From Clostridia bacterium (lineage in GTDB: Bacteria > Bacillota > Clostridia > Saccharofermentanales > UBA5734): a DNA stretch of 64,000 bases. The notes under the pieces were generated by a model. The model had not been told where the DNA came from and did no database searches. It worked only from the letters and a program-made list of their open reading frames with translations. The stretch covers positions 449,930 to 513,929 of the forward strand of contig JAXGXQ010000001.1 of the NCBI GenBank assembly GCA_040772685.1. Reading direction: 5' to 3'. Made by a program: the position numbers and the translations under genes. Of this stretch, positions 1 to 64,000 are shown piece by piece; the stretch's first letter is position 1; each line of letters begins with the position of its first letter.

Positions 1-196
1 TCTCAAAAGCTCTTGCCCCACTGTCAAAGGCAAATCCTTCATGAAAGAATGTGCCGATCAGCCCGCCGGTTTTATTCTGTTTCTCAAGTACAAGTGTGCG
101 CAGCCCGCTACGGCTCAGGTAAGCTGCGCATGTCAAGCCGGCAATGCCTCCGCCGACTACAACCGCTTCGTAAGATTCTACTTTAGGTTGGCTCAT
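1..196 (-). CDS. FAD-dependent oxidoreductase, N-terminal part only (gene runs off the left edge)
   Basis: Minus-strand translation from the ATG at 196-194 gives MSQPKVESYEAVVVGGGIAGLTCAAYLSRSGLRTLVLEKQNKTGG. This is a Rossmann GxGxxG dinucleotide-binding N-terminus. The ATG overlaps the stop of the upstream paralog (ATGA at 193-196). Confidence 0.6.
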   Translation of the reverse strand, partial: MSQPKVESYEAVVVGGGIAGLTCAAYLSRSGLRTLVLEKQNKTGGLIGTFFHEGFAFDSGARAFE

Positions 197-2037
197 GCTT
201 TTAACCCCATCAGATAGTCCAAGACTTCACGAACAGCTACAGGTTCTTCGCCCTCAATACCGAGAATACAATTTGCTTCGAATTCAATCAGCTTGTCCTT
301 TTCCACTGACTGCTGCTGCCAACGCTTCAGCGCTCCGACGAAATTGCCGACAGCAACCCGCCGCATAATGCCCCGGACATCCAGCTTGTCAACAGGTGCG
401 CAGACCGGTTTCTCACACATGCGGCAGCGCCTTGCCTGACACATTACAGCCCTCTGGTCTGCAGGATAGGTATCATAAAGCTGATCTTGAGTAAATGGCT
501 TATTTACCAGACGCACGTAGTCCTTCATACGTGGGTTCCAGACAAATGGTTCTTTTCCCAGTTTTTTCAGTAAGGCATTCGCTGCTGCCAGTCCTTCAGT
601 CGTAACGGTAGGTGTGCCGGTACCCATTACTGTCGACTCACCGCAACAGAAGAGATTATCCCATTCAGTTTTTGTTTTAAGCCGCTTAAACATGTGCTGC
701 CCCAGCATTTGCTTGGGCCCCGCAACGGCTCCGCCATTTTTTAGTGTATAGCGCTCAATTGTCCGGGGAGTGGCCAGCTCCTTGTAGCGCAGGCCTTTAC
801 GATATCCAGGGAAACGTTTTTCGAGGACAGATACTAACCGTTCTTCTTCCTGTTTTTTCAGCCTGTCATACTCTTCTGTGCTGCCTGACTCCCAATTATT
901 AAAAGTCGGTCCGATGGCAATAACCGTATGTTCATCTTCAGCACAAAGAGTGCGATCATCAATACTGAGGATGTAGGCTGTAACTTCACTCTCATCCAGC
1001 TCTGCAGGGTTGCCGATCAACATCTCAATCGGCAGGGTATCCTCAGGTATTACCTTGCGGTCAACTACTGTATAAAAAACAACGCTGGGGTACGTCGGTA
1101 CTTGCTTTTTTGCCCACGTGCGCCGCTGTGCACTGCTGTTCCGGGGATCGATCAGCTTGCCGTAAAGATTCCACACAGTGCCCGAATAAATTAGATAATC
1201 AGCCTGCAGTTCAGTACCATTATCGAGCAGTACACCGTTGGGTTTCCCATCTCGAAACGTGATCTCAACCACCTCTCGCTCCAACAACATTTCGCCGCCG
1301 TGTTCTTCAATAACTTTCTCTAATTTGCCGGGCAGGAAAACTGTTGAACCGGCGGGGTAGAAACTGCCGCCGACGTGATTGTCAATGAACATTATTGCGG
1401 CCAGGATAGCCGGTGCTTCTTTTACTGTAGCGTAACAATAGGTCGAAGTCAGCTTGTCGAAAAAATTGAAGATATCTGGATTACTAAAGTATATTTTCAG
1501 CAGCTGTTCAGCGCTCTGATTGAGATAGCTCAGGAATTTTAAATATGAAACGGGGTGCTTAAAGAAGCTCTTCATGCCCGCGACAGGATCTGTCTCGTCA
1601 GGTGTAGTATAACTTGGGGTCTCGACCATCACATGCTTGTAGAGCTTACTCATATCCTGATAAAACCGTTTGATGTTTTCGGTTTCATCGGGAAAGAAGC
1701 TGGCCAGTTCAGTCGAAAAACGTTCAACATCGAGCCAGAAAGGGATACGTTTGTCTTGATAATTTACTCGGTAAAGCAAATCATGTTGAATTATGTCAAT
1801 TGGTTCTTCAAGACAATTAAAAACGAAGCGGTGCGCGTTGAAACCTTTCTCACCGAAACCGTAAAGCATGGCTGAGCCGATATCAAAAGTAACATGACCG
1901 CGCCGGAATGTTCCACAGGAGCCGCCTGGATTATAATTACGATCAACAACTGCTGTCTTAAGGCCGCGTTTCGCTAGCAAACTTGCTGCTGTCAGCCCCG
2001 AAAGGCCTCCACCAATTACAATGACATCGTAATCCAT
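193..2037 (-). CDS. NAD(P)/FAD-dependent oxidoreductase (CrtI/phytoene-desaturase-like fold) with a Cys-rich C-terminal tail
   Basis: 614-aa ORF. The N-terminus DVIVIGGGLSGLTAASLLAKRGLKTAVVDRNYNPGG is a classic FAD-binding motif. The C-terminal CQARRCRMCEKPVCAPV cluster resembles a Fe-S-binding helical domain. Confidence 0.8.
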   Translation of the reverse strand: MDYDVIVIGGGLSGLTAASLLAKRGLKTAVVDRNYNPGGSCGTFRRGHVTFDIGSAMLYGFGEKGFNAHRFVFNCLEEPIDIIQHDLLYRVNYQDKRIPFWLDVERFSTELASFFPDETENIKRFYQDMSKLYKHVMVETPSYTTPDETDPVAGMKSFFKHPVSYLKFLSYLNQSAEQLLKIYFSNPDIFNFFDKLTSTYCYATVKEAPAILAAIMFIDNHVGGSFYPAGSTVFLPGKLEKVIEEHGGEMLLEREVVEITFRDGKPNGVLLDNGTELQADYLIYSGTVWNLYGKLIDPRNSSAQRRTWAKKQVPTYPSVVFYTVVDRKVIPEDTLPIEMLIGNPAELDESEVTAYILSIDDRTLCAEDEHTVIAIGPTFNNWESGSTEEYDRLKKQEEERLVSVLEKRFPGYRKGLRYKELATPRTIERYTLKNGGAVAGPKQMLGQHMFKRLKTKTEWDNLFCCGESTVMGTGTPTVTTEGLAAANALLKKLGKEPFVWNPRMKDYVRLVNKPFTQDQLYDTYPADQRAVMCQARRCRMCEKPVCAPVDKLDVRGIMRRVAVGNFVGALKRWQQQSVEKDKLIEFEANCILGIEGEEPVAVREVLDYLMGLKA

Positions 2038-2214
2038 ATTCCCCCCATAATGATTACCAACAATATCAACAGGATGGATAGTGCCAATTAATGTATTTTT
2101 TCTGACAGAACAGGAGTTGATTGATTTTATCAGAAATCAAGCCGGCTGTGTTATTATCATTCTGAAACCTATCACATTAGAGCAGATAATAGCTGCGAAA
2201 GGAAGGTATGACGT

Positions 2215-2973
2215 ATCAGAGCATTAGTAACAGGAGCCAGTTCCGGTATCGGGCGCGATCTGGCTAAAGAACTAAGCGCCCGCGGTTATGAACTTATCCT
2301 GACTGGGCGTAATCAAAAGGCCCTTGAAGAACTGCAAACTGAGCTACCAACGTTTTCAGAAGTTTATGTCCTCGATCTCACCGATCCGCAAGCCTGCCTG
2401 GAGCTGCATAACGCTGTAAAGGAAAAAGGCCTGGATATTCTGGTTAACAATGCCGGCATGGGTGTGTACGGCGAATATCACGAAACCAGCCTGGAAGCAG
2501 AGATTGCCCAGATCAATCTCAATGTGGGTGCTCTTGGGATTCTGACGAAGTTGTTTTTGGCCGATTTTGTCGCGGCTGACCACGGCGCGATTCTCAATGT
2601 CGCTTCTCTGGCGGCCTTTGTCCCCGGCCCGATGATGGCAGGTTACTATGCCTCAAAATCCTATGTGTTGCGTCTTAGCCAGGCGATATACGAAGAATTG
2701 CGTCAGCGTGGCAGCAAAGTATCGATCAGTGTTCTCTGCCCCGGTCCGGTGCGAACCGGTTTTAATCAACGCGCCGGCGTAGACGAGGGCGTTCCAGGCA
2801 TGGAAAGCTCCGATGTTGCCGCCTATGCAGTTAAATTGATGTTTAAGCGCAAGCTGGTAATAATTCCTGGTTTTATGATGAGATTAACCCGGTGGGGACA
2901 AAGTTTATTGCCGACTAAACTGCTATTACGAGTACTATACAGGTTGCAACTGCTGAAAAAAGTTTCTGAGTAG
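2215..2973 (+). CDS. SDR-family short-chain dehydrogenase/reductase (start codon unresolved)
   Basis: The frame contains ALVTGASSGIG (TGxxxGxG cofactor motif, from 2221), NNAG, and YxxxK (YYASKSY). This frame has no ATG/GTG/TTG before 2458. An ATC at 2215 lies 8 nt after the AAAGGAAGG RBS. Confidence 0.7.
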   Translation: MRALVTGASSGIGRDLAKELSARGYELILTGRNQKALEELQTELPTFSEVYVLDLTDPQACLELHNAVKEKGLDILVNNAGMGVYGEYHETSLEAEIAQINLNVGALGILTKLFLADFVAADHGAILNVASLAAFVPGPMMAGYYASKSYVLRLSQAIYEELRQRGSKVSISVLCPGPVRTGFNQRAGVDEGVPGMESSDVAAYAVKLMFKRKLVIIPGFMMRLTRWGQSLLPTKLLLRVLYRLQLLKKVSE

Positions 2974-3002
2974 CTGACACCAGGTTGCTCGGCTTCAACA
3001 TG

Positions 3003-4361
3003 TCACCTGTCAGGCTTGAAGCTGGGATAGCTACCTTCACTGCCGTCCAGTCGCGTCAGGCTTCTAACCTCAGCCAGCACTCGCTCTTCATCAATTGTTT
3101 GAATCTCGCGTTTATACATCAGAAAATTTCCGTCTACCATTAGTGATTCCACGTAGTCAGCGGCACCACTGTACACCATGGCCGCCTCGTAGTCACCTGC
3201 CGGCTGCAGGGCAGGATGATTCAGATTTACCACCTGTAAATCGGCCGGATGGCCGGCGGCAATATAACCGGATTCGACGAAACCCATTCCGGCAAAGCCG
3301 TTACAGGTTGCCAGCCGTAAAATTTCCGTAGCTGGAAGCACGCTGGCATCCAGATGAGTGGCTTTGGCGATTAACGCTGCTAAAAGCATTTCCCGGTACA
3401 TATCAAGCCGATTGTTACTTGCAGCTCCGTCTGTTCCTAAACCGACCTTTATTCCAGCTTTCAACATGGCAGGCACATCTGCCAGCCCGCTTCCTAACTT
3501 CATGTTACTTGCGGGACAATGCACTGCCAGCAAATTAGGCCTGGCCAGAATCTGTCGATCTTCTTCGTTAAGATGCACACAATGCGCAGCAATAACAGGA
3601 CCATCCAGGATTCCAGCGTCAGCCAGAAAAGCAGGCGGCCGTCTGCCGGTTTTTGCCAGGCAGTCCTGCACTTCCCTAGCAGTTTCCGATATATGCACTT
3701 GGATCGGGCACCCAGCAGCTTGGGCCATAGCGGCAAGTTCCGAGTACAAGGATTCCTGGTAAAGATATACGGAATGAACCATCAGCGAAACCCGAATTCT
3801 GCCGTTGGCACTGCCGTCATAGTCAGAAATGAACTGCTGTAACTCGCCCGGTTTGGCGATTGTTATCCCTGTTTGGCGATCTGTCGACTTGGCCTCGCAG
3901 GCAATCTGACCGCGCATGCCACTTACGGTAATGGCTTCCACTGTCCGGTTGGCAAAAAGGTACATATCTGCTGTTGCGCCAACACCTCCGCGGATCATTT
4001 CGCATAATCCCAGCTGCGTCCCCAGAAACGCGGCCTCTTCGGTCAGCCGTTCTTCGCGCGGGATAATTTCCTTGAACAGCCAGTCGTATAAGCTGAGGTC
4101 ATCAGCAGAATTACGCATCAATGTCATTGCAATATGGTTATGAGCATTAGCAAAAGCCGGCATTAAAAGCCGACCTGTACCATCGTAAATATCGTAGTTG
4201 GAAAATGGCAGCAAAGCTTCGCGAGCGGCTGCTTCCGAGCTGCCAATATACAGGACGCTGCCGCCTGCCGCAACATAAGCATTGTCAAACTGGGTTATAC
4301 CGCCTTTTACGTTTGGCGTGAGTACCGCTATGTTACGAAAAAGAACAGCTTTACTCTTCAT
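3003..4361 (-). CDS. mtaD: amidohydrolase, 5'-methylthioadenosine/S-adenosylhomocysteine deaminase-like
   Basis: About 452 aa with the metal-binding HNH motif (FANAHNHIAMTLMRN) and the later HxxE and GTDG motifs typical of MtaD/DadD-type deaminases. The ATG at 4361 lies inside the last codons of ahcY. Confidence 0.75.
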   Translation of the reverse strand: MKSKAVLFRNIAVLTPNVKGGITQFDNAYVAAGGSVLYIGSSEAAAREALLPFSNYDIYDGTGRLLMPAFANAHNHIAMTLMRNSADDLSLYDWLFKEIIPREERLTEEAAFLGTQLGLCEMIRGGVGATADMYLFANRTVEAITVSGMRGQIACEAKSTDRQTGITIAKPGELQQFISDYDGSANGRIRVSLMVHSVYLYQESLYSELAAMAQAAGCPIQVHISETAREVQDCLAKTGRRPPAFLADAGILDGPVIAAHCVHLNEEDRQILARPNLLAVHCPASNMKLGSGLADVPAMLKAGIKVGLGTDGAASNNRLDMYREMLLAALIAKATHLDASVLPATEILRLATCNGFAGMGFVESGYIAAGHPADLQVVNLNHPALQPAGDYEAAMVYSGAADYVESLMVDGNFLMYKREIQTIDEERVLAEVRSLTRLDGSEGSYPSFKPDR

Positions 4362-5607
4362 TATCAAGCCAATGACTCAGGTAGTATTCCTGCTCAGGTG
4401 TCAAATGTTCAATAATTATGTCTTTTGCTGACAGTAAACGCCAGGCAACGTCATCATCTATAGCAGCAGGCATATCGTACACTTTGGGTTTCAAGCCGGT
4501 GGCATTTTCAGCCATAAACCGTAAACCAAGGGCCTGTAATGCAAAGCTCATATCCATTATTTCAGCCGGGTGGCCATCGCCGGCAGCGAGATTAACTAAA
4601 CGGCCTTCCGCCAACACATACAAGCTGCGCCCATCTTGCAATTTGTATTCTTGAATATTATTTCTCGCTTCACACTTACTTACCGCCAGTTCGGCCAACT
4701 GACGCAAATTGACTTCAACGTCGAAGTGGCCGGCATTACAGAGAATTGCTCCATCTTTCATCAAAACAAAATGTTCTTCTGTAATTACATCCTTGCATCC
4801 TGTCACCGTTACGAATATGTCGCCCTCTAAAGCAGCTGCTGCCATCGGCATAACCTCGTAGCCTTCCATCAGAGCTTCACAAGCGGCGACAGGATCAATT
4901 TCCGTGACAATTACCCGGGCACCCAGACCTTTTGCCCGCATTGCCACGCCGCGGCCACACATGCCAAAGCCGGCCACAACAATTGTTTTGCCGGCAATTA
5001 TCAAATTGGTAGTAGCCATAATCGCTGTGAAAACAGACTGTCCTGTGCCATAACGGTTATCAAATAAATGTTTGCAGCGGGCATCGTTAACCGATAGAAC
5101 CGGGTATAACAGCTGACCTGATTGCTCAAGCAGCCGCAAACGGTGAATTCCTGTTGTCGTTTCTTCACAGGCTCCGCGGATATTGGCTGCAAGATCCTGA
5201 TACTGTGTATGCAGCAAGGCCGCCAAATCACCGCCATCATCAATAATTAAATCAGGTTTGATCGCTAAAGCTGCTTCCAGATGAGATTCATATTCAGTGG
5301 CAGACGCGCCGTAAATACAATATACCTTCATCCCCCCTGCCGCCAGAGCCGCGGCAATATCATCCTGGGTAGACAAAGGATTACAGGCTGTTAAAGCCAC
5401 TTCAGCGCCGCCTGCAGCCAGTGTGCGTGCCAGACAGGCTGTTTTGGCTTCAACATGAATACTTACCGCAATTCGTAAACCGGCAAAAGGCCTGGTTTGT
5501 ATAAACTCTGCTGCGATCTGTTGCAGGACAGGCATGTGTCGCCAGGCCCACTGGATTTTTTGCTCGCCGGTTGCTGCCAACCCAATGTCTTTGATTATCG
5601 ATGTCAT
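4351..5607 (-). CDS. ahcY: adenosylhomocysteinase (short form, about 418 aa)
   Basis: MTSIIKDIGLAATGEQKIQWAWRHMPVL N-terminus and an NAD-binding GFGMCGRGVA motif. A GAGGAAG RBS precedes the ATG at 5607, so the longer ORF start at 5628 is less likely. Confidence 0.9.
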   Translation of the reverse strand: MTSIIKDIGLAATGEQKIQWAWRHMPVLQQIAAEFIQTRPFAGLRIAVSIHVEAKTACLARTLAAGGAEVALTACNPLSTQDDIAAALAAGGMKVYCIYGASATEYESHLEAALAIKPDLIIDDGGDLAALLHTQYQDLAANIRGACEETTTGIHRLRLLEQSGQLLYPVLSVNDARCKHLFDNRYGTGQSVFTAIMATTNLIIAGKTIVVAGFGMCGRGVAMRAKGLGARVIVTEIDPVAACEALMEGYEVMPMAAAALEGDIFVTVTGCKDVITEEHFVLMKDGAILCNAGHFDVEVNLRQLAELAVSKCEARNNIQEYKLQDGRSLYVLAEGRLVNLAAGDGHPAEIMDMSFALQALGLRFMAENATGLKPKVYDMPAAIDDDVAWRLLSAKDIIIEHLTPEQEYYLSHWLDNEE

Positions 5608-5684
5608 ACTTGCTTCCTCAGAACACATTCAAAATTGAACTCTTTAATCAATATAATTTCAGCTGGCAGGCAGAGACCGAGGAA

Positions 5685-8576
5685 TCAGCCGCGGCCATGA
5701 CAGTTTTTGTATTTTTTGCCGCTGCCGCAAGGACACGGGTCATTTCGGCCTGCCTTGTACTGGTCGCGCTTTGCCGGTGCCGGAGCCCCGCCATCTGTAT
5801 GCGGAGTCGCTGCTCCCGGGATTGCGGGACCGCCGCCTGAGCTGCTGCCGCGACTGCCGCGGCGTGGAGCTATTGCGGCTGCAGCATTCTGCTGCCTTGC
5901 CTGTTCATTTGAGCCGCCGCTTTCATCACCTGCGTAGCCGCTGCCGCCATGACCGGCCGTGATATTACGCGCGACACTGCGCCGTTCAACATTTTGTTCT
6001 GTGTTGAAACGGGCACGCATGATCAGGCGAACAGAATCTTCCTGAATAGCCTTATTCATAGCTTCAAACATTTCGAAGCCTTCACGTTTATATTCAATAA
6101 TCGGATCATGTTGAGCGTAGCTGCGCATACCAATGGTATCGCGCAGTTCATCCATGGCATCAATATGATCCATCCACTTGGCATCAACAGTGCGCAACAG
6201 GATCACGCGCTCAATTTCCCGCATTAATTCGGGATTTCCAACTTCATTTTCACGCCTGGCGTAGCGATCGAGCGCTTCCGCAGTGAGCTCACTGGTAAAT
6301 TCTTCAGCATCAATACCGTTACGGGCATCCTTGAGCTTATTCAGCGCATTGAGATCGCCAAAAAGATCACGGATTCTGGCGTCTATCGCAGGGATATCCC
6401 AAGTGGCCGAATCAGGTAGCTCAGAACAAAAATCGAGCATGGTTTCGCGCATCAGGTCTGTGATCATGTGCCGGTAGTTATCCCGCAGATCAGCACCTTC
6501 CAGCACCTGGCGACGCTGGCCATAGATCAGCTCGCGCTGCTTGTTCATTACATCATCGTATTCAAGCACATGCTTGCGGATTGAAAAGTTGCGTGCTTCC
6601 ACCCGCTTCTGGGCGGTTTCAATTGCGCCGGACAGCATTTTGTTTTCCAGCTGCATATCCTCTTCAACACCCAGAGTATTGAAAATTGTGGTCATTCGTT
6701 CGCCGCCGAACAAGCGCAGCAGATCGTCTTCCAGTGAAAGGAAGAACTGGCTCGAACCGGGGTCTCCCTGACGGCCGGCGCGGCCGCGCAGCTGATTGTC
6801 AATTCGGCGCGATTCGTGTCTTTCTGTACCGATTATCGCTAAACCGCCTGCCTCCACCACTTTTTTGTGTTCCAGGGCGGTTTCACGCGCATGCGCTTCG
6901 TTGATTTCTTTGAAGCGGCGGCGGATATCGATAATCTGAGGATCAGTTGTTTCATTGAAAGCAGTAGAAGCTTCGATCAGTTCTTCATCAAAGCCCTGCT
7001 TGCGCAGTTCCTGTTTCGTCATGAACTCAGGATTACCGCCCAGCAGAATATCTGTACCACGGCCGGCCATGTTTGTCGCTATTGTCACAGCGCCAATCCG
7101 CCCTGCCTGAGCGACAATTTCCGCTTCACGTTCGTGCTGCTTGGCATTGAGCACGTTATGAGGGATGCCATTGCGCCGGAATAATTCCGAAATCATCTCG
7201 GAACGCTCAACCGAAACAGTACCAATCAAAATCGGTTGACCAGTTTCATGTATTTCCCGGACAATTTCCAAAAGGCTTTTATATTTGCCATTCTGGGTTT
7301 TGTAAATCGCGTCCGGCCGGTCTTCCCTCACCATTGGTTGATTAGTAGGGATACTGATTACATCAAGAGAATAAATCGTGCGAAACTCGTCTTCTTCGGT
7401 TAAAGCTGTACCAGTCATGCCGGAAAGCTTCTTATACATCCGGAAATAATTCTGGAATGTAATCGTCGCGAGAGTCTTATTCTCCTTCTCGACCTTGACA
7501 TTTTCCTTGGCCTCAATAGCCTGGTGTAAACCGTTGCTATAACGGCGCCCCAGCATCAAGCGGCCAGTGAAGTCGTCAACAATCACGATCTCATCGTCCT
7601 TAACAACATATTGCTGATCGCGATGCATTGTGCCATGGGCTTTGAGCGCGTTGTTAATGTGATGGTTTATTTCGTAGTTTTCCTGATCGGACAGATTCTC
7701 GATATTGAAAAACTTTTCTGCCTTACGAACGCCGCTCGGTGTCATTACAGCGGTTTTAGCTTTTTCATCGACAATATAGTCGGCGTCATCGGTAATATCG
7801 CTTAAGTCAACTTTGGCATCTGTTTCTGTGACAACCATCGGCTTGAGCCTGCGCACAAGCTTGTCGGCCCGCTCATACAGATCAGAAGATGCCTCTCCTT
7901 CACCGGAAATGATCAGCGGGGTACGGGCTTCGTCAATCAGAATGCTGTCAACCTCGTCAATAATCGCGAAATTGAGCGGGCGCTGTACACACTGCTGCAG
8001 ATACATCACCATGTTGTCGCGCAGGTAGTCAAAGCCGAATTCGTTATTGGTTCCGTAAGTGACGTCGCAGGCATAGGCTGCCCGGCGCTGATCATTGTCC
8101 ATACCATGAATAATCAGGCCAACTGACAATCCCAGATAACGGTAAATTTTACCCATCCACTCACTGTCACGCCGGGCCAGATAATCGTTTACTGTGACAA
8201 CATGCACGCCCTTGCCGGTCAGCGCGTTCAGATACACCGGTAAAGTCGCGACCAGAGTTTTGCCTTCACCGGTTTTCATCTCTGCGATCCGGCCTTGATG
8301 CAATACCACGCCGCCAATCAGCTGAACCCGGAAGTGATACATGCCAAGAACTCGCCGCGAAGCCTCCCGCACCGCCGCAAAAGCATCGGGCAACAGATCA
8401 TCGAGTTCAACGCCCTCAGCAAGGCGGGCACGCAGCAATTGCGTGGTTTCTTTTAAATCCGCTTCAGACAAAGCGGCATATTTAGGCGCCAGTTCTTCAA
8501 TTTGGCTGACAATCGGGGTAATACGGCGAATCTCACGTTCACTGTGAGTACCGAATATTTTTTGGAGTAATCCCAT
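5685..8576 (-). CDS. secA: preprotein translocase ATPase SecA
   Basis: 963-aa ORF with a Walker A motif (MKTGEGKT) and a DEVD box ([18 protein letters not shown]). It has the C-terminal zinc-binding tail [14 protein letters not shown]. Confidence 0.97.
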
Positions 8577-8675
8577 GTTTTAAATGATCCTCTTATTCTT
8601 TACCGCCTTCCAGAATTTGCAGGCCAGGCGAATAAACATTTCAGGTGCAATTTCAAATTTTCGTGACTAAAAAGA

Positions 8676-9002
8676 CTATTTTTCTTTTTGTTTGTCGATG
8701 TCTTTTAGGCTGCCGCTTTTATCTAAACGTTCCAGCACCAGCTTGTAACCGTCGGCACCGTACTCAAGCGAGCGGTTAACCCTGCTGATAGTAGCAGTAC
8801 TGACGCCTGTTGCCTCACAAATTTCGGTATAGGTGCTGCCGCGGCTCAGCATAACTGCTACATGCAAGCGCTGCGCCAGGGACTTAAGTTCTGCGATTGT
8901 GCAGATATCTTCAAAGAACGCATAGCATTCCGTATGGTTTTGCAGTGAAAGGATAGCTTCAAACAATAAATCTGTAGCCTGGTCCTTTAGTTTATCATTC
9001 AT
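8676..9002 (-). CDS. YerC/YecD-family TrpR-like small DNA-binding protein
   Basis: LFEAILSLQN..CYAFFEDICTIAELKSLAQRLHVA..L..G.TY.EI...TGVSTATISRVNR is the family signature. A GAGGTGGG RBS precedes the internal ATG at 9002. Confidence 0.8.
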   Translation of the reverse strand: MNDKLKDQATDLLFEAILSLQNHTECYAFFEDICTIAELKSLAQRLHVAVMLSRGSTYTEICEATGVSTATISRVNRSLEYGADGYKLVLERLDKSGSLKDIDKQKEK

Positions 9003-9139
9003 TCTGCCCACCTCTGCTTCGCCCGGTTTTCCGAATGCAGCGCATCCGTTAACAGCCTGTTTCACACGCTAAAATGATAACGTATGAACTCCGTTAAAAC
9101 AAGTAAACAGACGGCGGCCTCCGTTTTCAAATCTGCTGT

Positions 9140-10195
9140 TTATTGTTCTTCAGCGCGCTTTGCTTTGCCGTATGCAATAAGTTCGAAGCTAAGCCCAAGG
9201 CTTTCTGCTTTTCTGCTCAAGCCGGTGAATGTATCTGTATATCTGCTTAAGTCGGCATCTGCTGGTACAATCAGCAACAGGCGCCGAGCTGAAATATCTC
9301 CAGGTTTTATCCAAATTTCACTGTTGCCAAAGGGCTTTGGGGTACCCACAAAAGCAGTTAACCTGGCAAATTGTTCGTTAATGGCCAGCTCAACTGCCTG
9401 TGGCCGGGCATAAGTCGGCTTAGTTAAATCCATGCTTTTAATAGCCAATGCTTCGCCTTGTTCAAACCTGGCGATAACGGGGTAGCTGGCTGGCAAATTG
9501 CCGCCGAATTGCTGGCGCAGCTTTTTGCCGCGAGAAAAATTATCGAGGTGCCAGATTGAACTTTCATCGCCGCTATCTTTTGCAGAACTATCTGTTTTGA
9601 TATCAGCAGGCCGCCAAATCGGGATAAAAGCTACTGCCCGACGATTGGTTTTCCCCAACAAGGTGCGGATTTCATAATCGGCTTCCAGAAACAGTTGATC
9701 AGCTTCCAGGTTCCAGTCCAGCCAGACTTGAGGCGGGTCCAGTTTGTTTTCGATTCCCAGTCGTCGATGCCAGTAATTGATCCGTGCTTCCACAATATCT
9801 GCTAACAATGCTGAAGAAGCCAGATCCAGCACAGCATCGTTGAGCAACGCTTCCAGTTTATCCGGTTGGATAACCTCCAAAATTCCTGTGCGTAACTGTT
9901 TAGCGGCTGTAAAGTCCGGATCAGGCTCAGAATTATCTGCACCTGAATCGGCAGCAAGAATCGAGTTGTTTAAAATATCTGCAATTGGAATATTAATATT
10001 GCTTTCATCGATCAAACTAAAGATTATCGGCGGCAACAATGAAATTTCTGCTGCTGTCCGGTCAAGCGCGGTTTTTAAACGCATTTCCGCCTGCACAGAA
10101 AGACACATTGAGATCAAAAACAAGAGGATCAGCAACAACGGCGGCACAGCCAAAGCTGCTTCTAAAGCAAAAGAACCTTTACGTTTCTGAATCAT
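9140..10195 (-). CDS. TadE-like N-terminal membrane anchor fused to an uncharacterised soluble region
   Basis: 351 aa. The N-terminus KGSFALEAALAVPPLLLILLFLI matches the TadE-like G-x-x-x-x-E plus hydrophobic segment. Its start overlaps the upstream stop by 4 nt. Confidence 0.6.
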   Translation of the reverse strand: MIQKRKGSFALEAALAVPPLLLILLFLISMCLSVQAEMRLKTALDRTAAEISLLPPIIFSLIDESNINIPIADILNNSILAADSGADNSEPDPDFTAAKQLRTGILEVIQPDKLEALLNDAVLDLASSALLADIVEARINYWHRRLGIENKLDPPQVWLDWNLEADQLFLEADYEIRTLLGKTNRRAVAFIPIWRPADIKTDSSAKDSGDESSIWHLDNFSRGKKLRQQFGGNLPASYPVIARFEQGEALAIKSMDLTKPTYARPQAVELAINEQFARLTAFVGTPKPFGNSEIWIKPGDISARRLLLIVPADADLSRYTDTFTGLSRKAESLGLSFELIAYGKAKRAEEQ

Positions 10196-11733
10196 GCGGT
10201 TGCCTCTAATGTCAGTAAACTGCCGTCGCGACTATATTGGCGGTTGCGATAAACGCAGCTGACAGAAATGCCGGTTGCCAGTTCGCCGGGATGCCGTTTA
10301 CTTATTAACGCGGCTGTGCGGGAAAGCAGTCTGCTGTCTGGTGATAAAAGCAGTAGAATCCGCAGATGCATCTGGTAGTTCAGTGAAAGCGCCTGGTGGC
10401 CTGCCTTTTGCTTGAAACTTAGCCGTTCACCGTTCAGCAGGCGGCCGTAGTCACTAAAGCCACTTCTGAGTCCATCGCAAATTAACAGGATATAAGCCAT
10501 AATCTGCGGATCGACAACGATACTGGTTGTTGCTGCCAGTGCGGCGGAAATAACAGCGGCAGTTGCCTGGTATCCGGCAATTCCCTGATCACTTAAGAGC
10601 TTGCGCCCAACAAACAGTGCTGCCCGATAAACTATCAAAATTGCTTTAACCTGGTTAATGGCGCTGGCCGGCGATTTTGCTCCAGTTAGAATCTGCTCGA
10701 CTTCGCCAGCCTGGCGGCCAGGAAAATCTTTTAAAGGCGAACCGGAAAGGTTGCGAAATACCGTATGCGCAACTGGCTGCTGTCGATTTGACAGTATCGT
10801 AGCTCTGCCTGGCTTGCCGGCTGACCAGAAAGTGTTAAGGATGTATTCGCGGATTGCCAGTCTGTTGTACAAACCGCCACTCGGCAGTGTCATTGCCGAG
10901 CTTAAGAGTTCCGTAAAACCGGCCAACTGTTCTGGTTCAAACAAATTCGGCATTGTCACCAATTGCTGGTGCTCACTGTCAGCAGCGCAATCGTTGACAT
11001 AGCGTCGGTATTGATCCAACGCTTCCTTGAGTTCCTGATCAAGCAGCCCATAAACAGCGTTACTTAGCAGTTGAGGAATCGCTTCTGCAACTGTCGTAAT
11101 TTCTTTGACAGGCGGCTTTTCCGGTTGTTGTGCATTATTTCCTTTAGGCGGTTCAGATTCTGAATCATGTGTTTTATCTGAATTTCCAATATCAACATTG
11201 GGATAAACAACTGCAGCCGGTTCAGCAGAACCAGAACCGAAGCTGAAGCCTGTTTGTTCGGCAATCGTACGCAAAGCCGTTGCCGGCAGGCGTAAACGCA
11301 TAAAAGTGAGAATGCCTTCCTTGAGGACATCCGGATCGGAGAGCGATTCACCAACAGCCTGGCTAAGTTGCAGTTGCGCTCCCCGCAGATGCTCCGGCAG
11401 TATTCGTTCAAAGCAATCCTCACGCTTGTTGCTGTCGAACGACAATAAACCAAATTCAGTGTAAAGCGCTTTGTTGAAGCCTGCCAAACGGCTCTGGACC
11501 TGGCCCGACAAAGCTCGGTCGATATCAAGCAGGTCGGCCTGCAGCCGGGCGCCCCCAAACAATGTTGTAAGAATCAGAATCAAAGGCAGAGAGATTATGG
11601 TCAACAACAGAACAGCGCTTCCCTGCCGCCTGCGGAGAGTTTGAGGAAAACCCTGACGCCTTACGGACTTGTTTTTGCTTGCCCGGTATCTGCGCTGCAC
11701 ATATTTGTTTGCTGTCTTACTTTTTCGCCTCAT
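10192..11733 (-). CDS. TadG-like/uncharacterised membrane-anchored protein
   Basis: 513 aa. A basic N-terminus is followed by QGSAVLLLTIISLPLILIL (TadG-like N-terminal anchor) and a Pro/Glu-rich linker. A C-terminal region carries hydrophobic helices. It is translationally coupled on both sides. Confidence 0.55.
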   Translation of the reverse strand: MRRKSKTANKYVQRRYRASKNKSVRRQGFPQTLRRRQGSAVLLLTIISLPLILILTTLFGGARLQADLLDIDRALSGQVQSRLAGFNKALYTEFGLLSFDSNKREDCFERILPEHLRGAQLQLSQAVGESLSDPDVLKEGILTFMRLRLPATALRTIAEQTGFSFGSGSAEPAAVVYPNVDIGNSDKTHDSESEPPKGNNAQQPEKPPVKEITTVAEAIPQLLSNAVYGLLDQELKEALDQYRRYVNDCAADSEHQQLVTMPNLFEPEQLAGFTELLSSAMTLPSGGLYNRLAIREYILNTFWSAGKPGRATILSNRQQPVAHTVFRNLSGSPLKDFPGRQAGEVEQILTGAKSPASAINQVKAILIVYRAALFVGRKLLSDQGIAGYQATAAVISAALAATTSIVVDPQIMAYILLICDGLRSGFSDYGRLLNGERLSFKQKAGHQALSLNYQMHLRILLLLSPDSRLLSRTAALISKRHPGELATGISVSCVYRNRQYSRDGSLLTLEATA

Positions 11734-12035
11734 TGTTTAATCAAGCCGAGAATTTTCATGTCATCAATAACAGCAGTTATCAGACAAAACATCAGCTTAG
11801 GCGAAGTCAGCAAAACTTCCCTGCCAGCTGCAGCGGGCTCGTCTGTCGTCGCTGTTGCTGAAACTTCCGCTAACAGGTACAACGTTGCTGGATCAGCCGT
11901 CAGGCGGGCTGCCTGGCGAAAGCAGCCGGCAGTAGCTACTGCTTGCCGGTAACAGTTAATAGCCGGTGGTACTGTGCCCAGAATCAAACTTATCGTCATG
12001 GGCAGCACCAGAGCCGCTTCGAGTGTAAATGCCAT
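11730..12035 (-). CDS. small TadE-like pseudopilin-like protein
   Basis: MAFTLEAALVLPMTISLILG N-terminus. A GGGAGG RBS sits 7 nt before the ATG at 12035, so the track's GTG at 12044 is less likely. Confidence 0.55.
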   Translation of the reverse strand: MAFTLEAALVLPMTISLILGTVPPAINCYRQAVATAGCFRQAARLTADPATLYLLAEVSATATTDEPAAAGREVLLTSPKLMFCLITAVIDDMKILGLIKQ

Positions 12036-12181
12036 AAAAAACACCTCCCGCGTTATTGTCGCAGGAGGCGTAATTAACTTGTTTATTATCTTGGCGTCAG
12101 GAAGCGACAGGTGCCGCTTTCATCATTTCAGTGTACTTCTTGGCGCCGAACTTGACGCCGCGCTTGACGCTGCTGTTGAGA

Positions 12182-12910
12182 TTACCTTGGCAGCACCTTC
12201 GACAGGAATGCCCGGGTACGCTCTTGTTGCGGATTGTCGAAAATCTGCTCAGCGCTGCCTTGCTCAACAATCATCCCCTCATCCATGAAAAAGATGCGGT
12301 TGCTGATCTGGCGGGCGAAGCCCATTTCGTGGGTGACGATCACCATGGTCATGCCTTCGTTAGCCAACTCGCGCATTACTTCCAGCACTTCACCGATCAT
12401 TTCCGGATCAAGCGCCGAGGTTGGTTCGTCAAACAGCATTGTTTTCGGATTCATCGCCAGAGCCCGCGCGATTGCGATTCTCTGCTTCTGCCCGCCTGAC
12501 AAACGTCCGGGGTACTCATTGATCTTGTCCATCAGGCCGACACGTTTGAGCAGATAGTCGGCTTTTTCACGTGCCTGCTCCTGATCCATCAGCTTAAGCT
12601 GCAAGGGAGCCAGCGTAATGTTTTCCAAAACTGTCAAATGCGGAAACAGGTTGAAATTCTGGAATACCATGCCCATATGACTGCGCACTTTATTAATGTC
12701 TACCTTTGGGTCTGTTACTACAACATCATCGATAGTGATTTTGCCGGATGTTGGTGTTTCCAATAGATTCAGGCAACGCAGAAATGTGCTCTTGCCGGAA
12801 CCGGACGGCCCAACAACGACAATCTTTTCGCCGTCATGAATAGTTTCACTGATGTCTCGTAAAACTTCCAGGTCACCAAATTGTTTGTACAGGTTTTCAA
12901 CGGTTATCAC
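12182..12910 (-). CDS. amino-acid ABC transporter ATP-binding protein
   Basis: Walker [10 protein letters not shown], signature LSGGQKQR, and Walker [16 protein letters not shown] at 12910 lies 10 nt after AAAGGAGG. The track's TTG at 12919 is too close to the RBS. Confidence 0.9.
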
Positions 12911-13607
12911 TGCGTGCAAGCCTCCTTTCCAGCATATTCATAATCTTGGTCAGGAGGACCACAACAATGAGGTAAATCAGCGCCACAGCCAGCAGGGGCA
13001 GCAGCGGGTCAAAGGTACGCGCCCGGATCAGGTCACCGGCACGGGTCAGGTCGGCCACGGCAATGTAACCGGCCACAGCGGTTTCCTTAAGCAGAGTAAT
13101 CAGTTCATTAAACAGCGTGGGCAGAATATTTTTGACAGCCTGCGGCAGAATGATCTTCCGCATGGTTATGCCATAGTTGAGGCCCAGTGAACGTCCGGCC
13201 TCCATCTGGCCACGGTCAACCGATTGAATGCCGGCCCGGAAAATTTCCGCGACGTAGGCACCGCTGTTAAGGCCGAACGCCAGCGCGGCCACCAACACCT
13301 TGTCGATGGTCACACTGGCGAAAATTACGTAATAGATAATCAGTAGCTGGACGACAACCGGTGTGCCGCGGATCACAATCAAATAGGCGTCCGCTAACTG
13401 ACTGAGCACCGGAATCTTGCGTCCATGCAGCTGCGAGACCTTGATCAGTGCCAGAAACAGACCGATGACGACACCGAGCAAAGTGGCCAATACTGTAATC
13501 TTGAGCGTAACTCCAAGACCTTCGACCAACCACATCCAGCGGTTATCAACGATAAAATCGTTTATGAAGTTTTCTTTCAGCGTACTGAGGGTCAATGCAG
13601 CTATCAT
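12897..13607 (-). CDS. amino-acid ABC transporter permease
   Basis: 236 aa and polytopic, with the EAA-like loop ([23 protein letters not shown]) typical of polar amino-acid permeases. Confidence 0.9.
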
Positions 13608-13613
13608 CTTTGC

Positions 13614-14534
13614 TTACTTCTGGCTGGATTTGCGCATCAGCACAACCTGCCTGGCATCAGTGTAAGGATCGGAGAAAGAAACGTTAACTTTACGGTCATC
13701 ACTGACTGTCATACCGGCAGCAATAACTTTGATCTTACCGCTTTTAACGGCCGGAATCAGGCCTTCAAAGCTCATATTCTCAACCACCAGCTCCATATTG
13801 AGTTTCTTGGCTACTGCAGCCATGATGTCAATATCAACGCCGATAATGTCGTTGCCCTGTGTATATTCGTAAGGCGGGAATGTAGGTTCTGTACCGATCA
13901 CAAGCTTGCCGCCACTGGCGCCAACATTGAAATCGGGGGCTTTGCCGTTTTGGCCGACATGTGATTCTTTGAATTTGACAATGCTGTCACTGGCTTTAAG
14001 TTCAGCGATAACTTCATTGATCGTTTTCAACAAATCCTCAGAACCTGTTTTGGCAACGCCCATGGCATACTCTTCAGGTTCAAAACCAACATCAAGAACC
14101 ATCAGATCAGTGTTCTGCTCAGCATAGGCGGCAGCAGTGTCCGCATCCATAATCATGCAGTCAACTTTTTTCTGCTTCAAAGAGCTTACAGCGTCAACAT
14201 AAGCAGTAAAACGCTCGACAGATTTTGCCTTAATTTCGTCAGAAGCGATTTCGTCGCCGATTGTGCCCAACTGAACACCAATCACTTTGCCCTCCAGGTC
14301 TGCCTGACTGCCGATTTTGATAGCGTCAGACGCAGTTGTTGTCGGGGCGGCAGTGGTGGGTGCTGTTGTTACAGCAGTTGTGCCAGCGGTGGTACCGGCA
14401 GTTGTACCAGCGGTTGTGCCAGCGGTTGTGCCGGCAGTTGTAGCAGTGGTCGTGGTTGAACCAGTGCCGCAGGCGGTCAGGAAAATCATGCTCATGACCA
14501 GGATTACAGAAAGTACCAAACTAATTCTTTTCAT
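13614..14534 (-). CDS. amino-acid ABC transporter substrate-binding lipoprotein with a Thr/Ala-rich linker
   Basis: Signal peptide plus lipobox (MIFLTAC|G), then the linker TTTATTAGTTAGTTAGTTAGTTAGTTAVTTAPTTAAPTTTA, then a family-3 binding domain. A GAAGAGGAG RBS precedes the ATG at 14534. Confidence 0.85.
   Translation of the reverse strand: MKRISLVLSVILVMSMIFLTACGTGSTTTTATTAGTTAGTTAGTTAGTTAGTTAVTTAPTTAAPTTTASDAIKIGSQADLEGKVIGVQLGTIGDEIASDEIKAKSVERFTAYVDAVSSLKQKKVDCMIMDADTAAAYAEQNTDLMVLDVGFEPEEYAMGVAKTGSEDLLKTINEVIAELKASDSIVKFKESHVGQNGKAPDFNVGASGGKLVIGTEPTFPPYEYTQGNDIIGVDIDIMAAVAKKLNMELVVENMSFEGLIPAVKSGKIKVIAAGMTVSDDRKVNVSFSDPYTDARQVVLMRKSSQK
14377..14448. repeat. 6 x 12-bp imperfect tandem repeat encoding (AGTT)n in the lipoprotein linker
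   Basis: The plus strand reads gttgtgccagcg/gtggtaccggca/gttgtaccagcg/gttgtgccagcg/gttgtgccggca/gttgtagcagtg. Confidence 0.9.
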
Positions 14535-14628
14535 TACTTGCTCCTCTTCAACTTTTATCACGGTGCGAATTTAAATCACATCACGGTGAATGTTCACGCA
14601 TCTCAAATTTATATCGTATTATGCTTGT

Positions 14629-14660
14629 AATTGCAATTATTGAAGCCAGAAATTGCAATT
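14629..14660. promoter_or_regulatory. two identical 10-bp palindromes AATTGCAATT, 22 bp centre-to-centre (candidate operator pair)
   Basis: Perfect palindromes at 14629-14638 and 14651-14660. They lie in the gap between the pheT stop and the ABC transporter operon start. Confidence 0.35.
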
Positions 14661-14722
14661 TTCTTCAGCTGTCTAATACTGCGGCCTTTTTTGTTGCAGC
14701 AGTTTAATGTCGGCGCGAGCAA

Positions 14723-17149
14723 TTACTCGCGCAGCTGGGCTGCAAAACTCGTTTTGGCAACCGCGATCAGTTCCTGGATTACCGGCGCGATTTCTTCTTC
14801 TTTCAATGTGCCGTCAGCTTTACGGAAAACTAGGCTGAAGGCTACGGATTTCTTGCCTTCCTGCACCTGCTGGCCCTGATAGATATCGAATATTTCCACC
14901 GATTCGAGATATTCGCCGCCTTTAGCACGTAACAGATTCAAAAGATCACCTACCGGAACATCCGCGTCCATCAGGAACGCCAAGTCGCGGGTGACAGCCG
15001 GGAAGCGCGGCAAAGAACGGCAAGTGCGTGCGACAGTGGCCTTTGCAATCAGAGGCTCCACCAGCAAATCCAAATATACAGCCGTTTCAGGCACCTCGAA
15101 ATCAGCCGCTACATCCGGGTGCAAAGCGCCCAGGCGGCCAACCTCCTGGCCCTCCAGCATAATCAAGGCCGAGCGACCGGGATGCAGTGAAGGATCGTCG
15201 GTCAAGCGTTTGAACTCCGGTTCGGGTAGGCCGAGCCGTGCAAAAACTTCCAGCGCGGCAGCTTTTACTTCAAAGAACAGGCGGCCGTCCTTCTGGTTAT
15301 GATCGAGATCGTAGGCAATCCCCGCCAGATGTTCAGCCTCATTCGGCAGTTCAGTCAAGGGCAGGTTGTGTGGATGATAAGTAAACGCGCATTCATAAAG
15401 CTGAACAAGTCTGTTACTGCGGCTGTGGTTAATTGCCGCGCATTCCAGCAGACTCGGCAGCATGCTGGTGCGCATTACCGCAAAATCTTCGCCCAGCGGG
15501 TTACGAATCCTAACCTGCCGACGCTGCGGCGCCTCGGCCGGCAGACGCAGGCGGTCCAGCTGGCTGGGGCTTTCGAAGGAAAAAGTCATGGCCTCATAAA
15601 ACCCGTTTTCTTCCAGAGCGTCCTGCATCAGACGACGCAGAACCTGACCGGTTGTAAGTGCACCCAAAGTAGTTTGTTTACCCGACAAAAGTGTCGGTTT
15701 GATTTCGTTATAGCCATAAAAGCGCGCGACTTCTTCAGCCAGGTCGGCCATGCACTCCAGGTCAGGCCGGAAACTGGGAATAGAAGCAACTGCGCTGGTA
15801 CCGCTTGTTTGCAGTTCAACGCCAAGACGTTTAAGTATTGTTTCCATAAATTCTGTGCTGATATCAGTACCCAGTAAATTGTTGATCTGCGCCGGCTCGA
15901 AGTTAATGCTCACAGGTTTCGGCTGCACGGGAAAAGCATCGATCACGCCTGCAGCGATCTGGCCGCAACCCAGTTCTTCGATCAGTTCACAAGCACGGTC
16001 CAGCGCTCTGGTAACCTGATGCGGGTCGAGCCCTTTTTCAAAGCGAGATGACGACTCAGTGCGCAGTCCAACCCGTTGCGCTGTACGGCGCACGCTGACT
16101 GGAGCAAAGTTGGCTGATTCCAGTAAAACAGTGCTGGTATCAGCCTTTACTTCCGAATTTTCCGCACCCATGACGCCGGCTATGGCCACTGGCCGTTTGC
16201 CATCGGCGATTACCAGCATGTCAGCCGTCAGCTGACGCTCCACCCCGTCCAGGGTTTTCATCGGCTCACCGGCTTTAGCCCGGCGCACAACAATTCTTGC
16301 ATCATTTAGGTCACGCAGGTCAAAGGCATGCATCGGCTGGCCCAGTTCGAGCATTACATAATTGGTGATATCAACCAGATTATTGATCGGCCGCATTCCG
16401 GCTGCGCGTAAACGGCGCTGCATCCAGAGCGGTGAGGGCGCGATTTTAACATTGGTAGCGATACGGGCGGCATAGCGCGGACAAAGGTCTGGTGCTTCAA
16501 TCGTCACGGACGCGAATTCAGCAGCACTCTTATTCTCTTCAGCCTTTACTTCAGGAGAACGCGGCGTGAAAGGCAGCTCGAAAGAAGCCGCAGCTTCGCG
16601 TGCCAGTCCTTCAGCACAAAAACAATCCACCCGGTTGGAAGTGATCTCAAATTCAATCTGCGTATCACGCAGGCTCAGAACATCGCGCACATCCGCTCCT
16701 AATTCAGTTGTTGCGGGCAGAATGAAAATTCCGTGTTCAGGCACATCAAAACCAGGGAAATCAGCAGGTGCGTAGCCAAATTCCTGGGCAGAAACCATCA
16801 TGCCCTCCGAAAGCACGCCACGCAGCTCGCCGGTTCGGATAACAACGTCACCCGGCAGTTTGGCGCCGTCCAAAGCTACAGGTACAACAGCGCCTACATA
16901 GACATTGTCGGCGCCTGTTACGATATTAAGGCTGCCGCTGCCGGTATCAACCTTGCACACCAGCAGTTTGTCGGCGTTCGGATGTTTTTCGATCGACGTA
17001 ATTCGAGCGGCAACGACATTGGTGATGTCAGAGCCGAGTTCAACAATATTCTCAACTTTGGAGCCGGTCAGAGTCATTCTGTCAGCCAGGGTTTTCGAGT
17101 CCATGTTCAGCGGGGTAAAATCGCTGAGCCATTCCATTGAAAGCTTCAT
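14723..17149 (-). CDS. pheT: phenylalanine--tRNA ligase beta subunit
   Basis: 808-aa ORF with an N-terminal tRNA-binding (OB) domain and B3/4, B5 and C-terminal FDX-ACB regions. It lies immediately downstream of pheS. Confidence 0.95.
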   Translation of the reverse strand: MKLSMEWLSDFTPLNMDSKTLADRMTLTGSKVENIVELGSDITNVVAARITSIEKHPNADKLLVCKVDTGSGSLNIVTGADNVYVGAVVPVALDGAKLPGDVVIRTGELRGVLSEGMMVSAQEFGYAPADFPGFDVPEHGIFILPATTELGADVRDVLSLRDTQIEFEITSNRVDCFCAEGLAREAAASFELPFTPRSPEVKAEENKSAAEFASVTIEAPDLCPRYAARIATNVKIAPSPLWMQRRLRAAGMRPINNLVDITNYVMLELGQPMHAFDLRDLNDARIVVRRAKAGEPMKTLDGVERQLTADMLVIADGKRPVAIAGVMGAENSEVKADTSTVLLESANFAPVSVRRTAQRVGLRTESSSRFEKGLDPHQVTRALDRACELIEELGCGQIAAGVIDAFPVQPKPVSINFEPAQINNLLGTDISTEFMETILKRLGVELQTSGTSAVASIPSFRPDLECMADLAEEVARFYGYNEIKPTLLSGKQTTLGALTTGQVLRRLMQDALEENGFYEAMTFSFESPSQLDRLRLPAEAPQRRQVRIRNPLGEDFAVMRTSMLPSLLECAAINHSRSNRLVQLYECAFTYHPHNLPLTELPNEAEHLAGIAYDLDHNQKDGRLFFEVKAAALEVFARLGLPEPEFKRLTDDPSLHPGRSALIMLEGQEVGRLGALHPDVAADFEVPETAVYLDLLVEPLIAKATVARTCRSLPRFPAVTRDLAFLMDADVPVGDLLNLLRAKGGEYLESVEIFDIYQGQQVQEGKKSVAFSLVFRKADGTLKEEEIAPVIQELIAVAKTSFAAQLRE

Positions 17150-17166
17150 TTATCATTCACCTCGCA

Positions 17167-18198
17167 TTATTTGAACTGTGCCAGAAAACGGACATCGTTT
17201 TCGTGGAACAGGCGGATATCGTCAATGCCGTAGCGGGCCATAGCGGTGCGTTCAACGCCGATACCAAAAGCAAAACCGCTGTAAACATCAGGGTCAATCC
17301 CGCAATTTCTCAGAACTTCGGGGTGAACCATGCCGGCCCCAAGCACTTCGATAAACCCTTCAGATTTGCAAGTGCGGCAGCCGACACCGCCGCAGGTCCA
17401 GCAGCTGACATCTACTTCACAGCTGGGTTCAGTAAACTGGAAATGATGCGGACGCAAGCGGATTTCGGTATTTTCACCAAACAGCTTGCGGGCAAACAAC
17501 TGCAATGAACCGACAAGATCACCCATAGTTACACCTTTGTCGACAACCAGACCTTCAATCTGATGAAAGATCGGCGAGTGAGTCGCGTCAAGCGTATCGG
17601 AGCGATAAACTTTGCCGGGGCAGACTATTTTGATCGGCGGCTGCTGTTGCTCCATCACTCGGATCTGAACCGGTGAAGTCTGCGAGCGCAGCAGGATTTC
17701 GTCTGTAATATAAAAAGTATCCTGTGAATCGCGCGCCGGATGGTCTGCCGGAATGCGCAGCATTTCAAAGTTGTAGTGATCGAGCTCAACTTCCGGACCT
17801 TCGGCAATCGTAAAGCCCAAGCCCATAAATACACCGCAGATTTCGTCGACGACGCGGGTCAGCGGGTGACGCCCGCCCAAAGCGCGCCGCTTGGCAGGCA
17901 GTGTGATATCAATAGTTTCACGAATCAGGCGTTGCTCCTGCTCAACCGCGTGCAGTTCAGCCTGGCGGTCAGCCAGAGCCTGCTCGATTTCAGCACGGAC
18001 TTCATTGGCAACCTGTCCGACCAACGGCCGTTCTTCAGCTGACAAAGCGCCCATGCCGCGCAAAATTTTTGTGAGTTCGCCTTTTTTACCAAGATAGCGA
18101 ATGCGCAGCTCTTCAATCTCTTTTTGAGAACTGATATTGCCGGCCTGCTGCAAAAACTCAGACTTCAGGGTCAGCAATGATTCTTGCAAGGGATTCAT
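17167..18198 (-). CDS. pheS: phenylalanine--tRNA ligase alpha subunit
   Basis: MNPLQESLLTLKSEF start with a GAGGAGGA RBS, and class II motifs (FRIPADHPARD, GxGxGxER-like GFAFGIGVERTAM). The upstream part of the 400-aa track ORF is the T-box leader, not coding sequence. Confidence 0.95.
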   Translation of the reverse strand: MNPLQESLLTLKSEFLQQAGNISSQKEIEELRIRYLGKKGELTKILRGMGALSAEERPLVGQVANEVRAEIEQALADRQAELHAVEQEQRLIRETIDITLPAKRRALGGRHPLTRVVDEICGVFMGLGFTIAEGPEVELDHYNFEMLRIPADHPARDSQDTFYITDEILLRSQTSPVQIRVMEQQQPPIKIVCPGKVYRSDTLDATHSPIFHQIEGLVVDKGVTMGDLVGSLQLFARKLFGENTEIRLRPHHFQFTEPSCEVDVSCWTCGGVGCRTCKSEGFIEVLGAGMVHPEVLRNCGIDPDVYSGFAFGIGVERTAMARYGIDDIRLFHENDVRFLAQFK

Positions 18199-18214
18199 TA
18201 TATTTTCCTCCTCA

Positions 18215-18480
18215 GGTTTGATGCTGTTTTGACGTAAAAAAACCTTCTGCCCCACACGGGACGGAAGGTTATTCCGCGGTACCACCCGAATTCCGCGACT
18301 CAGAGCCGCGGCACTCCAACAACCGTTTTCGGGGCTGAACCGTCTGCGTCTACTGCCTAAAGCCATCAACGAGCCGCTCCGGAGTGAACTTCACGTTTTC
18401 CTGCCCGGGCGGGTTTTCAGCCAATGACCCTTCCCTCTCTGCCGGCCGGAGACAACGCTACTCTCTCCATCTGCGCGTTA
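18215..18480 (-). promoter_or_regulatory. T-box leader (candidate Phe UUC specifier) upstream of pheST
   Basis: The minus strand carries an AGAGAG box (GATGGAGAGAGTAGCG), GAAGUUCA in the specifier region (about 18385-18393) and the T-box core AAUUCGGGUGGUACCGCGG (18271-18292). That core overlaps the terminator's 5' arm. Confidence 0.85.
18234..18270 (-). terminator. intrinsic terminator of the T-box leader
   Basis: The minus strand reads AACCTTCCGTCCC-GTGT-GGGGCAGAAGGTT followed by TTTTTTT. Confidence 0.8.
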
Positions 18481-18505
18481 GCAGTTATAATAACATCAAA
18501 ATGTA

Positions 18506-19222
18506 TCAAAGTAAATTGAAATTGCCCTGCAGATAAGGGTTTGTCTCTCTTTCGCGACCAATTGTAGTGGCGGGTCCATGACCGGGATAAACCTGCACAC
18601 TGTCCGGCAGCTCCATCAAGCGGGCCAGAGAGGCCGCCATCGCCTTTGAGTCGCCTCCCAGATCCAGCCGACCGATTGAGCCCTGAAATAATGTGTCACC
18701 GCTAAACAAACTGAGCGGTTTTTTGCCTTCCAGCAGCAACAAGCAAATGCCGCCGGGAGAGTGGCCCGGCGTCGCAATTACCAGCAGCTTGTGATTGACG
18801 TCCAGTTCTATTTCGTCACCATCTACGAGCAGGCGGTCTGCCGGCTTCTGGCGTAACGGGCGGCCTGCCAGCTGACTGGCATTGGCCAGCGGATCTGTCA
18901 GTGCGTTGGCATCGTCAACATGAATCCACAAAGGTGCACCGGTTAACTTGCGCACGGCATCGGCTCCGGCAATATGATCGAAATGACCATGTGTACAGAT
19001 AATCGCGCTTAGATGGGGCAGCTCAGGCATAATTACCGAAGGCTCACTGCCCGGATCAATCAGGACATTATTTTCGTCGGTTTCTATCAAATAGGCGTTG
19101 GCCTCGAAAACTCCCATGGGAAATGCCCGGATGCGGGGCCGTTTAGCCGGCTGGGCAGTGCCGCCGGTTGAATCAGCGATAAAACGAGCTTGAAGCTTAT
19201 TTAGGTTTTTGGAAAAATACAT
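18506..19222 (-). CDS. MBL-fold metallo-hydrolase (glyoxalase II-like)
   Basis: HxHxDH motif (ICTHGHFDHIAGA) and a later GHSPG. A GGAG RBS sits 7 nt before the ATG at 19222. Confidence 0.8.
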   Translation of the reverse strand: MYFSKNLNKLQARFIADSTGGTAQPAKRPRIRAFPMGVFEANAYLIETDENNVLIDPGSEPSVIMPELPHLSAIICTHGHFDHIAGADAVRKLTGAPLWIHVDDANALTDPLANASQLAGRPLRQKPADRLLVDGDEIELDVNHKLLVIATPGHSPGGICLLLLEGKKPLSLFSGDTLFQGSIGRLDLGGDSKAMAASLARLMELPDSVQVYPGHGPATTIGRERETNPYLQGNFNLL

Positions 19223-19305
19223 TGACGAACTCCTGTTGAGATACCCGAGGTAAACAAAATCAGCTACTTTAACTACTTTACCATGTTTTGGAGATTTCAA
19301 CAGGT

Positions 19306-19742
19306 TCAGCGTTCCAGCAGAATTGTCACAGGGCCGTCATTTTGTAAGCTCACCAGCATATCAGCACCAAATTCACCCTTTTGAACAGGCACCCCGAATT
19401 TGGCAAGTTCTGCCATAAAATGTTCATACAGCGGCTCAGCTTCAGTCGGTAAAGCTGCCGGTTCAAAGCCCGGGCGATTTCCCCTAGTGGTATCGGCGTA
19501 TAGTGTAAATTGTGAAACCACCAGCGCCGCGCCGCCACAATCCAGCAATGAGCGGTTCATCTTACCTTCTTCATCTTCAAAAACACGCAGTCGCGCGCAT
19601 TTTCCTGCCAGCCAGGTACTCGCCGCAGTCGTATCGCCTTTGGCCACTCCCAATAAAATGAGGAGACCAGAACCGATGGCGGCAATGGACTCCCCCTTAA
19701 TACTTACTTGTGCTGCTTTAACTCTTTGAACCAGCGCCCGCA

Positions 19743-19743
<1 letters not shown>
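19306..19743 (-). CDS. dtd: D-aminoacyl-tRNA deacylase
   Basis: 145 aa. [15 protein letters not shown]...GLLILLGV...[13 protein letters not shown] is the Dtd signature. The start overlaps the gdhA stop (TAATG). Confidence 0.93.
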
Positions 19744-21095
<1,352 letters not shown>

Positions 21096-21196
21096 TTATG
21101 GTCAAGCAGCATTGCACTTCTAATGTACCACGCTGACACTGAGCAGATCTGGCTGATTGTTGTAAACATTTTAGTACGCGGCTATTTTCATGTCAA

Positions 21197-21231
21197 TAAA
21201 AAATGCAGGAACGAATGTCATTTCCTGCATT
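21197..21231 (-). terminator. intrinsic terminator after the PBP2/MGS-like operon
   Basis: The minus strand has an ATGCAGGAA..TTCCTGCAT hairpin followed by TTTTTT (the plus-strand A-run at 21197-21202). Confidence 0.7.
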
Positions 21232-21307
21232 TATGTGCATATTATCAGTTTTAATTCATTGTTTCTGCGAGTTTTTGATATTTTTACTGCAGTTCAGCGC
21301 CTGAAAG

Positions 21308-21697
21308 TCAGCGTACAAGCTCACGCCAGTCGAGATCACCGCGGTCGATAGCCAATACAAGCAGCTCGGAAGTCGCGATATTGGTCGCGATCGGGATGCT
21401 GTTAGTGTCACAGGCTTTCATCAGCGAGTTGGGCAGATCGTAGGCTTCGAGCAAAGGGTCGCGCAAATAGATAACTGCGTCGATTTCGTTATAATGCACT
21501 CTGGAAGCAAGTTGATCGAGCCCGCTGACAAGGTCGGCAGCTAAACCGTCAACGTTTATTTTAGCCGAATCGTTGATCAGACGAGCGGTGTTAAATAACG
21601 AAAACAAGTTATGGCGCGAGAGTATTTGGCTATAGGCAATACAAAAATTTACCAATAGCTCATTCTTGCGATTATCAGCAAGAAGTACGATATTCAC
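21308..21697 (-). CDS. methylglyoxal-synthase-like domain protein with degenerate catalytic motifs
   Basis: 129 aa, GTG start with an AGGAGG RBS. It aligns by eye to MgsA (IVLLADNRKNE / DAVIYLRDPL / NIPIATNIATSE). It lacks the AHDxxK, TGTTG and PHxPD motifs. Confidence 0.7.
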   Translation of the reverse strand: MNIVLLADNRKNELLVNFCIAYSQILSRHNLFSLFNTARLINDSAKINVDGLAADLVSGLDQLASRVHYNEIDAVIYLRDPLLEAYDLPNSLMKACDTNSIPIATNIATSELLVLAIDRGDLDWRELVR

Positions 21698-21926
21698 AAA
21701 TATTCCTCCTGATTCGGCAATCTTTTTAAACTGCCGATTAAATTAACTCATATTGCTCTATTTTATATATCATTGCCTAAAAAATCAATACTAAATATCA
21801 CTGTAGCTGTGCAATTAGGCAATGCAAATGTTTCATACAGCAATCTAAGCAAGTATAACAACTAAAATGATAAAAGTAGAACTGCCTTTGTTACAGTTTT
21901 TACGACAATATATTAATTTACTAAAA

Positions 21927-24239
21927 TCAATTTACACCCGGCAGAATGACCAAATCATGGTCGGTTTTCACGCCAAAACCGAAATATTCATCCAAAAGAG
22001 CTTTAGTTATGCCAATGGTATTTGAACCCCAGGCACCTTTTTCCACTATTTGCGCAATCGCGACTTCGGGATTATCTGCTGGTGCATAGGCTATGAACAA
22101 GCCGTTGGAAGACGAAACATCTTCGAAGCCCGTTTCGGCCGTACCGGTTTTAGCAGCAACTTTAACGGGATAATCCTTGAAGTAGGAATAAGCAGTGCCT
22201 TCTTTGTCATGAGCAACAGCGATCATGCTTTCACGCACGGCTTGCAAAGTTGATTCTTTTAAGTCAATCGGTTCCGGCTCCTGATGGTCAGCCTGAACAA
22301 TCGTGCCGTCATTCCGGGTTACAGAATCGATTACATAAGGGGTTACCAGATTACCTGTTGCCAGCGAAGCTGTGAAACGGGCCAACTGCAGAATTGAAAA
22401 GCTGTTATCGAACTGACCGATCGCAGATTGAGCAGTATCGGCCGGGAACCAGGTTTGATCGACTGGATTGGCGCGCAGCAATTTCTTTGTTTCGCGGCTG
22501 GAACGGTAGCCTTTGGCCTCGCCGGGGAGATCAATTCCGGTTCGTTCACCCAGGCCAAGCATTTTTCCGTATTTATCAATACTATCGATGCCGGTGCGCA
22601 CACCAAGCTGGTAAAAATAAACGTTGCAGGAAGTAGCCATCGCCCGCTTCAGCGTCAGGTTGCCATGTCCGCGGCTGGGATATTCCAGACAGCGGAAAGG
22701 CCAGTTGTCAATTGTTATTCTACCGGGGTCGTTAATCACATTGTTGTTTGGAGTAATAGCTCCGGTTTCCAGGCCGGCAATTGCCGTAACTGGCTTGAAA
22801 GTAGAACCTGGCGCGTAGATTTCCATCATCGTCCGGTTCCACATGGCTTTTTGTTGATTATTCGTCAAGTAGTCCACAACGCGAGCTCTGGCTTCCTCAT
22901 CAGTTGCCTGATCGATAAAATCACTTGGATTATAGGAAGGATAGCTGGCCATCGCCAGAATTTTCCCGGTGCGGACATCCAGCATCACAACTGCGCCGGC
23001 ATCAGCATCACCCAGGTTGGCATTGCGAGGGCTGCTGCGGATTTCTTCAATGACCTCTTCCAACACGCGATTGGCAGTTTTTTGTAAATTAAGATCGATC
23101 GTGAGGCGAACATTGGCGCCGGGAATCGGGTCACTGCCCGACAACTCCGAAAAGAAGGTGCCATCTTCACCGGCTATACTCCAAATGTTATAGGGCTTAG
23201 TGCCGCTGCGCCCGGCCAAATAACGTTCGGCTGACGCCTCCACTCCCGCTTGCCCGGTAATCGCGTCCGGGGCGTACCCCAACGATTTCAGTTCTTCGTA
23301 CTGGCTGGCCGAGATACGGCCGGTATAACCGATGACATGGCTCAAGTGCCTGGCATCGTCAGTATATACACGTTCAGAATCAAGACCGGTCATAACTCCT
23401 CGGAAACGGTAATTCTGCTCAGTGATAATACTGACAACTTCGTCAGGGATCCCGCGGACCAGCTCTACAGGCCTGCCGTTGATGAAAGTCCAATTGTTTT
23501 TAGTCAGCAGGTATCGCAGGTTAATAATCTGCATTGCCTCAGTTTTGGTGTACATTTGTCCGTCTGCTTCCGGATCTTCAATCGCGTATTTGTAGCGCAG
23601 CCAGTCAAAAAATATGTCCGGATTGAGCTTGACAGCATCATTCAGCGCTGATTCCGCCTGGCCTGCCTTTGGCTGTTTGAGCGCATAAAGGTTACTGTCT
23701 GTCTGCCAATAGGTAATTTCTTTATCATCTTTCATGAATATTGGCAGGCCGCAATCATCTCCATCACCCTCGGCATGTGAACAAGCCGAATGGTCTAGTT
23801 GAAAGTAATCAGCTAATTCCGGCTCAAAAGTCACGTTGTGTGCCTGCAAAAATTCAGCTAAATCAAGCAGCATGGCATTAAGCTGCAGGTCTGGCAACGA
23901 AGCATAAGTCAGGTACAGCACGTTGACTGAACGTGAATAAGCCAAAGGTATGCCAGCAGCGTCAACAATATCACCGCGATTGGCCGGAATAACTTGCTGT
24001 CTGGAAACACCGGATGTTTCGCTGACCGGAGCGGCGGATACACCGGTAAGCTGCAAAGCAGCCGTATTGTAGAAAATCATCACTCCGGCCAACAAAAAAG
24101 CAATTGCCAGCAAAGCGTAGCGACTGCGTAAAAAACGGCCCAGCCGGTTCTTCAGCTGTGGGCGTTCCTCCTGGGCCTGCTGCTCGTCTTGACTGGCATC
24201 ATCAAACGTATAATAACTGCCAAACTTGGGGTCACTCAC
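21927..24239 (-). CDS. mrdA: penicillin-binding protein 2 (elongation transpeptidase)
   Basis: 770 aa with an N-terminal TM anchor, SxxK (GSTFKP), SxN (TSCNVYF) and KTG (AKTGTA) motifs. The GTG start overlaps the mreD stop. Confidence 0.9.
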   Translation of the reverse strand: MSDPKFGSYYTFDDASQDEQQAQEERPQLKNRLGRFLRSRYALLAIAFLLAGVMIFYNTAALQLTGVSAAPVSETSGVSRQQVIPANRGDIVDAAGIPLAYSRSVNVLYLTYASLPDLQLNAMLLDLAEFLQAHNVTFEPELADYFQLDHSACSHAEGDGDDCGLPIFMKDDKEITYWQTDSNLYALKQPKAGQAESALNDAVKLNPDIFFDWLRYKYAIEDPEADGQMYTKTEAMQIINLRYLLTKNNWTFINGRPVELVRGIPDEVVSIITEQNYRFRGVMTGLDSERVYTDDARHLSHVIGYTGRISASQYEELKSLGYAPDAITGQAGVEASAERYLAGRSGTKPYNIWSIAGEDGTFFSELSGSDPIPGANVRLTIDLNLQKTANRVLEEVIEEIRSSPRNANLGDADAGAVVMLDVRTGKILAMASYPSYNPSDFIDQATDEEARARVVDYLTNNQQKAMWNRTMMEIYAPGSTFKPVTAIAGLETGAITPNNNVINDPGRITIDNWPFRCLEYPSRGHGNLTLKRAMATSCNVYFYQLGVRTGIDSIDKYGKMLGLGERTGIDLPGEAKGYRSSRETKKLLRANPVDQTWFPADTAQSAIGQFDNSFSILQLARFTASLATGNLVTPYVIDSVTRNDGTIVQADHQEPEPIDLKESTLQAVRESMIAVAHDKEGTAYSYFKDYPVKVAAKTGTAETGFEDVSSSNGLFIAYAPADNPEVAIAQIVEKGAWGSNTIGITKALLDEYFGFGVKTDHDLVILPGVN

Positions 24240-24811
24240 CAGACATGATCTCCTGTAAGCACTTCAGAGTTTACATTATGTAGATGGCCTTTACGGTAAG
24301 GCCCGGTGTGAAGCAGCAGCTGAAACATGGGAACTGCCGCCGCCAGATTAAGCAATAACGAGCCGGCGCCGGTCCGGGACATCTGTTGCCAGAGGATTTG
24401 CCACTCAGGCACCGTGTCTTGAACCATAGGAAAAAAGCGATTAAGCCCGACGATAAAAATTGTGTAAAACACGGTCACCAACGCAACCAGAATTAAAGCA
24501 AAAAACTGTTGGCGGCGAAAACGCTGACGGAAAAGGAGCGCGCCGCAGATACCGGCATACATCAGAAGCAGCATCCCCATACCCAGGCTGCGGCCGGCAA
24601 GAGAGTCACGCAAATAGCCAGCAGCCAAACCGATAGCAATGCCGTCGCCTATGCCGAACAGAAACCCACTGAGTACACTCAATACCAGTGTAAAATCAGG
24701 CCCGGCGCCCCAAAGCATCCAGGTACCCGGCCAGAATATCTGCAAAATGGCGCTGCCCAGCAGAGCAATGGCGTAGACAGCAAGCTGACGGATCCGGGCA
24801 CTGCGTTCCAT
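24236..24811 (-). CDS. mreD: rod shape-determining protein MreD
   Basis: 191 aa, polytopic. It lies directly after mreC with a GGGAAGGAG RBS. Confidence 0.8.
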   Translation of the reverse strand: MERSARIRQLAVYAIALLGSAILQIFWPGTWMLWGAGPDFTLVLSVLSGFLFGIGDGIAIGLAAGYLRDSLAGRSLGMGMLLLMYAGICGALLFRQRFRRQQFFALILVALVTVFYTIFIVGLNRFFPMVQDTVPEWQILWQQMSRTGAGSLLLNLAAAVPMFQLLLHTGPYRKGHLHNVNSEVLTGDHVW

Positions 24812-24812
24812 G

Positions 24813-25706
24813 CTACTCCTTCCCTTTCATAATAAATACGGTCTCAATGTTCTCGAGATCTATGTAGGGTTGCAGAATAGCCATACGGGTTTGGCGCGAG
24901 CCTGAATCCCGAACTTCTGTTACCTTGCCAATCGGCAGACCGGCCGGGAACAGGCCGCCTTCGCCGCTGGTAATGATTTCGTCACCCACCCGGATCACCG
25001 CAGCCGCGGGAATGTGGTCAACCACACAAAAACCCTGGCTTTTCAAATCAATATCGCCACGTACCCGTACCAGTGCGCCGGTAGCCGAATTCACTTTGGC
25101 ACTCATCGCAAAGCCTTCATGGAGCAGCGGTAGAATTCGCGCCGAAACCAAATCCGTTGAAAGCACACGCCCCACTAAACGGGACTGTGCGTCAACCACG
25201 GCAAAAGATGATGTTTCGGAAACATTAATCCCATCCTTTTGACCTGAATCTATCCGGAAAATATCAAACCAGGAACCGAGTTCACGCGTCATGATGCGGG
25301 CACCGACAATTTCGTAATTGGAATAGCGGTCTTTCAGTTGGAAAGCATCTTTCAGTGACTCGTATTGACGGCCGGCTTCCTGCAACTGGATAATCTGGTT
25401 TTTCAGCTCGGCATTCTCTTGCTCCAAGGCGCGGTTCTCTTCACGTATCTTCACGCCTTCGCGAAACGCGTTGTAAAAGTCGTTAGCCTTCGTCATGACT
25501 CCGTAAATCGCGCTCTGAACTGGCCCGAAAACAATCGAAACCGGACTGGTGAGGGTATTCAAAAAACTGCCAGGTATTGAGGACAATAAAATAAAAGCCA
25601 ACAACAAAAGTGTTGTGAATACCACCAGGACAATTTTATTTTTGAATAAGCGGTGCAAGGTGCTGCCTGATTCCTTCCTGATAATGGTTGGTTTATAATA
25701 GCCCAA
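24813..25706 (-). CDS. mreC: rod shape-determining protein MreC
   Basis: 297 aa with an N-terminal TM, a coiled-coil (EENRALEQENAELKNQIIQLQE) and C-terminal beta domains ending GLFPAGLPIGKV. It has a TTG start with a weak RBS. Confidence 0.85.
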   Translation of the reverse strand: MGYYKPTIIRKESGSTLHRLFKNKIVLVVFTTLLLLAFILLSSIPGSFLNTLTSPVSIVFGPVQSAIYGVMTKANDFYNAFREGVKIREENRALEQENAELKNQIIQLQEAGRQYESLKDAFQLKDRYSNYEIVGARIMTRELGSWFDIFRIDSGQKDGINVSETSSFAVVDAQSRLVGRVLSTDLVSARILPLLHEGFAMSAKVNSATGALVRVRGDIDLKSQGFCVVDHIPAAAVIRVGDEIITSGEGGLFPAGLPIGKVTEVRDSGSRQTRMAILQPYIDLENIETVFIMKGKE

Positions 25707-25719
25707 ACCCAGAGCCTTT

Positions 25720-26556
25720 TCAAATTGATCCCTGCTGTTTCAAGCTGGTAAAACCACCGCGGGCTACAATGATATGGTCAACCACTCTAACTCCCATTAA
25801 TTCGCCCATCTCGACAAACCGGCGAGTAGTCTCAATGTCTTCCGTGCTCGGCGAAGGGTCACCGCTGGGGTGATTATGAGCCAGGATCAGGGCTGCGGCA
25901 TTAGCCCTGACAGCTTCTCGGAACAAATCGCGCGGGCAGATTACTGAAGCGGAAAGACCGCCTTCTGCAATCCGGATTACTCTGATAACACGATTGCGGA
26001 TATCCATCAGGACTGCCCGTAATTCCTCGCGCGGCAGGTTTGCCATTTCTGTTTCAACCAGCCTGGCTGCGTCCTCAGGTGTACGGATTGTTTCCCGCGG
26101 TTTGCGGGCACCGGCACCGGCCCGCGCAGCAATTTCGATTATTGCTTTCAGCTGGATCGCCCGTACTCTGCCAATACCTGCATGAGACATTAGTTCCTCC
26201 AAAGATCTTTCCTGGAGGAAATCGAGCCCGCCCTTGCCGTCAGAAGCATTGATTATCAAATTTTGAGCTAACTGCAAAGCATTGGAATTGCGGTTGCCGT
26301 TGCGAATGATAATTGCCAGCAACTCTGCATCTGTCAGGGCAGCAGGTCCAAGCGCACAAAAGCGTTCGCTTGGCCGCTCGCTGTCTGGAATCTGTTTCAT
26401 AGTGTAGCGGATGTCAGAGTCAGCGCCTGTTTTTGTTTCTGCAGCAGTTGCAGCAAAAGATTCAGCGGTGGTTGCGGCAACAGATTCAGCAGTGGTTACG
26501 GTAACAGATGCAGCGGCGGTTGCGGAAATTGTGTCAATGGCAGTAATTGTAGACAT
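25720..26556 (-). CDS. radC: RadC-family JAMM-motif protein with a repeat-containing N-terminal extension
   Basis: ERPSERF..G...L.D.ELLAIIIRNG helix-hairpin-helix region and the JAMM motif HNHPSGDPSPS. An AGGAGGG RBS supports the long form starting at 26556. Confidence 0.85.
   Translation of the reverse strand: MSTITAIDTISATAAASVTVTTAESVAATTAESFAATAAETKTGADSDIRYTMKQIPDSERPSERFCALGPAALTDAELLAIIIRNGNRNSNALQLAQNLIINASDGKGGLDFLQERSLEELMSHAGIGRVRAIQLKAIIEIAARAGAGARKPRETIRTPEDAARLVETEMANLPREELRAVLMDIRNRVIRVIRIAEGGLSASVICPRDLFREAVRANAAALILAHNHPSGDPSPSTEDIETTRRFVEMGELMGVRVVDHIIVARGGFTSLKQQGSI
26447..26542. repeat. about 4 x 24-bp degenerate tandem repeat in the radC 5' end
   Basis: Units begin at 26447, 26471, 26495 and 26519 (gttgcNgcaaNagattcagcNgtg). 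They encode A(T/A)TAES(V/F)A-type octapeptides. Confidence 0.8.
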
Positions 26557-26580
26557 AAGCCCTCCTGTTGAGAGGGCCTG

Positions 26581-27258
26581 TCAGGCAAACGGTAAGATAA
26601 ATGAACGCATCTGAACTGATCCTGTTGTCGCAGCCATTTCCTTAAGTTCGACAAACAGTCGGTGCACAGGCAGGCCCATTACGTTGTAATAGCAACCGTT
26701 GATCCCTTTGATAAATGCCGCGCCAAGGCCTTGAATGCCGTAGGCGCCGGCTTTGTCAAAGGGTTCACCAGAAGCAAGATACCAATCAATCATTGCCTCG
26801 TCGAGGCGGCCAAAAGTTACTTCTGTTGTTTCAGCAACATTTTTTTGCTTAACGCTGCCACCTGATCTGATTTGAATTGCCAGCCCGGTCACGACCTTAT
26901 GTGTGCGGTTGGACAGCAGTTGCAGCATATCAGCCGCTTCCCTGCCAGTTTCCGGCTTGCCCAACATTTTTCCGTCAATGGTTACGATTGTATCCGCAGC
27001 GATTACCAGCGCTTCAGCAGGCAGCTCATTTTGTTCAAGCAAAGCCGTAAGCTTGCCGGCAGCGAGTTGACCGGCTAAATCTGCCGGCTCGGCTACTGAG
27101 TCTGTTTTAGTAGTATTCATCAGCGGCAACTCATCGTATGCAGGCACAATCACAGTTATCCGCTCAGGCGGGTAAAAACGCTCCAGCAGCTCCAAACGGC
27201 GCGGCGAAGCACTGGCCAGCACCAGCCGCGGCAGCGCGTATGTGTTAAAACTCGGCAT
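26581..27258 (-). CDS. maf: Maf-family nucleoside-triphosphate pyrophosphatase
   Basis: [16 protein letters not shown]-terminal signature and AGAYGIQG near the C-terminus. The start chosen is the ATG at 27258, just after the asnS stop. Confidence 0.88.
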
Positions 27259-28639
27259 TACCGGTAGTTCTCGGGAATGGAATGACGTCGCGGATGTTGG
27301 AAACACCGGTCAGGTACATAATCATGCGTTCAAAACCAAGACCGAAACCGGCATGGCGGACTGAGCCATAACGGCGGAGATCCAGATACCACCAGTAATC
27401 AGCTTCGTTCAAGCCCATTTCCTGCATTCTGGCGAGCAGAACTTCGTAGTTGTCTTCACGCTGACTGCCGCCAATGATTTCGCCGATCCCGGGGACGAGG
27501 CAATCCATTGCCGCTACAGTACGGCCGTCTGGATTCTGCTTCATGTAGAAAGCCTTAATATCCTTCGGGTAATCGACCACAAATACCGGCTTTTTGAATA
27601 GCTTCTCAGTCAGGAAACGTTCATGTTCTGTTTGCAGGTCACAGCCCCACTCAACCGGGTAGTTGAAGATCTTGCCTGCTTTCTTCAGCTCTTCAATCGC
27701 GTCAGTATAAGTGATGACGCCAAAATCAGAATCCGCGACCAGCTCAAGGCGTTCCAACAGCCCTTTATCGACAAATTTATTGAAAAATTCCATTTCAGCG
27801 GGACAGGTATCAAGAACAGTGCGAATAATATAACGGATCATTTCCTCAGCTACCCGGCGATTGTCGGCTAAATCGGCAAAAGCCATTTCCGGTTCAATCA
27901 TCCAGAATTCCGCTGCGTGCCGGGCGGTATTAGAATTTTCGGCCCGGAATGTCGGCCCGAAGGTATATACATTTCCGAAAGCCATAGCAAAGGCTTCCGC
28001 GTTTAGCTGACCGCTTACTGTCAGGTTCGCCTCATGGCCAAAGAAATCCTTGCTGAAATCTATCTCGCCTGCGGGCGTCAGCGGAGTTTGCTTAAGATCC
28101 AGTGTCGTCACCCGGAACATTTCACCGGCGCCTTCAGCATCGCTGCCCGTGATGATCGGCGTATTTACATAAACAAAATCACGTTCCTGGAAAAATTTAT
28201 GAATCGCGAAGGCCGCAACCGAGCGCACACGGAACACAGCATTGAATAAATTGGTGCGGGGACGCAAATGGGCGATTGTTCGCAGGTATTCCGGCGTATG
28301 CCGTTTCGGCTGCAGAGGATATTCCGGTGGCGAACCGCCTTCAACCTCAACGCTGTTCGCTTTCAATTCAAATGGTTGACTGGCATTTGGGGTTAATTCC
28401 AGAGTTCCTTCAACAATAATCGCTGAACCGTTGCCCAAGTGGGCAATCCGGTCGTAATCGGCAAGATGCTCGCGATCGATGACAACTTGCAGCGGACTAA
28501 AGTAAGAGCCGTCATTGAGGCTGATAAAACCAAATTGTTTTTGATCGCGCAGAGTGCGGATCCAACCGGCAACACACAAAGTTTTGCCAGCATACTGTGC
28601 CGGATCGCGATATAGTTCACGAATTGCTGTTTTGTTCAT
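27245..28639 (-). CDS. asnS: asparagine--tRNA ligase
   Basis: It has an OB anticodon-binding N-terminus ([23 protein letters not shown]) and class II motifs ([30 protein letters not shown]). The start is at [10 protein letters not shown]. Confidence 0.93.
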
Positions 28640-28671
28640 GCTTGCTTCTTTTCCCTTCTTCCAGCCTTGCT

Positions 28672-29181
28672 TCAGGCGCGGCCACAACATACCTTGTATT
28701 TTTTGCCGCTGCCACAGGGGCAGGGGTCATTGCGGCCGACTTTATTACTTACCGCAATTTTGGAGCGGCGCCAATCTTTGGCCAGTTCTTCACGTCGAGC
28801 CGCTGAGAGCACCTTATCCCAGGTTTCGAGGTTGTACAGCCAATCGGCCTTGGCTTCATGCATCTTGATATAAAGCTTTTCAAAGTCGAGCTCTAACTTC
28901 ACAGAGGTTTCGTCGGCAATTTCTTCAAGTTCGAGCGTCTGTTTCAGAGCTTCATTCAGCCCGTCAAGAAAGCCCACGAATGTGACCATATCATTCTTAA
29001 AGCCAAGTTCTTTTGCTAAATCAGCGGCTGTGCCTTGCGGGATCTCTGGATAATTAGCCAAAATCTGGCTGTAAGCCTCAGTTTCAACGTCATAGTAATT
29101 TTGGACAAAAGCCTGGTATTCCGACTCATTGGCCATGCCGGAGCCTTGGATTGCTGTCTCCCATTCGGAGAAATAACTCAT
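28672..29181 (-). CDS. SEC-C metal-binding motif protein of unknown function
   Basis: 169 aa. The C-terminal [21 protein letters not shown] is the SecA-type zinc-binding tail. The rest is acidic and helical. Confidence 0.75.
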
Positions 29182-29185
29182 TGGT

Positions 29186-30394
29186 TTAACCTCTTTTCTT
29201 GAGTTTAGCGGCTATAGCTTGCAGGAAGCCTTCTGTATCAACAACAGTGGTTTCCGGAAGTTCTACGATACTTTTCAGGTCACCCGTGATGATTCCTGAT
29301 TCAATCGCGGCGATCGATTCTTCTTCGAGAGCGTTAGCGAAATCTACCAGTTCCGGCAGTTCATCCATTTCACCACGCTTACGCAAAGCGCCGCTCCAGG
29401 CAAAAATCGTAGCTATTGGATTCGTCGATGTTTTCTCACCTTTGAGGTGCTTGTAATAATGACGGGTCACAGTGCCATGAGCAGCCTCAAATTCGTAGGC
29501 ACCGTCCGGTGAAACCAGCACAGAGGACATCATGGCCAGACTGCCATTGGCGGAAGCGATCATGTCCGACATGACATCGCCGTCATAATTCTTGCAGGCC
29601 CAGACAAAACCGCCTTCAGAACGCATCACGCGGGCGACAATGTCGTCAATCAATGTATAGAAATAACTAATGCCGGCTTCTTCGAAATCATCAGCATATT
29701 CAAGTTCGAATATATCAGCGAAAATGTCTTTAAAACGATGGTCATAAGTTTTGGAAATGGTGTCTTTGGCCCCAAACCACAAATCCTGTTTGGTTTCAAG
29801 CGCATAATTAAAGCAGGCGCGGGCAAAGCTGCTGATTGATTCGTCAAGATTGTGCACTCCCTGAATGATGCCCGGGCCTTCAAAATCATGAATCAGACCT
29901 GTTTTAATGGAACCATCCGGATAGGTTACACACAGTTCAGCACGGCAGGGGCCTTCGATCTGCAACTCAATATTCCTGTAAATATCACCGTAGGCATGAC
30001 GCGCGATCGTGATCGGCTTGGTCCAGCAGCTGACATAGTGATTGATGCAGTCAACCAGAATCGGGGCACGGAAGACAGTGCCGTCCAGAATAGCGCGGAT
30101 AGTGCCGTTCGGGCTTTTCCACATCTCGCTGAGATTGTATTCCTTGACACGTTGGGCATTTGGGGTGATAGTGGCGCACTTAACAGCCACGCCCAGCTCG
30201 CGGGTACGGTTGGCAGCGTCAATTGTAACCTGGTCTCCGGTTTTTTCCCGGTTCTCCAAACCCAGATCGAAGTATTCGGTTTTGAGATTGATAAACGGAT
30301 TCAGCAGGATATCCTTGATCTGCTGCCAGATGATTCGGGTCATCTCGTCGCCGTCCATCTCTACCAAAGGTGTTTTCATCTGCAATTTTGCCAT
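29186..30394 (-). CDS. icd: NADP-dependent isocitrate dehydrogenase (about 400-aa subfamily II type)
   Basis: The N-terminus [20 protein letters not shown] and later conserved blocks are typical of dimeric IDH. A GGAGG RBS is present. Confidence 0.92.
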
Positions 30395-30515
30395 TTTGTA
30401 CCTCCAAAACCTTATATAACTTTAACTTTCAGGCCGCTGCGGCTCTGAAGCGATGTTTCTGAAGCGATCTTATAAGTCAAACTATTATAAAGAACCCTGC
30501 TTTCAAACGTCAATC

Positions 30516-31706
30516 TCAGTTAAGACGAGATTTGCCTGGGTTTTTCGCCGCTTCGCCAGCGGATATCAGTAATGTTTCCAGCGCCAGACGATCTGGCAGA
30601 CGCCCTGTTTTAACGGCCAGATCCGCCTCAAAGCAAGCCAGATACTGGCTTTCGAGCTCAGTAAGGCTTAAGCTTTGAGCCTGTTTTAAGAGTCGGGCGG
30701 CCACAAAAGGCATAACTTTCAGTTGAGATGCAGTTTTACTTTGTGAACCAAGTGTTTTCGCGACAATCAGCTGACGGTAATGGCGGGCTAACATGAAAGT
30801 GATCAACTGAACAGGTTGTTTTTGCGCGATCAGCGTATCGAGCAAGGTCAGCGCGCGTGAGGTCTGTCCGGCTGATACCGCGTCGGTTAAATCAAAAACA
30901 GAGCCGCGCAGATCCGGCAGCGCCAGCTGTTCCAACAACTTCAGATCAATCATGTCGGTGGAGCTGCCTGCCAGATAAAGGTATATCTTGCTGAGTTCAT
31001 TCCAGATCAGCTGCATTGAGCCGTCGCAACGGTCAATCAGACTCGAGGCAGTTACAGGATCGATTCTGAAGCCACGATGCCTGGTCTCCGCTTCTATCCA
31101 CTGGATCAGAGTTGCCGGATCTTCTTGTTCAAACACGCCGAGGATGCCGTTTTGTTCAACAGCTGTGATTAGGCGCTTCAAACGTTTATCAACCTTTTGT
31201 TCGCAAAAAACCAGACAAACGCTGTCAGGCAATGCATTTAACAAGGCTATTAATTGATCGGTCAGATTCCCGGCCGCTGCAGAGGCTGAAACCGGCGTGG
31301 CATCTTCAACAGAGTCAGTATCGTCAACTTCAGAATCAGCATCTTCGGCTGTTTTTGTTGCCACAGTATTGGCAGCGTTGCCGCGGCCACCGCGGGCAGT
31401 GGCGAACCAGCCGGATTGACTGACAATCACCAAACGGCGTTCCGAAAGAAAAGGTGGTGTCATTACTTCGGCTTGCAGCCGGTCGATTGTCAGTTGACTG
31501 CCGGCGCGATAGGTGCTGATGGCAACTTTGTCCAGTGTAATGGCTTCAGGACGAATCAGGTTTTGCTCGAGCAGCAGCACGAATCTTTCCATCAGGAAAT
31601 TTTCTTCGCCGCTTAACACATATAGCCGGCAAATCTCGCCCTTTTTAACCGCAGCTCTTAAAGCGGAATATCCCGGACCTGCTTGTTTTTTGGCTGCTCT
31701 CGCCAT
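30516..31706 (-). CDS. holA: DNA polymerase III delta subunit
   Basis: 396 aa with a delta-type N-terminus (LYVLSGEENFLMERF). It sits immediately downstream of comEC, as in most Firmicutes. An acidic insert lengthens it. Confidence 0.8.
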   Translation of the reverse strand: MARAAKKQAGPGYSALRAAVKKGEICRLYVLSGEENFLMERFVLLLEQNLIRPEAITLDKVAISTYRAGSQLTIDRLQAEVMTPPFLSERRLVIVSQSGWFATARGGRGNAANTVATKTAEDADSEVDDTDSVEDATPVSASAAAGNLTDQLIALLNALPDSVCLVFCEQKVDKRLKRLITAVEQNGILGVFEQEDPATLIQWIEAETRHRGFRIDPVTASSLIDRCDGSMQLIWNELSKIYLYLAGSSTDMIDLKLLEQLALPDLRGSVFDLTDAVSAGQTSRALTLLDTLIAQKQPVQLITFMLARHYRQLIVAKTLGSQSKTASQLKVMPFVAARLLKQAQSLSLTELESQYLACFEADLAVKTGRLPDRLALETLLISAGEAAKNPGKSRLN

Positions 31707-31740
31707 GCTTTACCTCTTCAGACTACTAATCGCTTGTATA

Positions 31741-34314
31741 TTACTTAGTCTTACTGCCAGGGCTCCTCAACCAGGTGCTGACTGAAGTGCGGTCAGAATA
31801 AATTTTGACTACTATGGCCCCACACTGATCGGTGCGGGCCAGGCCGATATCCCGCTGCTCAAGGCGTTCCAGCATGGTCGGGGCCGGGTGACCATAATCG
31901 TTACGTCCGACGCTGATCAAAGCCAGTTCTGGTTCAACAGCGCTCAATAGTGACAAGCCAGTAGTTGCGTTTGAACCGTGATGAGCGACTTTTAAAATAT
32001 TTGCCTTCAGGTTTTGCCCTGAGCGAACCAGTTCCTGTTCGCTCTCCCGGTCGCAATCAGCTGTTAACAGCAACGAAAAGCTGCCGTCGGCAGCGGTCAA
32101 ACGCATAATCAGGCTATGAGCGTTGCTTCCGCGCCGGTTCAACTCCAATATGGCTGCATCACTGCTGAGCGGCTCTGTCGGTGCCAAAACCAGAAGTTTT
32201 GCGCCTGAACCTAACGGGATTGTATCACCTTTTTCTGTGCCCTGCACCTGCAGACCTGCTGCCCCGGCAAGCGGTAAAAGCCCTGCCAATACATCCTTTT
32301 CCAAACCATTAGAATTTTTCTGTAGCTCGTTGTCCGAATTTGTCAATTGATCAAGACTAATCTGCGGTACGACAATCCGGTCAATTTTCACTGGCGTAAG
32401 CAGACTCTTAAGACCGCCTGCGTGGTCAGCATGTCCATGCGTTATGATAACCTGACTAAGCTTGCGAATGCCCAAAGCCTGCAAAGCGGGTTGTAAATCA
32501 GCTTTTCCCGCAGCCTCTGTGCCTGTGTCGATTAAGGTAGTAGTTCCATCCCGCGCCTGCAGTAACATGGCATCGCCCTGACCCACATCAAACATCCAGA
32601 TTGTCAGATCCGGCCTGGTCACACTGGTTTGAAGCTGGAGAATCATTGCTGCCAGCAACAGCAAACAAGCTAAACGCTGCATTCGGCGCCGCCAATGGAA
32701 CGACACTATAATCAGACTGGCGAAAGCGATTGCCAAGGCTGCCAGATAGAGTTGCGGCAGCTGGCCGGTGAGGACACGCGGCCAACCAGGCGCGGCAAAA
32801 ACAGTCGCCAGTCGGATCAGAGCCTGCAAAAGCCAGCGCACCGGCCAGGCCAGGATGCGCAAGCATACTGCTATCGCGGATATTTTGGCGGTCATAGGCA
32901 GCAATAACAAGGTTGGCAGCAGAACACAGGCTCCGAGTAAAGAAATGCCTTCTGCCAACGGCAAGGCCGGCAGATTCGCGACAATTGAAAGCGGCGAGAA
33001 GATGCCCGTGACCAGCAGCTGCAGAGGCAAAACAGTCAGTTGGACAGAGAGATTAAGGGAAAGCAGTACCCTGATTCCTGCAGGCAACAAGGGAATCCAG
33101 CGTTGCAGTCTTGCTGACATTCTTTCACTTGCCAGTAAAATTCCGGCAGTCGCTAAAAACGAAAGCTGAAAAGAAAATGAAAGAATTAGCAGCGGTTTGC
33201 TCAGCAGCATAAAAGTGGCAGCAAACAGTAAAGCGTTCAAGGGGTCACTGCGGCGGCGGCCAAGTTTCCCGACCAGCGTCAGAATAACCATTATGATGGC
33301 GCGGGTTACGGAAGCTTCCCAGGCAGTTAAAAAACCAAAGCCAAGCACAAAGATCAGCAAGCCCAAAATCCGCAAATTGCGGCGGCGCAACACCTTCAGT
33401 AACAGATATGTCATTGGCGCCAATAAGAAAGCGACATTAGCCCCAGATACAGCTGTCAGGTGAGAAATTCCGGCTGCCTGAAAAGCAGCTTTGTCTTGCT
33501 TCGACATTCGAGCTGTATCGCCCGTCAAGACACCCAGCAACAAGCCGGCTTCTTCTGCTGGCATCAACATCAGAGCAGCCTTGGTGAGCGCTGCCCTGGC
33601 CCGCAGAGCACCGACTGACAGAATATTAGTACTTTTGTCGGTTACTTGCAGTCGATTGAGAAATAAATCGGCTTTGAGAAAAATTCCGGAACGGGCTAAA
33701 TACATCTTTTCATCAAAACCACCGGGATTTCGTTGAGCAGAGGGCACAGAAAACCGGGCCTGAAAACTGATTGTCTGCCCCGGCAGCAGATGCCCCACTT
33801 CCCCGCTTAATTGCACAACACTGCCGTCAGATAATCGGACATCAACCCGCCCCCAGTCATTTCCAAAGTCGGGATCAGCAGCTGTTACCAGCTTGATTAC
33901 CTTGCCGCTTTCACGGGCGATTCTGCCGCTAAGCCGTTCCTGGGCAGCCTTGCCGCCAGCCAGCAGTACCTTTGTCTGCCAAAAAGTTAAACAAAAACAG
34001 ACACAAACAAGCAAAATTACAAAACGGAAGAATGAAGCTTGTTGTTCTTCTAAGACTGGTCTAAGCAAGTCTGAAGCTTGTTGGTTTTTTAATCTGTACC
34101 TTTGACCTGGCGAAATTACCAGCCGAAAAATCAGCAAAACAACGACAAAAAGCGACACAAGAACAAGCGGCACAAACGAAACCTGGTTGCCAAGCCTGCT
34201 GTCTGCAACCCGCCAGGCAAGTCCTGAACCGGCAGCCGCAGCACAGGCAGGTCCCAGCATTGGTGGACATCTGGCAAAAGCGGCCTGAAAGCGACGGTTC
34301 TGAATGTCTGGCAT
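31741..34314 (-). CDS. comEC: DNA internalisation-related competence protein ComEC/Rec2
   Basis: It has a polytopic competence domain plus a C-terminal MBL domain (ITHGHADHAGG, VAHHGS). An AGGAGG RBS precedes the ATG at 34314. Confidence 0.88.
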   Translation of the reverse strand: MPDIQNRRFQAAFARCPPMLGPACAAAAGSGLAWRVADSRLGNQVSFVPLVLVSLFVVVLLIFRLVISPGQRYRLKNQQASDLLRPVLEEQQASFFRFVILLVCVCFCLTFWQTKVLLAGGKAAQERLSGRIARESGKVIKLVTAADPDFGNDWGRVDVRLSDGSVVQLSGEVGHLLPGQTISFQARFSVPSAQRNPGGFDEKMYLARSGIFLKADLFLNRLQVTDKSTNILSVGALRARAALTKAALMLMPAEEAGLLLGVLTGDTARMSKQDKAAFQAAGISHLTAVSGANVAFLLAPMTYLLLKVLRRRNLRILGLLIFVLGFGFLTAWEASVTRAIIMVILTLVGKLGRRRSDPLNALLFAATFMLLSKPLLILSFSFQLSFLATAGILLASERMSARLQRWIPLLPAGIRVLLSLNLSVQLTVLPLQLLVTGIFSPLSIVANLPALPLAEGISLLGACVLLPTLLLLPMTAKISAIAVCLRILAWPVRWLLQALIRLATVFAAPGWPRVLTGQLPQLYLAALAIAFASLIIVSFHWRRRMQRLACLLLLAAMILQLQTSVTRPDLTIWMFDVGQGDAMLLQARDGTTTLIDTGTEAAGKADLQPALQALGIRKLSQVIITHGHADHAGGLKSLLTPVKIDRIVVPQISLDQLTNSDNELQKNSNGLEKDVLAGLLPLAGAAGLQVQGTEKGDTIPLGSGAKLLVLAPTEPLSSDAAILELNRRGSNAHSLIMRLTAADGSFSLLLTADCDRESEQELVRSGQNLKANILKVAHHGSNATTGLSLLSAVEPELALISVGRNDYGHPAPTMLERLEQRDIGLARTDQCGAIVVKIYSDRTSVSTWLRSPGSKTK

Positions 34315-34479
34315 AGAAAAAACCTCCTGACGGAGGCATTTTCGCACTTAAGTATTGTTATTGGGGCATCCCCCTGAAGTCAGAAAACGACAGGTCAGGT
34401 TTTAATAAGTTGCGTGGAACAGCTGGCAGGGAAAATATCCGCTTTGATTGTGACCGTTTTGATTGGCTTTGTCGGCAGA

Positions 34480-35073
34480 TTATTCCAGGCCCAAAGCAGC
34501 AAGGATAATGCTGCGCAACTCTTCAATGCCGATTTTTGCGGTTGTCGAAAAAGGCACCAGGTCGGCAGGGTCGGTATCGAGCAACTTCGCCATTTCCTTG
34601 ACACGCAGATTCATCGCCTGTCGGCTAAGCTTGTCGGCCTTGGTTAAAACAATTTGGTACGGCAGGTTATGGGCATGCAGCCAGTCCATCATGCGTCGGT
34701 CCGCTTCGGTAGGCGCATGCCGGATGTCCAGCAAGTGGAGCACCAGACTAATCGGGCGGCCGGAGTTAAGGTAAGCATCTGTAAGGCGATTGAAATTATC
34801 CTTTACTTCCTGAGCCACCAGCGCATAGCCATAGCCGGGAAGATCTGTCAGGTAGAATTGATTATCAACCAGAAAATAAAGAATGATACGTGTTTTGCCG
34901 GGTGCCTGGCTGACTCGCGCCAGCTTTTTCTGGTCGGTCAGCGAGTTGATCAGGGACGATTTGCCAACATTTGAACGACCGGAAAGAATGATCTCAGGCC
35001 TGCCGTTTTGCGGCACCTGGTCAAGCCTCCCGGCTGCAACATCAAGATTTGCTCTGCGAAAATCAATTGCCAT
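34480..35073 (-). CDS. engB: ribosome-biogenesis GTPase YsxC/EngB
   Basis: G1 GRSNVGKSS, G3 DLPGYG and G4 TKADK motifs. An AAGGGG RBS favours the ATG at 35073 over the GTG at 35082. Confidence 0.9.
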   Translation of the reverse strand: MAIDFRRANLDVAAGRLDQVPQNGRPEIILSGRSNVGKSSLINSLTDQKKLARVSQAPGKTRIILYFLVDNQFYLTDLPGYGYALVAQEVKDNFNRLTDAYLNSGRPISLVLHLLDIRHAPTEADRRMMDWLHAHNLPYQIVLTKADKLSRQAMNLRVKEMAKLLDTDPADLVPFSTTAKIGIEELRSIILAALGLE

Positions 35074-35364
35074 TTTTTGCACCCCTTTACTGCTTGCATT
35101 CTACCTGAGCATAGACACAGCGTCAAAATTTCTCACTGCTGAATAATCAAACTTGACAGACATGCAGGGTACTTGCTGCTTCAATCTTAGTTAGTTTGTA
35201 AAGCCAAATTAGTTTCATTCAAGCCATGAATCAGCTATAATCAAATAATAATGTCTGCAAATCAATAAGATTACTGCACTACGGCACGCAGACACCACAT
35301 CAGCCAGCGAAGCAAGGCTGAGAAGCGGCGTTACACCAACCCGTTTGAGAGTGGACGAAAGTTG

Positions 35365-35395
35365 AGCCGTTGTTCTTAATTGTCTGACAACGGCT
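35365..35395 (+). promoter_or_regulatory. 9-bp stem hairpin in the long 5' leader of the prs-like operon
   Basis: AGCCGTTGT (35365-35373) pairs with ACAACGGCT (35387-35395). It is followed only by TTAATAAA, so it is not a canonical terminator. It lies about 25 nt before the start codon. Confidence 0.3.
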
Positions 35396-35420
35396 TTAAT
35401 AAACTGGCAGGAGAGAATTG

Positions 35421-36641
35421 ATGTCGGCTGAACAGGTCGGAGGCGACAAAAACTACTTCATTTATGATCAGTACGGCGACAACACCATGCCGCCTGTGGG
35501 CCCGATAGGGCTTGTTTCATTGCAAATCAGCGATGATTTTTCGGACGCTGTCAATTATCATCTGCGCAACCGCCGCTCTACTTATCTGGCAAAACACCCT
35601 GAACTGACGCAGAACCCCGGTTTTATCCGGCTTGATTACCGCCTTAATTATGATATTGAGCGTTTCCCTTCCGGCGAAGGCAAAGCCGTGATCAACCAAT
35701 CGGTACGCGGCCACGACTTATTTATCATTACCGACGTGCTCAATTACAGTGTCGAGTACACCCGCTTCGGCAAATCCGTCAGCACCAGCCCCGATGATCA
35801 TTTTCAGAACCTGATCCGGGTTATTCTGGCAACAGCCGGCCAGGCACGACGCATCAATCTGGTAATGCCTTATCTTTATGAAGCCCGCCAGTACCATCGC
35901 ACAGCCCGTGAATCCCTCGATTGCGCCCACATGTTGCAGGAACTCGACAAACTCGGCGTTGACAACATCATTACTTTTGATGCGCATGACGCCCGGGTTG
36001 CCAATGCCATACCGCTGCGCAGTTTTGAATCGATCCCCACTTCTTTCCAGATAATTGAATCGCTGCTGACCTCCGTTCCCGACCTCGATCTCGTGCCGGG
36101 CCGCTTTATGGTTGTCAGTCCTGACGAGACCAGTATTGCCCGTTGTATGTACTACGCCTCGATGATGGAAGTGCCGCTCGGCATTTATTACCGCCAGTTC
36201 GACCATTCCAAAATTGTTAATGGCCGCAATCCGATTATCGCCTACTCATTCCTGGGCGAAGATGTCAGCGGTCAGGACGTTCTGGTGGTTGACGACATGA
36301 TCATGACAGGCAACACCATGCTGCGAATTGCCCGTGATCTCAAGGCTAAAGGTGCCCGCCGCGTTTTTTGCGCCGCATCCTTCGCCCTGATGACCAATGG
36401 CATCAAGGAAATCCAGCAGGCATACGACGAAGGTGTAATTAACAAGGTAGTATCCACCAACCTGATCTATCGACCGGAAGAACTGCGCCAGGCGCCCTTT
36501 TTCACCGAAGTTGACATGTCGCGTTTTGTCGCTCTCCTGATCGATGCCATTAACCATGACGCCTCATTGTCCACCTTGATTACACCTACCATTAAAATCA
36601 CCAAGTTGCTTGATTATCATCGAAGGAGGACACAACTTTGA
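35421..36641 (+). CDS. PRPP-synthetase-like (ribose-phosphate pyrophosphokinase family) protein, paralog A
   Basis: About 406 aa. Prs N-domain RFPSGEGKAVINQSVRGHDLFIITD, ARRINLVMPYLYEARQ, and PRPP loop VLVVDDMIMTGNT. The SPDxGG and KRR motifs are replaced by SPDETS and RQF. Confidence 0.75.
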   Translation: MSAEQVGGDKNYFIYDQYGDNTMPPVGPIGLVSLQISDDFSDAVNYHLRNRRSTYLAKHPELTQNPGFIRLDYRLNYDIERFPSGEGKAVINQSVRGHDLFIITDVLNYSVEYTRFGKSVSTSPDDHFQNLIRVILATAGQARRINLVMPYLYEARQYHRTARESLDCAHMLQELDKLGVDNIITFDAHDARVANAIPLRSFESIPTSFQIIESLLTSVPDLDLVPGRFMVVSPDETSIARCMYYASMMEVPLGIYYRQFDHSKIVNGRNPIIAYSFLGEDVSGQDVLVVDDMIMTGNTMLRIARDLKAKGARRVFCAASFALMTNGIKEIQQAYDEGVINKVVSTNLIYRPEELRQAPFFTEVDMSRFVALLIDAINHDASLSTLITPTIKITKLLDYHRRRTQL

Positions 36642-37861
36642 TCGTTCCAGACGATAAGTCTTACTACATTTATAACCAGTATGGCAACAATCGGATGCAG
36701 CCAGTCGGCCCGGTTGGGATTATTCCCTTAATCGGCAGTATGGAATTTGCGGAAAAAGTCAACGAATTCCTCTGTTCCCGCCGCACTGAATACCTGGAGC
36801 TGCAGCCTGAAGCTGCTGACGAAAGCCCAGGGTTTATCCGCAGCGACTACCGTGTCTCAGTCAATACCCTGCGCTTCTCCTCGGGTGAAGGCAAAGCTGT
36901 TATCAACAACACCGTTCGCGGGCATGACATATTCATTATCACTGATGTGATGAACCATTCCTGCACCTACTGCATGTTTGGCGAACCCAACCGCATGAGT
37001 CCTGACGACCATTACCAGGATCTCAAGCGCGTTATTTACGCGATCAGCGGCAAAGCCCGCCGGATCAATGTTGTCATGCCTTTTCTGTATGAAAGCCGCC
37101 AGCACAAACGCAATTCCCGCGAATCGCTGGACTGTGCCGCCATGCTGGAAGAACTCGCTGACCTCGGCGTTGCCAATATCCTCACCTTTGACGCCCATGA
37201 CGACCGCGTAGCCAATGCTGTACCGATTGGCGGTTTCGAAAATATCGGCGCTGTTTACCAGATTATCAAGGCCATGTTCCGGACAATCGAGAACCTCAAT
37301 ATCCGCGATGACAAAATGATGATCGTCAGCCCGGATGAAGGCGGTATCCCGCGCGCCATGTATTACTCATCCATGTTGGGTCTGCCGCTGGGAACTTTTT
37401 ATAAGCGACGCGATTACACCCAGGTTATCGAAGGCCGCAACCCCATTATTGCGCACGAGTTCCTCGGCGATTCCGTTGAAGGACTTGACATCCTGATTGT
37501 TGATGATATGATTTCTTCCGGCGAATCGATGATCGATATCGCACGTGAACTCAAGAGCCGCAAGGCTAACCGTATCTTCTGCGCAGTTACTTTCGGCTTG
37601 TTCACAAACGGCATTGATGCTTTTCAGGAAGCCTATGAACAAGGTATAATACATAAGGTTTTCGCGACCAACCTGACCTATCGCCGGCCTGAACTGCTGG
37701 CAGCGGAATGGTTTGTCGATGTAAATATGGCAAAATTTGTGGCGCTGCTGATCGATGCGATCAACCATGACGCTTCGTTGTCCACCCTGGTTGACCCAAC
37801 GGTTAAAATCCGCAATCTGTTAAATAACCGCGGTAGCCTGGACAACAGCTCAAACAAATAA
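36638..37861 (+). CDS. PRPP-synthetase-like protein, paralog B
   Basis: 407 aa. The TTG start is coupled to the stop of A (TTGA) and lies behind a GAAGGAGG RBS. It keeps SPDEGGIPRA and KRRD, but the PRPP loop is ILIVDDMISSGES. It shares the block FVALLIDAINHDASLSTL with A. Confidence 0.75.
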   Translation: MIVPDDKSYYIYNQYGNNRMQPVGPVGIIPLIGSMEFAEKVNEFLCSRRTEYLELQPEAADESPGFIRSDYRVSVNTLRFSSGEGKAVINNTVRGHDIFIITDVMNHSCTYCMFGEPNRMSPDDHYQDLKRVIYAISGKARRINVVMPFLYESRQHKRNSRESLDCAAMLEELADLGVANILTFDAHDDRVANAVPIGGFENIGAVYQIIKAMFRTIENLNIRDDKMMIVSPDEGGIPRAMYYSSMLGLPLGTFYKRRDYTQVIEGRNPIIAHEFLGDSVEGLDILIVDDMISSGESMIDIARELKSRKANRIFCAVTFGLFTNGIDAFQEAYEQGIIHKVFATNLTYRRPELLAAEWFVDVNMAKFVALLIDAINHDASLSTLVDPTVKIRNLLNNRGSLDNSSNK

Positions 37862-37943
37862 AGCAAGCAAACAAAACCACCACCCGACCCGTCCTGTCCA
37901 GTGCAGAGAATCCAGAACACAAACACAAGAGAGGTAAGTTGAA

Positions 37944-39134
37944 ATGGGAGAATTGCTACGGGAAGTATTCAGTGGTGTACTTTATTTCGGAACAGTTGAA
38001 GGAATAAAGACACTCGTTATGTTTTTGATCGCAGGTATATTGATTTACCTTGCTATCGCCAAGGATTATGAGCCCGCACTGCTTTTGCCGATCGGCTTCG
38101 GCGCCATCCTGGCGAACCTGCCGCCGGCCGCCGAGGGAGTCGCTGCCGTTATCGGTACCGAACTGTCACCAGGCTTTCTAAAAGTCCTTTACAGTGCCGG
38201 CATAGCCAATGAACTCTTCCCAATTTTGATCTTTATCGCCATCGGCGCGATGATTGACTTCACACCCCTGCTAAAAAACCCTGTAATGATTTTCTTCGGC
38301 GCTGCCGCCCAGTTTGGTATTTTCGCCACATTCCTGGTAACCCTGGCACTTCTGCCGCTCATGGGAGTTACCGGAGCCGACGCCATGCACCTGGCTTCCG
38401 CCATTGGCATTATCGGCGCAGCTGACGGTCCTACCACACTTTATGTTGCCAACTGGTTCAATCTGACAGAATACATCGGGCCGATCTCAGTGGCCGCGTA
38501 TTCCTATATGTCGCTGGTTCCGATCATCCAGCCGCCGGTTATCCGCGCCCTTACCACCAAAAACGAGCGCCGGATCCGGATGGATTATTCCGAAGAAAAG
38601 GTCAGCAGAGTAATCCTGATCATCTTCCCGATCGCCATCACAATTATCGCCGGTATCATTGTTCCGATGAGCGCTCCGCTGGTTGGCGCCCTGATGTTCG
38701 GTAACCTTATCCGTGAGTGCGGCGTGCTTGAGCGCCTTTCCCAGTCAGCCCAAAACGAGCTTTCCAACCTGGTCACCATCCTGCTGGGTATCACCATCGG
38801 TTCAACCATGGTCGCAGACAAATTCATCGATCCGATCACCGGTCTGATCATGCTCTTTGGTCTCTTCGCCTTTGTCTTTGACACAGCGGGCGGCGTCCTT
38901 TTCGCCAAATTCCTCAACCTTTTCCTCAAGAAGAAAATCAACCCGATGATCGGCGCGGCCGGTATCTCCGCTTTCCCAATGTCCGCCCGTGTTATCCAGA
39001 AACTCGCTAAACAAGAAGATCCGAGCAACTTTATTCTCATGCAGGCTATCAGCGCGAACGTCGCCGGCCAGCTGGGCTCAATTGTTGCCGGTGGTCTCGT
39101 AATCTCGCTGGTCACCATGCTGGTTGGCCGCTAA
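37944..39134 (+). CDS. sodium ion-translocating decarboxylase beta subunit (OadB/GcdB/MmdB family)
   Basis: 396 aa, polytopic. The N-terminal block IAGILIYLAIAKDYEPALLLPIGFGAILANLP is characteristic of the family. Confidence 0.85.
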   Translation: MGELLREVFSGVLYFGTVEGIKTLVMFLIAGILIYLAIAKDYEPALLLPIGFGAILANLPPAAEGVAAVIGTELSPGFLKVLYSAGIANELFPILIFIAIGAMIDFTPLLKNPVMIFFGAAAQFGIFATFLVTLALLPLMGVTGADAMHLASAIGIIGAADGPTTLYVANWFNLTEYIGPISVAAYSYMSLVPIIQPPVIRALTTKNERRIRMDYSEEKVSRVILIIFPIAITIIAGIIVPMSAPLVGALMFGNLIRECGVLERLSQSAQNELSNLVTILLGITIGSTMVADKFIDPITGLIMLFGLFAFVFDTAGGVLFAKFLNLFLKKKINPMIGAAGISAFPMSARVIQKLAKQEDPSNFILMQAISANVAGQLGSIVAGGLVISLVTMLVGR

Positions 39135-39161
39135 GCTAAGGAATTCCGGGAGGATTAAAAA

Positions 39162-39308
39162 ATGTTAGAACAACTTAAAAACGCTTCGACAATGACTCAG
39201 GGATTCTTTGTAGCCGGCTTCGGCCTGCTCGGTGTCTTCCTGGTACTTGTACTCTTTTACTTCATGATCAGACTCATGCAGCGTTTCCCGGGCAGCAAAA
39301 AAGATTAA
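39162..39308 (+). CDS. OadG-like small membrane subunit (48 aa, below the ORF-track cutoff)
   Basis: A GGGAGGA RBS is followed by MLEQLKNASTMTQGFFVAGFGLLGVFLVLVLFYFMIRLMQRFPGSKKD. It has a single TM and sits directly after the beta subunit. Confidence 0.6.
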   Translation: MLEQLKNASTMTQGFFVAGFGLLGVFLVLVLFYFMIRLMQRFPGSKKD

Positions 39309-39409
39309 GCCTGCGGGAATTGCCGGAAGCAAAAAGTAAAGCGAGTTTATCCGGCTGCGAAATAATCGGAAAACTGATCTGGTCAAATAAAACAAAAACA
39401 CCTAAAAAA

Positions 39410-39446
39410 ATCGGACAGTTGGAGAAATCCGCTGTCTGATTTTTTG
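39410..39446 (+). terminator. intrinsic terminator ending the prs-like/oadBG operon
   Basis: ATCGGACAG (39410-39418) pairs with CTGTCTGAT (39432-39440, one G-U pair) and is followed by TTTTTT. Confidence 0.7.
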
Positions 39447-39534
39447 TGCTCAAATAAGTACCATTGATACCGATTCTCTTATTTAGCCATGTTATTATAA
39501 TTGGCAACTTTGTTTAAAAGCTGGAGGTATATAG

Positions 39535-41139
39535 ATGAGTAAAAAACTTGATTTAAACAAGACAGTAAGCGAACTTGTCGCAGAATACCCGGAACTGAAA
39601 GAGATTCTGGTAGAACTGGGGTTTAAGGACATAACACAGCCACTGGCGCTCTCAACTGTTGGCCGCATCATGACTATCCCTAACGGTGCATCAATTAAAG
39701 GCATTGAACTGGCGAAAGTTATCACGGCATTACAGGCTAATGGTTTTGAAATCGAAAGCCCTCAAACAGGAGCGGCGCTTGATAAGCTGCAACCGGCAGC
39801 AGGCACTGACGCAAAAGCTGACGCAAAGGCCGCCGCAAAAAGTACTGGAGATAAAGCTGCGACAGAAACCCCCGAAGGCCGGGCGCAGCTGCTGAAGGAG
39901 TACATCACCCGCCTGAGTGATGGCGAAGACCTTGAATCAGTCAGGGCGGATTTTGTCGAAAACTTCAGCTCTGTAGATGCTGCGGAAATCGCTAAAGCGG
40001 AGCAGGATCTAATTCAGGACGGCATGCCTATTGCAGAAGTTCAAAGACTGTGTGATATCCATTCAGCCTTGTTTCATGGTGCTACGCGGGAAGAACAGAT
40101 TGCCAATGCCGATAAGGCGGTAATGGATTCTCTGAAAAACAGAGAGAACGAGTCAGAGTCTACAGCACTTGATTTTTCTCAGATCACCGGACATCCAGTG
40201 AATGTATTCATGGCCGAGAACGAAAATTTCAGCCGATTAATAGATGATGTTAAAAAGGCTTTAGCAGAGCAGCTGGAAGTGCCGGAAATTATCAAGCGGG
40301 TTAACGCGCTTAGAGCCGTCACCATTCACTACGCCAGAAAAGGCGACCTGATCTACCCACTCTTAAACAAGACTTATGGGTTTTCCGGACCTTCAAATGT
40401 AATGTGGGGCGTTGATGATGAGATCAGGGACGAGCTGAAAGTCCTTGCCGGCGCGGGCAATACACTGCCCGATTTTGCTCAGCGGCTGGAAAATGTGCTT
40501 GTTCGGGCTGAGGAAATGATTTACAAGGAAAATAACATTCTTTATCCTCTCTGTATCCAAAAATTCAGTGAAGAAGACTGGATGAGAATTTATTATGAAA
40601 TTCCTGCTTACGCCACAACACTGGCTGAGGGATATCCGGTTTGGCAGGCTGCAGAAGAGAAAAGGGCTGAACTGAAAACTGTTGGCGGAAAAACCGCGGC
40701 AGAAGCGCGGAAGAACGCCGCGCAAGCGCCAGCAGCCAGTGCAGATGCTGTTACCGGTTACGTTACCCTCGGCTCAGGCATGATGACGCTGCAGCAAATT
40801 GAAGCAGTACTTAACACAATTCCCATGGAACTGACCTTTGTTGACGCGGAGAATATCAACCGCTTCTTCAGCCCCGGCGAAAAATTATTTAAGCGTCCGG
40901 ATATGGCGATCGGCAGAGAAGTGTTTTCCTGCCATCCGCCCAAAGTCGAGGCGATGGTCCGGCGGATTATTGACGATTTCCGGGCAGGTAAAGGAGACAG
41001 TGTTAAAGTTTGGGGTAATAAAGGCGGCGTGCCGGTCTACGTACAGTACCTGGCAGTCAGAGACAGTGAAGGTAAATATGTCGGCACATTGGAATGCGTT
41101 CAGGACATGACGTTTGCTGAAGAGCATTTTAAGAAGTAA
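39535..41139 (+). CDS. DUF1858/hemerythrin-like/DUF438/PAS multidomain protein
   Basis: 534 aa. The N-terminal DUF1858-like region (VSELVAEYPELKEILVELGF) is followed by a helical H/E-rich region. A C-terminal PAS-like block contains FSCHPPK. Confidence 0.65.
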   Translation: MSKKLDLNKTVSELVAEYPELKEILVELGFKDITQPLALSTVGRIMTIPNGASIKGIELAKVITALQANGFEIESPQTGAALDKLQPAAGTDAKADAKAAAKSTGDKAATETPEGRAQLLKEYITRLSDGEDLESVRADFVENFSSVDAAEIAKAEQDLIQDGMPIAEVQRLCDIHSALFHGATREEQIANADKAVMDSLKNRENESESTALDFSQITGHPVNVFMAENENFSRLIDDVKKALAEQLEVPEIIKRVNALRAVTIHYARKGDLIYPLLNKTYGFSGPSNVMWGVDDEIRDELKVLAGAGNTLPDFAQRLENVLVRAEEMIYKENNILYPLCIQKFSEEDWMRIYYEIPAYATTLAEGYPVWQAAEEKRAELKTVGGKTAAEARKNAAQAPAASADAVTGYVTLGSGMMTLQQIEAVLNTIPMELTFVDAENINRFFSPGEKLFKRPDMAIGREVFSCHPPKVEAMVRRIIDDFRAGKGDSVKVWGNKGGVPVYVQYLAVRDSEGKYVGTLECVQDMTFAEEHFKK

Positions 41140-41161
41140 AAATTAATCATCTAAAAAAGCA

Positions 41162-41205
41162 CCCCAAAAGCTTACTAATACTCAACTTTTGGGGGCTTTT
41201 ATTTT
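41162..41205 (+). terminator. intrinsic terminator
   Basis: CCCCAAAAG (41162-41170) pairs with CTTTTGGGG (41186-41194) and is followed by a T-rich tract. Confidence 0.7.
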
Positions 41206-41214
41206 TGATTCCCC

Positions 41215-41490
41215 TTAATCGTCGGAGCGCACCATGACCCTGACGAAGCCGACAGCTAGAAAAAGCAGGATTTCAACTGCAGTAATAATGTAAAAAGTGC
41301 TAAAGCGATTGCCGGAGATCAACAGGTTGATTCCCAGCAGCAAAGCGGCAAACAATACAACCAGGAGCATGCGGCCAAAAAAGGTAGCCCTCAGTGCCTG
41401 AATAAAGCTGCGCCAGGCAGATTTTTCGGTATTTGCTTTACTGCGGCTGACGCCTTTGCCTGAGCGGGTGTTCCTCTTCCCTGTCGCCAT
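41215..41490 (-). CDS. small two-TM membrane protein, unknown function
   Basis: 91 aa with a basic N-terminus and then two hydrophobic helices. Confidence 0.5.
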   Translation of the reverse strand: MATGKRNTRSGKGVSRSKANTEKSAWRSFIQALRATFFGRMLLVVLFAALLLGINLLISGNRFSTFYIITAVEILLFLAVGFVRVMVRSDD

Positions 41491-41609
41491 CTGAATCCTC
41501 CCCGAATTTGTTTGTACTGTTCATTTTAGCACGAAACAAGCGACGGTTTGTATCGCTTCGCTGATTGCTATATCATTATCTGGATATAAAGACGCCTTTT
41601 GGAGGATAT

Positions 41610-43658
41610 ATGCCGCTTGACGGAATTTCTACACGCTGCCTTTCGGCTGAACTCGACGTTGCTTTAAAAGACGCGCGGGTTGATCGGATTTACCAGCCGG
41701 ACAAGTTCGACATTATTATAAATATGCGCCAGGATAGGGAAAACCTGAAGTTGCTGCTTTCGGCCAACCCTTCTTTGCCGCGCCTGCACCTGACTACAGA
41801 AACCAGGGAGAACCCGGCTTTGCCGCCAATGTTCTGTATGCTGCTGCGCAAGCATCTGCAGGGAGCGCGCGTACTTTCTGTGAGCACACCCGGCTCAGAG
41901 CGTATTATTGAGCTGCGCTTTCAGACTCAAAACGAACTGGGAGACAAGGTTGAGAAAACCCTGGTCGCTGAGCTGATGGGCCGCCACAGCAATATTATCT
42001 TTTTAAATGAGGACCGTCGCATTCACGACGCTATCGTGCACGTTGATGAATCGATCAGCCGTGTGCGCGAAGTAATGCCGGCCAGGGTTTATATCAGCCC
42101 GCCGGACCAGGGAAAGCGCAGTATCGAAGCCGCAGCTGCAATGCTTGCCCAGCTGCCTGTCTCAGCTGCAGAAGCCTCCGATCTATTGCCCTTTTTCCCG
42201 CCTGAACTGCATGAACGTGGGGTCGAGAAGGCTCTGCTCGAGCTGATGGCAGGTTTCTCACCGGCTCTTTGCCATGAAGTTGCTTTCCAGGCTGGCATTG
42301 ACGGCCGCAAACCGCTAAATCGTCTGACTGACGCCGAAATGCGCCTCTTGCTTTTGGCTCTGCAACAATTAATACGCACTGTGCTGACGGGCAACTTCCG
42401 GCCCAGTGTTTTCTTTCGCGATGCCGAGCAGAAAATCCCGGTGGATTTCCACGCCTTAGCTTTGAGCGACTTCGCTTTTCACCGAAAAATGCCAAACCTC
42501 TCAGCTGCCATGGACCTTTACTACACCGAGCGGCACTTACAGAATGCCCTGGCCCAGAGCCGACAGGCACTGGCCCGGCAGGTTAACCAGCAGTTGGAGC
42601 AGACACGCAAGCGTCTGCTGATTCATGAAACTGATCTGCGTGAGAGCCAGCAGATGGATGAATACCGCCGGGCCGGTGACTTGATTTTATCTTTGATGCA
42701 TGAAATCGAGGCCGGAGCCGACAGTTTGACTCGCAGCGCCGCTGAAAGCCCTGACGGCCTGCCGCTTGAGGTTAAGCTTGACCCCACACGCAGCGCGGCC
42801 CAAAACGCGCAACGTTATTATCGCCGTTACACCAAAGCCCGTGCCAGGGCCGAAATGAGCGAGCGTCTGCTGAATGCCGACCGTGCGGAAATGGAATGGT
42901 TGGAATCGCTGGAAAACGCTGTAGGCGCAGCGGAGAATCTTGGAGACCTTAAGGCTCTGCGCGACGAGATCAGCGAAGTTGGCCTGCGCCCAGCCAGTCC
43001 GTTTGGCCGCGAAGCTGAGACAAATTATTCAGATTTTGCTGCTGGCCAGGCAAACGGCAAAACAAGGGGTAAAAACGGACAAGAAACAACAGCAGGAGTC
43101 AAAGTTCAGGAGCCGGGTAAGCCCGGTAGCCGTAAGAAAAAAGCTGCTGCTCAAGCCAAACAGCGACAAATAGAGCTAAGCCGGGCTTCAGCCAAAGGCA
43201 AAGGTAAAAATAAAGCCAAGGGCAAAGGGGAGAAATCGCCTGCCGCTCTGCCGCCGCGTAAATATACCAGTTCAGACGGCTTCGCCATTTTGGTTGGCCG
43301 TAACAACCTGCAAAACGACCAGTTAACGCTCAAACAAGCGCGCAAGGATGACATCTGGCTGCATGTACAGAAAATGCCGGGCACTCACGTGATCATCAGC
43401 AGCGGCGGCCGCGAGGTGCCAGACAGCACTTTGCTGGAAGCTGCTGAAACAGCCGCTTACTTCTCGCGAGCGGCAGTTGGCGGCGGCTCGGCTGCGAAAG
43501 TCGCGGTAGATTACTGCCCGGTTGCACATGTGCGCAAACCTGCCGGCGCCCGCCCAGGCAAGGTTGTTTATGATCGTTATCAAACAATTATCGTTGAACC
43601 AAAGGATCCGGCAAGGTTGCTGCATACTCAGCCTGCTGGCGAAGAATCTTCTCTTTAA
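41610..43658 (+). CDS. rqcH: NFACT-family ribosome quality-control protein (RqcH / FbpA-like)
   Basis: MPLDGISTRCLSAELD...RIYQPDKFDIII N-terminus, a coiled-coil middle and a C-terminal NFACT-R block (DIWLHVQKMPGTHVII). A GGAGG RBS precedes the ATG at 41610. Confidence 0.85.
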   Translation: MPLDGISTRCLSAELDVALKDARVDRIYQPDKFDIIINMRQDRENLKLLLSANPSLPRLHLTTETRENPALPPMFCMLLRKHLQGARVLSVSTPGSERIIELRFQTQNELGDKVEKTLVAELMGRHSNIIFLNEDRRIHDAIVHVDESISRVREVMPARVYISPPDQGKRSIEAAAAMLAQLPVSAAEASDLLPFFPPELHERGVEKALLELMAGFSPALCHEVAFQAGIDGRKPLNRLTDAEMRLLLLALQQLIRTVLTGNFRPSVFFRDAEQKIPVDFHALALSDFAFHRKMPNLSAAMDLYYTERHLQNALAQSRQALARQVNQQLEQTRKRLLIHETDLRESQQMDEYRRAGDLILSLMHEIEAGADSLTRSAAESPDGLPLEVKLDPTRSAAQNAQRYYRRYTKARARAEMSERLLNADRAEMEWLESLENAVGAAENLGDLKALRDEISEVGLRPASPFGREAETNYSDFAAGQANGKTRGKNGQETTAGVKVQEPGKPGSRKKKAAAQAKQRQIELSRASAKGKGKNKAKGKGEKSPAALPPRKYTSSDGFAILVGRNNLQNDQLTLKQARKDDIWLHVQKMPGTHVIISSGGREVPDSTLLEAAETAAYFSRAAVGGGSAAKVAVDYCPVAHVRKPAGARPGKVVYDRYQTIIVEPKDPARLLHTQPAGEESSL

Positions 43659-44183
43659 AGTCTGATTCTTCCAACGAACGGATACAGCCGCAGTATTTTT
43701 GGCGGTATAGTCCGTCTGTGCGCGCCTGGTTCTGCCCTTCACGGAAGCCAGGGCGGAAATCCCGGTAAAGAACTTAACGCCGTATTTAGCTGCTGCCTTC
43801 TCCCCTGTTTCGCGGATCATTTCGTGATCTTGATATGGGCTGACCAATAATGTCGTTGTAAAAACAGGGATCTTATTTTCAGCAGCAACACTGGCAGCTT
43901 GCTCCAGACGCAGTTGATAACACTGCCGGCAGCGAATCGGCACCGGTTCATCGGTAGCCAGCCAGGGCACTTCATCATAGGCCGGGTCGACAATTACGGG
44001 AAAACCCAGTAGTTCGGCAAGCTGCAGCAAGTTGTCGCGCCTGCGGGTCCACTCGATAAGCGGATGAATATTTGGATTATAAAAATAACCTTGCAGCACT
44101 TCGCCCTCGGCCAGTAAAGTCCGGGCAGGATACTCGGCACATGGTCCGCAGCAGGCATGCAACAGGATAGTCGGTTTTGTCAT
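43588..44183 (-). pseudogene. queH: epoxyqueuosine reductase QueH (DUF208), apparent 1-nt frameshift
   Basis: The N-terminus LLHACCGPCAEYP and the RCRQCYQLRLE motif are intact. After KYGVKFF the conserved C-terminus YRDFRPGFREGQNQARTDGLYRQKYCGCIRSLEE continues in the +1 frame, behind a TTT run at 43767-43769. That frame stops at 43588. Confidence 0.75.
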
Positions 44184-44251
44184 AGTATTTCTTCCAGTGA
44201 CATCATTTCAGCCACAAAATTTTGCTCTTTTACAGGCATTATTTCGGTCAA

Positions 44252-45358
44252 TTAGTTTAGTTCTTCCAGCGACATTTGTTCGTTCTCAGGGCTGCCATTG
44301 CCGTTTGTGCCCGTGCCGTAGCCTTTCAGTTTCAAATCATATTTATCTGGTACCGGCAGTCCCAGGTGTTCAAAAGCCAGATGCGTCAGCACGCGGCCGC
44401 GCGGTGTTTTGGCCAGATAACCCAGCTGCATCAGGTAGGGCTCATAGATATCTTCGATAGTCACCGGATCTTCGCCGGTGCAGGCGGCCAGCGTCTCCAG
44501 GCCCACAGGACCGCCGCCGAACATCTCGGCCATGCTTTGCAGCATCCGCCGGTCTGTAGCATCCAGGCCTTTACTGTCGATGTCCAGCGCATTCAGTCCA
44601 TACTCGGCAATCGCACTGTCAATAGTGTGGCTGCCACGTACCTGGGCAAAGTCGCGCATCCGCTTCAGCAGCCGGATCGCAATACGCGGTGTGCCGCGCG
44701 AGCGATTGGCGATTTCAGCCAATCCATCCGGTGTAATTCCAATGTTCAGAATCGCGGCGTCGCGCAACAGGATCTGGCTGATTTCGTCGGGAGTATAAAT
44801 TTCCAGCCGGTGAATCATGCCGAAGCGGTCACGCAGCGGCGCTGTCAGCAAACCGGCGCGGGTTGTAGCTCCAATCAAGGTAAAATGCGGTAAATCCAAA
44901 CGAATCGAACGGGCGCTTGGGCCTTTGCCGATCATGATATCAAGCGCGTAATCCTCCAGCGCCGGGTAAAGAATTTCTTCAACTGAGCGGTTAAGACGGT
45001 GGATTTCATCGATAAATAAAACGTCGCGATCGGTTAGGTTCGTCAGTATCGCTGCCAGATCACCGGGCTTTTCGATCGCCGGACCGGTAGTGATTTTCAT
45101 GGTAACGCCAAGCTCATTGGCGATAATCCCGGCCAAAGTTGTCTTGCCCAGTCCGGGAGGGCCATAAAGCAGTACGTGATCCAGCGCTTCGCCGCGCATC
45201 TCGGCAGCTTTTATAAAAACCTGAAGGTTTTCCTTGACCTTGGTCTGGCCGAAGTATTCCCCCCAACGCGTGGGGCGCAAACTGGCCTCATCGTGGTCCT
45301 CAGGAATCCGTTCCCTGGTTGTCAGGCTTTCATTGAAATCATCGTCATCAAAAAGCAT
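44252..45358 (-). CDS. ruvB: Holliday junction branch-migration helicase RuvB
   Basis: Walker [10 protein letters not shown], Walker [10 protein letters not shown] and sensor regions. The ATG at 45358 follows an AGGAG RBS. Confidence 0.95.
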
Positions 45359-45468
45359 CGCTTGTTGTCTCCTGTTGCAAAAAAGCTGCGCCAAAGCGCC
45401 CAGCAACCTCGCTGGGAAATTATGTCGCCACTTGTAGAATTATGTCGCTGCTTGCGTGTCGGCCAGGT

Positions 45469-46070
45469 TTACTTCATCATTTGGCGCAGGCCGAGTTTGA
45501 TCAGTTCTTCCAGCTCCTGATCGCCGTCATCCACAGCTTTAATTGCCTGAGAGGCCTCACCAGAACTGTAACCAAGCACCATCAGGGCGCTGATTGCTTC
45601 CTGTTGGCGGCTTTGTGGTCTGCCGGCGGCAATATCGCTACCGTCAAGCGTGGTTGGATCTATCCCCTCCGCGCCCTTGATCTTGTCCTTGAGTTCAAGG
45701 ATAAGACGCTCGGCGCCCTTTTTACCAACTCCGCGCACGCGGGTAATTGTCTTAATGTCACCCGTGATAACTGCCAGCGCAAATTCGCCGGGCGAGAGAG
45801 TGCCAACCATGGCGCTGGCCACCTTGGGGCCGATACCGCTGACCGTAATCAGCAGTTCAAACATGGAGCGGTCTTCCTGCGTCGGAAAACCATAGAGCAT
45901 CAGGATGTCCTCCCGGACATGCAGATAGGTAAAAACGGTTATATCCTTGCCGACAGCGCCAAAGCGCTCCAGCAATTCCGGCGCGGCCTGCACCTGATAA
46001 CCGATGTTATTGTTCTCAACTACAATGCTGTCATTTAAACGGGCTGCCAGCGTCCCTTTCAGATAGGCGT
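45469..46070 (-). CDS. ruvA: Holliday junction DNA-binding protein RuvA
   Basis: The TTG start at 46070 lies 9 nt after AGGAGG and gives MYAYLKGTL. HhH motifs are present (LITVSGIGPKVA, VRGVGKKGAERL). Confidence 0.9.
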
Positions 46071-46577
46071 ACAAGACTGATAGCCTCCTACTGCTTTCGC
46101 GTTTTTTCTGGGCCCGGTATGGGCGTGACAAATGGCAATGGCCAGAGCGTCGGCCGCGTCATCCGGTTTCGGTATCTGACGCAAATTTAGCAGAATCCGC
46201 ACCATCTGCTGCACCTGCTGCTTGTCGGCGCGGCCATAACCGGTTACCGCCAGCTTAACCTGCATCGGCGTGTATTCATATACGGGCAGGCCGGCTTTGG
46301 CACCGGCCAGCACCGCTACGCCGCGGGCCTGAGCTGTACCAATGGCGGTAGTAGTGTTGCGGCTGAAAAACAGCTCCTCAACGGCCACAACTTCAGGCTT
46401 ATAATGCTCGATAAGCTCCGCCAGCATGTCGGAAATCGTCAGCAAACGCTCCGGAAAGGCCGTCCGCGCCGAAGTGGAAACAACACCGTAATCGATCACC
46501 CGCAAGCGCCCGCGCTGATATTCCACCAGCCCGTAGCCCGTTATCGCGTAACCCGGATCAATGCCTAAAACAAGCAT
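46059..46577 (-). CDS. ruvC: crossover junction endodeoxyribonuclease RuvC
   Basis: MLVLGIDPGYAITGYG N-terminus with catalytic acidic residues; 172 aa. Confidence 0.93.
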   Translation of the reverse strand: MLVLGIDPGYAITGYGLVEYQRGRLRVIDYGVVSTSARTAFPERLLTISDMLAELIEHYKPEVVAVEELFFSRNTTTAIGTAQARGVAVLAGAKAGLPVYEYTPMQVKLAVTGYGRADKQQVQQMVRILLNLRQIPKPDDAADALAIAICHAHTGPRKNAKAVGGYQSCTPI

Positions 46578-46610
46578 GCAAACTCCCGCCAGCCGCTACC
46601 CGGCCGTGCC

Positions 46611-46622
46611 AAACAATCGTTC
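46611..46622 (-). promoter_or_regulatory. candidate LexA (Cheo-like) box upstream of ruvC
   Basis: The minus strand reads GAACGATTGTTT against the GAAC-N4-GTTC core (one mismatch). It lies about 35 nt upstream of the ruvC start. Confidence 0.25.
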
Positions 46623-46785
46623 TACTTATGATAGCATAAGCGGTAAAGGCAGGACAATCGCGAGTTGCCGCCGGCGTGGTCAGCTTAGGGCGCAGGGTCG
46701 CCAGCGCTGGCAGCTTAGAACCCTGATTATAGCATCGGCGTGCCGTGAACCTGTGCAGTGCGCCCAGTGCGCGCAGCGTACCCTG

Positions 46786-48246
46786 CTACTCAGCTTGTTT
46801 GCCGGCTGTTTTTGCCAACTGATTGAGAATGGAGGCGGCAGCAGCCAGAAAAATCAGATAATAAGGTGTTGTATAAGGCATAGTATTACCAAACAAGGCA
46901 GAAACAAAATAAGCAACTATTGTGCCCGCCAGAACGATGCCCTCAACACCCAGCTGCAGGCGGCTATACCAGAAGCGCTTGAACAAAACAGCCAGAGCGC
47001 CAAGATAGAACAATAGTGCCGGTATGCCCAGGCTGGCAGCCAGCTGGATAAGTTCATTGTGGGGCCGGTCTATATTCACATTAACAAGCAGATAGCGGGC
47101 GCCCAGATTATCAGGCCCATAGCCAAACCAGGGTTTTTCAGCGATAAAACGAACACCGTTGGTCCAGAGAACCCAACGTCCGGAACCGGCTCTGCCTGAT
47201 TCTTCGGCACGGCGCAGAATCAGGCTGAAATCACGGAAAAGACGCATTAAGTCAGCGCCCAGAACATTAGTATAAATATTCATCAACAATGAAACCAGCA
47301 GGAATAAGCCGCTGACCAGCAGCAGACGTTTCAGCTGATCAGGCTGCAGCCGGCGCAGGCCGATACCAACCGCTATCAGGCCGCAGACAACAGCCAGATA
47401 CGGCCCTAAAGACTGATCCTGCACTAAAGCGGCTGTCTGCAATAAAAAAGCCGCTAGATACAGGCCTCGATGCTGACGCTTTAATTCCGTTAAGTACAAA
47501 AGCAAAGCTGACATGATAGTCAGACAAAGGTAATAACCATAGTGATTGGAATTATAGAAAATACCTGTTCGAGCCCCGATACCGAGGCGCTGGTTTAGCG
47601 GCTCATAGTTAAGCAGCACTAATACAGCCATTAACGAGGAAACCGCTGTCAGCAGACGCAGCAGACGTTTAAAATCAGGCCAGTTTCTCAGCGCCAGGGC
47701 GCTTAAAAAAACTCCGCCATACATCAGGTAGGTGCGCAAGCCCTCGCGGCGATACTGATCGCCATACCAGGAAAGTAAACGGTTATCAGAAAAGAAAAAA
47801 GACAATACGCTCCAGCCAAGCAGCAGAGCAAGGCTCAGTTCAAAATAATGCGTTTTGAACCAGGCGCCTAGATGCAGCTGCTTGTGTTGAATCTGCCTGA
47901 AACCTTTAGCAAGCACAACTATACTCATCAACCAGCTTAATAAACCTGCCTGCTGCAGTATCTCTTCCCAGAAAAAGCTGCGTGAAAGATGGTTAAGCAT
48001 TAAGTTCAATTCAGTATTCGCCGGCAAAGCTATACTCCTGAGCATCACGATCAGGGGCCCAGCCAGCCAATAAAAGAGCGGCAGCTGCCGGGCTATATCA
48101 AGCGAGCGCGCTGGTATATAATCCAACAATTCCGGAACAGTTCGAATAGCCAGCAGTTCTGTTCTGACAGTACTCGCCCGCGCAAGAAAAAACACTGTTT
48201 TCGCACGTAGATTCAAACCGTTGCCCAGGCTGGCCTCGCCGCTCAT
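46786..48246 (-). CDS. O-antigen ligase / Wzy_C-family polytopic membrane protein
   Basis: 486 aa with at least 10 hydrophobic helices. It contains NSNHYGYYL and the C-terminal FGYGPDNLG......RPHNELIQLAASLGIPALLFY block typical of Wzy_C proteins. Its start overlaps the upstream stop (ATGA). Confidence 0.75.
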   Translation of the reverse strand: MSGEASLGNGLNLRAKTVFFLARASTVRTELLAIRTVPELLDYIPARSLDIARQLPLFYWLAGPLIVMLRSIALPANTELNLMLNHLSRSFFWEEILQQAGLLSWLMSIVVLAKGFRQIQHKQLHLGAWFKTHYFELSLALLLGWSVLSFFFSDNRLLSWYGDQYRREGLRTYLMYGGVFLSALALRNWPDFKRLLRLLTAVSSLMAVLVLLNYEPLNQRLGIGARTGIFYNSNHYGYYLCLTIMSALLLYLTELKRQHRGLYLAAFLLQTAALVQDQSLGPYLAVVCGLIAVGIGLRRLQPDQLKRLLLVSGLFLLVSLLMNIYTNVLGADLMRLFRDFSLILRRAEESGRAGSGRWVLWTNGVRFIAEKPWFGYGPDNLGARYLLVNVNIDRPHNELIQLAASLGIPALLFYLGALAVLFKRFWYSRLQLGVEGIVLAGTIVAYFVSALFGNTMPYTTPYYLIFLAAAASILNQLAKTAGKQAE

Positions 48247-49523
48247 ATAAATGTATCGCTGCTATCGGGGTTGAGCACGCTGTTGAGAAAATCGCGAGCA
48301 AACAGCAGATTAACTTCTTCCAGGCGCAACAGCACACGATTGCCGCGGTTTTTGGCCAGGACCAGCTCGCGCGCTGTAATTACCTTACCGTCAGGCGCGG
48401 CCAGCTCGGCCGGGTCCTGTTTGTTTTCCAGGGCAAGTTCAAGAGTCGGGCGATCGTAATACATAACCTGGTGGCTGAAATCCTGGTGATCCAGCAAGTA
48501 AAAGCCGGGGAACTCCAGCAATAAAACCGCCGGTGCCAACAGGCAGCAATTGACCAGTTGCATTAACAAGGGCTGGTACAAAGCGCGTTTGCGCTCCTGG
48601 CCAACCGTCTGGCGGCCAATCAGGTTAATCATGGCCCACTGCCGGAAATTCAACCTGACCTGCTCCGGCACAATTGCCCAGACTTGCAGGGCGTCAGCAC
48701 TGGCGGCGGCCGGGTCCGCTTTCGGCTTGGCCTGATCAGCCGCGGGCGGCATGCCAAACTGCTGCAGGATAACCTGATTCAGCGGGAGAAACTTCTGGTC
48801 GCCGCGAAACTCGTTGTAAATCGCTGTAATCAGCCGGGCCTTTTCAGCGGTTTCGGCCAGTTCCAGGCACTGGCTGAATAGTTCCGTTTCAGCGGCGGTA
48901 AGCTCGGGCGGGCACAACTGAAAAAATTCCAGCAGGAGGAGTGTCCCGAAGCGGCTGGCGGCATAAACGCTCAGCTCCGCCAGCTTGCTGCTTAAAGACC
49001 ATGGCCCGTTTACGCCGCTGAGCGGCTTTTGCTGTTCGTCAAGCAGAAACTGGGCTGTTTGGCGCGGCAGGCTTTCCTCGCAGCCAAAACGCCCGCACAG
49101 CGCCAGAAACGGCGGTGTTTCGCCTTTTGCTGTCAGGGCGGTATTCAGCCGGGCCATAGCTTCGGCTAATTCAACGTGGTAGAAGTGCTGCTGATAAAAC
49201 GCCCAGCCGGTTTGAGCCAGCGAAAGTGTCGCCCGGCGTTCAATAATCTGCTGAATGCGCTGCTGAGCCTGTTCAGTAGCAGTTAAGGCTGAAAGCGGCG
49301 CTTCAATTACCAGCAGCAGGCCAAACAGATCATTAAGCTGGCGCCTGGGCAAGCGGGCCACCAGTAAATCAAAGCCGTCACCGGTGGCGGTGGTTTCGAT
49401 CAGCTGCAGCAGCTCCTGCAGCCTGGTTTCATCAAGCCGGACAGAAAGCTCTTCCGGTAAGGGCTGCTGGCGAATAACCTGCTGGCGAACGTGATGAAGT
49501 TTTGAGTCGGACACATGCAGCAT
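48243..49523 (-). CDS. hypothetical soluble protein (426 aa), no motif recognised
   Basis: A long ORF with no TM segments. Its start abuts the stop of the 988-aa gene (TAAATG at 49521-49526). Confidence 0.6.
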   Translation of the reverse strand: MLHVSDSKLHHVRQQVIRQQPLPEELSVRLDETRLQELLQLIETTATGDGFDLLVARLPRRQLNDLFGLLLVIEAPLSALTATEQAQQRIQQIIERRATLSLAQTGWAFYQQHFYHVELAEAMARLNTALTAKGETPPFLALCGRFGCEESLPRQTAQFLLDEQQKPLSGVNGPWSLSSKLAELSVYAASRFGTLLLLEFFQLCPPELTAAETELFSQCLELAETAEKARLITAIYNEFRGDQKFLPLNQVILQQFGMPPAADQAKPKADPAAASADALQVWAIVPEQVRLNFRQWAMINLIGRQTVGQERKRALYQPLLMQLVNCCLLAPAVLLLEFPGFYLLDHQDFSHQVMYYDRPTLELALENKQDPAELAAPDGKVITARELVLAKNRGNRVLLRLEEVNLLFARDFLNSVLNPDSSDTFI

Positions 49524-52490
49524 TTACTGTGGTCTCCTGACAGGTGCCAGTGCCTGGGGCAGGCCGTCAACAGCGTCACCCAGTTCAGTAGTCGCGTGTG
49601 AGAGGCGCTTGAGCACATCGGCAATATTATGGTCGAATTCACTAACCATCTGGTTAAGCTCAGTGCGAATCTCAGTATTGAAGCTGGTTACAGAATCACC
49701 CAGAGTTGAGCTCAGGGCCTGAATATCGCTGTTGATCTGCTGCGCGAACAGGCTCATGCTGCGTGATTCTTCGCCGAGAATCTCAACCAGATTACGGACA
49801 TCATTGGCAAAGATGCTGTTTTGCTCATTCAGTGAGGCATGAACGCTGTTCACCAGGTCTTCCGTGATGCCGGTGAAACCGAGCGTAAGCTGTTCAATTC
49901 TGGTCGACAGTTCGTCGGAGAAGGTTGTAATCTGACCGGCAAGGTCGCTGATCTGCTGTTGATTCAGCTGATGCGAGGTTTCCATCTGTTCCTGCAGATC
50001 TCTGGCATTTTGTAAAGAGCTGGAGGTGATTTCAACCAGGCTTGTCTGCAGCGTGGTCATGGTCGCCGCCAGTTCGCCGATCGAGTCGGATAACCCAGAT
50101 TCACTGCCAGAGAAAATAGCGCTCATCTTATCAGCCGAGGTACTCATTGTCGCGGCGGAAGCCCGCAGCTCAGTCAGGTCCGTGAGCATGGTCGTGCGGG
50201 TTTCCACGAAGGCGTTGATCGCGTCCTTCATGCCTGCCTCAACCTCAACCACCTGTTCACGCTGCAGCTCGAAGGCGTCCTGGACTTTATCGGCATAAGC
50301 CTGAGCCGCTACCAGCACGTCCGCGGAAGCGATCAGGCGGTTGGATACCGGTTCCAGATATTTATCCAGATAACTGCCCAGGTTTTTGGCCACGTCAGCA
50401 GTCATGGAATCAAGGCTGCTTTGCTGGTAAGCAGCGATTTTATTCAGGGTAGCGTCCTGAGCCTGCTGTAATTGTGTAATAGCGGCCAGCTGCTGGGTCT
50501 GGAAAGCGGCCTGCAAGCGTTCCTGCAGCTCGTTGCTGGCGCTGGCCAGCGTTTCCTGGCTGGTTTGCAAAGAACGTACCAGATCCTCCTGACGCAGCTG
50601 GAAAGCCTGTAAAAGCTCAGCCTGGCGGCTCTGCATGGTGTTGGCAAGCTCAACCTGCTGCGTTTGCAGGGAACGGGCGAATTCATCCTGCCGGTTGCGC
50701 AGGTCGGCGCTGAGCGCGCTCTGCTGCCCCAGCAGCTCTGTGCTCACAGTTTTAGTTAAGTCGCTGGTTGAAGCGGCAAGTTCCTGCTGGCTTGTGGTCA
50801 GCAGACTGGTAAGGCTGCTCTGCTGCTCAGCCAGAGCGGTGCTCCACTTCTGCCAGGAATCGTCAAAGCGGGCCTGTTGACCAAGCAAAGTTTCGCCAGT
50901 GGCCGCCGACTGGCTGGCAAGGGTTGTCAGAATTTTATTTTGGATGCTGGTCAGCTCTTGCGTTACCTGCGTTTGCTGACCGGCCAGGGATTCTGTCAGC
51001 AACTCCAGTTTTTGCTCCAGTGTGGTTGCCAGCTTTTCGGTCAGGCTAAAGGTAGATGCCGCCAGTTCCGCTTGGCGATCGGTCAGCTGAGTCTGAAGCA
51101 GAGTCTGATTGGCGCTTAACCCGGCAGCCAGCTCGGCCTGTTGGTTGTTAACAGCGGCGAGCAGACCGGCCTGAGCAGTCTGCAGTTCATTGTTCAGTTT
51201 TTCCTGAGCGGCAACCAGGCTGGAAACAGTCAAAGCCAGGCCGCCCTGCCATTCCGACCAGGCCTGCTGATATTTTTCGGTCAGGGCGCTGCCGCTGGCC
51301 GTGTTCGCCGCGATTAAGCCCTTCATAGCCTGCTCGAAATCGCTCAGTAACCCTTTAACAGATTCCTGCTGTTCGTTGCTGAGTGTACGGTAGCTATATT
51401 GCTGGCCTTCGGAGAGCGCGGTTAAAGTTTCTTTCTGATTCTCAGTCATCATCGCCAGCGTCTGTTGCTGCTGGTCGCGAATCTGCTCCAGCAGCAGCGA
51501 TTGCACAGCGCCAAGCTGTTTAAAAGACATTTCCTGCTGCTGCAGCAAAGTTGAAGTAACTGTCTCATACTGGTTCTGCAGAAATTTGGCGCCTTCCGCC
51601 TGCTGGTACTCCAGCGCGATTAAACGGTCGCCCAGAGTGTTCAGGGAGCTGCTCATCTGCTTTTCCAGCTGAATGGCCAGCCTGGCCAGCGCTTCCGAGC
51701 TGCGCTGCAGCGGCGGGCCGATAGTAGCGGCAAGCAGATGCTTAACAGAATCAGTAATAGCCGTAGTAATTTCGCCGGCAGCCAGGCGCTCAACACGCTG
51801 GGTCAGCTGCCGGACTGAAGCCAGCATGGCCTCGTCATGGTCTGTATAACGGTTCAGAACTATCGCGGTTTCACCGGCCTGGGTGTAAACCGGCACCTTG
51901 CGCGTGAGCGTGTGCACCAGCTTGCGGTGGGCGCCGGCCAGGCTCTGCTGCAAGCGGCCGCGCTGCTCATAAAGAATAAACAGGGAAACCAGGCCGATAG
52001 CCAAGGGCATAAGCGCCAGAGCGCCGACCAGCGGCGCCAGGCTGAAGCTGCCGGCAGCAATAAAAGCCAGCAGCAAAGCCAGAACAAATAAGCCCAAACC
52101 GATAAGCCCGCTGAAGACCGGGCCATTATTACTGACAGCTGCCTGGGCCGCGGGCGCGCAGCTGGCCGGGTAAGGCAGGCGTGATTCCGGTTCCGGAATC
52201 CAGTTGCCGCGAAAAACATCCTGACTGTCCTGAGCTAAGAGTTTCACAGCACCGCCCAGTTCCGGCAGTTCCTGATTCACCTTGGCTTCCACCCGGGGCA
52301 GGTTATCGATACTGCAGCCCTTGAGAGTATCAAGCGAGGCGGCCAGCGCGTGCCAGCGTTCAGCTTCCTGCTCCACCTGAGCACGGTTACGCCGATACAG
52401 AAAGAGCGGGAATGCCGCACTGGCCAGAATGGCTAAGATAGAAACAACCAGCCACCAGATGCTTGCAAAGGTCAGAATCTCCCCGATCAT
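49524..52490 (-). CDS. membrane-anchored giant helical/coiled-coil protein (988 aa), unknown function
   Basis: TM1 spans residues about 5-30, followed by a loop of about 95 aa and a TM hairpin at about 125-175. The remaining roughly 800 aa are Q/L/A/T/S-rich with recurring Q(Q/R)xEL-type motifs. Confidence 0.65.
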   Translation of the reverse strand: MIGEILTFASIWWLVVSILAILASAAFPLFLYRRNRAQVEQEAERWHALAASLDTLKGCSIDNLPRVEAKVNQELPELGGAVKLLAQDSQDVFRGNWIPEPESRLPYPASCAPAAQAAVSNNGPVFSGLIGLGLFVLALLLAFIAAGSFSLAPLVGALALMPLAIGLVSLFILYEQRGRLQQSLAGAHRKLVHTLTRKVPVYTQAGETAIVLNRYTDHDEAMLASVRQLTQRVERLAAGEITTAITDSVKHLLAATIGPPLQRSSEALARLAIQLEKQMSSSLNTLGDRLIALEYQQAEGAKFLQNQYETVTSTLLQQQEMSFKQLGAVQSLLLEQIRDQQQQTLAMMTENQKETLTALSEGQQYSYRTLSNEQQESVKGLLSDFEQAMKGLIAANTASGSALTEKYQQAWSEWQGGLALTVSSLVAAQEKLNNELQTAQAGLLAAVNNQQAELAAGLSANQTLLQTQLTDRQAELAASTFSLTEKLATTLEQKLELLTESLAGQQTQVTQELTSIQNKILTTLASQSAATGETLLGQQARFDDSWQKWSTALAEQQSSLTSLLTTSQQELAASTSDLTKTVSTELLGQQSALSADLRNRQDEFARSLQTQQVELANTMQSRQAELLQAFQLRQEDLVRSLQTSQETLASASNELQERLQAAFQTQQLAAITQLQQAQDATLNKIAAYQQSSLDSMTADVAKNLGSYLDKYLEPVSNRLIASADVLVAAQAYADKVQDAFELQREQVVEVEAGMKDAINAFVETRTTMLTDLTELRASAATMSTSADKMSAIFSGSESGLSDSIGELAATMTTLQTSLVEITSSSLQNARDLQEQMETSHQLNQQQISDLAGQITTFSDELSTRIEQLTLGFTGITEDLVNSVHASLNEQNSIFANDVRNLVEILGEESRSMSLFAQQINSDIQALSSTLGDSVTSFNTEIRTELNQMVSEFDHNIADVLKRLSHATTELGDAVDGLPQALAPVRRPQ

Positions 52491-52922
52491 GAATTGCCCT
52501 CCCCATCTGCAGTTAAGTACTAATGCCGCGCCGCGACAGCGAATTCAGAAGATATTATTATTTTAACGGAAACCAGACTGGAATCCAGACGGTATAACAA
52601 ATGATACCGCAAATTAACCTGCTTGTCAGCTGAAACCGCAGCTAAAGCAGCAGCGTTTTAGGCAATGCTTATTACTGGCAGCAGAGGGCAATTCGCACCG
52701 CAACCTTCCTGCTGCCATTGAGTACCTAAACCCGTAAAGTCAATTAACAACCAGAATCAATCTGCTCGTTACCTTGTTCATTTATAAGTCATAATATTTA
52801 CATGAAGCCCTAACAAGTTGAGCAATGATTCTTTACTGGACAGATGCAAGTCAATATTAGTAAACTAAGCCCAATTAACCGTGCTATTAATCAAAAAATC
52901 ATCAAATTGTAGCAGTTGATAC

Positions 52923-52951
52923 TTGCTAAAACCGAAACACGTTACTATACT
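52923..52951 (+). promoter_or_regulatory. candidate sigma-A promoter for the pilin gene
   Basis: TTGCTA (52923-52928), a 17-nt spacer, then TATACT (52946-52951). This would leave a leader of about 145 nt. Confidence 0.3.
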
Positions 52952-53098
52952 GAGGTTGTAATGTATCTCAGCTGCAAATAAACTATTACTGCCCTGTATT
53001 CAGTTTATTTGTTGAGGAAATGACATCTTCCCTGCCCCTTTCCATTCATTTTACGCGTTAACAAAAAATGTTTCGAAAAGAAAACGGAGGTTTGAAAG

Positions 53099-53470
53099 AT
53101 GAAAAGAAAATCCAAAAAGGGTTTTACCCTAATTGAACTAATCGTCGTCGTCGCGATCATCGCCATTCTGGCAGCTATCGCAATTCCCAGATTCGCGAAC
53201 ATGCGGGCAAATTCTCAAGTAAGAGCTGAGGGTGCAACAGCGGCCCAGATCGTGACTGCCGCAAGAGTACAGGAAGCTGAAAAAGGTGCAAAAGTAAATG
53301 GTGATGCAGCTACAGCAATTTTAGACGAATATATGGATGCTCCAACTGGGTTTACAATCACTGGTGGTGCCGAAGATCCTTATGAAGTCAGTTGGACAAC
53401 ATCTGCTGCAGGTTACAAATCCTCACAGAAGTATACTGAGAATGTAGAGTTTAATCCAGCTAAATCATAA
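53099..53470 (+). CDS. type IV pilin / pseudopilin with a class III (prepilin) signal
   Basis: MKRKSKKG|FTLIELIVVVAIIAILAAIAIPRF is a canonical prepilin peptidase site followed by the hydrophobic alpha1 helix. 123 aa, ending ...NPAKS. An ACGGAGG RBS is present. Confidence 0.9.
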   Translation: MKRKSKKGFTLIELIVVVAIIAILAAIAIPRFANMRANSQVRAEGATAAQIVTAARVQEAEKGAKVNGDAATAILDEYMDAPTGFTITGGAEDPYEVSWTTSAAGYKSSQKYTENVEFNPAKS

Positions 53471-53531
53471 TTTATTAACCATTTTTTATAATCGAATTAA
53501 TCAAATATAATTTATTCAGCTAGCTAAAAAG

Positions 53532-53590
53532 AACTCCCCCGCTGTTCATAAATGGTAAAAAGCCATGACCGCGGGGGAGTTTTATTTTTG
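53532..53590 (+). terminator. intrinsic terminator after the pilin gene
   Basis: AACTCCCCCGC (53532-53542) pairs with GCGGGGGAGTT (53571-53581) and is followed by TTATTTTTG. Confidence 0.7.
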
Positions 53591-53674
53591 TATTGTTGAA
53601 TATATTAGAGTGTCGTTATATTTGGTGGTGTCAACGATCTTTCGCACTTTAGTTGTTCGCTTGGTTTCTGGCGG

Positions 53675-54007
53675 TCAGCCAACTGCTAGATCCGCTGTCA
53701 CCTCTGCTTCCAATTCCATAGCTTCTAGGTGTTTCATGTTCAGGTAATGCTTCGAACCCCAAAGCGAATCTTCCATGTAACGAAGCCTGGCACAGACCAG
53801 CATTAGGGCGGAATAGGCATCAGGGAAAGAGCCTACGACCCTGGTTCGTCGCCGGATTTCCCGGTTAAGCCGTTCGATGGCATTATTGCTGCGGATTTTC
53901 AGCCAGTGTTCACGAGGAAAAGCCATGTAGGTCAAGGTTTCAGCGATAGAATCTTCAACCTTTTTGGCTGCTTCTTTAAGCTTCATTTCCCGGAGTTTGA
54001 CAACAAC
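53675..54007 (-). pseudogene. IS256-family (mutator-type) transposase, C-terminal fragment
   Basis: KLREMKLKEAAKKVEDSIAETLTYMAFPREHWLKIRSNNAIERLNREIRRRTRVVGSFP is the conserved IS256 C-terminal block. The first residues of the track ORF are encoded by the IS21 end. Confidence 0.85.
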
Positions 54008-54172
54008 TGGAAACCACGCTCGCTTAAGGCCATCGCCGCACATAAATAAGGCCATCGCCGCGCACTAAGAAGGCCACTCGCGCGCTCGATGAAGGTCAGC
54101 CTGTAAATAATGTCAACCTTCAGTAGAATTTTATTGCCACCAGAGGTGGTAATTTTTTTATGGAGGTTTGAG

Positions 54173-55618
54173 ATGAGTTCAAACTATTTGTACATCGTGC
54201 GTTCTGTTTTCAATGGCATCAGTCAGAGGAAAGCGGCAAAATCACATGGTGTCTCCCGCGACACCGTATCGATTCTAGTTAACTATGCCCATAGTCGAGG
54301 GTGGATGAATCTTGAAGATCTGGAATCGTGTACCGAAGCGGATTTTGAGGCTGCCATGCAACGTAAGCCGGGTTTGGGAGCCAATCGAGACGTCTCGTAT
54401 GCGATGCCAGACTATGACTATGTTCACGCTGAACTAGGTAAGGAACATGTCACGCTCACCTTGTTATGGGAGGAGTATGTGGCAGATTGTATGGCAACTG
54501 GCAAACGTTATTACGGAGAAACCCAGTTCAGGCGGTACTACCATAGGCATGCCGGAATGTCGAAGGCGACTATTCGTTTAACGCATAAGCCGGGATTGTC
54601 TGTTCAGGTTGACTGGGCTGGCTCTCGTATCGCTTTCTATGACGAAGATGTGGGGGAAATGGCCCAAGCGTCCTTGTTTGTGGGTATTTTGCCGTGCAGT
54701 TCTCTTATTTATGTAGAATCGTTCCGGCATGAGAAAATGCCAAGTTGGATTTCCGCCCATAATAACATGTTCCAGTATTTCGGTGGAGTGCCAAGGACGG
54801 TCGTCACCGACAATCTTAAAGTAGGTGTAGACAAGGCTATCTTCTATGAGCCAAGCATCAATCGAACCTATCAAGAAATGGCTGAGCATTATGGGACGGT
54901 TATTCTCCCGACCAGAATCGCCAAACCGCGGAATAAAGGCGCTGTAGAAAATGCGGTCAAAATCGCATCACATAGGATTCTGGGCAAGTTGAGAAATCAA
55001 TCATTTCATACATTCTGTGAGCTGAAAGCTCACGTGGCAGACGCTCTGGAAGCCGTTAACTCGGCTCTGTTAACAGGGAAAAGCGTAAGTCGTTGGAGTT
55101 CTTTCCATGCTGAGGAGAAAGACTACCTGCTCACGCTTCCCCCAGAGCCCTTTATCTTGTCGGAGTGGACGACAGCCAAAATTCAACCAAATTGCCACGT
55201 CGCCTTCCAGGGCCATTACTATTCCGTGCCATTCGAATATCTAGGTGAAACAGCCGAGATTCGAGCCACGCAAGGAACAGTAGAGATATTTTACCATCAT
55301 CAACGTGTTGCTTCACATAAGCGGGAATGGGGACAGAAGCAGTACATCACCGTCACAGACCACATGCCCCCAAACAAGCTCTTCTTCGCTGACTGGAATG
55401 CGGATCGCTTCATTCAATGGGCTGCACAAATCGGGCCGTCGTGTAAGAAAGTCATCCGCCTGAACCTGGACGCCGCAGTGCACGAGCAACATGCTTACCG
55501 ATCCTGCTTTGGGATATTAGGACTCAAGGATAAATTCTCTTCAAAACGTTTGGAACAAGCGTGTCAGCTCATGTTGAGCCGTAGTTATTCGCCGCAATAC
55601 ATGTGTTTGGCAAGATAG
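54173..55618 (+). pseudogene. istA: IS21 IstA transposase (copy 1), interrupted after about 476 codons
   Basis: It has an HTH N-terminus and a DDE region (VQVDWAG, VVTDNLK). The reading frame is broken at 55601/55602 by the nested IS and resumes after 58093 (SQVKRILERKEDL...). Confidence 0.85.
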
Positions 55619-55730
55619 AAACCATCCATTGCGGAAGCTAAGAAACCAGCCAGCTGTAGAATAAAGACTCCACTGCCAACCACCCGCTCAGGTATCCTTT
55701 TAGTATTGCAAACTGAAAGGATGAACGGAG

Positions 55731-57251
55731 ATGTTAACAGTGGAGCAGATTTATGATATCAGAGAAATGTACTACAAAGAAAGTAGGAGCATCCGCGAAA
55801 TCTCGCGAATTACTCAGCGTGACCGCGGCACCATTAAACGTTATGTCGAACAAAATAGCTTCAGTCTTGATGCTCCCGTCCGCCAGCGACGCAGCAGAAA
55901 AACGGATGAGTATCGAGCGATGATTAAACAATGGCTGATCGATGACGAAAGAGCGCCGCGCAAGCAGCGCCATACAGCCAAAAAGGTCTACGACCGTCTG
56001 GTCGCAGAGCAGCAGAGAAAAGGACTTGTACTGGATATCTCCGACCGGAGCATCCGTACCCTGGTGGCAGAGATAAAACGCGAATTAGCTCAGCAGGAAG
56101 CAGCTTCACTGCCGTTGTTGCATCCTGCCGGAGAAGCGCAGGGCGACTTTGGCACAACCGTTTTTTACGAACGCGGTATTAAATACGAAGGTTATCACCT
56201 CTGTCTGACCTTGCCGCATTCAGATGCCAAGTATACCCAGCTTTTCAAGGGTCAGGACTTTGAGTGTCTGGCTCGCGGCTTAATCGAAATCTTCACACAT
56301 ATCGGCGGCGTGCCCACGGCAATCCGTTTCGATAACATGTCAACAGCGGTAAAGGCAATTAAGGCCCATGGCGGGCGCGAGCTGACAGACAATTTCCTGC
56401 GGTTGCAGTGTCATTTCGGGTTCGAGAGCAACTTTTGCAATCCGGCAGCCGGGCATGAGAAGGGATCAGTGGAGAACTTTGTCGGCTATAGTCGCCGCAA
56501 CCTGTTTGTTCCTGTCCCTGAGACTAATGACCTTGCCGCATACAATCAGGATCTGCTCCGGCGCTGTGATGCCCGTCTTGAAGAAGAGCATTACAAACTT
56601 GAACGTTTGGTGAAGGACCTGTTTACTGAAGACCAAGCCAGGCTTCTGCCGCTGCCGGCCTATCCCTTTGATGCCTGCCGCTATGTGCCGGCCCGGACTG
56701 ATAATTATGGCATGGCCAAGTACCAGACCAACCGCTACTCTACAGCCGGTCACCTCAGGCGCAGCAATATAACTTTGAAGGTTAACGCATATACGGTGAC
56801 GGTGCTGGACGAACAGATGCGAGTGATTGTCAGGCATCCTCGCATGTATGGACAAAAGAAAGAATCCATGATCTGGACCCCTTACCTGGAAGTACTGGCC
56901 AAGCGCCCGATGGCAATTAAGTACAGCGGTTTTTATGAGAATCTGCCCAGGCCACTGAAACGCTTTATGGATGACTGCGACCTTAGCGGCAAACAGCAGA
57001 TTCTGCAATTACTCGCCCGAGAGAGCAGCGACGGTGATCTTGATACCCCTTTATTTCACCTGACTGAGGCTGTTGGCCTGAACCCAACAGACGCTGACGG
57101 CCTGATCGCGACATACGCCTTTGTTACCAATAAACCGGGTCAGCCTTTGAAAGAATCCGTTCCTGAGCTATTGCCGGAAACACCCGGAATACAGTCTGGA
57201 TCTGGGCGTATATGGGCAACTCATGGGAGGGTTCGCATGTCAAAACAATGA
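55731..57251 (+). CDS. istA: IS21 IstA transposase (copy 2), apparently full length
   Basis: A 506-aa ORF with an HTH N-terminus and a DDE core (AQGDFG, IRFDNMSTAV, GHEKGSVEN). Confidence 0.85.
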   Translation: MLTVEQIYDIREMYYKESRSIREISRITQRDRGTIKRYVEQNSFSLDAPVRQRRSRKTDEYRAMIKQWLIDDERAPRKQRHTAKKVYDRLVAEQQRKGLVLDISDRSIRTLVAEIKRELAQQEAASLPLLHPAGEAQGDFGTTVFYERGIKYEGYHLCLTLPHSDAKYTQLFKGQDFECLARGLIEIFTHIGGVPTAIRFDNMSTAVKAIKAHGGRELTDNFLRLQCHFGFESNFCNPAAGHEKGSVENFVGYSRRNLFVPVPETNDLAAYNQDLLRRCDARLEEEHYKLERLVKDLFTEDQARLLPLPAYPFDACRYVPARTDNYGMAKYQTNRYSTAGHLRRSNITLKVNAYTVTVLDEQMRVIVRHPRMYGQKKESMIWTPYLEVLAKRPMAIKYSGFYENLPRPLKRFMDDCDLSGKQQILQLLARESSDGDLDTPLFHLTEAVGLNPTDADGLIATYAFVTNKPGQPLKESVPELLPETPGIQSGSGRIWATHGRVRMSKQ

Positions 57252-57962
57252 TTCTTGAGCTCTGCCGCCAGCTGCGTCTGGGTAACCATATCGCCGAGAG
57301 CTATGAAGATATTGAAGCAAAGACGAATGAAGAGTTTCTCATAAAGATTCTAACGGAAGCTGTTGCCCGCCGTGATACGGAACGACGCAAACGCTATATT
57401 CAGCAAGCCGGCTTTGATCTGATGAAAGGTTACGACAGCTTTGATTTCTCAGATATTGTCCTACCAGAGAGCCTCTCGCCAGCTAGCCTGCGTGCCTGTG
57501 AGTTTGTAGCCAACCGGCAGAACCTTATTTTGTACGGACGGCCAGGAACCGGCAAGACTCATCTGGCAATTACTTGTAGAATTGAAGCCTGCAAGCGCGA
57601 TTTCAAAGTTATCTACTACAAAGACCAGCCGACTGGTGAATCTGCTGTCACAAGCCAAGGGCGAAAACGAACCGAAAGCAAGTTCTGGCGCAAACTGCAG
57701 CAAGCCAACCTGCTGATTTTGGATGAGTGGGGCTACATCCCATTTGAGAGGGTCGGTACACAGTTACTGTTCGAGGCCATATCTGACTGTTATGAGAAAA
57801 CGGAGTGTGATAATTACGACCAACTTACCCTTTGACGAATGGAACACGATCTTCTATGACCAAAAACTGACGGCAGCCATTTTGGATCGTTTGATCCACC
57901 ATGGTTTGCTCCTGATGCACGATGGCCAGAGCTACCGCCTGCAGAATTCTCAGATGCAATAG
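57248..57962 (+). pseudogene. istB: IS21 IstB helper ATPase (copy 2), frameshifted
   Basis: The start overlaps the istA stop (ATGA). Walker A is GRPGTGKTH and Walker B is LLILDEWGY. The frame changes near 57800 (CYEK | SVIITTNLPFDEWNTIF). Confidence 0.8.
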
Positions 57963-58227
57963 CGGAGCACGAATGATTGGAATGAAGCGAGTGGCGGTAT
58001 TAATTTCCGCAGTGGTTGGTTTTTAGCTTCCATAGTGGTAGGTTTTTAATTTCCACGCTGGTTGGTTTTCTACTTGCCAAACACAGCAATACAGTCAAGT
58101 AAAACGCATTCTTGAGCGAAAAGAAGATTTGACGGCAGCAGAGACGGATATTAGCCAGCAGGAAAAACCGAAAGGCTTCCGCCGTGGCGCTGACTACTAT
58201 GGAAAAGAAAATTATGAGGATACGGTC

Positions 58228-58970
58228 ATGTTGAGAAATGAGACAGTACAACAACTGAGAGCATTGAGGCTCTCCGGATTTGCAGATGCATTGGAAGAAC
58301 AATACGCATCCATATCCTTTGAGGAATTAACTTTTGACGAGCGTCTTGGGCTCCTGGTCGATCGGGAAGTCTCAAAACGCAAGAGCAGCAAAATCGAGCG
58401 ATTCATTCGGCAGGCACGATTTCAGAACTCGGAAGCCTGTGTGGAAAACATCCATTACCATTCAGGACGCAAATTGGATCGAAAACTTATTCTTTGAGCT
58501 GGCCAGCTGTCAGTATATCCACCATGCTGGGAACGTCAACATCTTTGGTGCGACAGGTGCTGGGAAGAGCTATATCGGTCAGGCCTTGGGGCAGGCTGCA
58601 TGCCGCATGGGGATGGGCGCTCGATACATTCAATTGCCGGATCTGTTGGAAGAGTTGAAAATAGCCAGACAACACGGAACCGAGCGATGGACAAGGAAAC
58701 GGAAAGAATTTACTAACATTCCATTGCTTATTCTAGACGAATTCTTGCTGTTTAAAAATCGATGACTTGGACTGCCAGCATCTTCTGCAACTTATCGATC
58801 GGCGGAGTTCCAAAGGTCAACGATCGTCATCACACAGTACAACCCGGATGAGTGGATTGCACAGATGCCGATACAAGTGGCAGCGGGAAGCCATAACCGA
58901 CCGTTTGACGGCACAAGCATATTCGATCCTTATTGAAAGCAAGGAATCGATGCGAAACATCGGTAGCTAG
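58228..58970 (+). pseudogene. istB: IS21 IstB helper ATPase (copy 1), multiple frameshifts
   Basis: MLRNETVQQLRALRLSGFADALEEQ start, then Walker A GATGAGKSY and Walker B LLILDEF. The C-terminus lies in three different frames (breaks near 58490 and 58765). Confidence 0.8.
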
Positions 58971-59078
58971 GACATTTTTAGACTAAATCACTTTTATTGA
59001 GCGCGCGGGTGGCCTTTTTCATCCGCGCGCTTGGCCTTTTTAGTGCGAAGGACTGGCCTTTTTCATGCGCGGTTTCCA

Positions 59079-59950
59079 AACAACCGCTTTAGCTTTTTCC
59101 TGAGCAGCATCTTTGTCCTCTTGAGCGTGGATCGCCTTTAGCATCGCAGCCACATCTTTCATCTTTCCTCGGGGCACCACCGTGAAGACATTGCGATAAA
59201 AATGGATATAACACCGTTGGTATTTGGCATCTGGAAATACTGAGTTTATCGCATCCACAAGCCCTAAGCACTTATCGCCAATGAAAAGGCGTGTTCCGGT
59301 CAGACCCCGTTCTTTCAGGCTAACCAGGAAGTTTCGCCAGCTTTCCTTGTCTTCTTTCATGCCTTCAGCAGCACCGATGACTTCGCGCTGACCATCTGCG
59401 TTAACAGCCATTGCCACCAGGATTGCGACGTTTTCGAAACTGCCACCCCAGTTGCGTTTGAGATAAATGCCGTCCAGATAAACGTAAGGATAAGCCACAA
59501 GCAGAGCCCTGGCGCCATTCATCGATCTTGACGTAGACCTTCTGGTTTAGTTTGCTAACCGTTCCAGCGCTCACTTTCGTACCCCAAAGTGCTTCTGTGA
59601 TATCTTCCACTCGACGCACAGATACGCCGGCCAGGTACATCTCTACAAGCGCCTCTTCCACACTGATTTCACGCCGTTTATAGCGTTCAATGATCGCTGT
59701 CTCAAATGTCAGAGTCGCAGTTTCGGCACTTTCAGCTTAACCTCACCAGCTTTGGTTAAAAGCTTTCGTTTGTAATGCCGGCGCGAGTATCCAGACGGTC
59801 AGCCTTGCGCTCATAACGGGTCGCATTCGTCAGTCGATTTGCTTCTTCGTCCAGGAGCGCATTCAATGTGTCTTCTACACTTTGTCGCACCATTTCTCCG
59901 AGTTCTTGCTTTATGAGTCCCTCATTAAGCTGTATAATTTCTTTAGACAT
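59079..59950 (-). pseudogene. IS256-family transposase, N-terminal and central fragments with frameshifts
   Basis: MSKEIIQLNEGLIKQELGEMVRQ (RBS CAAGGAGA) is followed by VEMYLAGVSVRRVEDITEALWG and YPYVYLDGIYLKRNWGG...FPDAKYQRCYIHFYRN. These blocks lie in different frames. Confidence 0.85.
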
Positions 59951-60063
59951 GGCTCGTTCTCCTTGCTCGGTTTTATGTTTTTGTTTTCCACTTAACATTT
60001 TAACCAAGCGAACGGGTCATGTCCTTATTTTTCCGATTGTGCGAAACTTATGATACGTCATCT

Positions 60064-60148
60064 CTTGACGTAGACCTTCTGGTTAAGTTTGCTGACCGTC
60101 CAGCGCTCACTTTTGTGCCCCAAAGCGCCTCTGCGATATCTTCTACAT
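60064..60148. repeat. orphan fragment of about 85 bp from a second IS256-family copy
   Basis: It matches 59527-59610 closely by eye (cttgacgtagaccttctggtt.agtttgct.accgt...ccccaaag.gc.tctg.gatatcttc). Confidence 0.75.
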
Positions 60149-60205
60149 GGATGATGCAAGGGTTGCCTTCTCTATACATTCTGCTATAAACACAATAATT
60201 GCTTG

Positions 60206-61573
60206 CTACTCTAGGTGGTTACTAATAATGTAGTTCTCCACTCTATCTGCTTTTGCTTTTTCTTTTTTACTCCTATTAAAAGGATTTCGCATGAATTTTT
60301 TAAGCACAAACCCAATTGCTACAGCAAATGCTGCGTCAATCGCATACACATAATCGCCCACCATCTTACCGAATGCTGTATCTTTTACCCAGATGAAAAA
60401 CGACATGGCAAAATTCCATTGTTTATCACCAAAGAAAAACTGTAATACGATAAACACGATAAAAACAAGAGTAAGCAACACAGCAGCTATAGGCGCAAAA
60501 TAGTAATCGAAGAAATATCTAGGCAATATTTGTTTCTCAGCCAAATTGCAAATTTGCTCACGCTTTTTATCAAGCTCTTTTGATTTTTCTTCTATATCAT
60601 CTTGTTTTTGCTGGAGAAGCTTTTCTCGTGCTATCACATCTGATTGTAATTTCTGAACTTGCTGCTCCTTCTCAGCAGAAACTTCAGCGATGCTTACAAT
60701 TTGAAGACCTTTTTCCTTTAGTTGAGCTTCAAGATAGTTTTGACTGAATCGCTGTGTCTGCTTATAAAGATCATCATCTGTTTTACAGCGTTGAAGTATT
60801 TTTTGAAATTCATCGTCGTATACAGCAGAAACGAGCCCCTCTTGCGTCTCTATATCTTCGGTAATTGAGCTAATTCCAGAAATAATTATATTGGCCTTTT
60901 CTGGTGTGATTTGCTTGGAGGTTGCCCTAATATTTATAAAGCTAACAAAACTATCATAATCATTGGCAGAACGACCACACAGCTTTATCAATATCAAGAA
61001 TAGTTGGCTCGGATATACTACAACTGGATATAGGATCTCCCTTCTAGTCATATCCCAATAACGAAGAGCTTTGTCAGACGAAATTAAGAATATATCCTTA
61101 TCTTCATCATATTTCTCGCGTAATAGCTCAACATATCTTATTACAGTCGCATCATGACTATATCTAAGAGAATAAGATTCGTCCTCAGCTGTATAGAAAG
61201 GTTTCAGCTCAAGCTTTTTATTTTTTATAGATGATGAGTAAGCGTTTCTTTTTTCTTTGAATTCAGGTGAGTCATATATAAATTTTGGAATCTTTTCATC
61301 ATCTGTAATTCCATATTGCGATACTAAACTGTGATATAAGGTACGAATGTGAAAAATGAAATACTTCAAAGAAAGTGCGCTGTGGCTCTGATGCCAACTT
61401 TCATAAAACGCAAAGATATTATAATCTGTTAATTGTTCATAAGCGCCAGCAAAAACTTCGCCTCTTGGAAATTGTGCGATTTGCGATACATAGTAATCGA
61501 TCGTATCAAAAAATTCTTTTTTTGTAGAATGTGAAATGATAATTTTAACTTTTGCCTGCTTACACTTGCTCAA
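60206..61573 (-). CDS. hypothetical protein: soluble N-region + coiled-coil + C-terminal TM helices (possibly the surviving 3' part of a larger decayed gene)
   Basis: A 455-aa ORF in AT-rich DNA, with a TTG start and no convincing RBS. It has a coiled-coil (AEKEQQVQKLQSDVIAREKLLQQKQDDIEEKSKELDKKREQ) followed by 2-3 hydrophobic helices. The frame stays open 16 codons further upstream. Confidence 0.5.
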   Translation of the reverse strand: MSKCKQAKVKIIISHSTKKEFFDTIDYYVSQIAQFPRGEVFAGAYEQLTDYNIFAFYESWHQSHSALSLKYFIFHIRTLYHSLVSQYGITDDEKIPKFIYDSPEFKEKRNAYSSSIKNKKLELKPFYTAEDESYSLRYSHDATVIRYVELLREKYDEDKDIFLISSDKALRYWDMTRREILYPVVVYPSQLFLILIKLCGRSANDYDSFVSFINIRATSKQITPEKANIIISGISSITEDIETQEGLVSAVYDDEFQKILQRCKTDDDLYKQTQRFSQNYLEAQLKEKGLQIVSIAEVSAEKEQQVQKLQSDVIAREKLLQQKQDDIEEKSKELDKKREQICNLAEKQILPRYFFDYYFAPIAAVLLTLVFIVFIVLQFFFGDKQWNFAMSFFIWVKDTAFGKMVGDYVYAIDAAFAVAIGFVLKKFMRNPFNRSKKEKAKADRVENYIISNHLE

Positions 61574-62480
61574 AATGCTATTACAACTTTCTGTCTTTGA
61601 AGCACCGTTAATACGAGTGCTCTAAAAATTACATTCGTGCTCCAAAATAAACTTCACGTTTTCTAATTGTTGTTTTTAGCAATTTATTTGGAGAATCTCC
61701 ATTAACTAAAAGACAATATTCAAGGCAACAATAAACGACATTGCTAAGAGCAACATTTTTTTCATCATTATCCCATTCAAGAAAATCATGAACCATAGAT
61801 TTTTTCTTTGTCAGATAAGTAGTCGACATTTACAGATAATTCTTTGTCGGAAAAATCCCGATCATCTTTGCCCAAAAGGAGCACTCTGTATGAATTTATG
61901 TTAGTGGTAGTAAGCTCATATAGATATTGATGAATGGCATCCTGCATTTATCTTGGTCATTATTTTCGATTCCTTGAATGTAGGTATCAATATAATAATC
62001 AATATTATAATTTTGCGATTTAACTGTCTGCGCATAAACGTCATCCGCAAGCTTGTATCACGTACCCATCTATTTTTAAGCTTTGAAAGGTTCTTTTAGA
62101 GCGGCCAACTATTGAAAGCACTTTTATCTTTAGAAATGTGATATTTTATATATGTCCAAAGCTCTGCTTATAATTTCATTGCAGAGCATATAGCGATTGC
62201 CACTATTAACAAACATACACTTAACCATTTGTAATGTGAGCTTCAAAGAGTATAGATACTTGTTTCCGAATACAACGATAGACGCAAGACGAAAAATGTC
62301 TTTTTGTTTTGCTATATCGTTTTTTAATGGTGCTGAAATATAATGCCTTTATCGCTCCTTTATGTCGTATATTGGTTCCATGTTTAGCAACCACATGAGA
62401 TTTTCTATATGTACAATCAAAAAGTCAATACCGCTCGGAACAAGACTGTTGTTCGTCAGCGATAATGCCATGGTATAACT
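61574..62480 (-). pseudogene. decayed coding region upstream of the 455-aa ORF
   Basis: Protein-like minus-strand segments lie in all three frames and are broken by stops. Examples: ISAPLKNDIAKQKDIFRLASIVVFGNKYLYSL; QDAIHQYLYELTTTNINSYRVLLLGKDDRDFSDKELSVNVDYLSDKEKIYGS; MVHDFLEWDNDEKNVALSNVVYCCLEY. Confidence 0.5.
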
Positions 62481-62502
62481 CATCAGCGATAATGTCATCC
62501 CT

Positions 62503-63350
62503 TCAATGGATTAGAAGGGGTTCTGAACATATACAACTTTTGCCGAAGTTTCGTTTTTGAATTATCAGGCATAAGTAGTAGTTGTCGCCATATTGATGTG
62601 CGACGGTATACTCATTTTGAATCATCATCTCTGCGTAAAGATAACTTACCATATGACTCAACAACCGGAGGTGTGTCATCGTTTTCAAAATCCATTTTGC
62701 AAATAATAAACTCATCACCTAATAAATGGACATAGTGCTCTTGTAATAGATTTTTGATAATATTTATAAATTTAAGAAATATATTCATTATATCAAAATA
62801 ATCATTAATACTTCTTGGTGCTTTTTTATTCCCGAATGGATTATTTGCATGCAAGAAATCGGAAGAATAATTATATGCTACGATAAACCATTTCTTAGTC
62901 AATATATTTTTCGACAATATCCTGCTCAAGCTTCAGGGTAATATGTCTTAAAGCATCAACATCTTGTTTATAACTTATGTTAATGTCTTCGCATTTGCTG
63001 ACTCTTCGAGAAATTGTTCATTTTCAAGAGTAATGAAGCGACATTGGCTTGGATAAAAACCAGAATTCAATTTTTCTACAGTTTTGAGAATGCGAATCGC
63101 TTTTCCAATCAGTTTTCCAATCAGTTTTACAATTCACCGCCGAGCTTCTATATATTTTTCCTTGTTAGCGATAAGGCTCGAGAAAGCGATAATTTCGAGA
63201 CACTTTCTTAATTGCAAAGCAATTGTGTCAATATCCAATAGGAATTTGTTTCTTTTCGTTATGGAAGTGCGTAAAAATGCATATTATTGCTGTCAATCGC
63301 TGTTTCAATTCTGACATACAGTTCGCATACAATTGAAAATTAGTGTTCAT
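62503..63350 (-). pseudogene. decayed gene (about 280 codons) with in-frame stops and frameshifts
   Basis: AGGAGG plus the ATG at 63350 gives MNTNFQLYANCMSELKQRL. A frameshift follows, then a single frame carrying four in-frame stops (TGA, TAA, TAA, TGA). Another frameshift occurs near 62650. Confidence 0.65.
63101..63124. repeat. perfect 12-bp tandem duplication inside the decayed gene
   Basis: ttttccaatcag occurs twice (63101-63112 and 63113-63124) and encodes LIGK-LIGK on the minus strand. Confidence 0.9.
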
Positions 63351-63604
63351 TATTCCTCCTAGAATAATGTTGTCGTATGGTGACGGTAGATTACTGGATC
63401 AAAAGAACCTGCGATAATGCGGTATGTGGCTTCGAGTGTCGCCGGTGCTTTTGAGGCTTGTCCTCGTAAGGAGTCTGGTGTCTCTTTCGTGGCAGTTCAC
63501 GAAGAGCTGGATGTTGAGACCGTGGTCTACCGATCACTGTCAAGAGGTTGTGAGCCGCTTGAGCGTGAGGATTCATCCTGCAACTACGCTGTCAGAGGTG
63601 AATC

Positions 63605-64000
63605 ATGCTGTATCTGGGAATTGACATCGGCGAGCCGGTGAAGCCGGCCTGCTGAACGAAGATGGCACTCATCGTGGGAAGTCTCCTTACGCTTCAGTAA
63701 TACGACGGACGGTTTCGAGAAGCTCCGTCTTCATCGAAGGCAAACGCGAAGAAGATGAACCGTTGTCTATCAGGATGGAGGCTACGGGTCACTACTGGCT
63801 GGCACTATTCGTTCTCGCCAGCGTGACTTCAGCTTTCCGTCATCAACCCGATTCAGTCCGACAGCATGCGCAACTTCAAGATCCGCCAGACCAAGACTGA
63901 CAGCGTCGACTGCTTTCTCATTGCCGACGTCATTCGCTTTGGTCTCTTCACTGAAACCCATCTGGCACGAGGATATCCCGATCCTTGCGCACCTGGCCCG
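63605..64000 (+). pseudogene. IS110-family transposase, 5' part, multiply frameshifted (continues beyond the window)
   Basis: MLYLGIDIG.., AGLLNEDG, FSNTTDGFEKL, EPLSI.MEATGHYWLALF and VINPIQSDSMRNFKIRQTKTDSVDCFLIADVIRFG are all recognisable. They are spread over three frames. Confidence 0.7.

Follow-up and report, generated by a model that had tools for sequence, protein, structure and literature searches.

A secA-linked trio of Tad-type pseudopilin-like proteins in Clostridia, one of them carrying a degenerate toxin nuclease fold

On balance, we favour the reading that three coupled genes beside secA in this Clostridia genome encode a stand-alone Tad-type (TadE/TadF/TadG-like) set of minor pseudopilins, that is, a tip cassette for a filament whose machinery is encoded elsewhere. 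Tad-type tip trios are known in kind, and what appears to be new, judging from the sequences, is a Clostridia version that bears a pseudo-nuclease module. The genes lie in a window of 64,000 nucleotides, by which we mean the whole stretch of DNA that was analysed, and the trio and its flanking genes are placed as follows:

11730..12035, minus strand: gene of protein 1 (101 aa)
10192..11733, minus strand: gene of protein 2 (513 aa)
9140..10195, minus strand: gene of protein 3 (351 aa)
12182-14561: amino-acid ABC transporter, flanking the trio
8676-9065: yerC, flanking the trio
5685-8576: secA, flanking the trio

Each member of the trio overlaps the next by 4 nt (ATGA, at 11730-11733 and 10192-10195), and the ORF listing thereby confirms both joints of the translational coupling described in an earlier note on this DNA, as well as the position of the trio between an amino-acid ABC transporter and yerC–secA. 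The ORF call for protein 1 spans 11730..12044, but the real start is the ATG at 12035, which is fixed by a ribosome-binding site (GGGAGG) 8 nt upstream. The pseudopilin-like N-termini that had been quoted are present in all three proteins, reading MAFTLEAALVLP in protein 1, RRRQG/SAVLLLTIISLPLILIL in protein 2 and KRKG/SFALEAALAVPPLLLIL in protein 3. Each protein has a single strong hydrophobic segment, located at the N-terminus; all three are bitopic, and their one hydrophobic helix is of class III (prepilin) type.

Homologues of the trio number in the hundreds and the gene order is kept, and these are thus real, conserved genes. The order pheST–(ABC)–trio–(yerC)–secA is still found where identity has fallen to 23%, and the conserved cassette adjoins secA in many uncultured Clostridia. 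Members of the homologue cluster, from Clostridiaceae and Oscillospiraceae MAGs, are named solely ‘hypothetical protein’; NCBIfam has no model for any trio protein or orthologue, an exact database look-up of the 513-aa protein 2 returned no record, and a second homologue search with a profile (word-indexed) recovered no further homologues. The proposal that this is a conserved, uncharacterised module is therefore well founded, with conservation across Clostridia in the synteny survey and annotation that is hypothetical throughout.

Protein 3 begins with the leader MIQKRKG, followed by SFALE with Glu at +5, and its N-terminus had been called TadE/TadG-like, a view that the Pfam check upholds: TadE (PF07811) matches residues 7-48 at 26.7 bits, above the gathering cut-off of 22.9, and also matches 10 of 23 homologues at E<=0.01. 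Among 44 relatives, position −1 is Gly in 40 and Ala in four, while position +5 is Glu in every one. This protein has a class III signal, consisting of a short basic leader, Gly/Ala, Glu at +5 and a hydrophobic stretch; selection ordinarily works against charged residues within membrane helices. The AF2 model (pLDDT 77) comprises a long N-terminal helix (residues 6-52), a three-stranded sheet (156-192), a linker and a C-terminal alpha/beta domain, a pilin-like architecture suggesting that protein 3 is a modular TadE-type pseudopilin.

The large subunit, protein 2, opens with a basic leader of 38 aa whose last residue is Gly; SAVLLL... follows, without Glu at +5, and its orthologues carry a hydrophobic residue (F or L) at that position, as in cap subunits. 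Beyond the single N-terminal hydrophobic helix its body is mostly helical and contains a match to DUF5702 (PF18960):

10396-10719, minus strand: DUF5702 match (Pfam) in protein 2, residues 339-446

The window protein alone scores 21 bits for this family, below the cut-off of 26; DUF5702 is matched by 35 of 37 aligned family members (best 2.9e-50) and by the orthologues at two related loci, L041 and L051, at 147-156 bits, such that protein 2 belongs to DUF5702 at the family level. As to a TadG-like nature of protein 2, six of 37 family members match Tad PF13400, the TadG-type N-terminus (E<=0.01, best 7e-6); the window protein itself has no match and stays under threshold, and the L041 orthologue reaches 19.1 bits against a cut-off of 22.3. 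An AF2 model of protein 2 from an 8-sequence alignment had a pLDDT of 33, the DUF5702 family profile returned only coiled-coil noise from PDB sequences (E>0.03), and a literature search for DUF5702 found no mention of it.

Protein 1 looks like a leaderless TadE-like pseudopilin that begins where the mature +1 residue would be. In hhalign its A2 falls at the +1 position of orthologues with a TadE domain (prob 91%), and protein 1 is also related to protein 3 (prob 79%). A leader is absent at 19 of 19 secA-linked loci where the small gene was read, position 5 is mostly E or Q, and the C-terminal motif TSPxxM...VIDD is conserved. The earlier TadE/TadG-like label for this protein thus stands on profile-to-profile alignment with orthologues that have a genuine TadE domain, at their mature N-terminus, but not on a direct match, as the window protein has none in Pfam or NCBIfam and so falls below the TadE threshold; in other Clostridia the orthologous first gene encodes a full TadE-domain protein (35 bits at locus L041). 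Protein 1 has no basic leader, and its membrane orientation is therefore uncertain, which is a point against the tip reading.

If the trio is a tip cassette, its three alpha-1 helices would form a bundle, and thereby a heterotrimer that serves as tip or primer, by analogy with GspI/J/K and Myxococcus KilL/N/M, with the large Glu5-less DUF5702 protein as the cap. Building on this complex would be the task of a type IV filament machinery (Tad, T4aP or Com) whose genes lie elsewhere. A prepilin peptidase would process proteins 2 and 3, and protein 1 would bypass the peptidase because its translation starts at +1, with Met-aminopeptidase rules presumably being what keeps position 5 polar, as E or Q, in the majority of orthologues. 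The assembled tip complex would display the C-terminal CdiA-CT(EC869)-like module of protein 3.

Such trios have precedents. In Myxococcus, TadEFG-like trios form tip complexes and are encoded in the order small, large, medium; of the four clusters, one (kilLMN4) is part of the kil cluster and the other three are located outside it. The Myxococcus trios are predicted to assemble as helix-bundle heterotrimers at the tip of the filament, and their transcription is low (PMC12075869). Like KilL/KilN/KilM of Myxococcus xanthus, the Clostridia trio consists of three adjacent TadE/TadF/TadG homologues in the order small, large, medium, its large subunit has an extra domain, and its separation from pilus machinery is shared by several of the Kil clusters. 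Unlike KilLMN, it belongs to a monoderm Clostridia host and is known from genes alone, its large subunit has a helical DUF5702 body instead of the beta-scaffold of KilN, its medium subunit bears the putative functional module, a dead nuclease fold, and its first subunit is leaderless; it also differs from the Myxococcus clusters in that the window shows a single copy, and in that its place in the core genome is fixed. With TadE, TadF and TadG of the Aggregatibacter and Caulobacter Tad (type IVc) systems it shares G/xxxxE followed by a hydrophobic helix (Pfam TadE), and as with TadG there is a large G-leader partner without Glu5; processing by a prepilin peptidase is expected. The Aggregatibacter and Caulobacter genes, however, are the last of a tad operon, beside tadZABCD, flp and tadV, to which the trio is never linked here, and their C-terminal domains show no relationship to those of the trio.

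A subunit without Glu5 caps known tip complexes, and modular pilins carry grafted domains (PMC10191384). As in GspI/GspJ/GspK and PilHIJK, a small subunit, a medium one and a large Glu5-less cap would prime assembly (PMC10191384), although homology to these proteins is limited to the N-terminal helix and theirs are encoded in the machinery operon or a dedicated minor-pilin operon. Protein 3 further resembles PilB/PilC of Streptococcus sanguinis, where an unrelated globular domain with a binding function is grafted C-terminally on a pilin module; there a type IVa pilin bears a vWA or lectin domain, whereas here the graft on a Tad-type pseudopilin is a PD-(D/E)XK toxin-type fold.

The graft on protein 3, and a competence gene that bears on its interpretation, are located as follows:

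9161..9553, minus strand: nuclease-fold domain of protein 3, residues ~215-345 (profile and Foldseek)
31741-34347: comEC, in the window

By profile and by model, the C-terminus of protein 3 is a CdiA-CT EC869-like PD-(D/E)XK toxin fold with degenerate catalytic residues. PF21111 (CDI_toxin_EC869_like) is matched by 20 of 23 protein 3 homologues (best 8e-12), the window protein alone having no match even at E<=1. The family profile matches 4g6u_A (E 1.7e-7) and 4zqu_A (E 1e-6) in the PDB, and Foldseek returns the same two structures (E 9.1e-6 and 3.4e-5, respectively; prob 1.00 each). The same alpha/beta fold occurs in CdiA-CT EC869 (TA271), the YPIII Zn-dependent DNase toxins and the PF21111 Rhs toxins, and the module has the motifs G-x-N-L-P, F/Y-P-V-I and S-I-K-S-x-D-L in common with EC869-like toxins. 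The large regions of proteins 2 and 3 that had been thought unassignable are thus accounted for, by DUF5702 in the one and this degenerate domain in the other.

The catalytic residues of the EC869 toxin are E177, D198, S209 and K211 (PMC9086364). EC869-like toxins keep all four and are accompanied by an immunity protein, whereas the fused family has replaced D198 and has no immunity gene. In window protein 3, D198 aligns with Ala242 of a PVIA motif and S209-x-K211 with A251-I-K253, so that the Lys is retained and the S209 equivalent is Ala. Of 50 distinct fused sequences that were aligned, not one has Asp at the D198 position, where Ala, Ser, Gly or Asn stands instead; the Ser two before the Lys is kept in 46, and Lys253 and Asp256 are retained. 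At the helix position that is Glu or His in the toxin relatives, 49 of the 50 have Arg (Arg227 here), a position whose equivalence to E177 we infer and do not read from an alignment, since the 4g6u and 4zqu alignments begin downstream of E177. The Rhs toxin relatives, in contrast, keep D198 in 26 of 26 (FPVID), and most of them have kept Glu or His in the helix as well. Because the catalytic Asp is lost throughout the fused family and Glu/His has given way to Arg with a single exception, the module is probably a binding domain rather than an enzyme; our guess is that its ligand is most plausibly nucleic acid, with a role in eDNA capture, adhesion or uptake.

These same positions weigh on the alternative that protein 3 works outside the cell as an active nuclease anchored in the membrane, comparable to competence NucA/EndA or serving eDNA nutrition, with proteins 1 and 2 as accessories. 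We consider this very unlikely: although the domain is homologous to Zn-dependent DNase toxins, keeps Lys253, Asp256 and, in most sequences, the Ser two before the Lys, and although comEC lies in the window, the fused family has lost D198 and, in all but one sequence, has Arg at the single place in the toxin helix where an acidic residue or His is conserved, the window protein has Ala at the S209 equivalent as well, and the Rhs relatives retain D198 throughout and Glu or His in most cases.

Contact-dependent toxin delivery, in which a pilus tip would take a CdiA-CT-like nuclease into competitors, seems to us scarcely credible. No candidate immunity gene was found downstream of protein 3, where yerC or secA follows directly, and the active site is degenerate; the C-terminal domain is conserved, vertically inherited and not polymorphic, and polymorphic toxins behave in just the opposite way to genes that stay at a single place in the chromosome through deep vertical descent. 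Nor does the base composition carry an island signature. Set against these observations, polymorphic toxins of the CDI and Rhs kinds are where this domain family occurs elsewhere, at the C-terminus, and Tad-like pili of Myxococcus mediate contact-dependent killing (PMC12075869).

The earlier note had reported that no tadA, tadB/C, prepilin peptidase or flp gene is in the window, and two approaches agree with it: a Pfam survey of gene-sized ORFs of the 64-kb window found no T2SSE/TadA, T2SSF/TadB-C, Peptidase_A24 or Flp, and the secretion-ATPase Walker A motif is absent from all reading frames of the window. As regards pilins the statement holds for Flp, but the window does contain a type IV pilin gene of a canonical, non-Flp kind:

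53099-53470, plus strand: type IV pilin gene, non-Flp (N_methyl PF07963, 39.1 bits; TIGR02532, 37.5 bits)

Because of this canonical prepilin gene, a prepilin peptidase is implied somewhere in the genome. A hidden Tad locus at 24-31 kb was considered and rejected, the ATPase- or platform-sized ORFs there being mreCD, radC, maf, an asnS/aspS-type tRNA synthetase and icd. Among related loci, the secretion-ATPase Walker A motif is absent from ORFs of at least 250 aa in 85, genes for a filament ATPase, a platform protein or a prepilin peptidase are lacking within ~10 kb at ~50, and the Tad-locus families (TadA/CpaF, TadB/TadC, Flp, TadV) are absent among the neighbour families of 14. A complete tad locus adjoining the trio was seen neither in the window nor at the ~50 loci; in the loci examined, the trio is conserved as a unit and always lies apart from a filament motor.

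This constant separation from a motor also favours a different reading, namely that the trio is a machinery-independent membrane complex, never polymerised, whose TadE-like N-termini are only signal anchors or form a self-contained three-helix bundle, and which has an envelope role, for example in Spo0A-controlled stationary phase or sporulation. Vertical inheritance in the housekeeping region pheST...secA fits with such a complex, as does the leaderless protein 1, for which a prepilin peptidase is not needed. Tad systems are often transferred horizontally (PMC6668835), and vertical core-genome inheritance next to secA contrasts with that mobility and counts against the tip-cassette reading. 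Yet the invariant Glu at +5 and the Gly/Ala at −1 in protein 3 are hard to square with a plain anchor, and a large Glu5-less subunit with two smaller ones mirrors known tip complexes; we regard the membrane complex as unlikely, though by no means negligible.

Expression of the trio appears to be tightly controlled, with 0A-box-like repeats in its upstream sequence suggesting Spo0A. Two elements precede protein 1:

12041..12071, minus strand: stem-loop ACGCCTCCTGCG/acaataa/CGCGGGAGGTGT, followed by TTTTT and the protein 1 ATG
12093..12109, minus strand: direct repeats TGTCGCT (12109-12103) and TGACGCC (12099-12093), 10 bp apart

The hairpin has 12 pairs, eight of them G-C, and then a T-run, making it terminator-like, and its 3′ arm contains the protein 1 Shine-Dalgarno sequence GGGAGG (12049-12044). 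A stable hairpin of the same kind folds in 15 of 17 secA-linked 5′ regions (−11.9 to −28.1 kcal/mol), and RNAalifold gives 11 pairs, five with compensatory changes, including the pairing of a Shine-Dalgarno GGGGG with CCCCC; no Rfam family matches the hairpin. The covarying structure is predicted to sequester the ribosome-binding site of protein 1. The direct repeats resemble degenerate Spo0A ‘0A boxes’ (core TGTCGAA), with GATAAT next at 12090-12085. On the coding strand of 17 orthologous upstream regions, TTGTCG was observed 20 times against 1.0 expected and TGTCGAA nine times against 0.21 expected; one 0A-like box lies at −61 to −67 and, in several loci, a second at −73 to −86, for comparison with the published 0A-box core and its typical position of −67 to −78 (PMC3485338). 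A promoter scan of the 146-nt gap before the trio found no sigma-70 promoter; −10-like hexamers occur at two places, just past the 0A-like box and within the hairpin loop. A search for literature pairing TadE with sporulation or Spo0A returned nothing relevant.

The 0A-box-like repeats would suit a sporulation-linked membrane complex, and so would the neighbourhood of the trio in other Clostridia, where it lies near prkA–yhbH–spoVR and S11 carboxypeptidase genes. Sporulation-gene neighbours are found, however, in only about a third of one locus subclass, and those loci are without 0A-like boxes. The tip-cassette reading could also be extended: the trio may be the priming or tip complex of an unrecognised core-genome filament or pseudopilus in spore-forming Clostridia, Spo0A-switched, with one subunit made peptidase-free by its +1 start, with the pseudo-nuclease as a receptor for extracellular DNA or polymer, and with a motor that Tad pseudopilins are not usually associated with, perhaps Com, a type IVa system or even SpoIIIA ATPase/platform-like proteins. 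We think this extension quite unlikely as a whole; if true, a Spo0A-switched filament would connect the biology of type IV filaments with the programme of stationary phase and sporulation.

For the family, the tip-cassette reading would give DUF5702 and several hundred ‘hypothetical’ proteins, widespread in gut and bioreactor Clostridia, a testable role, and the 0A-box-like repeats and the hairpin at the ribosome-binding site offer handles on when the trio is expressed. Protein 3 would be a natural case of a toxin nuclease fold reused as a probable binding module on a pilin, while protein 1, as a natural ‘pre-processed’ pseudopilin, bears on how strictly filament priming needs prepilin-peptidase cleavage. 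Taken as a tip cassette, the trio would bring monoderm anaerobes within the recent idea that exchangeable TadEFG tip complexes customise Tad-type filaments.

The three genes are confirmed as overlapping minus-strand ORFs, neighbours sharing four bases at each junction, with the N-terminal sequences quoted in the earlier note present and the trio lying, as stated there, between an ABC transporter and yerC–secA:

9140..10195, minus strand: protein 3 (351 aa), from the ORF listing
10192..11733, minus strand: protein 2 (513 aa), from the ORF listing
11730..12044, minus strand: protein 1 (101 aa), true start ATG 12035
12182-14561: polar amino-acid ABC transporter, one flank of the trio, with pheT and pheS farther out

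The other flank is formed by a YerC/TrpR-like gene and secA, and base composition over the trio is unremarkable. The ATG of protein 1 sits 8 nt 3′ of GGGAGG; an upstream GTG was rejected as a start, as it falls within this ribosome-binding site. A hydrophobicity scan finds a single strong hydrophobic segment in each protein, at the N-terminus, and no further convincing membrane span in any of them.

Protein 3 matches Pfam TadE (26.7 bits, cut-off 22.9). Among its distinct relatives the residue preceding the hydrophobic helix is Gly (40/44) or Ala (4/44), a basic leader precedes the site, and Glu stands at the fifth residue after it in all 44. Judged by its sequence, this N-terminus has the class III signal that marks type IV filament subunits; in these, Glu5 is paired with the N-terminus of the adjacent subunit (PMC10191384). 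Protein 2 has a basic leader of 38 residues with Gly at its end, but position +5 is hydrophobic; its orthologues share the pattern G followed by S/Q-x-x-x-F-L-C-I. Its body family is DUF5702, matched by 35 of 37 orthologues (up to 2.9e-50), with the window copy at 21 bits, below threshold; six of the 37 also match the TadG-type ‘Tad’ profile. Protein 1 has no match in the databases searched. In another Clostridia group the first trio gene encodes a protein of 220–290 aa that has both a normal leader and, at 35 bits, a TadE domain, and profile–profile alignment sets Ala2 of protein 1 against the +1 residue of these leader-bearing proteins (prob 91%) and against Ser8 of protein 3. Its orthologues at loci where the trio adjoins secA all begin in the same way (e.g. 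MAFTLE, MSHTLQ, MGSTLE, MHTLQT). Methionine aminopeptidase removes Met before A, S or G and leaves it before H or N, a rule that would put a polar E/Q at mature position 5 in most of them.

The cassette is far from private to this genome. Close relatives in species-representative genomes come from uncultured Oscillospiraceae; about 30 loci have in common the order pheS–pheT–(ABC transporter)–small gene–DUF5702–TadE/nuclease-fold–(yerC)–secA, and pheST–trio–secA order is kept down to 23–35% protein 3 identity, including on chromosomes of 1.4 and 2.4 Mb. A second group carries the same trio, with larger subunits, among other housekeeping neighbours (a DUF4080 radical-SAM enzyme, a PLP enzyme, an S11 carboxypeptidase, prkA–yhbH–spoVR, dnaE plus gnd). 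In this second architecture (metagenome loci L028–L055) the first subunit has 220–290 aa and a normal leader, the DUF5702 subunit reaches about 800 aa, the DUF4080 radical-SAM and PLP enzyme genes adjoin the trio, and at about one-third of the loci prkA–yhbH(DUF444)–spoVR and an S11 D,D-carboxypeptidase lie nearby. In an exhaustive profile search, E<=1e-30 admits 231 cluster representatives and E<=1e-10 admits 1110; where a name is given it is ‘hypothetical protein’, the sources being MAGs of Clostridiaceae or Oscillospiraceae.

No filament motor lies beside it. A Pfam scan of the gene-sized ORFs of the 64-kb window found no T2SSE/TadA ATPase, T2SSF/TadB-C, A24 prepilin peptidase or Flp, and returned housekeeping genes (secA, ahcY, pheST, gdh, PBP2, mreCD, radC, maf, a class II tRNA synthetase, icd, holA, comEC, prs, ruvABC, rqcH) and an IS21/Mutator patch. 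A secretion-ATPase-type Walker-A pattern is likewise missing from all six reading frames of the window, and the secretion-type ATPase motif occurs in 0 of 85 fetched loci. The earlier note’s claims of no Tad machinery in the window and of a conserved, uncharacterised Firmicute module are both borne out; given the conserved order, the many homologues, the ‘hypothetical’ names and the missing motor, this is a real and widespread cassette, uncharacterised and consistently separate from any motor. Because a motor is linked at no locus and the cassette is inherited vertically in the manner of a housekeeping module, a membrane complex working independently of any filament is plausible, if on balance unlikely. 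Sequence features, folds, conservation and the absence of linked machinery are established here; among the readings, a tip or priming complex of TadE/F/G type fits best.

The window does contain a canonical type IV pilin gene, overlooked in the earlier note (53099-53470, plus strand; MKRKSKKG followed by FTLIELIVV; N_methyl 39.1 bits, TIGR02532 37.5 bits). At least one substrate for a prepilin peptidase is therefore encoded in the genome, and the gene leads us to predict such a peptidase, of PilD/ComC type, together with filament machinery of some kind elsewhere in the genome. It stands alone between an opposite-strand gene for a 988-aa coiled-coil membrane protein and transposase fragments. 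Just upstream, the minus-strand cluster 46786-52490 encodes a Wzy_C (O-antigen ligase-like) membrane protein of 486 aa, a 426-aa protein without a match in Pfam, and the 988-aa protein; pilin O-glycosyltransferases are among Wzy_C enzymes. Two IS21-type transposase/IstB units (54110-57835), bordered by Mutator-family transposase fragments (53675-54055 and 59040-59522), occupy 53675-59522, and GC falls to 0.35–0.40 over 60001-64000, where an unassigned 455-aa ORF lies at 60206-61573; together these look like a mobile or foreign segment. Elsewhere in the window are comEC (Competence and metallo-beta-lactamase domains; 31741-34347, minus strand, about 20 kb from the trio), a tandem pair of 407-aa ribose-phosphate pyrophosphokinase-like paralogues (35418-37861, plus strand) and a small protein with a SEC-C motif only (28672-29181, minus strand), with similar SEC-C ORFs in metagenome loci L015, L025, L030 and L052, there some 9 kb upstream of the trio.

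The AF2 model of protein 3 (pLDDT 77 overall, >90 in the C-terminal domain) runs from a 47-residue N-terminal helix through a helical insert, a three-stranded sheet and a flexible linker to an alpha/beta domain at 215–345. Against the PDB, Foldseek gives this domain only two significant matches, the CdiA-CT toxins 4g6u_A (E 9e-6) and 4zqu_A (E 3e-5), both with prob 1.00 and also reached by the family profile against PDB sequences (E 1.7e-7 and 1e-6), and 20 of 23 homologues match PF21111, ‘CDI toxin restriction endonuclease-like domain’ (best 8e-12). These toxins are Zn-dependent DNases using E177, D198, S209 and K211 (PMC9086364). In protein 3, D198 aligns to Ala242 (YPVIA) and S209-x-K211 to A251-I-K253. 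A metagenome scan found three kinds of relative: full-length proteins linked to secA, others of full length encoded elsewhere, and the C-terminal parts of larger proteins (several of these having Rhs repeats) that score above the PF21111 threshold and carry FPVID...ATSIKS. The Rhs-repeat and other large proteins of loci L054–L084 (e.g. L064:1790-7069, L073:85-3222) end in PF21111 with FPVID...SIKS intact, are probably active polymorphic DNase toxins, and served as the catalytically competent comparison set. Against them, the pseudopilin-fused sequences replace the D198 Asp by A/S/G/N in 50 of 50 distinct aligned sequences and carry Arg in 49 of 50 where Rhs toxins mostly have Glu/His, the helix motif reading RG..LR..FGGNLP as against RG..IE..LGANLP. 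The fold is thus kept, with at least one metal ligand lost and a second probably lost; the equation of Arg227 with toxin E177 is one we infer, because the alignments begin downstream of that helix. With active-site residues lost, no immunity gene, and inheritance vertical and non-polymorphic, it seems to us most improbable that protein 3 is an active extracellular nuclease, and more improbable still that the trio is a toxin-delivery device. We read the domain as a predicted binding module, not an enzyme.

Type IV filament tip complexes consist of minor pilins capped by a Glu5-less subunit, some pilins bearing grafted domains (PMC10191384), and in Myxococcus the homologues of TadE/F/G, KilL/N/M, are predicted to form heterotrimers at the filament tip (PMC12075869). 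Myxococcus has four KilL/N/M clusters, three outside the kil cluster with kilLMN4, with the large-subunit gene in the middle and low transcription (PMC12075869). The clostridial trio has the same gene layout, but differs in that its large-subunit body is DUF5702, its third subunit bears a display module with a dead nuclease fold, its first subunit is leaderless, and it holds a fixed core-genome position. By analogy, its proteins would assemble as a heterotrimer, undergo prepilin-type cleavage and be built into a filament, where the pseudo-nuclease module may bind a ligand. The earlier finding was correct and becomes more specific, a probable TadEFG-like tip cassette; its large regions, then called unassignable, are now assigned to DUF5702 in protein 2 and a CdiA-CT-like fold in protein 3.

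The 146-nt gap 5′ of protein 1 closes with a 12-pair stem-loop (12071-12041, minus strand), whose 3′ arm is the Shine-Dalgarno (SD) sequence; after it come a T-run and then the ATG. Comparable stable hairpins fold in 15 of 17 secA-linked 5′ regions, and RNAalifold recovers 11 pairs, five with compensatory changes, including two loci where an SD of GGGGG has the partner CCCCC. This conserved anti-SD/SD hairpin, set directly before the first-gene start codon, is seen at 12041-12071 and at the equivalent positions in L004–L052. The window hairpin belongs to no Rfam family and could be an upstream-operon terminator, an attenuator or a translational brake. Upstream of it, phased direct repeats TTGTCG(A/T)A recur across 17 non-redundant upstream regions: TTGTCG has 20 coding-strand occurrences where 1.0 would be expected, and TGTCGAA nine where the expectation is 0.21, enrichments over locus background of about 20-fold and 40-fold. 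One copy lies at -61 to -67, with a second at many loci 10–11 or about 20 bp higher up. In both Bacillus and C. difficile the Spo0A box reads TGTCGAA, and confirmed targets there carry boxes at -67 to -78 (PMC3485338). The window has a weaker pair:

12093-12109, minus strand: degenerate boxes TGTCGCT and TGACGCC, 10 bp apart

These retain contact bases G2, C4 and G5, and stronger copies occur in L007, L008, L013, L018 and L025, at -61 to -86 from the ATG; second-group loci have no such boxes upstream. We hypothesize from these putative 0A-like boxes that the trio may be under Spo0A control. In this probable variant of the TadEFG-like tip cassette, specialists would not expect a leaderless pseudopilin, a recycled toxin fold and putative Spo0A and hairpin control.

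Follow-up and report, generated by a model that had tools for sequence, protein, structure and literature searches.

The closest described counterpart of the locus reported here is type I Zorya, the anti-phage system of E. coli NCTC9026 composed of ZorA, ZorB, ZorC and ZorD, whose ZorA tail is reported to form a pentameric, right-handed coiled coil (PMC11946911). ZorB carries a single transmembrane (TM) segment with an essential Asp and an OmpA-like, peptidoglycan-binding domain, ZorD is a Snf2-related nuclease, and the system has been reported to be under-represented in single-membrane bacteria. Structurally related 5:2 ion-driven motors include ExbBD, TolQR and MotAB, although we know of no 800-residue tail in ExbB, TolQ or MotA. 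A locus from an uncultured organism (L014/L015, Logan SRR35521932), in which a ZorA-like_t1 (PF28082)-OmpA-ZorC-like operon lies within a type IV pilus cluster, provides a further point of comparison, as do the Wzy_C ligases and oligosaccharyltransferases such as WaaL, PglL and TfpO/PilO. The tfpO/pilO gene lies near the pilin gene in Pseudomonas.

The operon and its setting

The window analysed is a stretch of 64,000 nucleotides from a Clostridia bacterium. It contains three minus-strand ORFs encoding proteins of 988, 426 and 486 residues which abut or overlap: the stop codon of the first, giant gene (49526-49524) abuts the ATG of the second at 49523, giving a TAAATG junction, and the second and third share an ATGA at 48246-48243. 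The features discussed below are as follows.

44252-45406, ruvB, on the same flank of the operon as ruvC
45469-46131, ruvA, on the same flank as ruvC
46059-46577, ruvC, on one flank of the operon, part of ruvCAB
46786-48246, minus strand, Wzy_C (O-antigen-ligase-like) polytopic membrane protein, 486 residues (Pfam PF04932)
48243-49523, minus strand, putative ZorC-like protein, 426 residues, alpha-solenoid plus small beta domain (AlphaFold2, family profile search)
49524-52490, minus strand, ZorA-like giant, 988 residues, N-terminal domain with three TM segments and cytoplasmic helical tail of about 810 residues (ORF, AlphaFold2 fold, PADLOC ZorA, L014 homology)
49536-50207, minus strand, conserved tail tip of the giant, residues ~762-985, homologous to the ZorA tail tip (BLASTP, hhalign, PADLOC)
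50391-51500, minus strand, central tail, residues ~331-700, an array of 11-residue (hendecad) repeats whose length varies (autocorrelation)
51966-52124, minus strand, TM2/TM3 hairpin, residues ~123-175 (hydropathy, alignment)
52398-52478, minus strand, TM1, residues ~5-31, followed by the basic stretch RRNR (hydropathy)
52491-53098, divergent intergenic region between giant and pilin genes, 608 bp
53099-53470, plus strand, divergent type IV prepilin, 123 residues (N_methyl, TIGR02532)

Beyond the prepilin gene lie IS256- and IS21-type genes. A preliminary description of this DNA had proposed tight coupling of the three genes, a location between ruvCAB and a pilin gene close to IS elements, an intergenic region of about 600 bp, and a giant protein with three TM segments and a long helical tail. 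The ORF map, the measured intergenic length and the hydropathy profile bear out all of these, and the combination of three genes indeed matches no described system. Comparison with the orthologues of the nearest relative, L006, gives dN/dS of 0.06, 0.11 and 0.12 for the giant, middle and Wzy_C genes, respectively, values that are approximate given a dS of 1.6-2.2. All three are thus real, constrained genes on which purifying selection acts.

The prepilin matches N_methyl (PF07963, E=4.5e-10) and TIGR02532 (E=1.2e-9), and carries the class III signal peptide and N-methylation motif G|FTLIE, KKGFTLIEL being invariant among orthologues. In the intergenic region, which has no Rfam match, a block at ~52915-52985 containing back-to-back -10-like hexamers is kept in four loci; the best promoter-like site predicted for the operon lies at 52629-52601 on the minus strand. 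The third gene product has several hydrophobic segments and covers the whole Wzy_C profile (PF04932, positions 1-149 of 149; 64.2 bits, cutoff 31.7; E=1.5e-17). In being full-length and near a pilin gene it resembles the ligases and oligosaccharyltransferases mentioned above but, unlike tfpO/pilO, it is not directly downstream of the pilin gene, lies on the opposite strand and is missing from most related loci.

The giant protein and its soluble partner

Hydropathy and the positive-inside rule give the giant three TM segments and an N-out topology, the latter because positive charges follow TM1 in all four orthologues. When an AlphaFold2 model of residues 1-330 (pLDDT 65.6) was compared with the PDB using Foldseek, the top 40 matches were nearly all to TolQ (8odt_A), ZorA (8qyd, 8qyh, 8qyk and 8qyy) and ExbB (6tyi and 5sv0), with probabilities of 0.9-1.0 and TMt values of 0.42-0.53, but with E-values of only around 1e-2 for a model of this pLDDT. 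The order of N-terminus outside, cytoplasmic loop, TM hairpin and cytoplasmic C-terminus is likewise that of the 5:2 motors. Unlike them, the giant has no match to MotA_ExbB (PF01618) and its orthologues share no invariant polar residue in TM2 or TM3, the invariant hairpin positions being G131, P162 and G166. The TMD part of the PADLOC ZorA profiles similarly gave no match to the membrane domain. The N-terminal part does align with the L014 ZorA-like_t1 protein, co-linearly across 232 columns (hhalign probability 61%, E=8e-5); in this low-confidence alignment the giants have Gly, Ala or Val opposite the Thr of the canonical GILGT in TM2 of the L014 protein, suggesting that the Thr/Ser of the ion path of Zorya is not conserved here.

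The tail of about 810 residues, some 1.6 times as long as that of ZorA (~507 residues), consists to 58% of Leu, Gln, Ala, Ser and Thr, and contains just six prolines. Its hydrophobic period is 3.6-3.65 and, in the central part, BLOSUM autocorrelation has maxima at lags of 11, 22, 33, 44, 55, 66 and 77. This hendecad periodicity implies a right-handed coil. Indels in the central tail, one of exactly 11 residues, separate the orthologues.

At the tip, similarity to ZorA is evident from several directions. The L014 ZorA-like_t1 protein is matched by BLASTP at E=6.8e-14, and hhalign aligns residues 859-984 with 430-555 of the 567 residues of that protein at 96% probability (E=3.9e-9). ZorA profiles are the only PADLOC matches of the giant and lie within its tail (6e-8). 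They are also the best profile matches for all its homologues, long and short (2.9e-10 and 4.2e-8 among them), which align end-to-end with the C-terminus of the PADLOC ZorA1 profile PDLC00598. E. coli ZorA (8qyk_A) was weakly matched at its C-terminus too. Profiles of LmuB, JetC and similar coiled-coil proteins weakly match the giant homologues too, so that the tail signal is partly compositional. Among precomputed Pfam matches, ZorA-like_t1 (PF28082) is listed for L014 and for no giant homologue; a database protein 100% identical to the giant (P0011) has PF01442 alone.

The 426-residue protein matches nothing in Pfam, NCBIfam, PADLOC or PHROG, in keeping with the earlier failure to name any motif in it, and its AlphaFold2 model (pLDDT 79.6) has no PDB match, ZorC being absent from the top 50. 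A search of 1.8 billion proteins with a profile of its close family yields 131 cluster representatives at E<=1e-3, which are single-linked at a BLASTP threshold of 1e-10. Of 93 members, 15 match one and the same ZorC profile, PDLC00615, and seven match EH_Signature (PF15611; best 2.6e-12); the best match to any ZorC profile is 6e-16. The window protein itself matches neither profile directly and has Gln in place of the family consensus His305; its nearer relatives have weak, co-linear ZorC matches. The third gene product of the L014 operon, P0061, is a family member (E=2e-14 to the window family), placed beside a ZorA-like and an OmpA-type, ZorB-like gene. Judged by these family relationships, the 426-residue protein would be a remote member of the ZorC (EH_Signature-related) family. 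Nor, then, does the pair lack relatives, being better described as remotely ZorA-like and ZorC-like.

The pair in other genomes

The giant and its 426-residue partner occur together in at least ten loci, and it is this pair that is the conserved unit; the pair of the window comes from a rare group of Clostridia. Wzy_C follows it in the window and in L006 only, where the orthologue is 71% identical and has the same ATGA overlap. In L001 and L002 the third position is taken by a CoA_binding gene, a gene for a 337-residue protein and one for a protein of the LCP family, while L003 has it empty; the more distant loci carrying the pair lack Wzy_C as well. The Wzy_C gene is a later, lineage-specific addition, and the trio, for which a shared function had been suggested, is not a conserved unit. 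As for an association with pilin genes or defence islands, a divergent pilin gene recurs beside the pair in one sub-clade; orthologues of the window prepilin are placed likewise in L001, L002, L003 and also in the distant L009. Other pairs (L011, L012/13, L016/17), with no pilus genes near, adjoin AbiL/AbiE defence or conjugative-element genes. In L002, pilus genes lie upstream of the pilin, giant and middle genes, the same order as in L014, which reads PilM-PilN-...-minor pilins-ZorA-like_t1-OmpA-P0061-GGDEF-PilB-PilC-pilin. In Clostridia the pair appears to have stood ancestrally within such a cluster of type IV pilus genes, and this explains the pilin gene next to it.

There are also differences from Zorya. 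The ORFs between and around the window genes include none like ZorB, and a tblastn search of the whole window with the OmpA/ZorB-like protein of L014 found no match. ZorD is absent too, since the genes after the pair are those for Wzy_C and RuvC, and no helicase or nuclease gene follows the pair in any relative locus. The host is a monoderm. L014, whose ZorA-like_t1 protein has a short tail, retains the OmpA-type gene, although its product apparently lacks the essential TM Asp (Asp to Asn); in the window lineage the B gene has disappeared and hendecad repeats have lengthened the tail. The pair was not found in the plasmid, phage and viral collections searched, and its loci are fixed on the chromosome in conserved synteny, in the window beside the pilin gene and ruvCAB. 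Such fixity sets them apart from typical mobile defence systems.

Interpretation of the pair

Putting together the gene structure, topology, hendecad period, fold match, tip homology, ZorC family link and synteny, we favour, with a probability of about 0.6, the view that the pair is a Zorya-derived scaffold or sensor module, ZorA-like plus ZorC-like, reaching from membrane to cytoplasm. The N-out domain of the giant would probably form a membrane pentamer, from which the hendecad tail, probably a right-handed coiled coil, would extend ~110-120 nm into the cytoplasm if continuous. By analogy with E. coli Zorya, the 426-residue protein likely docks at the tail tip or is controlled by it, and it may bind DNA. 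Since ZorB and ZorD are not encoded nearby and the ion-path Thr seems not to be conserved, a static or conformational envelope-to-cytoplasm device is most likely, and an ion-driven rotary motor is what the pair probably is not. Its biological role would be in defence or in a pilus-linked process.

The latter possibility leads to a different reading, which we consider unlikely, in which the pair serves type IV pili as an accessory module, has no role in defence and resembles Zorya by shared ancestry alone. It might then be a membrane scaffold or regulator encoded in pilus clusters, one that links, for instance, the activity of the pilus, the uptake of DNA or signalling by c-di-GMP to a partner that binds DNA in the cytoplasm. 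The divergent pilin adjoining the pair in the window and in four other loci is consistent with this, as is the position of the pair in L002 and L014 directly after genes for PilM/N/O, DUF7305 and minor pilins, with a CHASE4-GGDEF-HD gene, PilB and PilC following in L014. Chromosomal, vertical inheritance, the lack of a nuclease effector and the apparent loss of the TM Asp in the L014 ZorB-like protein point the same way. Nevertheless, the window contains no pilus machinery beyond its lone pilin gene, adjacency in one clade may be inherited synteny and not functional linkage, and the pairs beside AbiL/AbiE or conjugative-element genes have no pilus genes around them.

Two further explanations fare less well. 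The three genes could form an envelope-glycan operon, with Wzy_C as a PglL/TfpO-like O-oligosaccharyltransferase or glycopolymer ligase acting on pilin or wall, and the other two proteins as its regulators or scaffold. The translational coupling of Wzy_C in the window and L006, the nearby pilin gene and the presence of a different type of glycopolymer ligase (LytR-CpsA-Psr) at the same downstream position in L001 and L002 would fit; but Wzy_C is missing from every other pair locus, no glycosyltransferase, flippase or sugar-precursor genes adjoin the operon, and only a generic Wzy_C domain, with no relative of solved structure, was detected, making this quite improbable. We give still less credence to the idea that the giant is a generic membrane-anchored coiled coil with a role in the cytoskeleton or in division, in the manner of EzrA or of apolipoprotein-type amphipathic helix proteins, and owes its likeness to Zorya to composition and topology. 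Pfam searches with the giant do produce Apolipoprotein, Baculo_PEP_C, EzrA, BAR and other matches, all under their cutoffs, the Foldseek E-values are modest and a period of 3.6 is common to many helical proteins. Yet the tail-tip matches are specific and end-to-end, the fold matches are dominated by TolQ, ExbB and ZorA, the independent partner gene also leads to Zorya through ZorC, and the operon of a relative unites ZorA-like_t1, OmpA and a member of the 426-residue family.

Returning to the Zorya-derived scaffold or sensor, we tentatively suggest, as a bolder and doubtful extension, that the pair represents an undescribed branch of the Zorya chassis in monoderm Clostridia, in which ZorA-like/ZorC-like modules born in pilus clusters saw ZorB decay and then disappear while the tail was expanded by hendecads to ~120 nm. 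As pure speculation, the Glu5-bearing N-terminal helix of the pilin could even act as the pentamer plug in place of ZorB. If such a branch exists, neither an ion-driven rotor nor ZorD is needed for a ZorA tail and its ZorC-like partner to work, and the pair might, in linkage with the pilus, sense incoming DNA or pilus-dependent phage.

Operon layout and conservation of the pair

The operon is made up of three genes:

49524-52490, minus strand, gene 1, 988 aa (the giant)
48243-49523, minus strand, gene 2, 426 aa (the middle protein)
46786-48246, minus strand, gene 3, 486 aa (Wzy_C protein)

All three are present in the ORF table. The stop codon of gene 1 directly abuts the ATG of gene 2, and genes 2 and 3 overlap in an ATGA, confirming the tight coupling reported in the preliminary description. 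Against the orthologues in L006, a related locus, dN/dS is 0.06, 0.11 and 0.12 for genes 1, 2 and 3, respectively, with dS near saturation; judged from sequence, the three ORFs are real, constrained genes. Gene 3 gives a full-length Pfam match to Wzy_C (64.2 bits against a cutoff of 31.7), in line with its earlier assignment to the O-antigen ligase family. It is followed on the same strand by ruvC, ruvA and ruvB, while a 123-aa prepilin gene diverges from the giant across a spacer of 608 bp, with IS256- and IS21-type genes beyond it. The setting originally described, between ruvCAB and a pilin gene, beside an IS-rich zone and with an intergenic control region of about 600 bp, is therefore correct.

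The three genes had, however, been taken as one unit. Comparison of the neighbourhoods of relatives (see table) shows instead that the conserved unit is the pair of giant and middle genes. The pilin recurs in one sub-clade and Wzy_C, confined to the closest lineage of the window, is incidental to the pair.

Gene order in loci of relatives carrying giant-like or middle-type genes
L006; 66% identity; giant – middle – Wzy_C, with the same ATGA overlap
L001, L002; 43-45% identity; pilin (divergent) – giant – middle – CoA_binding – 337-aa protein – LCP-family protein – ruvCAB
L003; pilin – giant – middle – ruvCAB, with no gene between middle and ruvCAB
L005; 26% identity, Oscillospiraceae MAG; giant-like and middle
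L008; giant-like and middle
L009; distant; pilin (divergent) – 582-aa giant-like gene – middle
L011, L012/13, L016/17; fabD – PepM29 – giant-like gene of about 550 aa – middle, no pilin

The slot between the pair and ruvC (window 46786-48246; L001 11286-13879; L002 11357-13966) is variable, holding Wzy_C in the window and L006, CoA_binding, 337-aa and LytR-CpsA-Psr (LCP) genes in L001 and L002, and nothing in L003. Wzy_C and LytR-CpsA-Psr are thus two unrelated kinds of envelope glycopolymer ligase at one position, and their presence downstream of the pair may be a matter of operon-level convenience rather than of shared mechanism.

After the fabD/PepM29-type pairs (L011, L012/13 and L016/17) come AbiL or AbiE genes, IS elements or genes of conjugative elements. 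The variable DNA begins directly after these pairs (L011 11831-13752, L012 5791-6324, L016 12479-19435); its Abi genes are AbiLi/AbiLii (E=3e-93 and 2e-14) and AbiEi/AbiEii, and its conjugative-element genes are TraG/VirD4-like and TrbL_2, with IS elements as well. Since L016 and L001 come from the same MAG (GCA_040772725.1), one genome can hold two paralogous pairs: there, the long-tailed pair (giant of 1057 aa, L001) occupies the pilin/ruvCAB locus and the short-tailed pair (545 aa, L016) the fabD/PepM29 locus.

Small ORFs inside L002 and L003 were rejected as extra components, being split fragments of the giant and middle genes. At L002 9448-9836 the giant gene is broken into two ORFs (a run of N, with X residues in the translation) and at L003 7003-7280 the middle gene is broken into two by a frameshift; either assembly error or pseudogenisation would account for these splits. 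A 71-aa ORF in L001 is not conserved and was likewise discarded.

Relatives are few. A Saccharofermentanales MAG encodes a hypothetical protein with 100% identity to the middle protein. Word-indexed searches of 5.8 billion proteins found only eight relatives of the middle protein and four of the giant, and with the N-terminus of the giant as query returned nothing except one fragment, which belongs to the same MAG. A genome scan matched just two GTDB species representatives. Pattern scans of viral contigs and JGI metagenome contigs (twice) yielded no relatives, and tblastn against plasmids and phages no match. An exhaustive profile search with the close middle family retrieved 131 cluster representatives at E<=1e-3, of which 70 also pass E<=1e-10, and most are about 400 aa long; those members with a source name are all Clostridia, Clostridiales or Eubacteriales.

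Probable relationship of the giant and middle proteins to ZorA and ZorC

The three N-terminal TM segments and roughly 800-residue Q/L/A/T/S-rich helix first described for the giant are borne out by its hydrophobic segments, one N-terminal (~5-31) and one a 50-residue hairpin (~123-175), and by the composition of the residual ~810 residues, which are L/Q/A/S/T-rich and almost proline-free. TM1 and TM3 are followed by basic residues in every orthologue, with an acidic or neutral turn between TM2 and TM3. This charge pattern makes the topology N-out, the 90-residue loop and the tail both being cytoplasmic.

Five lines of evidence agree in pointing to a ZorA-like giant, that is, one related to the A component of the anti-phage system Zorya (ZorA-ZorB-ZorC-ZorD). 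An AF2 model of residues 1-330, built from four sequences, has an overall pLDDT of 65.6, reaching 79-89 at TM1 and the early loop (11-80) and 72-88 in the TM2/TM3 region (111-200). Its 40 best PDB matches consist almost entirely of TolQ, ZorA and ExbB chains (prob 0.9-1.0, E about 1e-2, TMt 0.42-0.53). In PADLOC the giant matches ZorA profiles only (best 6e-8), and ZorA profiles are the top matches for every homologue, long or short; the LmuB and JetC coiled-coil profiles also match homologues, weakly. The C-terminal tip of homologues aligns to the very end of PDLC00598 (L011, 2.9e-10; L009 residues 494-574 with positions 581-661 of 663, 4.2e-8), and a weak match to the C-terminus of E. coli ZorA (8qyk_A) comes from a PDB profile search. 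At L014, an uncultured locus, a ZorA-like_t1 protein (PF28082, precomputed Pfam) is matched in BLASTP by the last 230 residues of the giant (6.8e-14). The tips of the two align in hhalign with 96% probability, and the N-terminal parts are co-linear (61% probability, E=8e-5) over a stretch that starts in the cytoplasmic loop, takes in TM2/TM3 and ends at the RKVPVY and IGPPLQ motifs. No sequence profile match covers the TM domain of the giant, and PF28082 is absent from the precomputed Pfam matches on record for giant homologues.

The tail has a hydrophobic period of 3.6-3.65 residues, BLOSUM autocorrelation of its centre peaks at lags of 11, 22, 33, 44, 55, 66 and 77, and orthologues vary in that centre by indels, one of exactly 11 residues. 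This periodicity marks the centre of the tail as a hendecad array, the kind of repeat that right-handed coiled coils are expected to have. The ZorA tail has been described as a right-handed pentameric coiled coil ~70 nm long (PMC11946911); scaled accordingly, the 813 tail residues of the giant would span ~112-121 nm if the helix is continuous.

The middle protein is modelled by AF2 (pLDDT 79.6, pTM 0.76) as an alpha-solenoid (~1-320) followed by a small beta-sheet domain. Like the first reading, which could name no motif in it, Pfam, NCBIfam, PADLOC and PHROGs scans of this protein returned nothing. Foldseek matched the model to generic alpha-solenoids (HEAT/ARM repeats) only, with TM below 0.3, and among PDB sequences neither the close family, nor the broad family, nor P0061, the homologue at L014, found ZorC or any other meaningful match. 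In the wider family alignment 92 of 93 members are single-linked at BLASTP 1e-10. A single PADLOC ZorC profile, PDLC00615, is matched by 15 of the 93 (best ZorC match over all profiles, 6e-16) and Pfam EH_Signature by seven (best 2.6e-12). Members nearer the window give weaker, co-linear ZorC matches (P0030, 0.0025; P0037, 5.7e-4; P0034, 0.011; P0061, 2e-5). P0061, the third gene of an operon ZorA-like_t1 – OmpA-domain protein – P0061, matches the window family profile over nearly its full length (E=2e-14). The middle protein thus appears to be ZorC-related. EcZorC is a dsDNA-binding protein recruited to ZorAB via the ZorA tail tip (PMC11946911).

Family residues kept in the window protein are E25, R97, W107, Q111, W282, W296, K312 and D345, with Gln at the consensus His305. 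A catalytic reading of its DHQDFSH motif was rejected: the L005 protein, at 26% identity, lacks the motif, and wide conservation is confined to D345. Pfam finds no fused domains in ten longer family members (492-675 aa).

Intergenic region and flanking DNA

Rfam has no match in the 608-bp spacer. For the operon, the best sigma-70-like site is 52629-52601 (minus strand), which precedes the ATG by ~110 nt. A block of ~70 nt (~52915-52985), common to the window, L001, L002 and L003, contains overlapping back-to-back -10-like hexamers on both strands (TATAGT and TATACT); it occupies nucleotides 115-185 upstream of the pilin ATG, and its spacing from that start codon is conserved. Its motifs would suit a pilin promoter or an operon promoter equally well. 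Within or after the operon, including between Wzy_C and ruvC, there is no Rfam element and no convincing terminator, and ruvC has a promoter-like site of its own.

Immediately past the pilin gene lies a nested IS insertion, where an IS256-family (Transposase_mut) gene lies in two parts (53675-59522) because of a ~5-kb insert with two istA genes and istB:

59040-59522, Transposase_mut, middle part (profile positions 154-297)
57212-57835, istB
55731-57251, IS21-type istA
54110-55618, IS21-type istA
53675-54055, Transposase_mut, C-terminal part (profile positions 300-374)

The region 60000-64000 is probably foreign DNA, with a GC content of 35-40% against ~50% in the rest of the window; its 455-aa ORF (60206-61573, minus strand) has no Pfam match. 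On the other side, the mechanical queH ORF (286 aa, 43323-44183) overlaps a convergent NFACT-family gene (41565-43658) by ~335 nt. In related loci QueH has 198-221 aa, so this ORF probably starts further downstream.

Pilus context, missing Zorya parts and possible mechanism

The L014 trio lies inside a type IV pilus cluster, with PilM-PilN-(PilO-like)-DUF7305-minor pilins on one side and a CHASE4-GGDEF-HD gene, PilB, PilC and pilin on the other. The CHASE4-GGDEF-HD (c-di-GMP turnover) gene, at 9724-11961, comes straight after the ZorC-like gene and ahead of pilB and pilC. Upstream of the L002 pair the order is the same (PilO, DUF7305, two minor pilins), followed by IS110, pilin, giant and middle. 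The window pilin is therefore best explained as the remnant of such a setting. In the window, tblastn with the L014 and L002 pilus machinery finds no PilB, PilC, PilM, PilN or minor-pilin homologue, and IS elements fill the DNA beyond the pilin.

The window has no ZorB-like gene, and at none of the loci examined is the pair followed by a ZorD-like gene. Giant orthologues have no conserved polar residue in TM2 or TM3, unlike ZorA, which uses Thr147 and Ser184. The ZorB-like OmpA-domain protein of L014 (7569-8390) has a TM segment (delimited as WMSFTNVMIAVLL or WMSFTNVMIAVLLIF) without an acidic residue; aligned by eye, Asn appears to replace the essential Asp of MotB/ZorB. In E. coli ZorB, a D26N change is inactivating (PMC11946911). 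Together these features suggest that loss of the B gene came after motor function had decayed.

We put the probability that the pair is Zorya-derived at roughly 0.6. That the giant is a generic coiled-coil protein with spurious Zorya similarity is very improbable, since three independent pointers speak to the contrary: its fold, its tail tip, and the partner family taken with the L014 operon. The idea of an operon for glycan or pilin glycosylation, centred on Wzy_C, failed the synteny test and seems improbable. A role as pilus accessory is also on the unlikely side, though less so: it agrees with what is seen at L002, L009 and L014 and with a distribution that is chromosomal and non-mobile, although it sits badly with fabD/PepM29-type pairs beside Abi genes.

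The feature is accordingly read as a ZorA-like/ZorC-like pair that lacks ZorB and ZorD and has a hendecad tail of exceptional length, pilin-linked and belonging to a rare Clostridia lineage. Compared with E. coli Zorya it is without ZorB and without nuclease, and its tail is ~1.6 times longer. In current models, Zorya works through a ZorA tail that rotates in dependence on ZorB and thereby recruits ZorC and ZorD. In the Zorya-derived pair, the giant would reside in the membrane as a probable pentamer, its hendecad tails probably forming a right-handed bundle of ~110-120 nm, and the conserved tail tip would bind or regulate the ZorC-like solenoid protein, which may bind DNA. With no B subunit and no ion path, the signal would be conformational or positional, not rotary. 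This rotor-less scaffold mechanism specifically is tentative, and we would give it less than even odds.

Zorya has been reported as under-represented in single-membrane bacteria. The ZorA-like/ZorC-like pair of Clostridia is constrained, inherited vertically and tied to type IV pilus loci. Either the tail/ZorC part of the Zorya machine may have a motor-independent function, or Zorya may have non-defence relatives linked to pili; in either case the pair would offer a natural minimal system for testing the roles of the tail and ZorC.

Follow-up and report, generated by a model that had tools for sequence, protein, structure and literature searches.

A Long-Tailed Clostridia Protein with a Predicted ExbB/TolQ/ZorA-Type Membrane Fold in a Type IV Pilus Gene Neighbourhood

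To our knowledge, the described 5:2 motors (MotAB, ExbBD, TolQR, GldLM, AglRQS, and ZorAB) each consist of a ring and an axle, and almost all of them belong to double-membrane bacteria. A feature of stator A subunits is a pair of polar residues, Thr/Ser, on the final two transmembrane (TM) helices that faces the Asp of the axle. In Zorya type I of Escherichia coli (ZorA5B2, PDB 8QYD/8QYK), the tail of ZorA is a pentameric right-handed coiled coil 70 nm long (PMC11946911). What ExbB-family proteins do in Gram-positive bacteria without ExbD has been noted as an open question (PMC9389320). We describe here a protein that invites comparison with all of these; a literature search found no paper in which stator-like proteins are combined with type IV pili or with coiled-coil tails in the manner outlined below.

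The window, a stretch of 64,000 nucleotides from a Clostridia bacterium (contig JAXGXQ010000001.1), encodes a 988-aa protein on its minus strand at 49524..52490, stop codon included. The open reading frame begins with ATG, and a Shine-Dalgarno sequence, GGGGAGGG, lies 6 nt 5′ of it (window 52497-52504); a plus-strand reading of the same interval was rejected because its translation is full of stops. That the gene is real is upheld by homologues at 63-78% identity and by a gene order that is conserved in other genomes, where the locus is part of the syntenic core genome beside ruvCAB. An exhaustive search yielded a family of 56 representatives at E ≤ 1e-3 whose N-terminal modules align end to end. 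This search was needed to see the family, as word-indexed searches with the N-terminal module alone or with a 49-sequence profile returned only a frameshifted fragment (P0001). Members were found only in Clostridia-type genomes and in metagenomes, and none occurred in the 50,697 phage and 72,556 plasmid records searched. Their lengths are bimodal, 440-640 aa and 770-990 aa, the difference being a repeat insert.

Kyte-Doolittle hydropathy over 19-residue windows exceeds 1.6 only at residues 1-33 and 122-176, in agreement with the TM1 (5-30) and the TM2-TM3 hairpin (125-175) of the original prediction, and AlphaFold2 places helices at residues 11-54, 122-146, and 153-198. Basic residues follow TM1 (RRNR, 33-36) and TM3 (R177, R179, H188, R189, K190, R197, and K198); residues 1-8 and the turn at 148-153 have none. 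By the positive-inside rule, the basic residues after TM1 and TM3 argue that the N terminus is outside and the tail inside. The ExbB/TolQ/ZorA-type topology that had been proposed is thus borne out by hydropathy, basic residues, and model helices alike, with a loop of about 90 residues. TM1 (residues about 9-32; 52395..52466, minus strand, as are all parts of the gene) has its N terminus outside, lies within the first AlphaFold2 helix, and runs directly into the RRNR motif. It is followed by a membrane-proximal cytoplasmic domain (residues 33-121; 52128..52394), delimited from the conservation table and containing model helices 61-74 and 76-93, which holds the most conserved loop motifs of the family: N63-L64, D88-S89, W97, P99, and P101. 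The hairpin (residues 122-176; 51963..52127), defined by hydropathy and by the model, includes G131 and the invariant P162 of TM3. Beyond it lies a neck (residues 177-261; 51708..51962) made of the helix that prolongs TM3 and the helix after it, with an invariant P200, a Y/H218-D219 motif, and P259; identity among long variants across residues 201-280 is 45-47%. In TM2, 76% of family members carry a G-xxx-S/T motif, with Ser or Thr at position 135, where the 988-aa protein has Phe. TM3 has no conserved Ser or Thr, and no charged residue is conserved in the TM helices of the family.

Residues 1-262 were modelled with AlphaFold2 from 49 relatives (pLDDT 90.3, pTM 0.74), and the predicted monomer was compared with the PDB by Foldseek. 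Each of the 13 leading matches was a TolQ, ZorA, or ExbB chain, as were about 40 of the best 50, with probabilities of 0.84-1.00 over 205-279 columns. These matches are individually weak: their E values run from 0.008 to 0.1, with none at or below 0.001, and their TM-scores from 0.27 to 0.52, mostly under 0.5 and reaching at most 0.46 when normalised to the length of the query and 0.52 when normalised to that of the target. The best are 8odt_A (E 0.008, probability 1.0) and 5sv1_A (TM 0.46/0.52), and de novo helical bundles are also present in the match list. Convergence can make all-helical membrane proteins of the same topology match one another in Foldseek. At the level of predicted structure, residues 1-260 probably have the ExbB/TolQ/ZorA fold.

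Sequence comparison tells a different story. The 988-aa protein has no match to PF01618 (MotA_ExbB) at E ≤ 0.1, and in a scan of 51 relatives at E ≤ 0.01 PF01618 did not rank within the 25 most frequent families. A profile of the family searched against PDB sequences gave noise only (best E 0.04), and hhalign of the family against TolQ plus ExbB returned a probability of 0.4%. The sequence similarity of residues 1-200 to MotA, ExbB, TolQ, or ZorA that was to be sought by way of a check was found neither by these means nor with Pfam and PADLOC models, so that the stator reading of the original prediction is supported in part, by topology and predicted fold but not by sequence. Compared with ExbB and TolQ of E. 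coli (PDB 5SV0/5SV1 and 8ODT), the protein shares an N-out/C-in topology of three TM helices and a Pro in the last of them. Where TolQ and ExbB have G-L-F-G-T in TM2, most family members have G-xxx-S/T at the equivalent place, and the conserved TM2 and TM3 sequences of TolQ/ExbB (GLFGTVWGI and APGIAEAL.ATAIGL.AAIPAV) are absent from the family. The 988-aa protein differs further in leaving PF01618 unmatched, in having no ExbD/TolR partner, and in its added tail of about 730 residues. Like the ExbB proteins of ExbD-less Gram-positive bacteria, it would be an A subunit of the stator type that occurs in a single-membrane bacterium and has no adjacent B subunit; those proteins, in contrast, are recognisable by sequence and have no long tail, whereas the present family is recognisable by predicted structure only.

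The remainder of the protein is a helical tail of about 730-810 residues, rich in Leu, Gln, Ala, Ser, and Thr and nearly free of proline, with a single Pro between residues 261 and 977. Its periodicity of about 3.66-3.67 residues corresponds to an 11-residue repeat rather than to canonical heptads, and the 3.66-residue value suggests a right-handed coiled coil. The long helical tail that had been predicted can accordingly be specified as a hendecad coiled coil, the type described for ZorA (PMC11946911). Two parts can be distinguished. The shaft (residues 262-700; 50391..51707), delimited by its periodicity of 3.66, by autocorrelation, and by hydrophobic register, shows autocorrelation peaks at 11, 22, and 33 residues and the register xLxxxLxxLxx, with core positions spaced 4-3-4. 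Residues 420-700 consist of clean 11- and 33-residue repeats and form the stretch whose length varies across the family; gaps in relatives amount to 20-55% in the shaft. The distal module (residues 701-988; 49527..50390), recognised from the alignment consensus, is present in short and long members, is almost gap-free at 30-54% identity among long variants, and ends in the motif FDxxLAExxxRLxxTxxEIxDAVxxLPxA. Searched against PDB sequences, it has no relative, only noise of the apolipoprotein type. The tail thus comprises a length-variable shaft of 11-residue repeats and, beyond it, a distal module of some 290 residues that is conserved.

Divergent from the tail gene lies a type IV pilin gene (53099..53470, plus strand; 123 aa), identified by an N_methyl match in Pfam (4.5e-10) and by NCBIfam pilin models; its product has the prepilin leader MKRKSKKG/FTLIEL and a C-terminal Ser. 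The same divergent arrangement recurs in related loci L001-L004, on the P0012 contig, and in L010. In L016 the pilin gene is also divergent, with a Wzy_C gene between it and the tail gene, and in L017 pilin-like genes lie 93 nt upstream and are co-directional. Genes with N_methyl matches are therefore adjacent in all nine long-variant loci, the window included. Five of the nine (L010, L016, L003, the P0012 contig, and L001) carry further pilus genes in the same flank: PilB, PilC, PilM, and PilN in L010, PilM and PilN in L016, and a faint PilO in L003, all three with DUF7305 and minor pilins in addition; a pilin-VWA gene on the P0012 contig; and, in L001, which is closely related to the window, a gene for a 582-aa product that matches N_methyl weakly. 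Since several of these loci come from related genomes that share the ruvCAB synteny, they do not amount to nine independent observations. Short family members, in the three short-variant groups, are not adjacent to pilus genes; the association with pili may thus be confined to a single clade. Within the long-tailed clade, the tail protein and its partner belong to a type IV pilus gene neighbourhood.

That partner is a soluble protein of 426 aa (48243..49523, minus strand) whose start directly follows the stop of the tail gene. Its AlphaFold2 model (pLDDT 80, from an alignment of 9 rows) predicts a helical-repeat body and a small C-terminal β domain. The partner has no match in Pfam or PADLOC, and neither a profile search of PDB sequences nor Foldseek against PDB and viral structures returned a relative. 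Homologues lie downstream of family members in L010 (E 3e-36), L016 (7e-60), and L006 (3e-15); the L015 partner matches that of L006 at 3e-19, and a search of GTDB species representatives with the partner alignment gave one match, on the same contig as L002. Because it is translationally coupled to the tail gene and is kept downstream of short and long members alike, we consider docking of the partner on the distal tail module most likely. The last gene of the window operon, which overlaps the partner's stop by 4 nt, encodes a 486-aa membrane protein of the Wzy_C (O-antigen-ligase) family (46786..48246, minus strand; PF04932, E 1.5e-17). An orthologue with 40% identity lies beside the pilin gene in L016, whereas most of the related loci lack the gene (L002-L004, L010, L006, and L008). 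The enzyme is probably a pilin O-oligosaccharyltransferase that glycosylates the neighbouring pilin. Neither the conserved partner nor the link to type IV pilus genes had been mentioned in the original prediction.

The reported lack of a MotB/ZorB-like partner in the operon was confirmed by profile scans. These found no gene resembling MotB, ExbD, TolR, or ZorB in the operon or across the scanned portion of the window, no MotB/ExbD/ZorB-like gene beside family members in 11-12 related loci, and, in the operon, the scanned portion, and related loci, no ZorB with a peptidoglycan-binding domain and no gene of the OmpA/MotB type. Nor is there a convincing small open reading frame with a TM helix in the 600 nt of intergenic DNA upstream of the window gene. 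Small open reading frames (71-76 aa) beside relatives were rejected as axle candidates: two proved to be frameshifted pieces, derived from the tail gene or from the partner, and the third has no TM helix.

We read this family as a stator-fold variant, so far undescribed, that has no axle and is tied to the type IV pili of Gram-positive bacteria; the function we assign to it is inferred. In full, the proposal is that the 988-aa protein belongs to an undescribed Clostridia family with a membrane base, a coiled-coil shaft, and a conserved distal module, and that a stator-fold ring, its tail, and the partner are tied to type IV pili; we would give it a probability of roughly one-half. By analogy with ExbB, TolQ, and ZorA, the base would form a ring, probably a pentamer, and the five tails would bundle in the cytoplasm into a right-handed coiled coil that might project between about 65 nm (shaft only) and about 105 nm (whole tail extended). 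Most likely, the ring would couple an event at the level of the pilus or pilin in the membrane to a partner deep in the cytoplasm, by transmission of a signal or torque along the tail as in ZorA. The ring might be ion-driven and rotate; no axle gene lies nearby, and the 988-aa protein has Phe at the TM2 position where most relatives have Ser or Thr. If confirmed, this reading would add a new cellular machine to those that use the stator fold and provide a second, independent case of a very long coiled-coil tail that carries information from the membrane to the cytoplasm. The family would differ from the known 5:2 motors in being visible only by predicted structure, in having a ZorA-like tail but no axle gene, and in its location in pilus loci of single-membrane Clostridia. 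It would also bear on the question of ExbB-like proteins in Gram-positive bacteria that lack ExbD (PMC9389320).

A less likely alternative is that the protein serves as a scaffold or landmark, a coiled coil anchored in the membrane, and resembles ExbB, TolQ, and ZorA in topology only, with three TM helices and helical extensions. It would then be a dimer or trimer that positions or spaces pilus or envelope components by way of its helical-repeat partner, with no ring and no ion flow. Every sequence test for stator homology was negative, the best Foldseek E value is only 0.008 in a match list that admits de novo bundles, no axle gene was found, the TM helices of the 988-aa protein have no conserved charged or polar pair, and its partner belongs to the adaptor type of helical-repeat proteins; all of this fits a scaffold. 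What a scaffold does not explain as readily is that one structural family dominates the match list with near full-length alignments at probabilities of 0.84-1.0, that the last TM helix has an invariant Pro and TM2 of most members a G-xxx-S/T motif, and that the tail has the hendecad periodicity reported for ZorA instead of heptads.

We think it improbable that the locus encodes a true ion-driven rotary motor of the 5:2 type with a bitopic type IV pilus protein as its axle. The candidate for such an axle may be the N-terminal helix of the pilin, with its conserved Glu5, or a PilN/PilO pair. Were this so, Gram-positive type IV pili would have a component driven by the proton motive force, and a rotating tail of roughly 100 nm would signal to, or act on, a cytoplasmic partner.

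A degenerate or novel Zorya-like anti-phage system, with a ZorA-like sensor, a ZorC-like partner, and ZorB and the nuclease lost or located elsewhere, seems to us equally improbable. ZorA and the 988-aa protein both have three TM helices, a membrane-proximal cytoplasmic domain, and a very long, proline-poor cytoplasmic helical tail with non-heptad periodicity of the right-handed type, and the predicted fold resembles that of ZorA; in both cases tail length varies between relatives and a soluble protein is encoded directly downstream. PADLOC ZorA models do match the 988-aa protein (E down to 6e-8), but only at tail residues 361-985, and the reversed sequence matches the same models more strongly (3.5e-13), whereas a shuffled tail matches none. 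Since the reversed sequence outscores the native one, the matches reflect periodic composition, and we rejected them as evidence of homology; in practice, these models score any hendecad-type coiled coil, reversed sequences included. One partner homologue (P0009) has a sub-threshold EH_Signature match (E 0.019), but the candidate Glu and His residues are not kept in distant partners. The partner was likewise rejected as a ZorC, since no ZorC chain is among its 50 best Foldseek matches in the PDB and its profile finds no PDB sequence. Insertion sequences adjoin the window locus, as CBASS-like remnants do in its close relative L001; the locus belongs to the syntenic core genome of a Gram-positive lineage, with type IV pilus genes next to it, and is neither a mobile nor a defence island, and relatives are absent from the phage and plasmid records. 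The membrane domain has no detectable sequence homology to ZorA and, in the 988-aa protein, no equivalent of the TM2 Thr; ZorB, ZorD, and ZorE were not found at the locus, and no helicase or nuclease gene follows. Zorya, moreover, is reported to be under-represented in single-membrane bacteria (PMC11946911). The comparison with ZorA in the original prediction thus does not extend to a Zorya system, given the missing ZorB, a partner unlike ZorC in fold, and the core-genome setting.

Least probable of all is a Wzz/PCP-like ruler, a regulator of glycan chain length or co-polymerase acting with the Wzy_C enzyme, as might be suggested by the translational coupling of Wzy_C in the window and L001, its adjacency in L016, the glycosidase-like (DUF4015) gene that adjoins the partner in the short-variant locus L015, and the variable length of the coiled coil: in PCP proteins the coiled coil is extracytoplasmic, with a TM helix on either side of it, whereas the whole tail here follows TM3 and is cytoplasmic by the positive-inside rule, Wzy_C is missing from the loci named above, and a Pfam scan gave no Wzz match.

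A more general likeness is to methyl-accepting chemotaxis proteins (MCPs), in which a membrane anchor is likewise followed by a long cytoplasmic helical bundle. The 988-aa protein differs from these in having no MCPsignal match, three TM helices, almost nothing extracellular, and no ligand-binding domain, and no chemotaxis genes lie near its gene. A HAMP match at residues 222-247 is sub-threshold (E 0.007; 17.1 bits, where the cut-off is 25), and one relative is labelled an MCP by its source.

We put at roughly 0.5 the probability that the 988-aa protein adapts a ZorA-style architecture to a different machine, in which the membrane base would form a ring that either detects something at the level of the pilus or the pilin or is driven by it, while the tails would bundle and carry the ring's signal to a 426-aa partner that may dock on the distal module. 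The gene is a single open reading frame on the minus strand (49524-52490; 988 codons by translation), with a ribosome-binding site, GGGGAGGG, 6 nt upstream of its ATG; a plus-strand reading of this interval is ruled out by many stops. The hydropathy profile contains two hydrophobic blocks only, residues 1-33 and 122-176. Basic residues follow TM1 (RRNR) and TM3 (seven in residues 177-198), and the stretch ahead of TM1 and the six-residue TM2-TM3 turn have none. Taken together, these features place the N-terminus outside, a 90-residue loop inside, then a tight hairpin, with all residues beyond 176 inside, in exact agreement with the original prediction of TM1, a loop, a TM2-TM3 hairpin and a remainder confined to one side of the membrane.

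An exhaustive phmmer search of 1.84 billion proteins with residues 1-230 recovered 56 cluster representatives at E≤1e-3, nearly all of which align over the membrane base (the N-module) end to end. Where a source is named, it is a metagenome or a metagenome-assembled genome of Clostridia, Eubacteriales or Saccharofermentanales; the phage and plasmid collections yielded no relatives. Members fall into two length classes, 440-640 aa and 770-990 aa. All members have the N-module and a distal module of approximately 290 residues (701-988 here) with the C-terminal motif FDxxLAExxxRLxxTxxEIxDAVxxLPxA, and the long members carry an extra stretch between the two. The repeat region is gapped by 20-55% in relatives and the neck and distal module align without gaps. 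Base and distal module are conserved in the family; the hendecad shaft between them is variable. Of the conserved N-module residues, most are cytoplasmic: N63-L64, D88-S89, W97, P99, P101, R197, an invariant P200 and Y/H218-D219. Within the membrane they are limited to G131 and a Ser/Thr four residues on (76% of members) in TM2, and to an invariant P162 in TM3; at the Ser/Thr position the window protein has Phe and P0010, its closest full-length relative, has Ser. An outlier encoded on a 3.1-Mb NCBI contig, P0045 (1689 aa), matches N-module residues 58-188 with its own residues 1402-1536 in four stretches (E 1.7e-6), perhaps as a fusion, perhaps by chance.

Similarity of the base to the MotA_ExbB and ZorA profiles, which the original prediction had proposed as a check, was not found in any sequence comparison. 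The 988-aa protein has no Pfam match to MotA_ExbB at E≤0.1 and no match in an NCBIfam scan, and PF01618 lies outside the 25 most-matched families at E≤0.01 among 51 relatives scanned. A 49-sequence profile of residues 1-262 retrieved only noise from all PDB chain sequences, a collection that does contain ZorA, TolQ and ExbB chains (best E 0.04, a GPCR fusion), and hhalign of that profile against E. coli TolQ and ExbB returned a probability of 0.4%. At the level of predicted structure, stator subunits lead the matches. AlphaFold2 modeled the N-module from the 49-sequence alignment with a pLDDT of 90.3 and a pTM of 0.74 (all five models at least 86.5), and a Foldseek search of 350,542 PDB chains placed TolQ first (8odt_A, E 0.008, probability 1.00), followed by ZorA (8qyk_A, 8qyh_A, 8qyd_A), more TolQ, and ExbB (5sv0, 5sv1, 5zfp). 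This family supplies all of the first 13 matches and about 40 of the top 50, over alignments of 205-279 columns; TM-scores reach 0.46 when normalized to the query length and 0.52 when normalized to that of the target. Since no match reaches E 0.001, and since de novo helical bundles appear lower in the list, we regard the ExbB/TolQ/ZorA fold of the base as probable rather than proven; it is predicted from a monomer model, and ring formation is outside the reach of such a model. All of the evidence is computational, and the structural match is modest. In the main rival reading, the protein would be a scaffold that forms no ring and whose likeness to stators is topological. The negative sequence comparisons are consistent with such a scaffold and the Foldseek ranking speaks against it; we consider the scaffold unlikely.

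The ZorA-style reading draws also on the tail, which is rich in Leu (14%), Gln (12%), Ala (12%), Ser (10%) and Thr (10%) and has one proline in residues 261-977. Fourier analysis of the whole tail gives a hydrophobic periodicity peak at 3.66 residues with almost no power at 3.50, autocorrelation over residues 420-700 peaks at 11, 22 and 33 residues, and the core positions of each 11-residue row follow the pattern xLxxxLxxLxx. By its periodicity the tail is a hendecad coiled coil, a geometry that yields straight or right-handed bundles. By calculation, not measurement, a rise of 0.15 nm per residue would give the shaft (262-700) a length of about 65 nm and the whole tail, if extended, about 105 nm. 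A long coiled-coil tail of right-handed-type geometry is a feature shared with ZorA. According to the Zorya structure paper, five ZorA tails form a right-handed coiled coil about 70 nm in length, which must be intact and of the proper length to function and which recruits soluble effectors at its tip (PMC11946911). The PADLOC ZorA models match the window protein only within the tail (residues 361-985), and they match every family member tested, each time in the tail. They score the reversed protein (3.5e-13) better than the real one (6e-8), and a residue-shuffled tail has no match; these hits therefore reflect shared periodic composition rather than ancestry and are discarded as evidence of homology. 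ZorA calls based on the tail alone are unreliable.

The partner gene (48243-49523, minus strand) starts where the stop codon of the tail gene ends, and it is a conserved, co-translated companion. Recognizable homologues immediately follow family members whose identity to the window protein is only 20-30%: in L010 (E 3e-36), L016 (E 7e-60), L006 (E 3e-15) and L015 (E 3e-19 against the L006 partner); the short member L008 has no partner at its locus. The partner has eight close homologues and lacks a transmembrane segment, and neither Pfam nor PADLOC nor NCBIfam matches it. Its AlphaFold2 model (pLDDT 80.4), in which a body of helical repeats carries a small beta domain at the C-terminus, matched nothing in the PDB or a viral structure set, nor did the family profile match any PDB sequence. 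One homologue gave a sub-threshold EH_Signature match (E 0.019) whose candidate Glu and His are not kept in distant partners, and we do not assign the partner as ZorC. That the operon is a Zorya-like defence system, as the ZorA structures among the Foldseek matches might suggest, seems to us improbable beside this partner and the neighbors described below.

Those neighbors place the long variants next to type IV pilus genes. In the window, a divergent type IV pilin gene with a standard prepilin leader (53099-53470, plus strand, 123 aa) lies upstream of the tail gene, and a pilin-type gene adjoins the tail gene at every other long-variant locus as well (L001-L004, the contig of P0012, L010/L011, L016 and L017). 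L010 has a complete set: PilB, PilC, PilM, PilN, a PilO-sized gene, DUF7305, minor pilins, pilin, tail gene and partner. In L016, the tail gene diverges from PilM/N, minor pilins, pilin and an orthologue of the window's Wzy_C gene (40% identical); L017 has two pilin-like genes 93 nt upstream in the same direction; on the P0012 contig, the partner is followed by a pilin-VWA gene and then by one for a 1415-aa Big-domain protein; L003 has, upstream of the pilin, a faint PilO match, DUF7305 and two further N_methyl genes; and about 8 kb upstream in L001 lies a 582-aa gene that matches N_methyl weakly. Several long-variant loci cannot count as independent samples because they share ruvCAB synteny. 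The flanks differ in L010, L016, L017 and the P0012 contig, whose N-modules are only 26-31% identical to the window's. No pilin is nearby in any of the three short-variant groups (L005-7, L008/9 and L015). A DUF4015 (glycosidase-like) gene occurs in two short-variant loci, directly after the partner in L015 (11287-12801) and 4 kb downstream in L008 (13731-14996), which hints that the short clade is tied to another envelope process.

As originally predicted for the operon, there is no axle gene of the MotB, ExbD, TolR or OmpA type among the window proteins scanned with Pfam (those up to about 29 kb, those from about 39 to 58 kb, and the ORF at 60206-61573), and none of 12 loci has a MotB/ExbD-type neighbor. 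ExbB-family proteins without ExbD in Gram-positive bacteria, listed as unsettled in a review of 5:2 motors (PMC9389320), are a comparison case likewise lacking an axle neighbor. We found no published description of a protein like this one in the literature searched; the combination, in the pilus loci of single-membrane bacteria, of a predicted stator fold with a ZorA-type tail and no axle would be new.

The third gene of the operon, a 486-aa member of the Wzy_C (O-antigen-ligase) family, overlaps the partner gene by 4 nt (46786-48246, minus strand). A Wzz-like glycan ruler, which such a gene might bring to mind, is very improbable for a protein that has no Wzz match and whose tail, by the positive-inside rule, lies in the cytoplasm. 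Wzy_C-family genes lie in the tail-gene operon, as here, or adjoin the pilin, and the pilins beside tail genes end in Ser/Thr: NPAKS in the window, TTASFS in L016 (pilin/Wzy_C site, 5621-6004 and 6376-7806) and TTAATTT in L010 (7205-7612). In Pseudomonas aeruginosa 1244, a C-terminal pilin serine undergoes TfpO/PilO-type glycosylation, which the Clostridia arrangement resembles by analogy.

The region between the pilin and whatever once lay upstream (53600-60100) is filled with insertion sequence remnants: a Mutator-family transposase fragment (53675-54055), a Mu/rve-type transposase (54110-55618), IS21 istA (55731-57251) with a split istB (57212-57962), more IstB-like pieces (58129-58765), and ORF pieces that are transposase-like by eye (59040-60007). 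In L001 (1-10600; GCA_050948965, a Saccharofermentanales MAG), the closest relative, the stretch from a large minor-pilin-like gene to the pilin contains a SAVED/HNH gene, a DncV-like fragment and IS pieces; insertions at the equivalent spot indicate that the site collects them in both genomes. Either a frameshift or an assembly error divides the L001 tail gene into pieces of 196 and 783 aa. Beyond the window's remnants, a 455-aa ORF (60206-61573, minus strand) has a Lys/Glu-rich coiled-coil stretch, two C-terminal hydrophobic segments and a weak match to Rad50 (E 7e-4) as its sole match. The first 30 kb of the window is housekeeping (secA, pheST, mreCD, a PBP2-type penicillin-binding protein, tRNA synthetases); at 9140-11733 (minus strand), a 351-aa protein whose N-terminus is TadE-like (E 6e-6) is followed by a 513-aa protein without a family match, a pair that may be a second pilus-type (Tad) remnant. 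The operon is followed by ruvC, ruvA, ruvB and queH and by an NFACT/RqcH gene in convergent orientation (Pfam, NCBIfam). The longest queH ORF (286 aa, 43323-44183, minus strand) overlaps the latter (41565-43658, plus strand) by approximately 330 nt; because QueH is 198-221 aa long in relatives, the true start is probably internal.

What the first reader, a model, noticed from the sequence alone, without database searches (positions are those of the whole stretch)
53099..53470. Orphan type IV pilin ending in a C-terminal serine, divergent from an operon that contains a Wzy_C-family protein
The pilin has a textbook prepilin site (KKG|FTLIE), but no pilB/C/D/M/N/O genes occur anywhere in the 64 kb. 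Its last residue is Ser (...NPAKS). In Pseudomonas aeruginosa 1244, the pilin is O-glycosylated on its C-terminal serine by TfpO/PilO. TfpO/PilO is a Wzy_C-domain oligosaccharyltransferase encoded beside pilA, and Neisseria PglL belongs to the same family. A Wzy_C-family gene (46786-48246) lies in the divergently transcribed neighbouring operon. A pilin-glycosylation link is therefore a testable hypothesis.
Basis: partly seen in the sequence, partly recalled or inferred. Interest (0 to 1): 0.5.

Follow-up and report, generated by a model that had tools for sequence, protein, structure and literature searches.

The report
Ser-ended pilin beside a WaaL-like transferase
A pilus subunit gene ending in serine sits next to an operon with a WaaL-like sugar-transferring membrane enzyme, and in many other Gram-positive bacteria relatives of that enzyme lie inside pilus operons beside serine-ended pilins, so pilin glycosylation is a plausible but unproven function here.

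Summary
Window 53099-53470(+) encodes a 123-aa type IV major pilin: prepilin motif KKG|FTLIE, own RBS and terminator, last residue Ser. Window 46786-48246(-) encodes a 486-aa Wzy_C protein with a WaaL-like fold and the conserved catalytic Arg and His. No pilB/C/D/M/N/O gene lies in the 64 kb.

New evidence partly supports the glycosylation idea. Of 79 species-level loci of Wzy_C relatives, 29 have type IV pilus genes within 10 kb. In 12 of the 14 loci where a major-pilin-sized gene lies within 1.6 kb, that pilin ends in Ser. The background rate is 11% (p about 2e-6). This is the TfpO pattern, and I found no report of it in Gram-positive bacteria.

The local link is weaker:
- The enzyme is 4.85 kb from the pilin. 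It is translationally coupled to two conserved unknown genes (988 and 426 aa) that travel with the pilin.
- Orthologous loci carry an LCP enzyme or nothing in its slot.
- A strain that is 95.6% identical over this stretch has a pilin allele ending in His.
- The closest non-orthologous relatives lie in polysaccharide or housekeeping contexts.

The pilin looks orphaned because nested IS elements flank it. Verdict: plausible TfpO-like system, confidence about 0.45.

The parts
53099..53470 (+). Type IV (T4a-type) major prepilin, 123 aa. It has an 8-aa leader, cleavage at G|F, Glu at +5 and no Cys, and ends in ...FNPAKS.
   Evidence: Pfam N_methyl and TIGR02532 hits. Homologs at 47-62% identity (P0002, P0021, P0039) are the pilin gene of canonical pilB/pilC/pilMN operons, two of which also carry pilT (L092, L009, L096). 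Its C-terminal domain is hypervariable between strains.
53086..53090 (+). Shine-Dalgarno GGAGG, 8 nt upstream of the pilin ATG.
   Evidence: Read directly from the sequence.
53530..53590 (+). Intrinsic terminator of the pilin gene: a 13-bp GC-rich outer stem followed by a U-run.
   Evidence: RNA fold -31.9 kcal/mol, z-score -5.9 against shuffles. The simple terminator scan missed it because of its long loop.
52491..53098 (.). 608-bp divergent intergenic region between the pilin and the 988-aa gene. It presumably holds both promoters.
   Evidence: 8 promoter-like sites against 3.1 expected. No Rfam family reached its gathering score here. The region is 88-100% identical (per 60-nt block) to strain L091.
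49524..52490 (-). p988, a membrane protein with an N-terminal TM segment, a loop of about 95 aa, a second hydrophobic block (about 125-175) and a coiled-coil tail of about 800 aa. It is the first gene of the operon and a conserved partner of the pilin.
   Evidence: TM and hydropathy profile. Only sub-threshold coiled-coil-type Pfam hits. PADLOC ZorA models match the tail only (E 6e-8). Orthologs lie divergent from a pilin in L090, L091, L093 and L094. A same-architecture homolog follows pilMNO in L096 (E 4e-12).
48243..49523 (-). p426, a soluble, mostly alpha-helical protein of unknown function. Its family is very narrow. Its stop codon overlaps the Wzy_C start (ATGA).
   Evidence: No Pfam, NCBIfam or PADLOC hit. 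Only 8 homologs among 5.8 billion clusters. AF2 model pLDDT 79.6 with no PDB fold match. It always follows p988.
46786..48246 (-). Wzy_C / WaaL-fold polytopic membrane protein, 486 aa. It is a candidate Und-PP-glycan transferase (O-oligosaccharyltransferase or ligase).
   Evidence: Pfam Wzy_C E 1.5e-17. Family profile against WaaL 7TPG E 5.8e-8. AF2 pLDDT 90.8 with 7TPG as best PDB match, E 3.9e-6. R357 and H396 are invariant in 41 homologs and align to the Arg and His of the WaaL motifs.
53675..60007 (.). Insertion-sequence wreckage flanking the pilin. IS256/Mutator-family transposase fragments (53675-54055, 59040-60007) are interrupted by two IS21-family elements (istA 54110-55618 and 55731-57251; frameshifted istB 57212-57962 and 58129-58765).
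   Evidence: Pfam Transposase_mut, rve/Mu-transpos_C_2 and IstB_IS21 hits. The IS21 block is absent from the conspecific MAG L002, where window 54007 joins 59079.

Best explanation
The pilin is a genuine type IV major pilin of a Saccharofermentanales-type Clostridium. It is transcribed alone, and its exposed C-terminal domain is swapped between strains.

The divergent operon p988-p426-Wzy_C is a pilus-accessory operon. Its last gene encodes a WaaL-fold enzyme that takes a glycan built on undecaprenyl pyrophosphate at the outer face of the membrane. Most likely it transfers that glycan to the hydroxyl of the pilin's C-terminal Ser123 before or during pilus assembly. This would make it a TfpO-like, pilin-directed O-oligosaccharyltransferase.

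**Shown:**
- the gene identities, the fold and the catalytic residues;
- the operon structure;
- the family-wide linkage of this enzyme family to pilus operons and Ser-ended pilins;
- the synteny of pilin, p988 and p426.

**Inferred:**
- the acceptor (this pilin, at Ser123);
- the donor glycan, which must be made elsewhere because no glycan-synthesis genes are nearby;
- the presence of pilus machinery (PilB/C/D) elsewhere in the genome;
- any biological role. In Pseudomonas, pilin glycosylation blocks pilus-specific phages (my own knowledge, not tested here).
For: 1. **Family linkage to pili.** Of 79 distinct species-level loci encoding relatives, 14 have a major-pilin-sized prepilin within 1.6 kb and 15 more have pilB/T/C/M/N or prepilins within 10 kb. 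23 have none with full flanks, and 27 have short flanks. By my rough estimate chance would give about 1%.
2. **Ser-ended neighbours.** In 12 of the 14 adjacent cases a neighbouring pilin ends in Ser, across at least 9 separate lineages: Acetoanaerobium, Acetobacterium, Eggerthellaceae, Acidaminococcaceae, Lachnospira eligens and others. The other two end in ...SA. 12 of 19 adjacent pilins end in Ser, against 1 of 15 non-adjacent pilins (p 0.001) and 13 of 120 homologs of the window pilin (p 2e-6).
3. **TfpO-like gene order.** pilB-pilT-pilC-pilin(...TGS)-Wzy_C-minor pilins-pilM-pilN in A. noterae. pilM-N-O-minor pilins-VWA protein-Wzy_C-DedA in Clostridium beijerinckii and relatives.
4. **This clade.** The closest relatives (70% identical) have a PilT ATPase gene 0.4 kb upstream of Wzy_C.
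5. **Operon partners.** The pilin/p988/p426 arrangement is conserved in four other loci, one of which abuts pilO and minor pilin genes. A p988-like gene follows pilMNO in L096.
6. **Coupling.** A second species (L095) has p988-p428-Wzy_C with the same 4-bp overlap.
7. **Enzyme features.** WaaL fold, invariant Arg and His, and a Wzy_C-only architecture as in TfpO and TfpM.
8. **Acceptor type.** Members occur in Acholeplasmataceae and Izemoplasmatales MAGs, taxa I know as wall-less. Attachment to peptidoglycan therefore cannot be the function of the whole family.
Against: 1. The enzyme is 4.85 kb from the pilin and on the other strand, not adjacent as tfpO, tfpM and pglS are.
2. The slot between p426 and ruvC holds Wzy_C in this species, L095 and L010/L012. 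It holds CoA_binding-337aa-LytR_cpsA_psr in L093 and L094, and nothing in L090. Wzy_C is therefore not a fixed partner of this pilin, and LCP enzymes normally attach wall polymers.
3. The pilin allele of a strain 95.6% identical over this stretch ends in ...VRH. The exchange breakpoint lies inside the pilin gene, so the pilin tail varies independently of the flank that carries Wzy_C. Whether that strain has Wzy_C is unknown, because the contig ends first.
4. The closest non-orthologous relative (43% identical) follows LytR_cpsA_psr in a polysaccharide cluster. Other close relatives sit among housekeeping genes.
5. Bootstrap support for any placement beyond the window/L010/L012 clade is below 70%.
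6. A terminal Ser occurs by chance in about 1 of 9 pilins of this family.
7. No pilus machinery, prepilin peptidase or glycan-synthesis genes lie in the window.
8. There is no experimental evidence.
Confidence: 0.45

Rival explanations
1. The Wzy_C protein is a cell-envelope glycopolymer ligase or polymerase, or a general O-oligosaccharyltransferase with many targets. It is unrelated to this pilin. It occupies a variable slot upstream of ruvCAB that in related genomes holds an LCP wall-polymer transferase. The pilin's terminal Ser is coincidence.
For: The slot holds LytR_cpsA_psr in L093 and L094 and is empty in L090. The 43%-identical relative lies at the end of a glycosyltransferase/epimerase/LCP cluster. 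Many close relatives are stand-alone among housekeeping genes. The best structural match is an O-antigen ligase. 11% of pilin homologs end in Ser. A near-identical strain carries a His-ended pilin allele.
Against: Relatives are strongly enriched in pilus operons next to Ser-ended pilins. The gene is translationally coupled to p426 and co-operonic with p988, both of which are syntenic with pilins. A PilT gene adjoins it in the closest relatives. Family members occur in wall-less lineages. No polysaccharide-synthesis genes lie nearby in the window.
Confidence: 0.35
2. The Wzy_C protein works in the pilus system but on a different acceptor or site. Candidates are internal Ser or Thr residues of the pilin (PglL- or PglS-like), minor pilins, or the extracytoplasmic loop of p988. 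In this reading the terminal Ser is not the site.
For: It shares an operon with p988 and p426 rather than with the pilin. Pilin tails in the family are rich in Thr, Ser, Pro and Ala. In several relatives Wzy_C follows pilC or a ROK kinase with no adjacent pilin (L053, L056, L059, L060, L065, L075). The His-ended allele occurs in a sister strain.
Against: Where a pilin is adjacent it nearly always ends in Ser, which points to a C-terminal site. The protein lacks the PglL_A and Wzy_C_2 domains typical of PglL and PglS.
Confidence: 0.12
3. The pilin gene is a stranded remnant. IS-mediated rearrangement separated it from, or the lineage lost, the assembly machinery. No pilus is made, and any pilin-enzyme relationship is vestigial.
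For: No pilus machinery lies in the 64 kb. Nested IS256 and IS21 elements and low-GC DNA lie directly after the pilin. In L010-type genomes the pilin/p988 part has been deleted, leaving a p426 stub.
Against: The ORF is intact, with a good RBS and terminator. Its promoter region is conserved and its C-terminal domain has been exchanged between strains, which is the pattern of an expressed, selected surface protein. The apparent truncation in MAG L002 comes from homopolymer-type indels, which look like assembly errors. Clostridia commonly keep pilins away from pilB/C (my knowledge).
Confidence: 0.08

Closest known systems
TfpO (PilO) of Pseudomonas aeruginosa 1244 and Acinetobacter, with their group I pilins
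   Same: A Wzy_C-only polytopic enzyme, genetic linkage to a type IV major pilin, and a pilin that ends in Ser. The 1244 glycotag ends ...APKS and this pilin ends ...PAKS (PMC12645811). The catalytic His is conserved.
   Different: It is from a Gram-positive-type (Clostridia) host. The gene is not immediately downstream of the pilin: it is 4.85 kb away, divergent, and third in an operon with two unknown genes. Sequence relatedness to TfpO could not be tested. No PDB or NCBIfam model links them. No glycosylation has been shown.
TfpM of Moraxellaceae
   Same: A pilin-specific Wzy_C enzyme that acts on the C-terminal residue (Ser or Thr). It lacks PglL_A and Wzy_C_2 and forms its own clade, only 15-26% identical to other O-OTases (PMC9829042).
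   Different: TfpM is encoded directly after its pilin. In the Firmicutes family the neighbouring pilins end in Ser; no Thr-ended case was seen.
WaaL O-antigen ligase (Cupriavidus metallidurans, PDB 7TPG)
   Same: It is the best sequence-profile match (E 5.8e-8) and the best fold match (E 3.9e-6, TM-score 0.59 normalised to the WaaL chain). The Arg and His motifs align.
   Different: WaaL ligates O-antigen to lipid A-core. The organism is named as a Saccharofermentanales MAG (Clostridia), a group I expect to lack LPS. The window protein also has a conserved N-terminal extension of about 120 aa with no counterpart in the sequence-profile match to WaaL.
PglL / PglS general or ComP-specific O-oligosaccharyltransferases
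   Same: The Wzy_C catalytic domain and an Und-PP-glycan donor. They can glycosylate pilins.
   Different: The PglL_A and Wzy_C_2 domains that mark these classes are absent here at E up to 0.01.
Gram-positive S-layer O-oligosaccharyltransferases (WsaB of Geobacillus, WsfB of Paenibacillus)
   Same: Wzy_C-type enzymes of Firmicutes that glycosylate a surface protein (my own knowledge; the S-layer glycome review PMC2943079 came up but was not read).
   Different: Their targets are S-layer proteins and they are encoded in S-layer glycan clusters. No pilus linkage has been described. Not compared by sequence here.

Membership tests
Type IV (T4a) major pilin | Class III signal peptide: short basic leader, G|F cleavage site, Glu at +5 and a hydrophobic N-terminal helix. 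| tested here: met
   MKRKSKKG|FTLIELIVVVAIIAILAAIAIP. N_methyl E 4.5e-10 and TIGR02532 E 1.2e-9.
Type IV (T4a) major pilin | Orthologs occupy the pilin position of pilB/pilC/pilMNO operons. | tested here: met
   Homologs P0002 (62%), P0021 (52%) and P0039 (47%) sit between pilC and pilM in L092, L009 and L096.
Type IV (T4a) major pilin | Assembly machinery and prepilin peptidase are present in the same genome. | not testable with these tools
   None in the 64-kb window. The rest of the genome could not be searched.
TfpO/PilO-class pilin O-oligosaccharyltransferase | Wzy_C domain without PglL_A or Wzy_C_2. | tested here: met
   Only PF04932 is hit. The class definition is from PMC12645811.
TfpO/PilO-class pilin O-oligosaccharyltransferase | Conserved catalytic His (and Arg) of the Wzy_C domain. 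| tested here: met
   R357 and H396 are invariant in 41 homologs and align to the WaaL motifs.
TfpO/PilO-class pilin O-oligosaccharyltransferase | Encoded immediately next to its cognate pilin gene. | tested here: not met
   It lies 4,853 bp away on the opposite strand with two genes between. The feature is met by many relatives, such as L008 and L041-L045.
TfpO/PilO-class pilin O-oligosaccharyltransferase | The cognate pilin ends in Ser. | tested here: met
   The pilin ends ...NPAKS. 12 of 14 pilin-adjacent relatives also have a Ser-ended pilin.
TfpO/PilO-class pilin O-oligosaccharyltransferase | Clusters phylogenetically with characterised TfpO proteins. | not testable with these tools
   No TfpO, TfpM or PglL sequence was obtainable. 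None is among the PDB sequence or fold hits, and the paper's supplement is not held.
TfpO/PilO-class pilin O-oligosaccharyltransferase | Demonstrated transfer of a glycan to the pilin. | not testable with these tools
   This needs an experiment.
PglL/PglS O-oligosaccharyltransferases | PglL_A (PF15864) and Wzy_C_2 (PF11846) domains alongside Wzy_C. | tested here: not met
   Neither is found at E up to 0.01.
WaaL O-antigen ligase superfamily (GT-C, Wzy_C) | WaaL-like polytopic fold with an extracytoplasmic Arg/His active site. | tested here: met
   AF2 model pLDDT 90.8. 7TPG is the top hit with probability 1.0. Profile hit E 5.8e-8.
Cell-wall polysaccharide ligase/polymerase of a glycan gene cluster | Encoded within a cluster of glycosyltransferases, sugar-nucleotide enzymes, a flippase or an LCP. 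| tested here: not met
   No such genes flank it in the window. The feature is met by relative L013, and an LCP fills the same slot in L093 and L094.
Zorya ZorA (considered for p988) | MotA/ExbB-type N-terminal membrane domain plus a partner ZorB with a peptidoglycan-binding domain. | tested here: not met
   ZorA models match only the coiled-coil tail (E 6e-8), and no ZorB-like gene is present. In contrast, L009's 595-aa and 293-aa pair hits ZorA including the N-terminus, and ZorB at 1e-28.

The most novel reading that the evidence does not exclude
Firmicutes and some other Gram-positive lineages possess a previously undescribed family of pilin-directed O-oligosaccharyltransferases. These are WaaL-fold, Wzy_C-only enzymes, embedded in or beside type IV pilus operons. 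They glycosylate the C-terminal serine of the major pilin, as a monoderm counterpart of TfpO and TfpM. The window shows a derived arrangement in which the enzyme is fused into an operon with two further unknown pilus-accessory proteins (p988 and p426). Cultured carriers such as Acetoanaerobium noterae, Acetobacterium bakii, Lachnospira eligens and Clostridium beijerinckii would make this directly testable. The enzymes could also serve as new glycoengineering tools.
Probability: 0.5. Interest if true: 0.7.

Novelty: new variant of a known kind. Interest (0 to 1): 0.55.

Why it matters
According to the reviews read here (PMC12645811, PMC9829042), the known pilin-specific O-oligosaccharyltransferases (TfpO, TfpM, PglS) come from Pseudomonas, Acinetobacter and Moraxellaceae. 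The review and the survey of Gram-positive type IV pili that I term-searched for 'glycos' do not mention glycosylation at all (PMC6916266, PMC3244431).

If this Firmicutes Wzy_C family glycosylates Ser-ended pilins, several things follow:
- Pilin glycosylation would be a widespread trait of gut, rumen and digester Clostridia.
- It would bear on phage resistance, adhesion and immune recognition.
- It would give a simple genomic rule (a Wzy_C gene beside a Ser-ended pilin) for predicting the modification.
- It would add enzymes with possibly new glycan specificities to the bioconjugate-vaccine toolbox.

For this window specifically, the work also defines a conserved pilin/p988/p426 module of unknown function.

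Tried and rejected
1. **Direct PDB sequence search.** The Wzy_C protein found nothing. Only the family profile reached WaaL.
2. **Reference sequences.** I tried to get TfpO, TfpM and PglL sequences from the TfpM paper's supplement, but it is not held.
3. **Tree within the family.** NJ with 100 bootstraps resolves only the window/L010/L012 clade. Deeper nodes have 6-66% support, so it cannot assign the protein to a pilus-linked or a polysaccharide-linked subclade.
4. **Stand-alone relatives.** Their neighbours are a mix with no informative pattern: PGA_cap, RNase G, topoisomerase I, RmlD, PlsY and ABC permeases.
5. **p426.** There are no family hits, only 8 homologs, and a confident model with no PDB fold match. 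A suspected link to the 491-aa protein after the p988-like gene in L096 was not supported (hhalign probability 2.7%).
6. **p988 as Zorya ZorA.** Rejected, because only the coiled-coil tail matches and there is no ZorB.
7. **Riboswitch upstream of the pilin** (as for C. difficile pilA1). No Rfam family reached its gathering score.
8. **Metagenome scans.** Two scans, with p426 and p988, meant to enlarge the set of orthologous loci returned nothing. The test 'is Wzy_C presence linked to a Ser-ended pilin at this locus' therefore rests on very few loci.
9. **Truncated 51-aa pilin in MAG L002.** It is explained by homopolymer-type indels, not a real difference.
10. **C-terminal Ser as a conserved feature of this pilin's own family.** Rejected: 13 of 120.
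Full report
**1. What is at the coordinates**

Window 53099-53470(+) is an intact 123-codon ORF. It is preceded by GGAGG at 53086-53090. A GC-rich hairpin plus U-run follows at 53530-53590 (-31.9 kcal/mol, z -5.9).

The product starts MKRKSKKG|FTLIELIVVVAIIAILAAIAIP. It matches Pfam N_methyl (4.5e-10) and TIGR02532. It has no cysteine and ends ...YTENVEFNPAKS.

Its homologs (up to 62% identity, more than 5,000 hits) are small clostridial pilins. Where context is available, they occupy the pilin position of canonical operons:
- L092: pilB-pilC-pilin-pilM-pilN-...-minor pilins-pilD.
- L096: pilB-pilT-pilC-pilin-pilM-pilN-pilO.
- L009.

So this is a T4a-type major pilin, not a competence pseudopilin.

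**2. The neighbouring operon**

On the minus strand lie three tightly packed genes:
- p988 (49524-52490);
- p426 (48243-49523), which abuts p988;
- the 486-aa Wzy_C protein (46786-48246), whose ATG overlaps the p426 stop (ATGA).

After a 208-bp gap come ruvC, ruvA, ruvB and queH.

The Wzy_C protein hits only PF04932 (1.5e-17). It has no PglL_A or Wzy_C_2 domain and no NCBIfam hit. A profile of 41 homologs matches the WaaL structure 7TPG (5.8e-8), with the Arg and His motifs aligned. R357 and H396 are invariant. The AlphaFold model is confident (pLDDT 90.8), and its best PDB match is again WaaL, followed by FtsW and RodA.

**3. Is the pilin an orphan?**

Pfam scans of every large ORF and BLAST with Pil queries found no pilB/T/C/D/M/N/O in the 64 kb.

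Directly after the pilin terminator lie fragments of an IS256-family transposase, interrupted by two IS21 elements. Low-GC DNA follows. A conspecific MAG (L002, 99% identical) lacks the IS21 block.

In related species the same locus touches pilus genes:
- L094 has pilO-DUF7305-minor pilins-IS110-pilin, divergent from p988.
- L010 and L011 have a bona fide PilT ATPase 0.4 kb upstream of a p426 stub and Wzy_C.

The 'orphan' state is therefore local and probably shaped by IS activity. Whether machinery exists elsewhere in the genome could not be checked.

**4. Comparative test of the glycosylation idea: the enzyme family**

The exact Wzy_C protein occurs in a Saccharofermentanales MAG. It has 85 detectable homologs, all Wzy_C-only.

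In Acetoanaerobium noterae the 35%-identical homolog sits in pilB-pilT-pilC-pilin-Wzy_C-pilX-like-minor pilins-pilM-pilN. The upstream pilin ends ...EITGITGS.

I then fetched 80 genome loci of relatives and annotated them with BLAST and a prepilin pattern. Among 79 distinct loci:

| Context | Loci |
|---|---|
| Major-pilin-sized prepilin within 1.6 kb | 14 |
| Other pilus genes within 10 kb | 15 |
| None, with full flanks | 23 |
| Flanks too short to judge | 27 |

In 12 of the 14 adjacent cases a neighbouring pilin ends in Ser: TGITGS, GETTIS, FVISQS, GTTTVS, TVEVIS, PTTGKS, TSSFVS, GNASMS, ATLLNS, SDYNAS, NAYAFS and VYDVES. The other two end in ...ASA.

Ser ends 12 of 19 adjacent pilins, 1 of 15 non-adjacent prepilins in the same loci, and 13 of 120 homologs of the window pilin. 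Fisher p is 0.001 and 2e-6 respectively. The Ser-ended cases come from at least nine separate lineages, including an Eggerthellaceae MAG (an actinobacterial family) and an Acidaminococcaceae MAG (Negativicutes).

In the Clostridium beijerinckii group the gene closes a pilM-N-O-minor pilin-VWA protein operon. A DedA/VTT gene follows it.

This is the signature of TfpO and TfpM: a pilin-linked, Wzy_C-only enzyme with a C-terminal Ser or Thr acceptor (PMC12645811, PMC9829042). I found no description of it for monoderm bacteria. A term search of the review and the survey of Gram-positive type IV pili found no word beginning 'glycos', and four other searches gave nothing relevant.

**5. Comparative test: this particular locus**

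The conserved partners of the pilin are p988 and p426, not Wzy_C.

| Locus | Content between pilin and ruvCAB | Pilin C-terminus |
|---|---|---|
| L090 (p988 64%, p426 50%, pilin 60% identical) | p988-p426, no Wzy_C | ...PLTT |
| L093, L094 | p988-p426-CoA_binding-337aa-LytR_cpsA_psr | ...TWP, ...DPK |
| L095 (a second species) | p988-p428-Wzy_C, same 4-bp overlap; contig ends just after Wzy_C, before any ruvC ORF | pilin not on contig |
| L091 (95.6% identical to the window) | p988, then p426 cut by the contig end | ...TPVRH |

L091 matches the window from p426 to the start of the pilin. Identity collapses from about 97% to about 50% after roughly position 53177, inside the pilin gene. The metagenome contig L003 also breaks there. 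This is typical allelic replacement of an exposed pilin domain. It shows that the pilin tail varies independently of the flank that carries Wzy_C.

A p988-like protein follows pilMNO in L096. It has the same length and architecture and a colinear C-terminal motif (E 4e-12). This supports a pilus-accessory role for p988.

p426 has 8 homologs in total, a confident but unmatched fold, and no assignable function.

**6. Where the enzyme sits in its family**

The NJ tree intermixes pilus-linked and stand-alone members. Bootstrapping supports only the window/L010/L012 clade (100%). Everything deeper is unresolved.

The closest outgroup members are L013 (43% identical) and several stand-alone genes. 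L013 follows LytR_cpsA_psr at the end of a glycosyltransferase and epimerase cluster. The stand-alone genes lie among housekeeping genes.

Homologs in Acholeplasmataceae and Izemoplasmatales MAGs, taxa I know as wall-less, argue that the family as a whole does not need peptidoglycan as acceptor.

**7. Interpretation**

The best reading (about 0.45) is a TfpO-like system. The WaaL-fold enzyme, co-expressed with pilus-accessory proteins p988 and p426, transfers an Und-PP-linked glycan made elsewhere to Ser123 of the divergently encoded pilin.

The main rival (about 0.35) is a wall-glycopolymer ligase or general transferase sitting in a variable slot upstream of ruvCAB. Lesser rivals are a pilus-related enzyme with a different acceptor (about 0.12) and a stranded, unused pilin (about 0.08).

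The gene identities, fold, catalytic residues, operon structure, family-wide association and synteny are shown. The acceptor, donor and biological role are inferred.

**8. Novelty and score**

The individual genes are ordinary. What is new is the family-level pattern: Wzy_C enzymes in Gram-positive pilus operons beside Ser-ended pilins, plus the pilin/p988/p426 module. This would be a new variant of a known kind. It is directly testable in cultured species. Interest is 0.55.

Noticed in passing
window 53177-53470, compared with L091:4772-5152 and the end of L003: Between strains that are about 96% identical, nucleotide identity drops from about 97% to about 50% inside the pilin gene, just after the N-terminal helix region. 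A short-read metagenome contig also ends there. This suggests allelic replacement of the exposed pilin domain.
   Followed up: yes
window 49524-52490 and 48243-49523; L090, L091, L093, L094, L095, L096: A conserved pair of unknown proteins travels with a divergent pilin in several species: a membrane coiled-coil protein of about 1000 aa and a soluble helical protein of about 420 aa. A p988-like gene also follows pilMNO in L096. Their function is unknown. The slot after them holds Wzy_C, an LCP enzyme or nothing.
   Followed up: partly
L009:9431-12071: Directly after a canonical pilus operon (pilM-N-O) lie a 595-aa protein that matches ZorA models including the N-terminal domain (7e-12) and a 293-aa ZorB/MotB-like protein (1.4e-28). 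p988 resembles only the ZorA tail. Whether long-tailed MotA-like proteins have a pilus-related role in Clostridia is open.
   Followed up: partly
window 53675-60007: Nested insertion sequences: an IS256/Mutator-family transposase gene is broken by two IS21-family elements (istA intact, both istB frameshifted). The IS21 block is absent from the conspecific MAG L002.
   Followed up: partly
window 60000-64000: The GC content drops to 35-40%. The region holds a 455-aa ORF (60206-61573, minus strand) with a coiled-coil and C-terminal hydrophobic segments and no Pfam hit. It is probably foreign DNA next to the IS cluster.
   Followed up: no
window 9140-11733: A 351-aa ORF with a TadE-like N-terminus and an overlapping 513-aa ORF with a weak DUF5702 hit lie downstream of ABC transporter genes. 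No other Tad pilus genes are nearby.
   Followed up: no
L016:9968-12163 and L015:9932-12426: In the Clostridium beijerinckii group the Wzy_C homolog that closes the pilus operon is followed by a DedA/VTT-domain gene. From my own knowledge this family is implicated in undecaprenyl-phosphate recycling, which fits a lipid-linked glycan donor.
   Followed up: partly
L030, L031, L033-L035, L038, L044: Wzy_C-family homologs (31-37% identical) occur as stand-alone genes in Acholeplasmataceae, Izemoplasmatales and other Mollicutes MAGs (taxa I know as wall-less), next to ABC permease or PlsY genes.
   Followed up: no
L002:4750-5165 and L002:5773-8723: In MAG GCA_050948965.1 the pilin and p988 genes appear truncated or split because of single-base homopolymer-type indels relative to the window. 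They look like assembly errors. Similar splits affect p426 in L090 and p988 in L094.
   Followed up: yes
window 18254-18482: A T-box leader (98 bits) lies upstream of the pheS-pheT genes. It is the only Rfam family in the window that reaches its gathering score.
   Followed up: no
window 35418-37861: Two tandem 407-aa paralogs with ribose-phosphate pyrophosphokinase domains are followed by an oxaloacetate decarboxylase beta-subunit gene.
   Followed up: no
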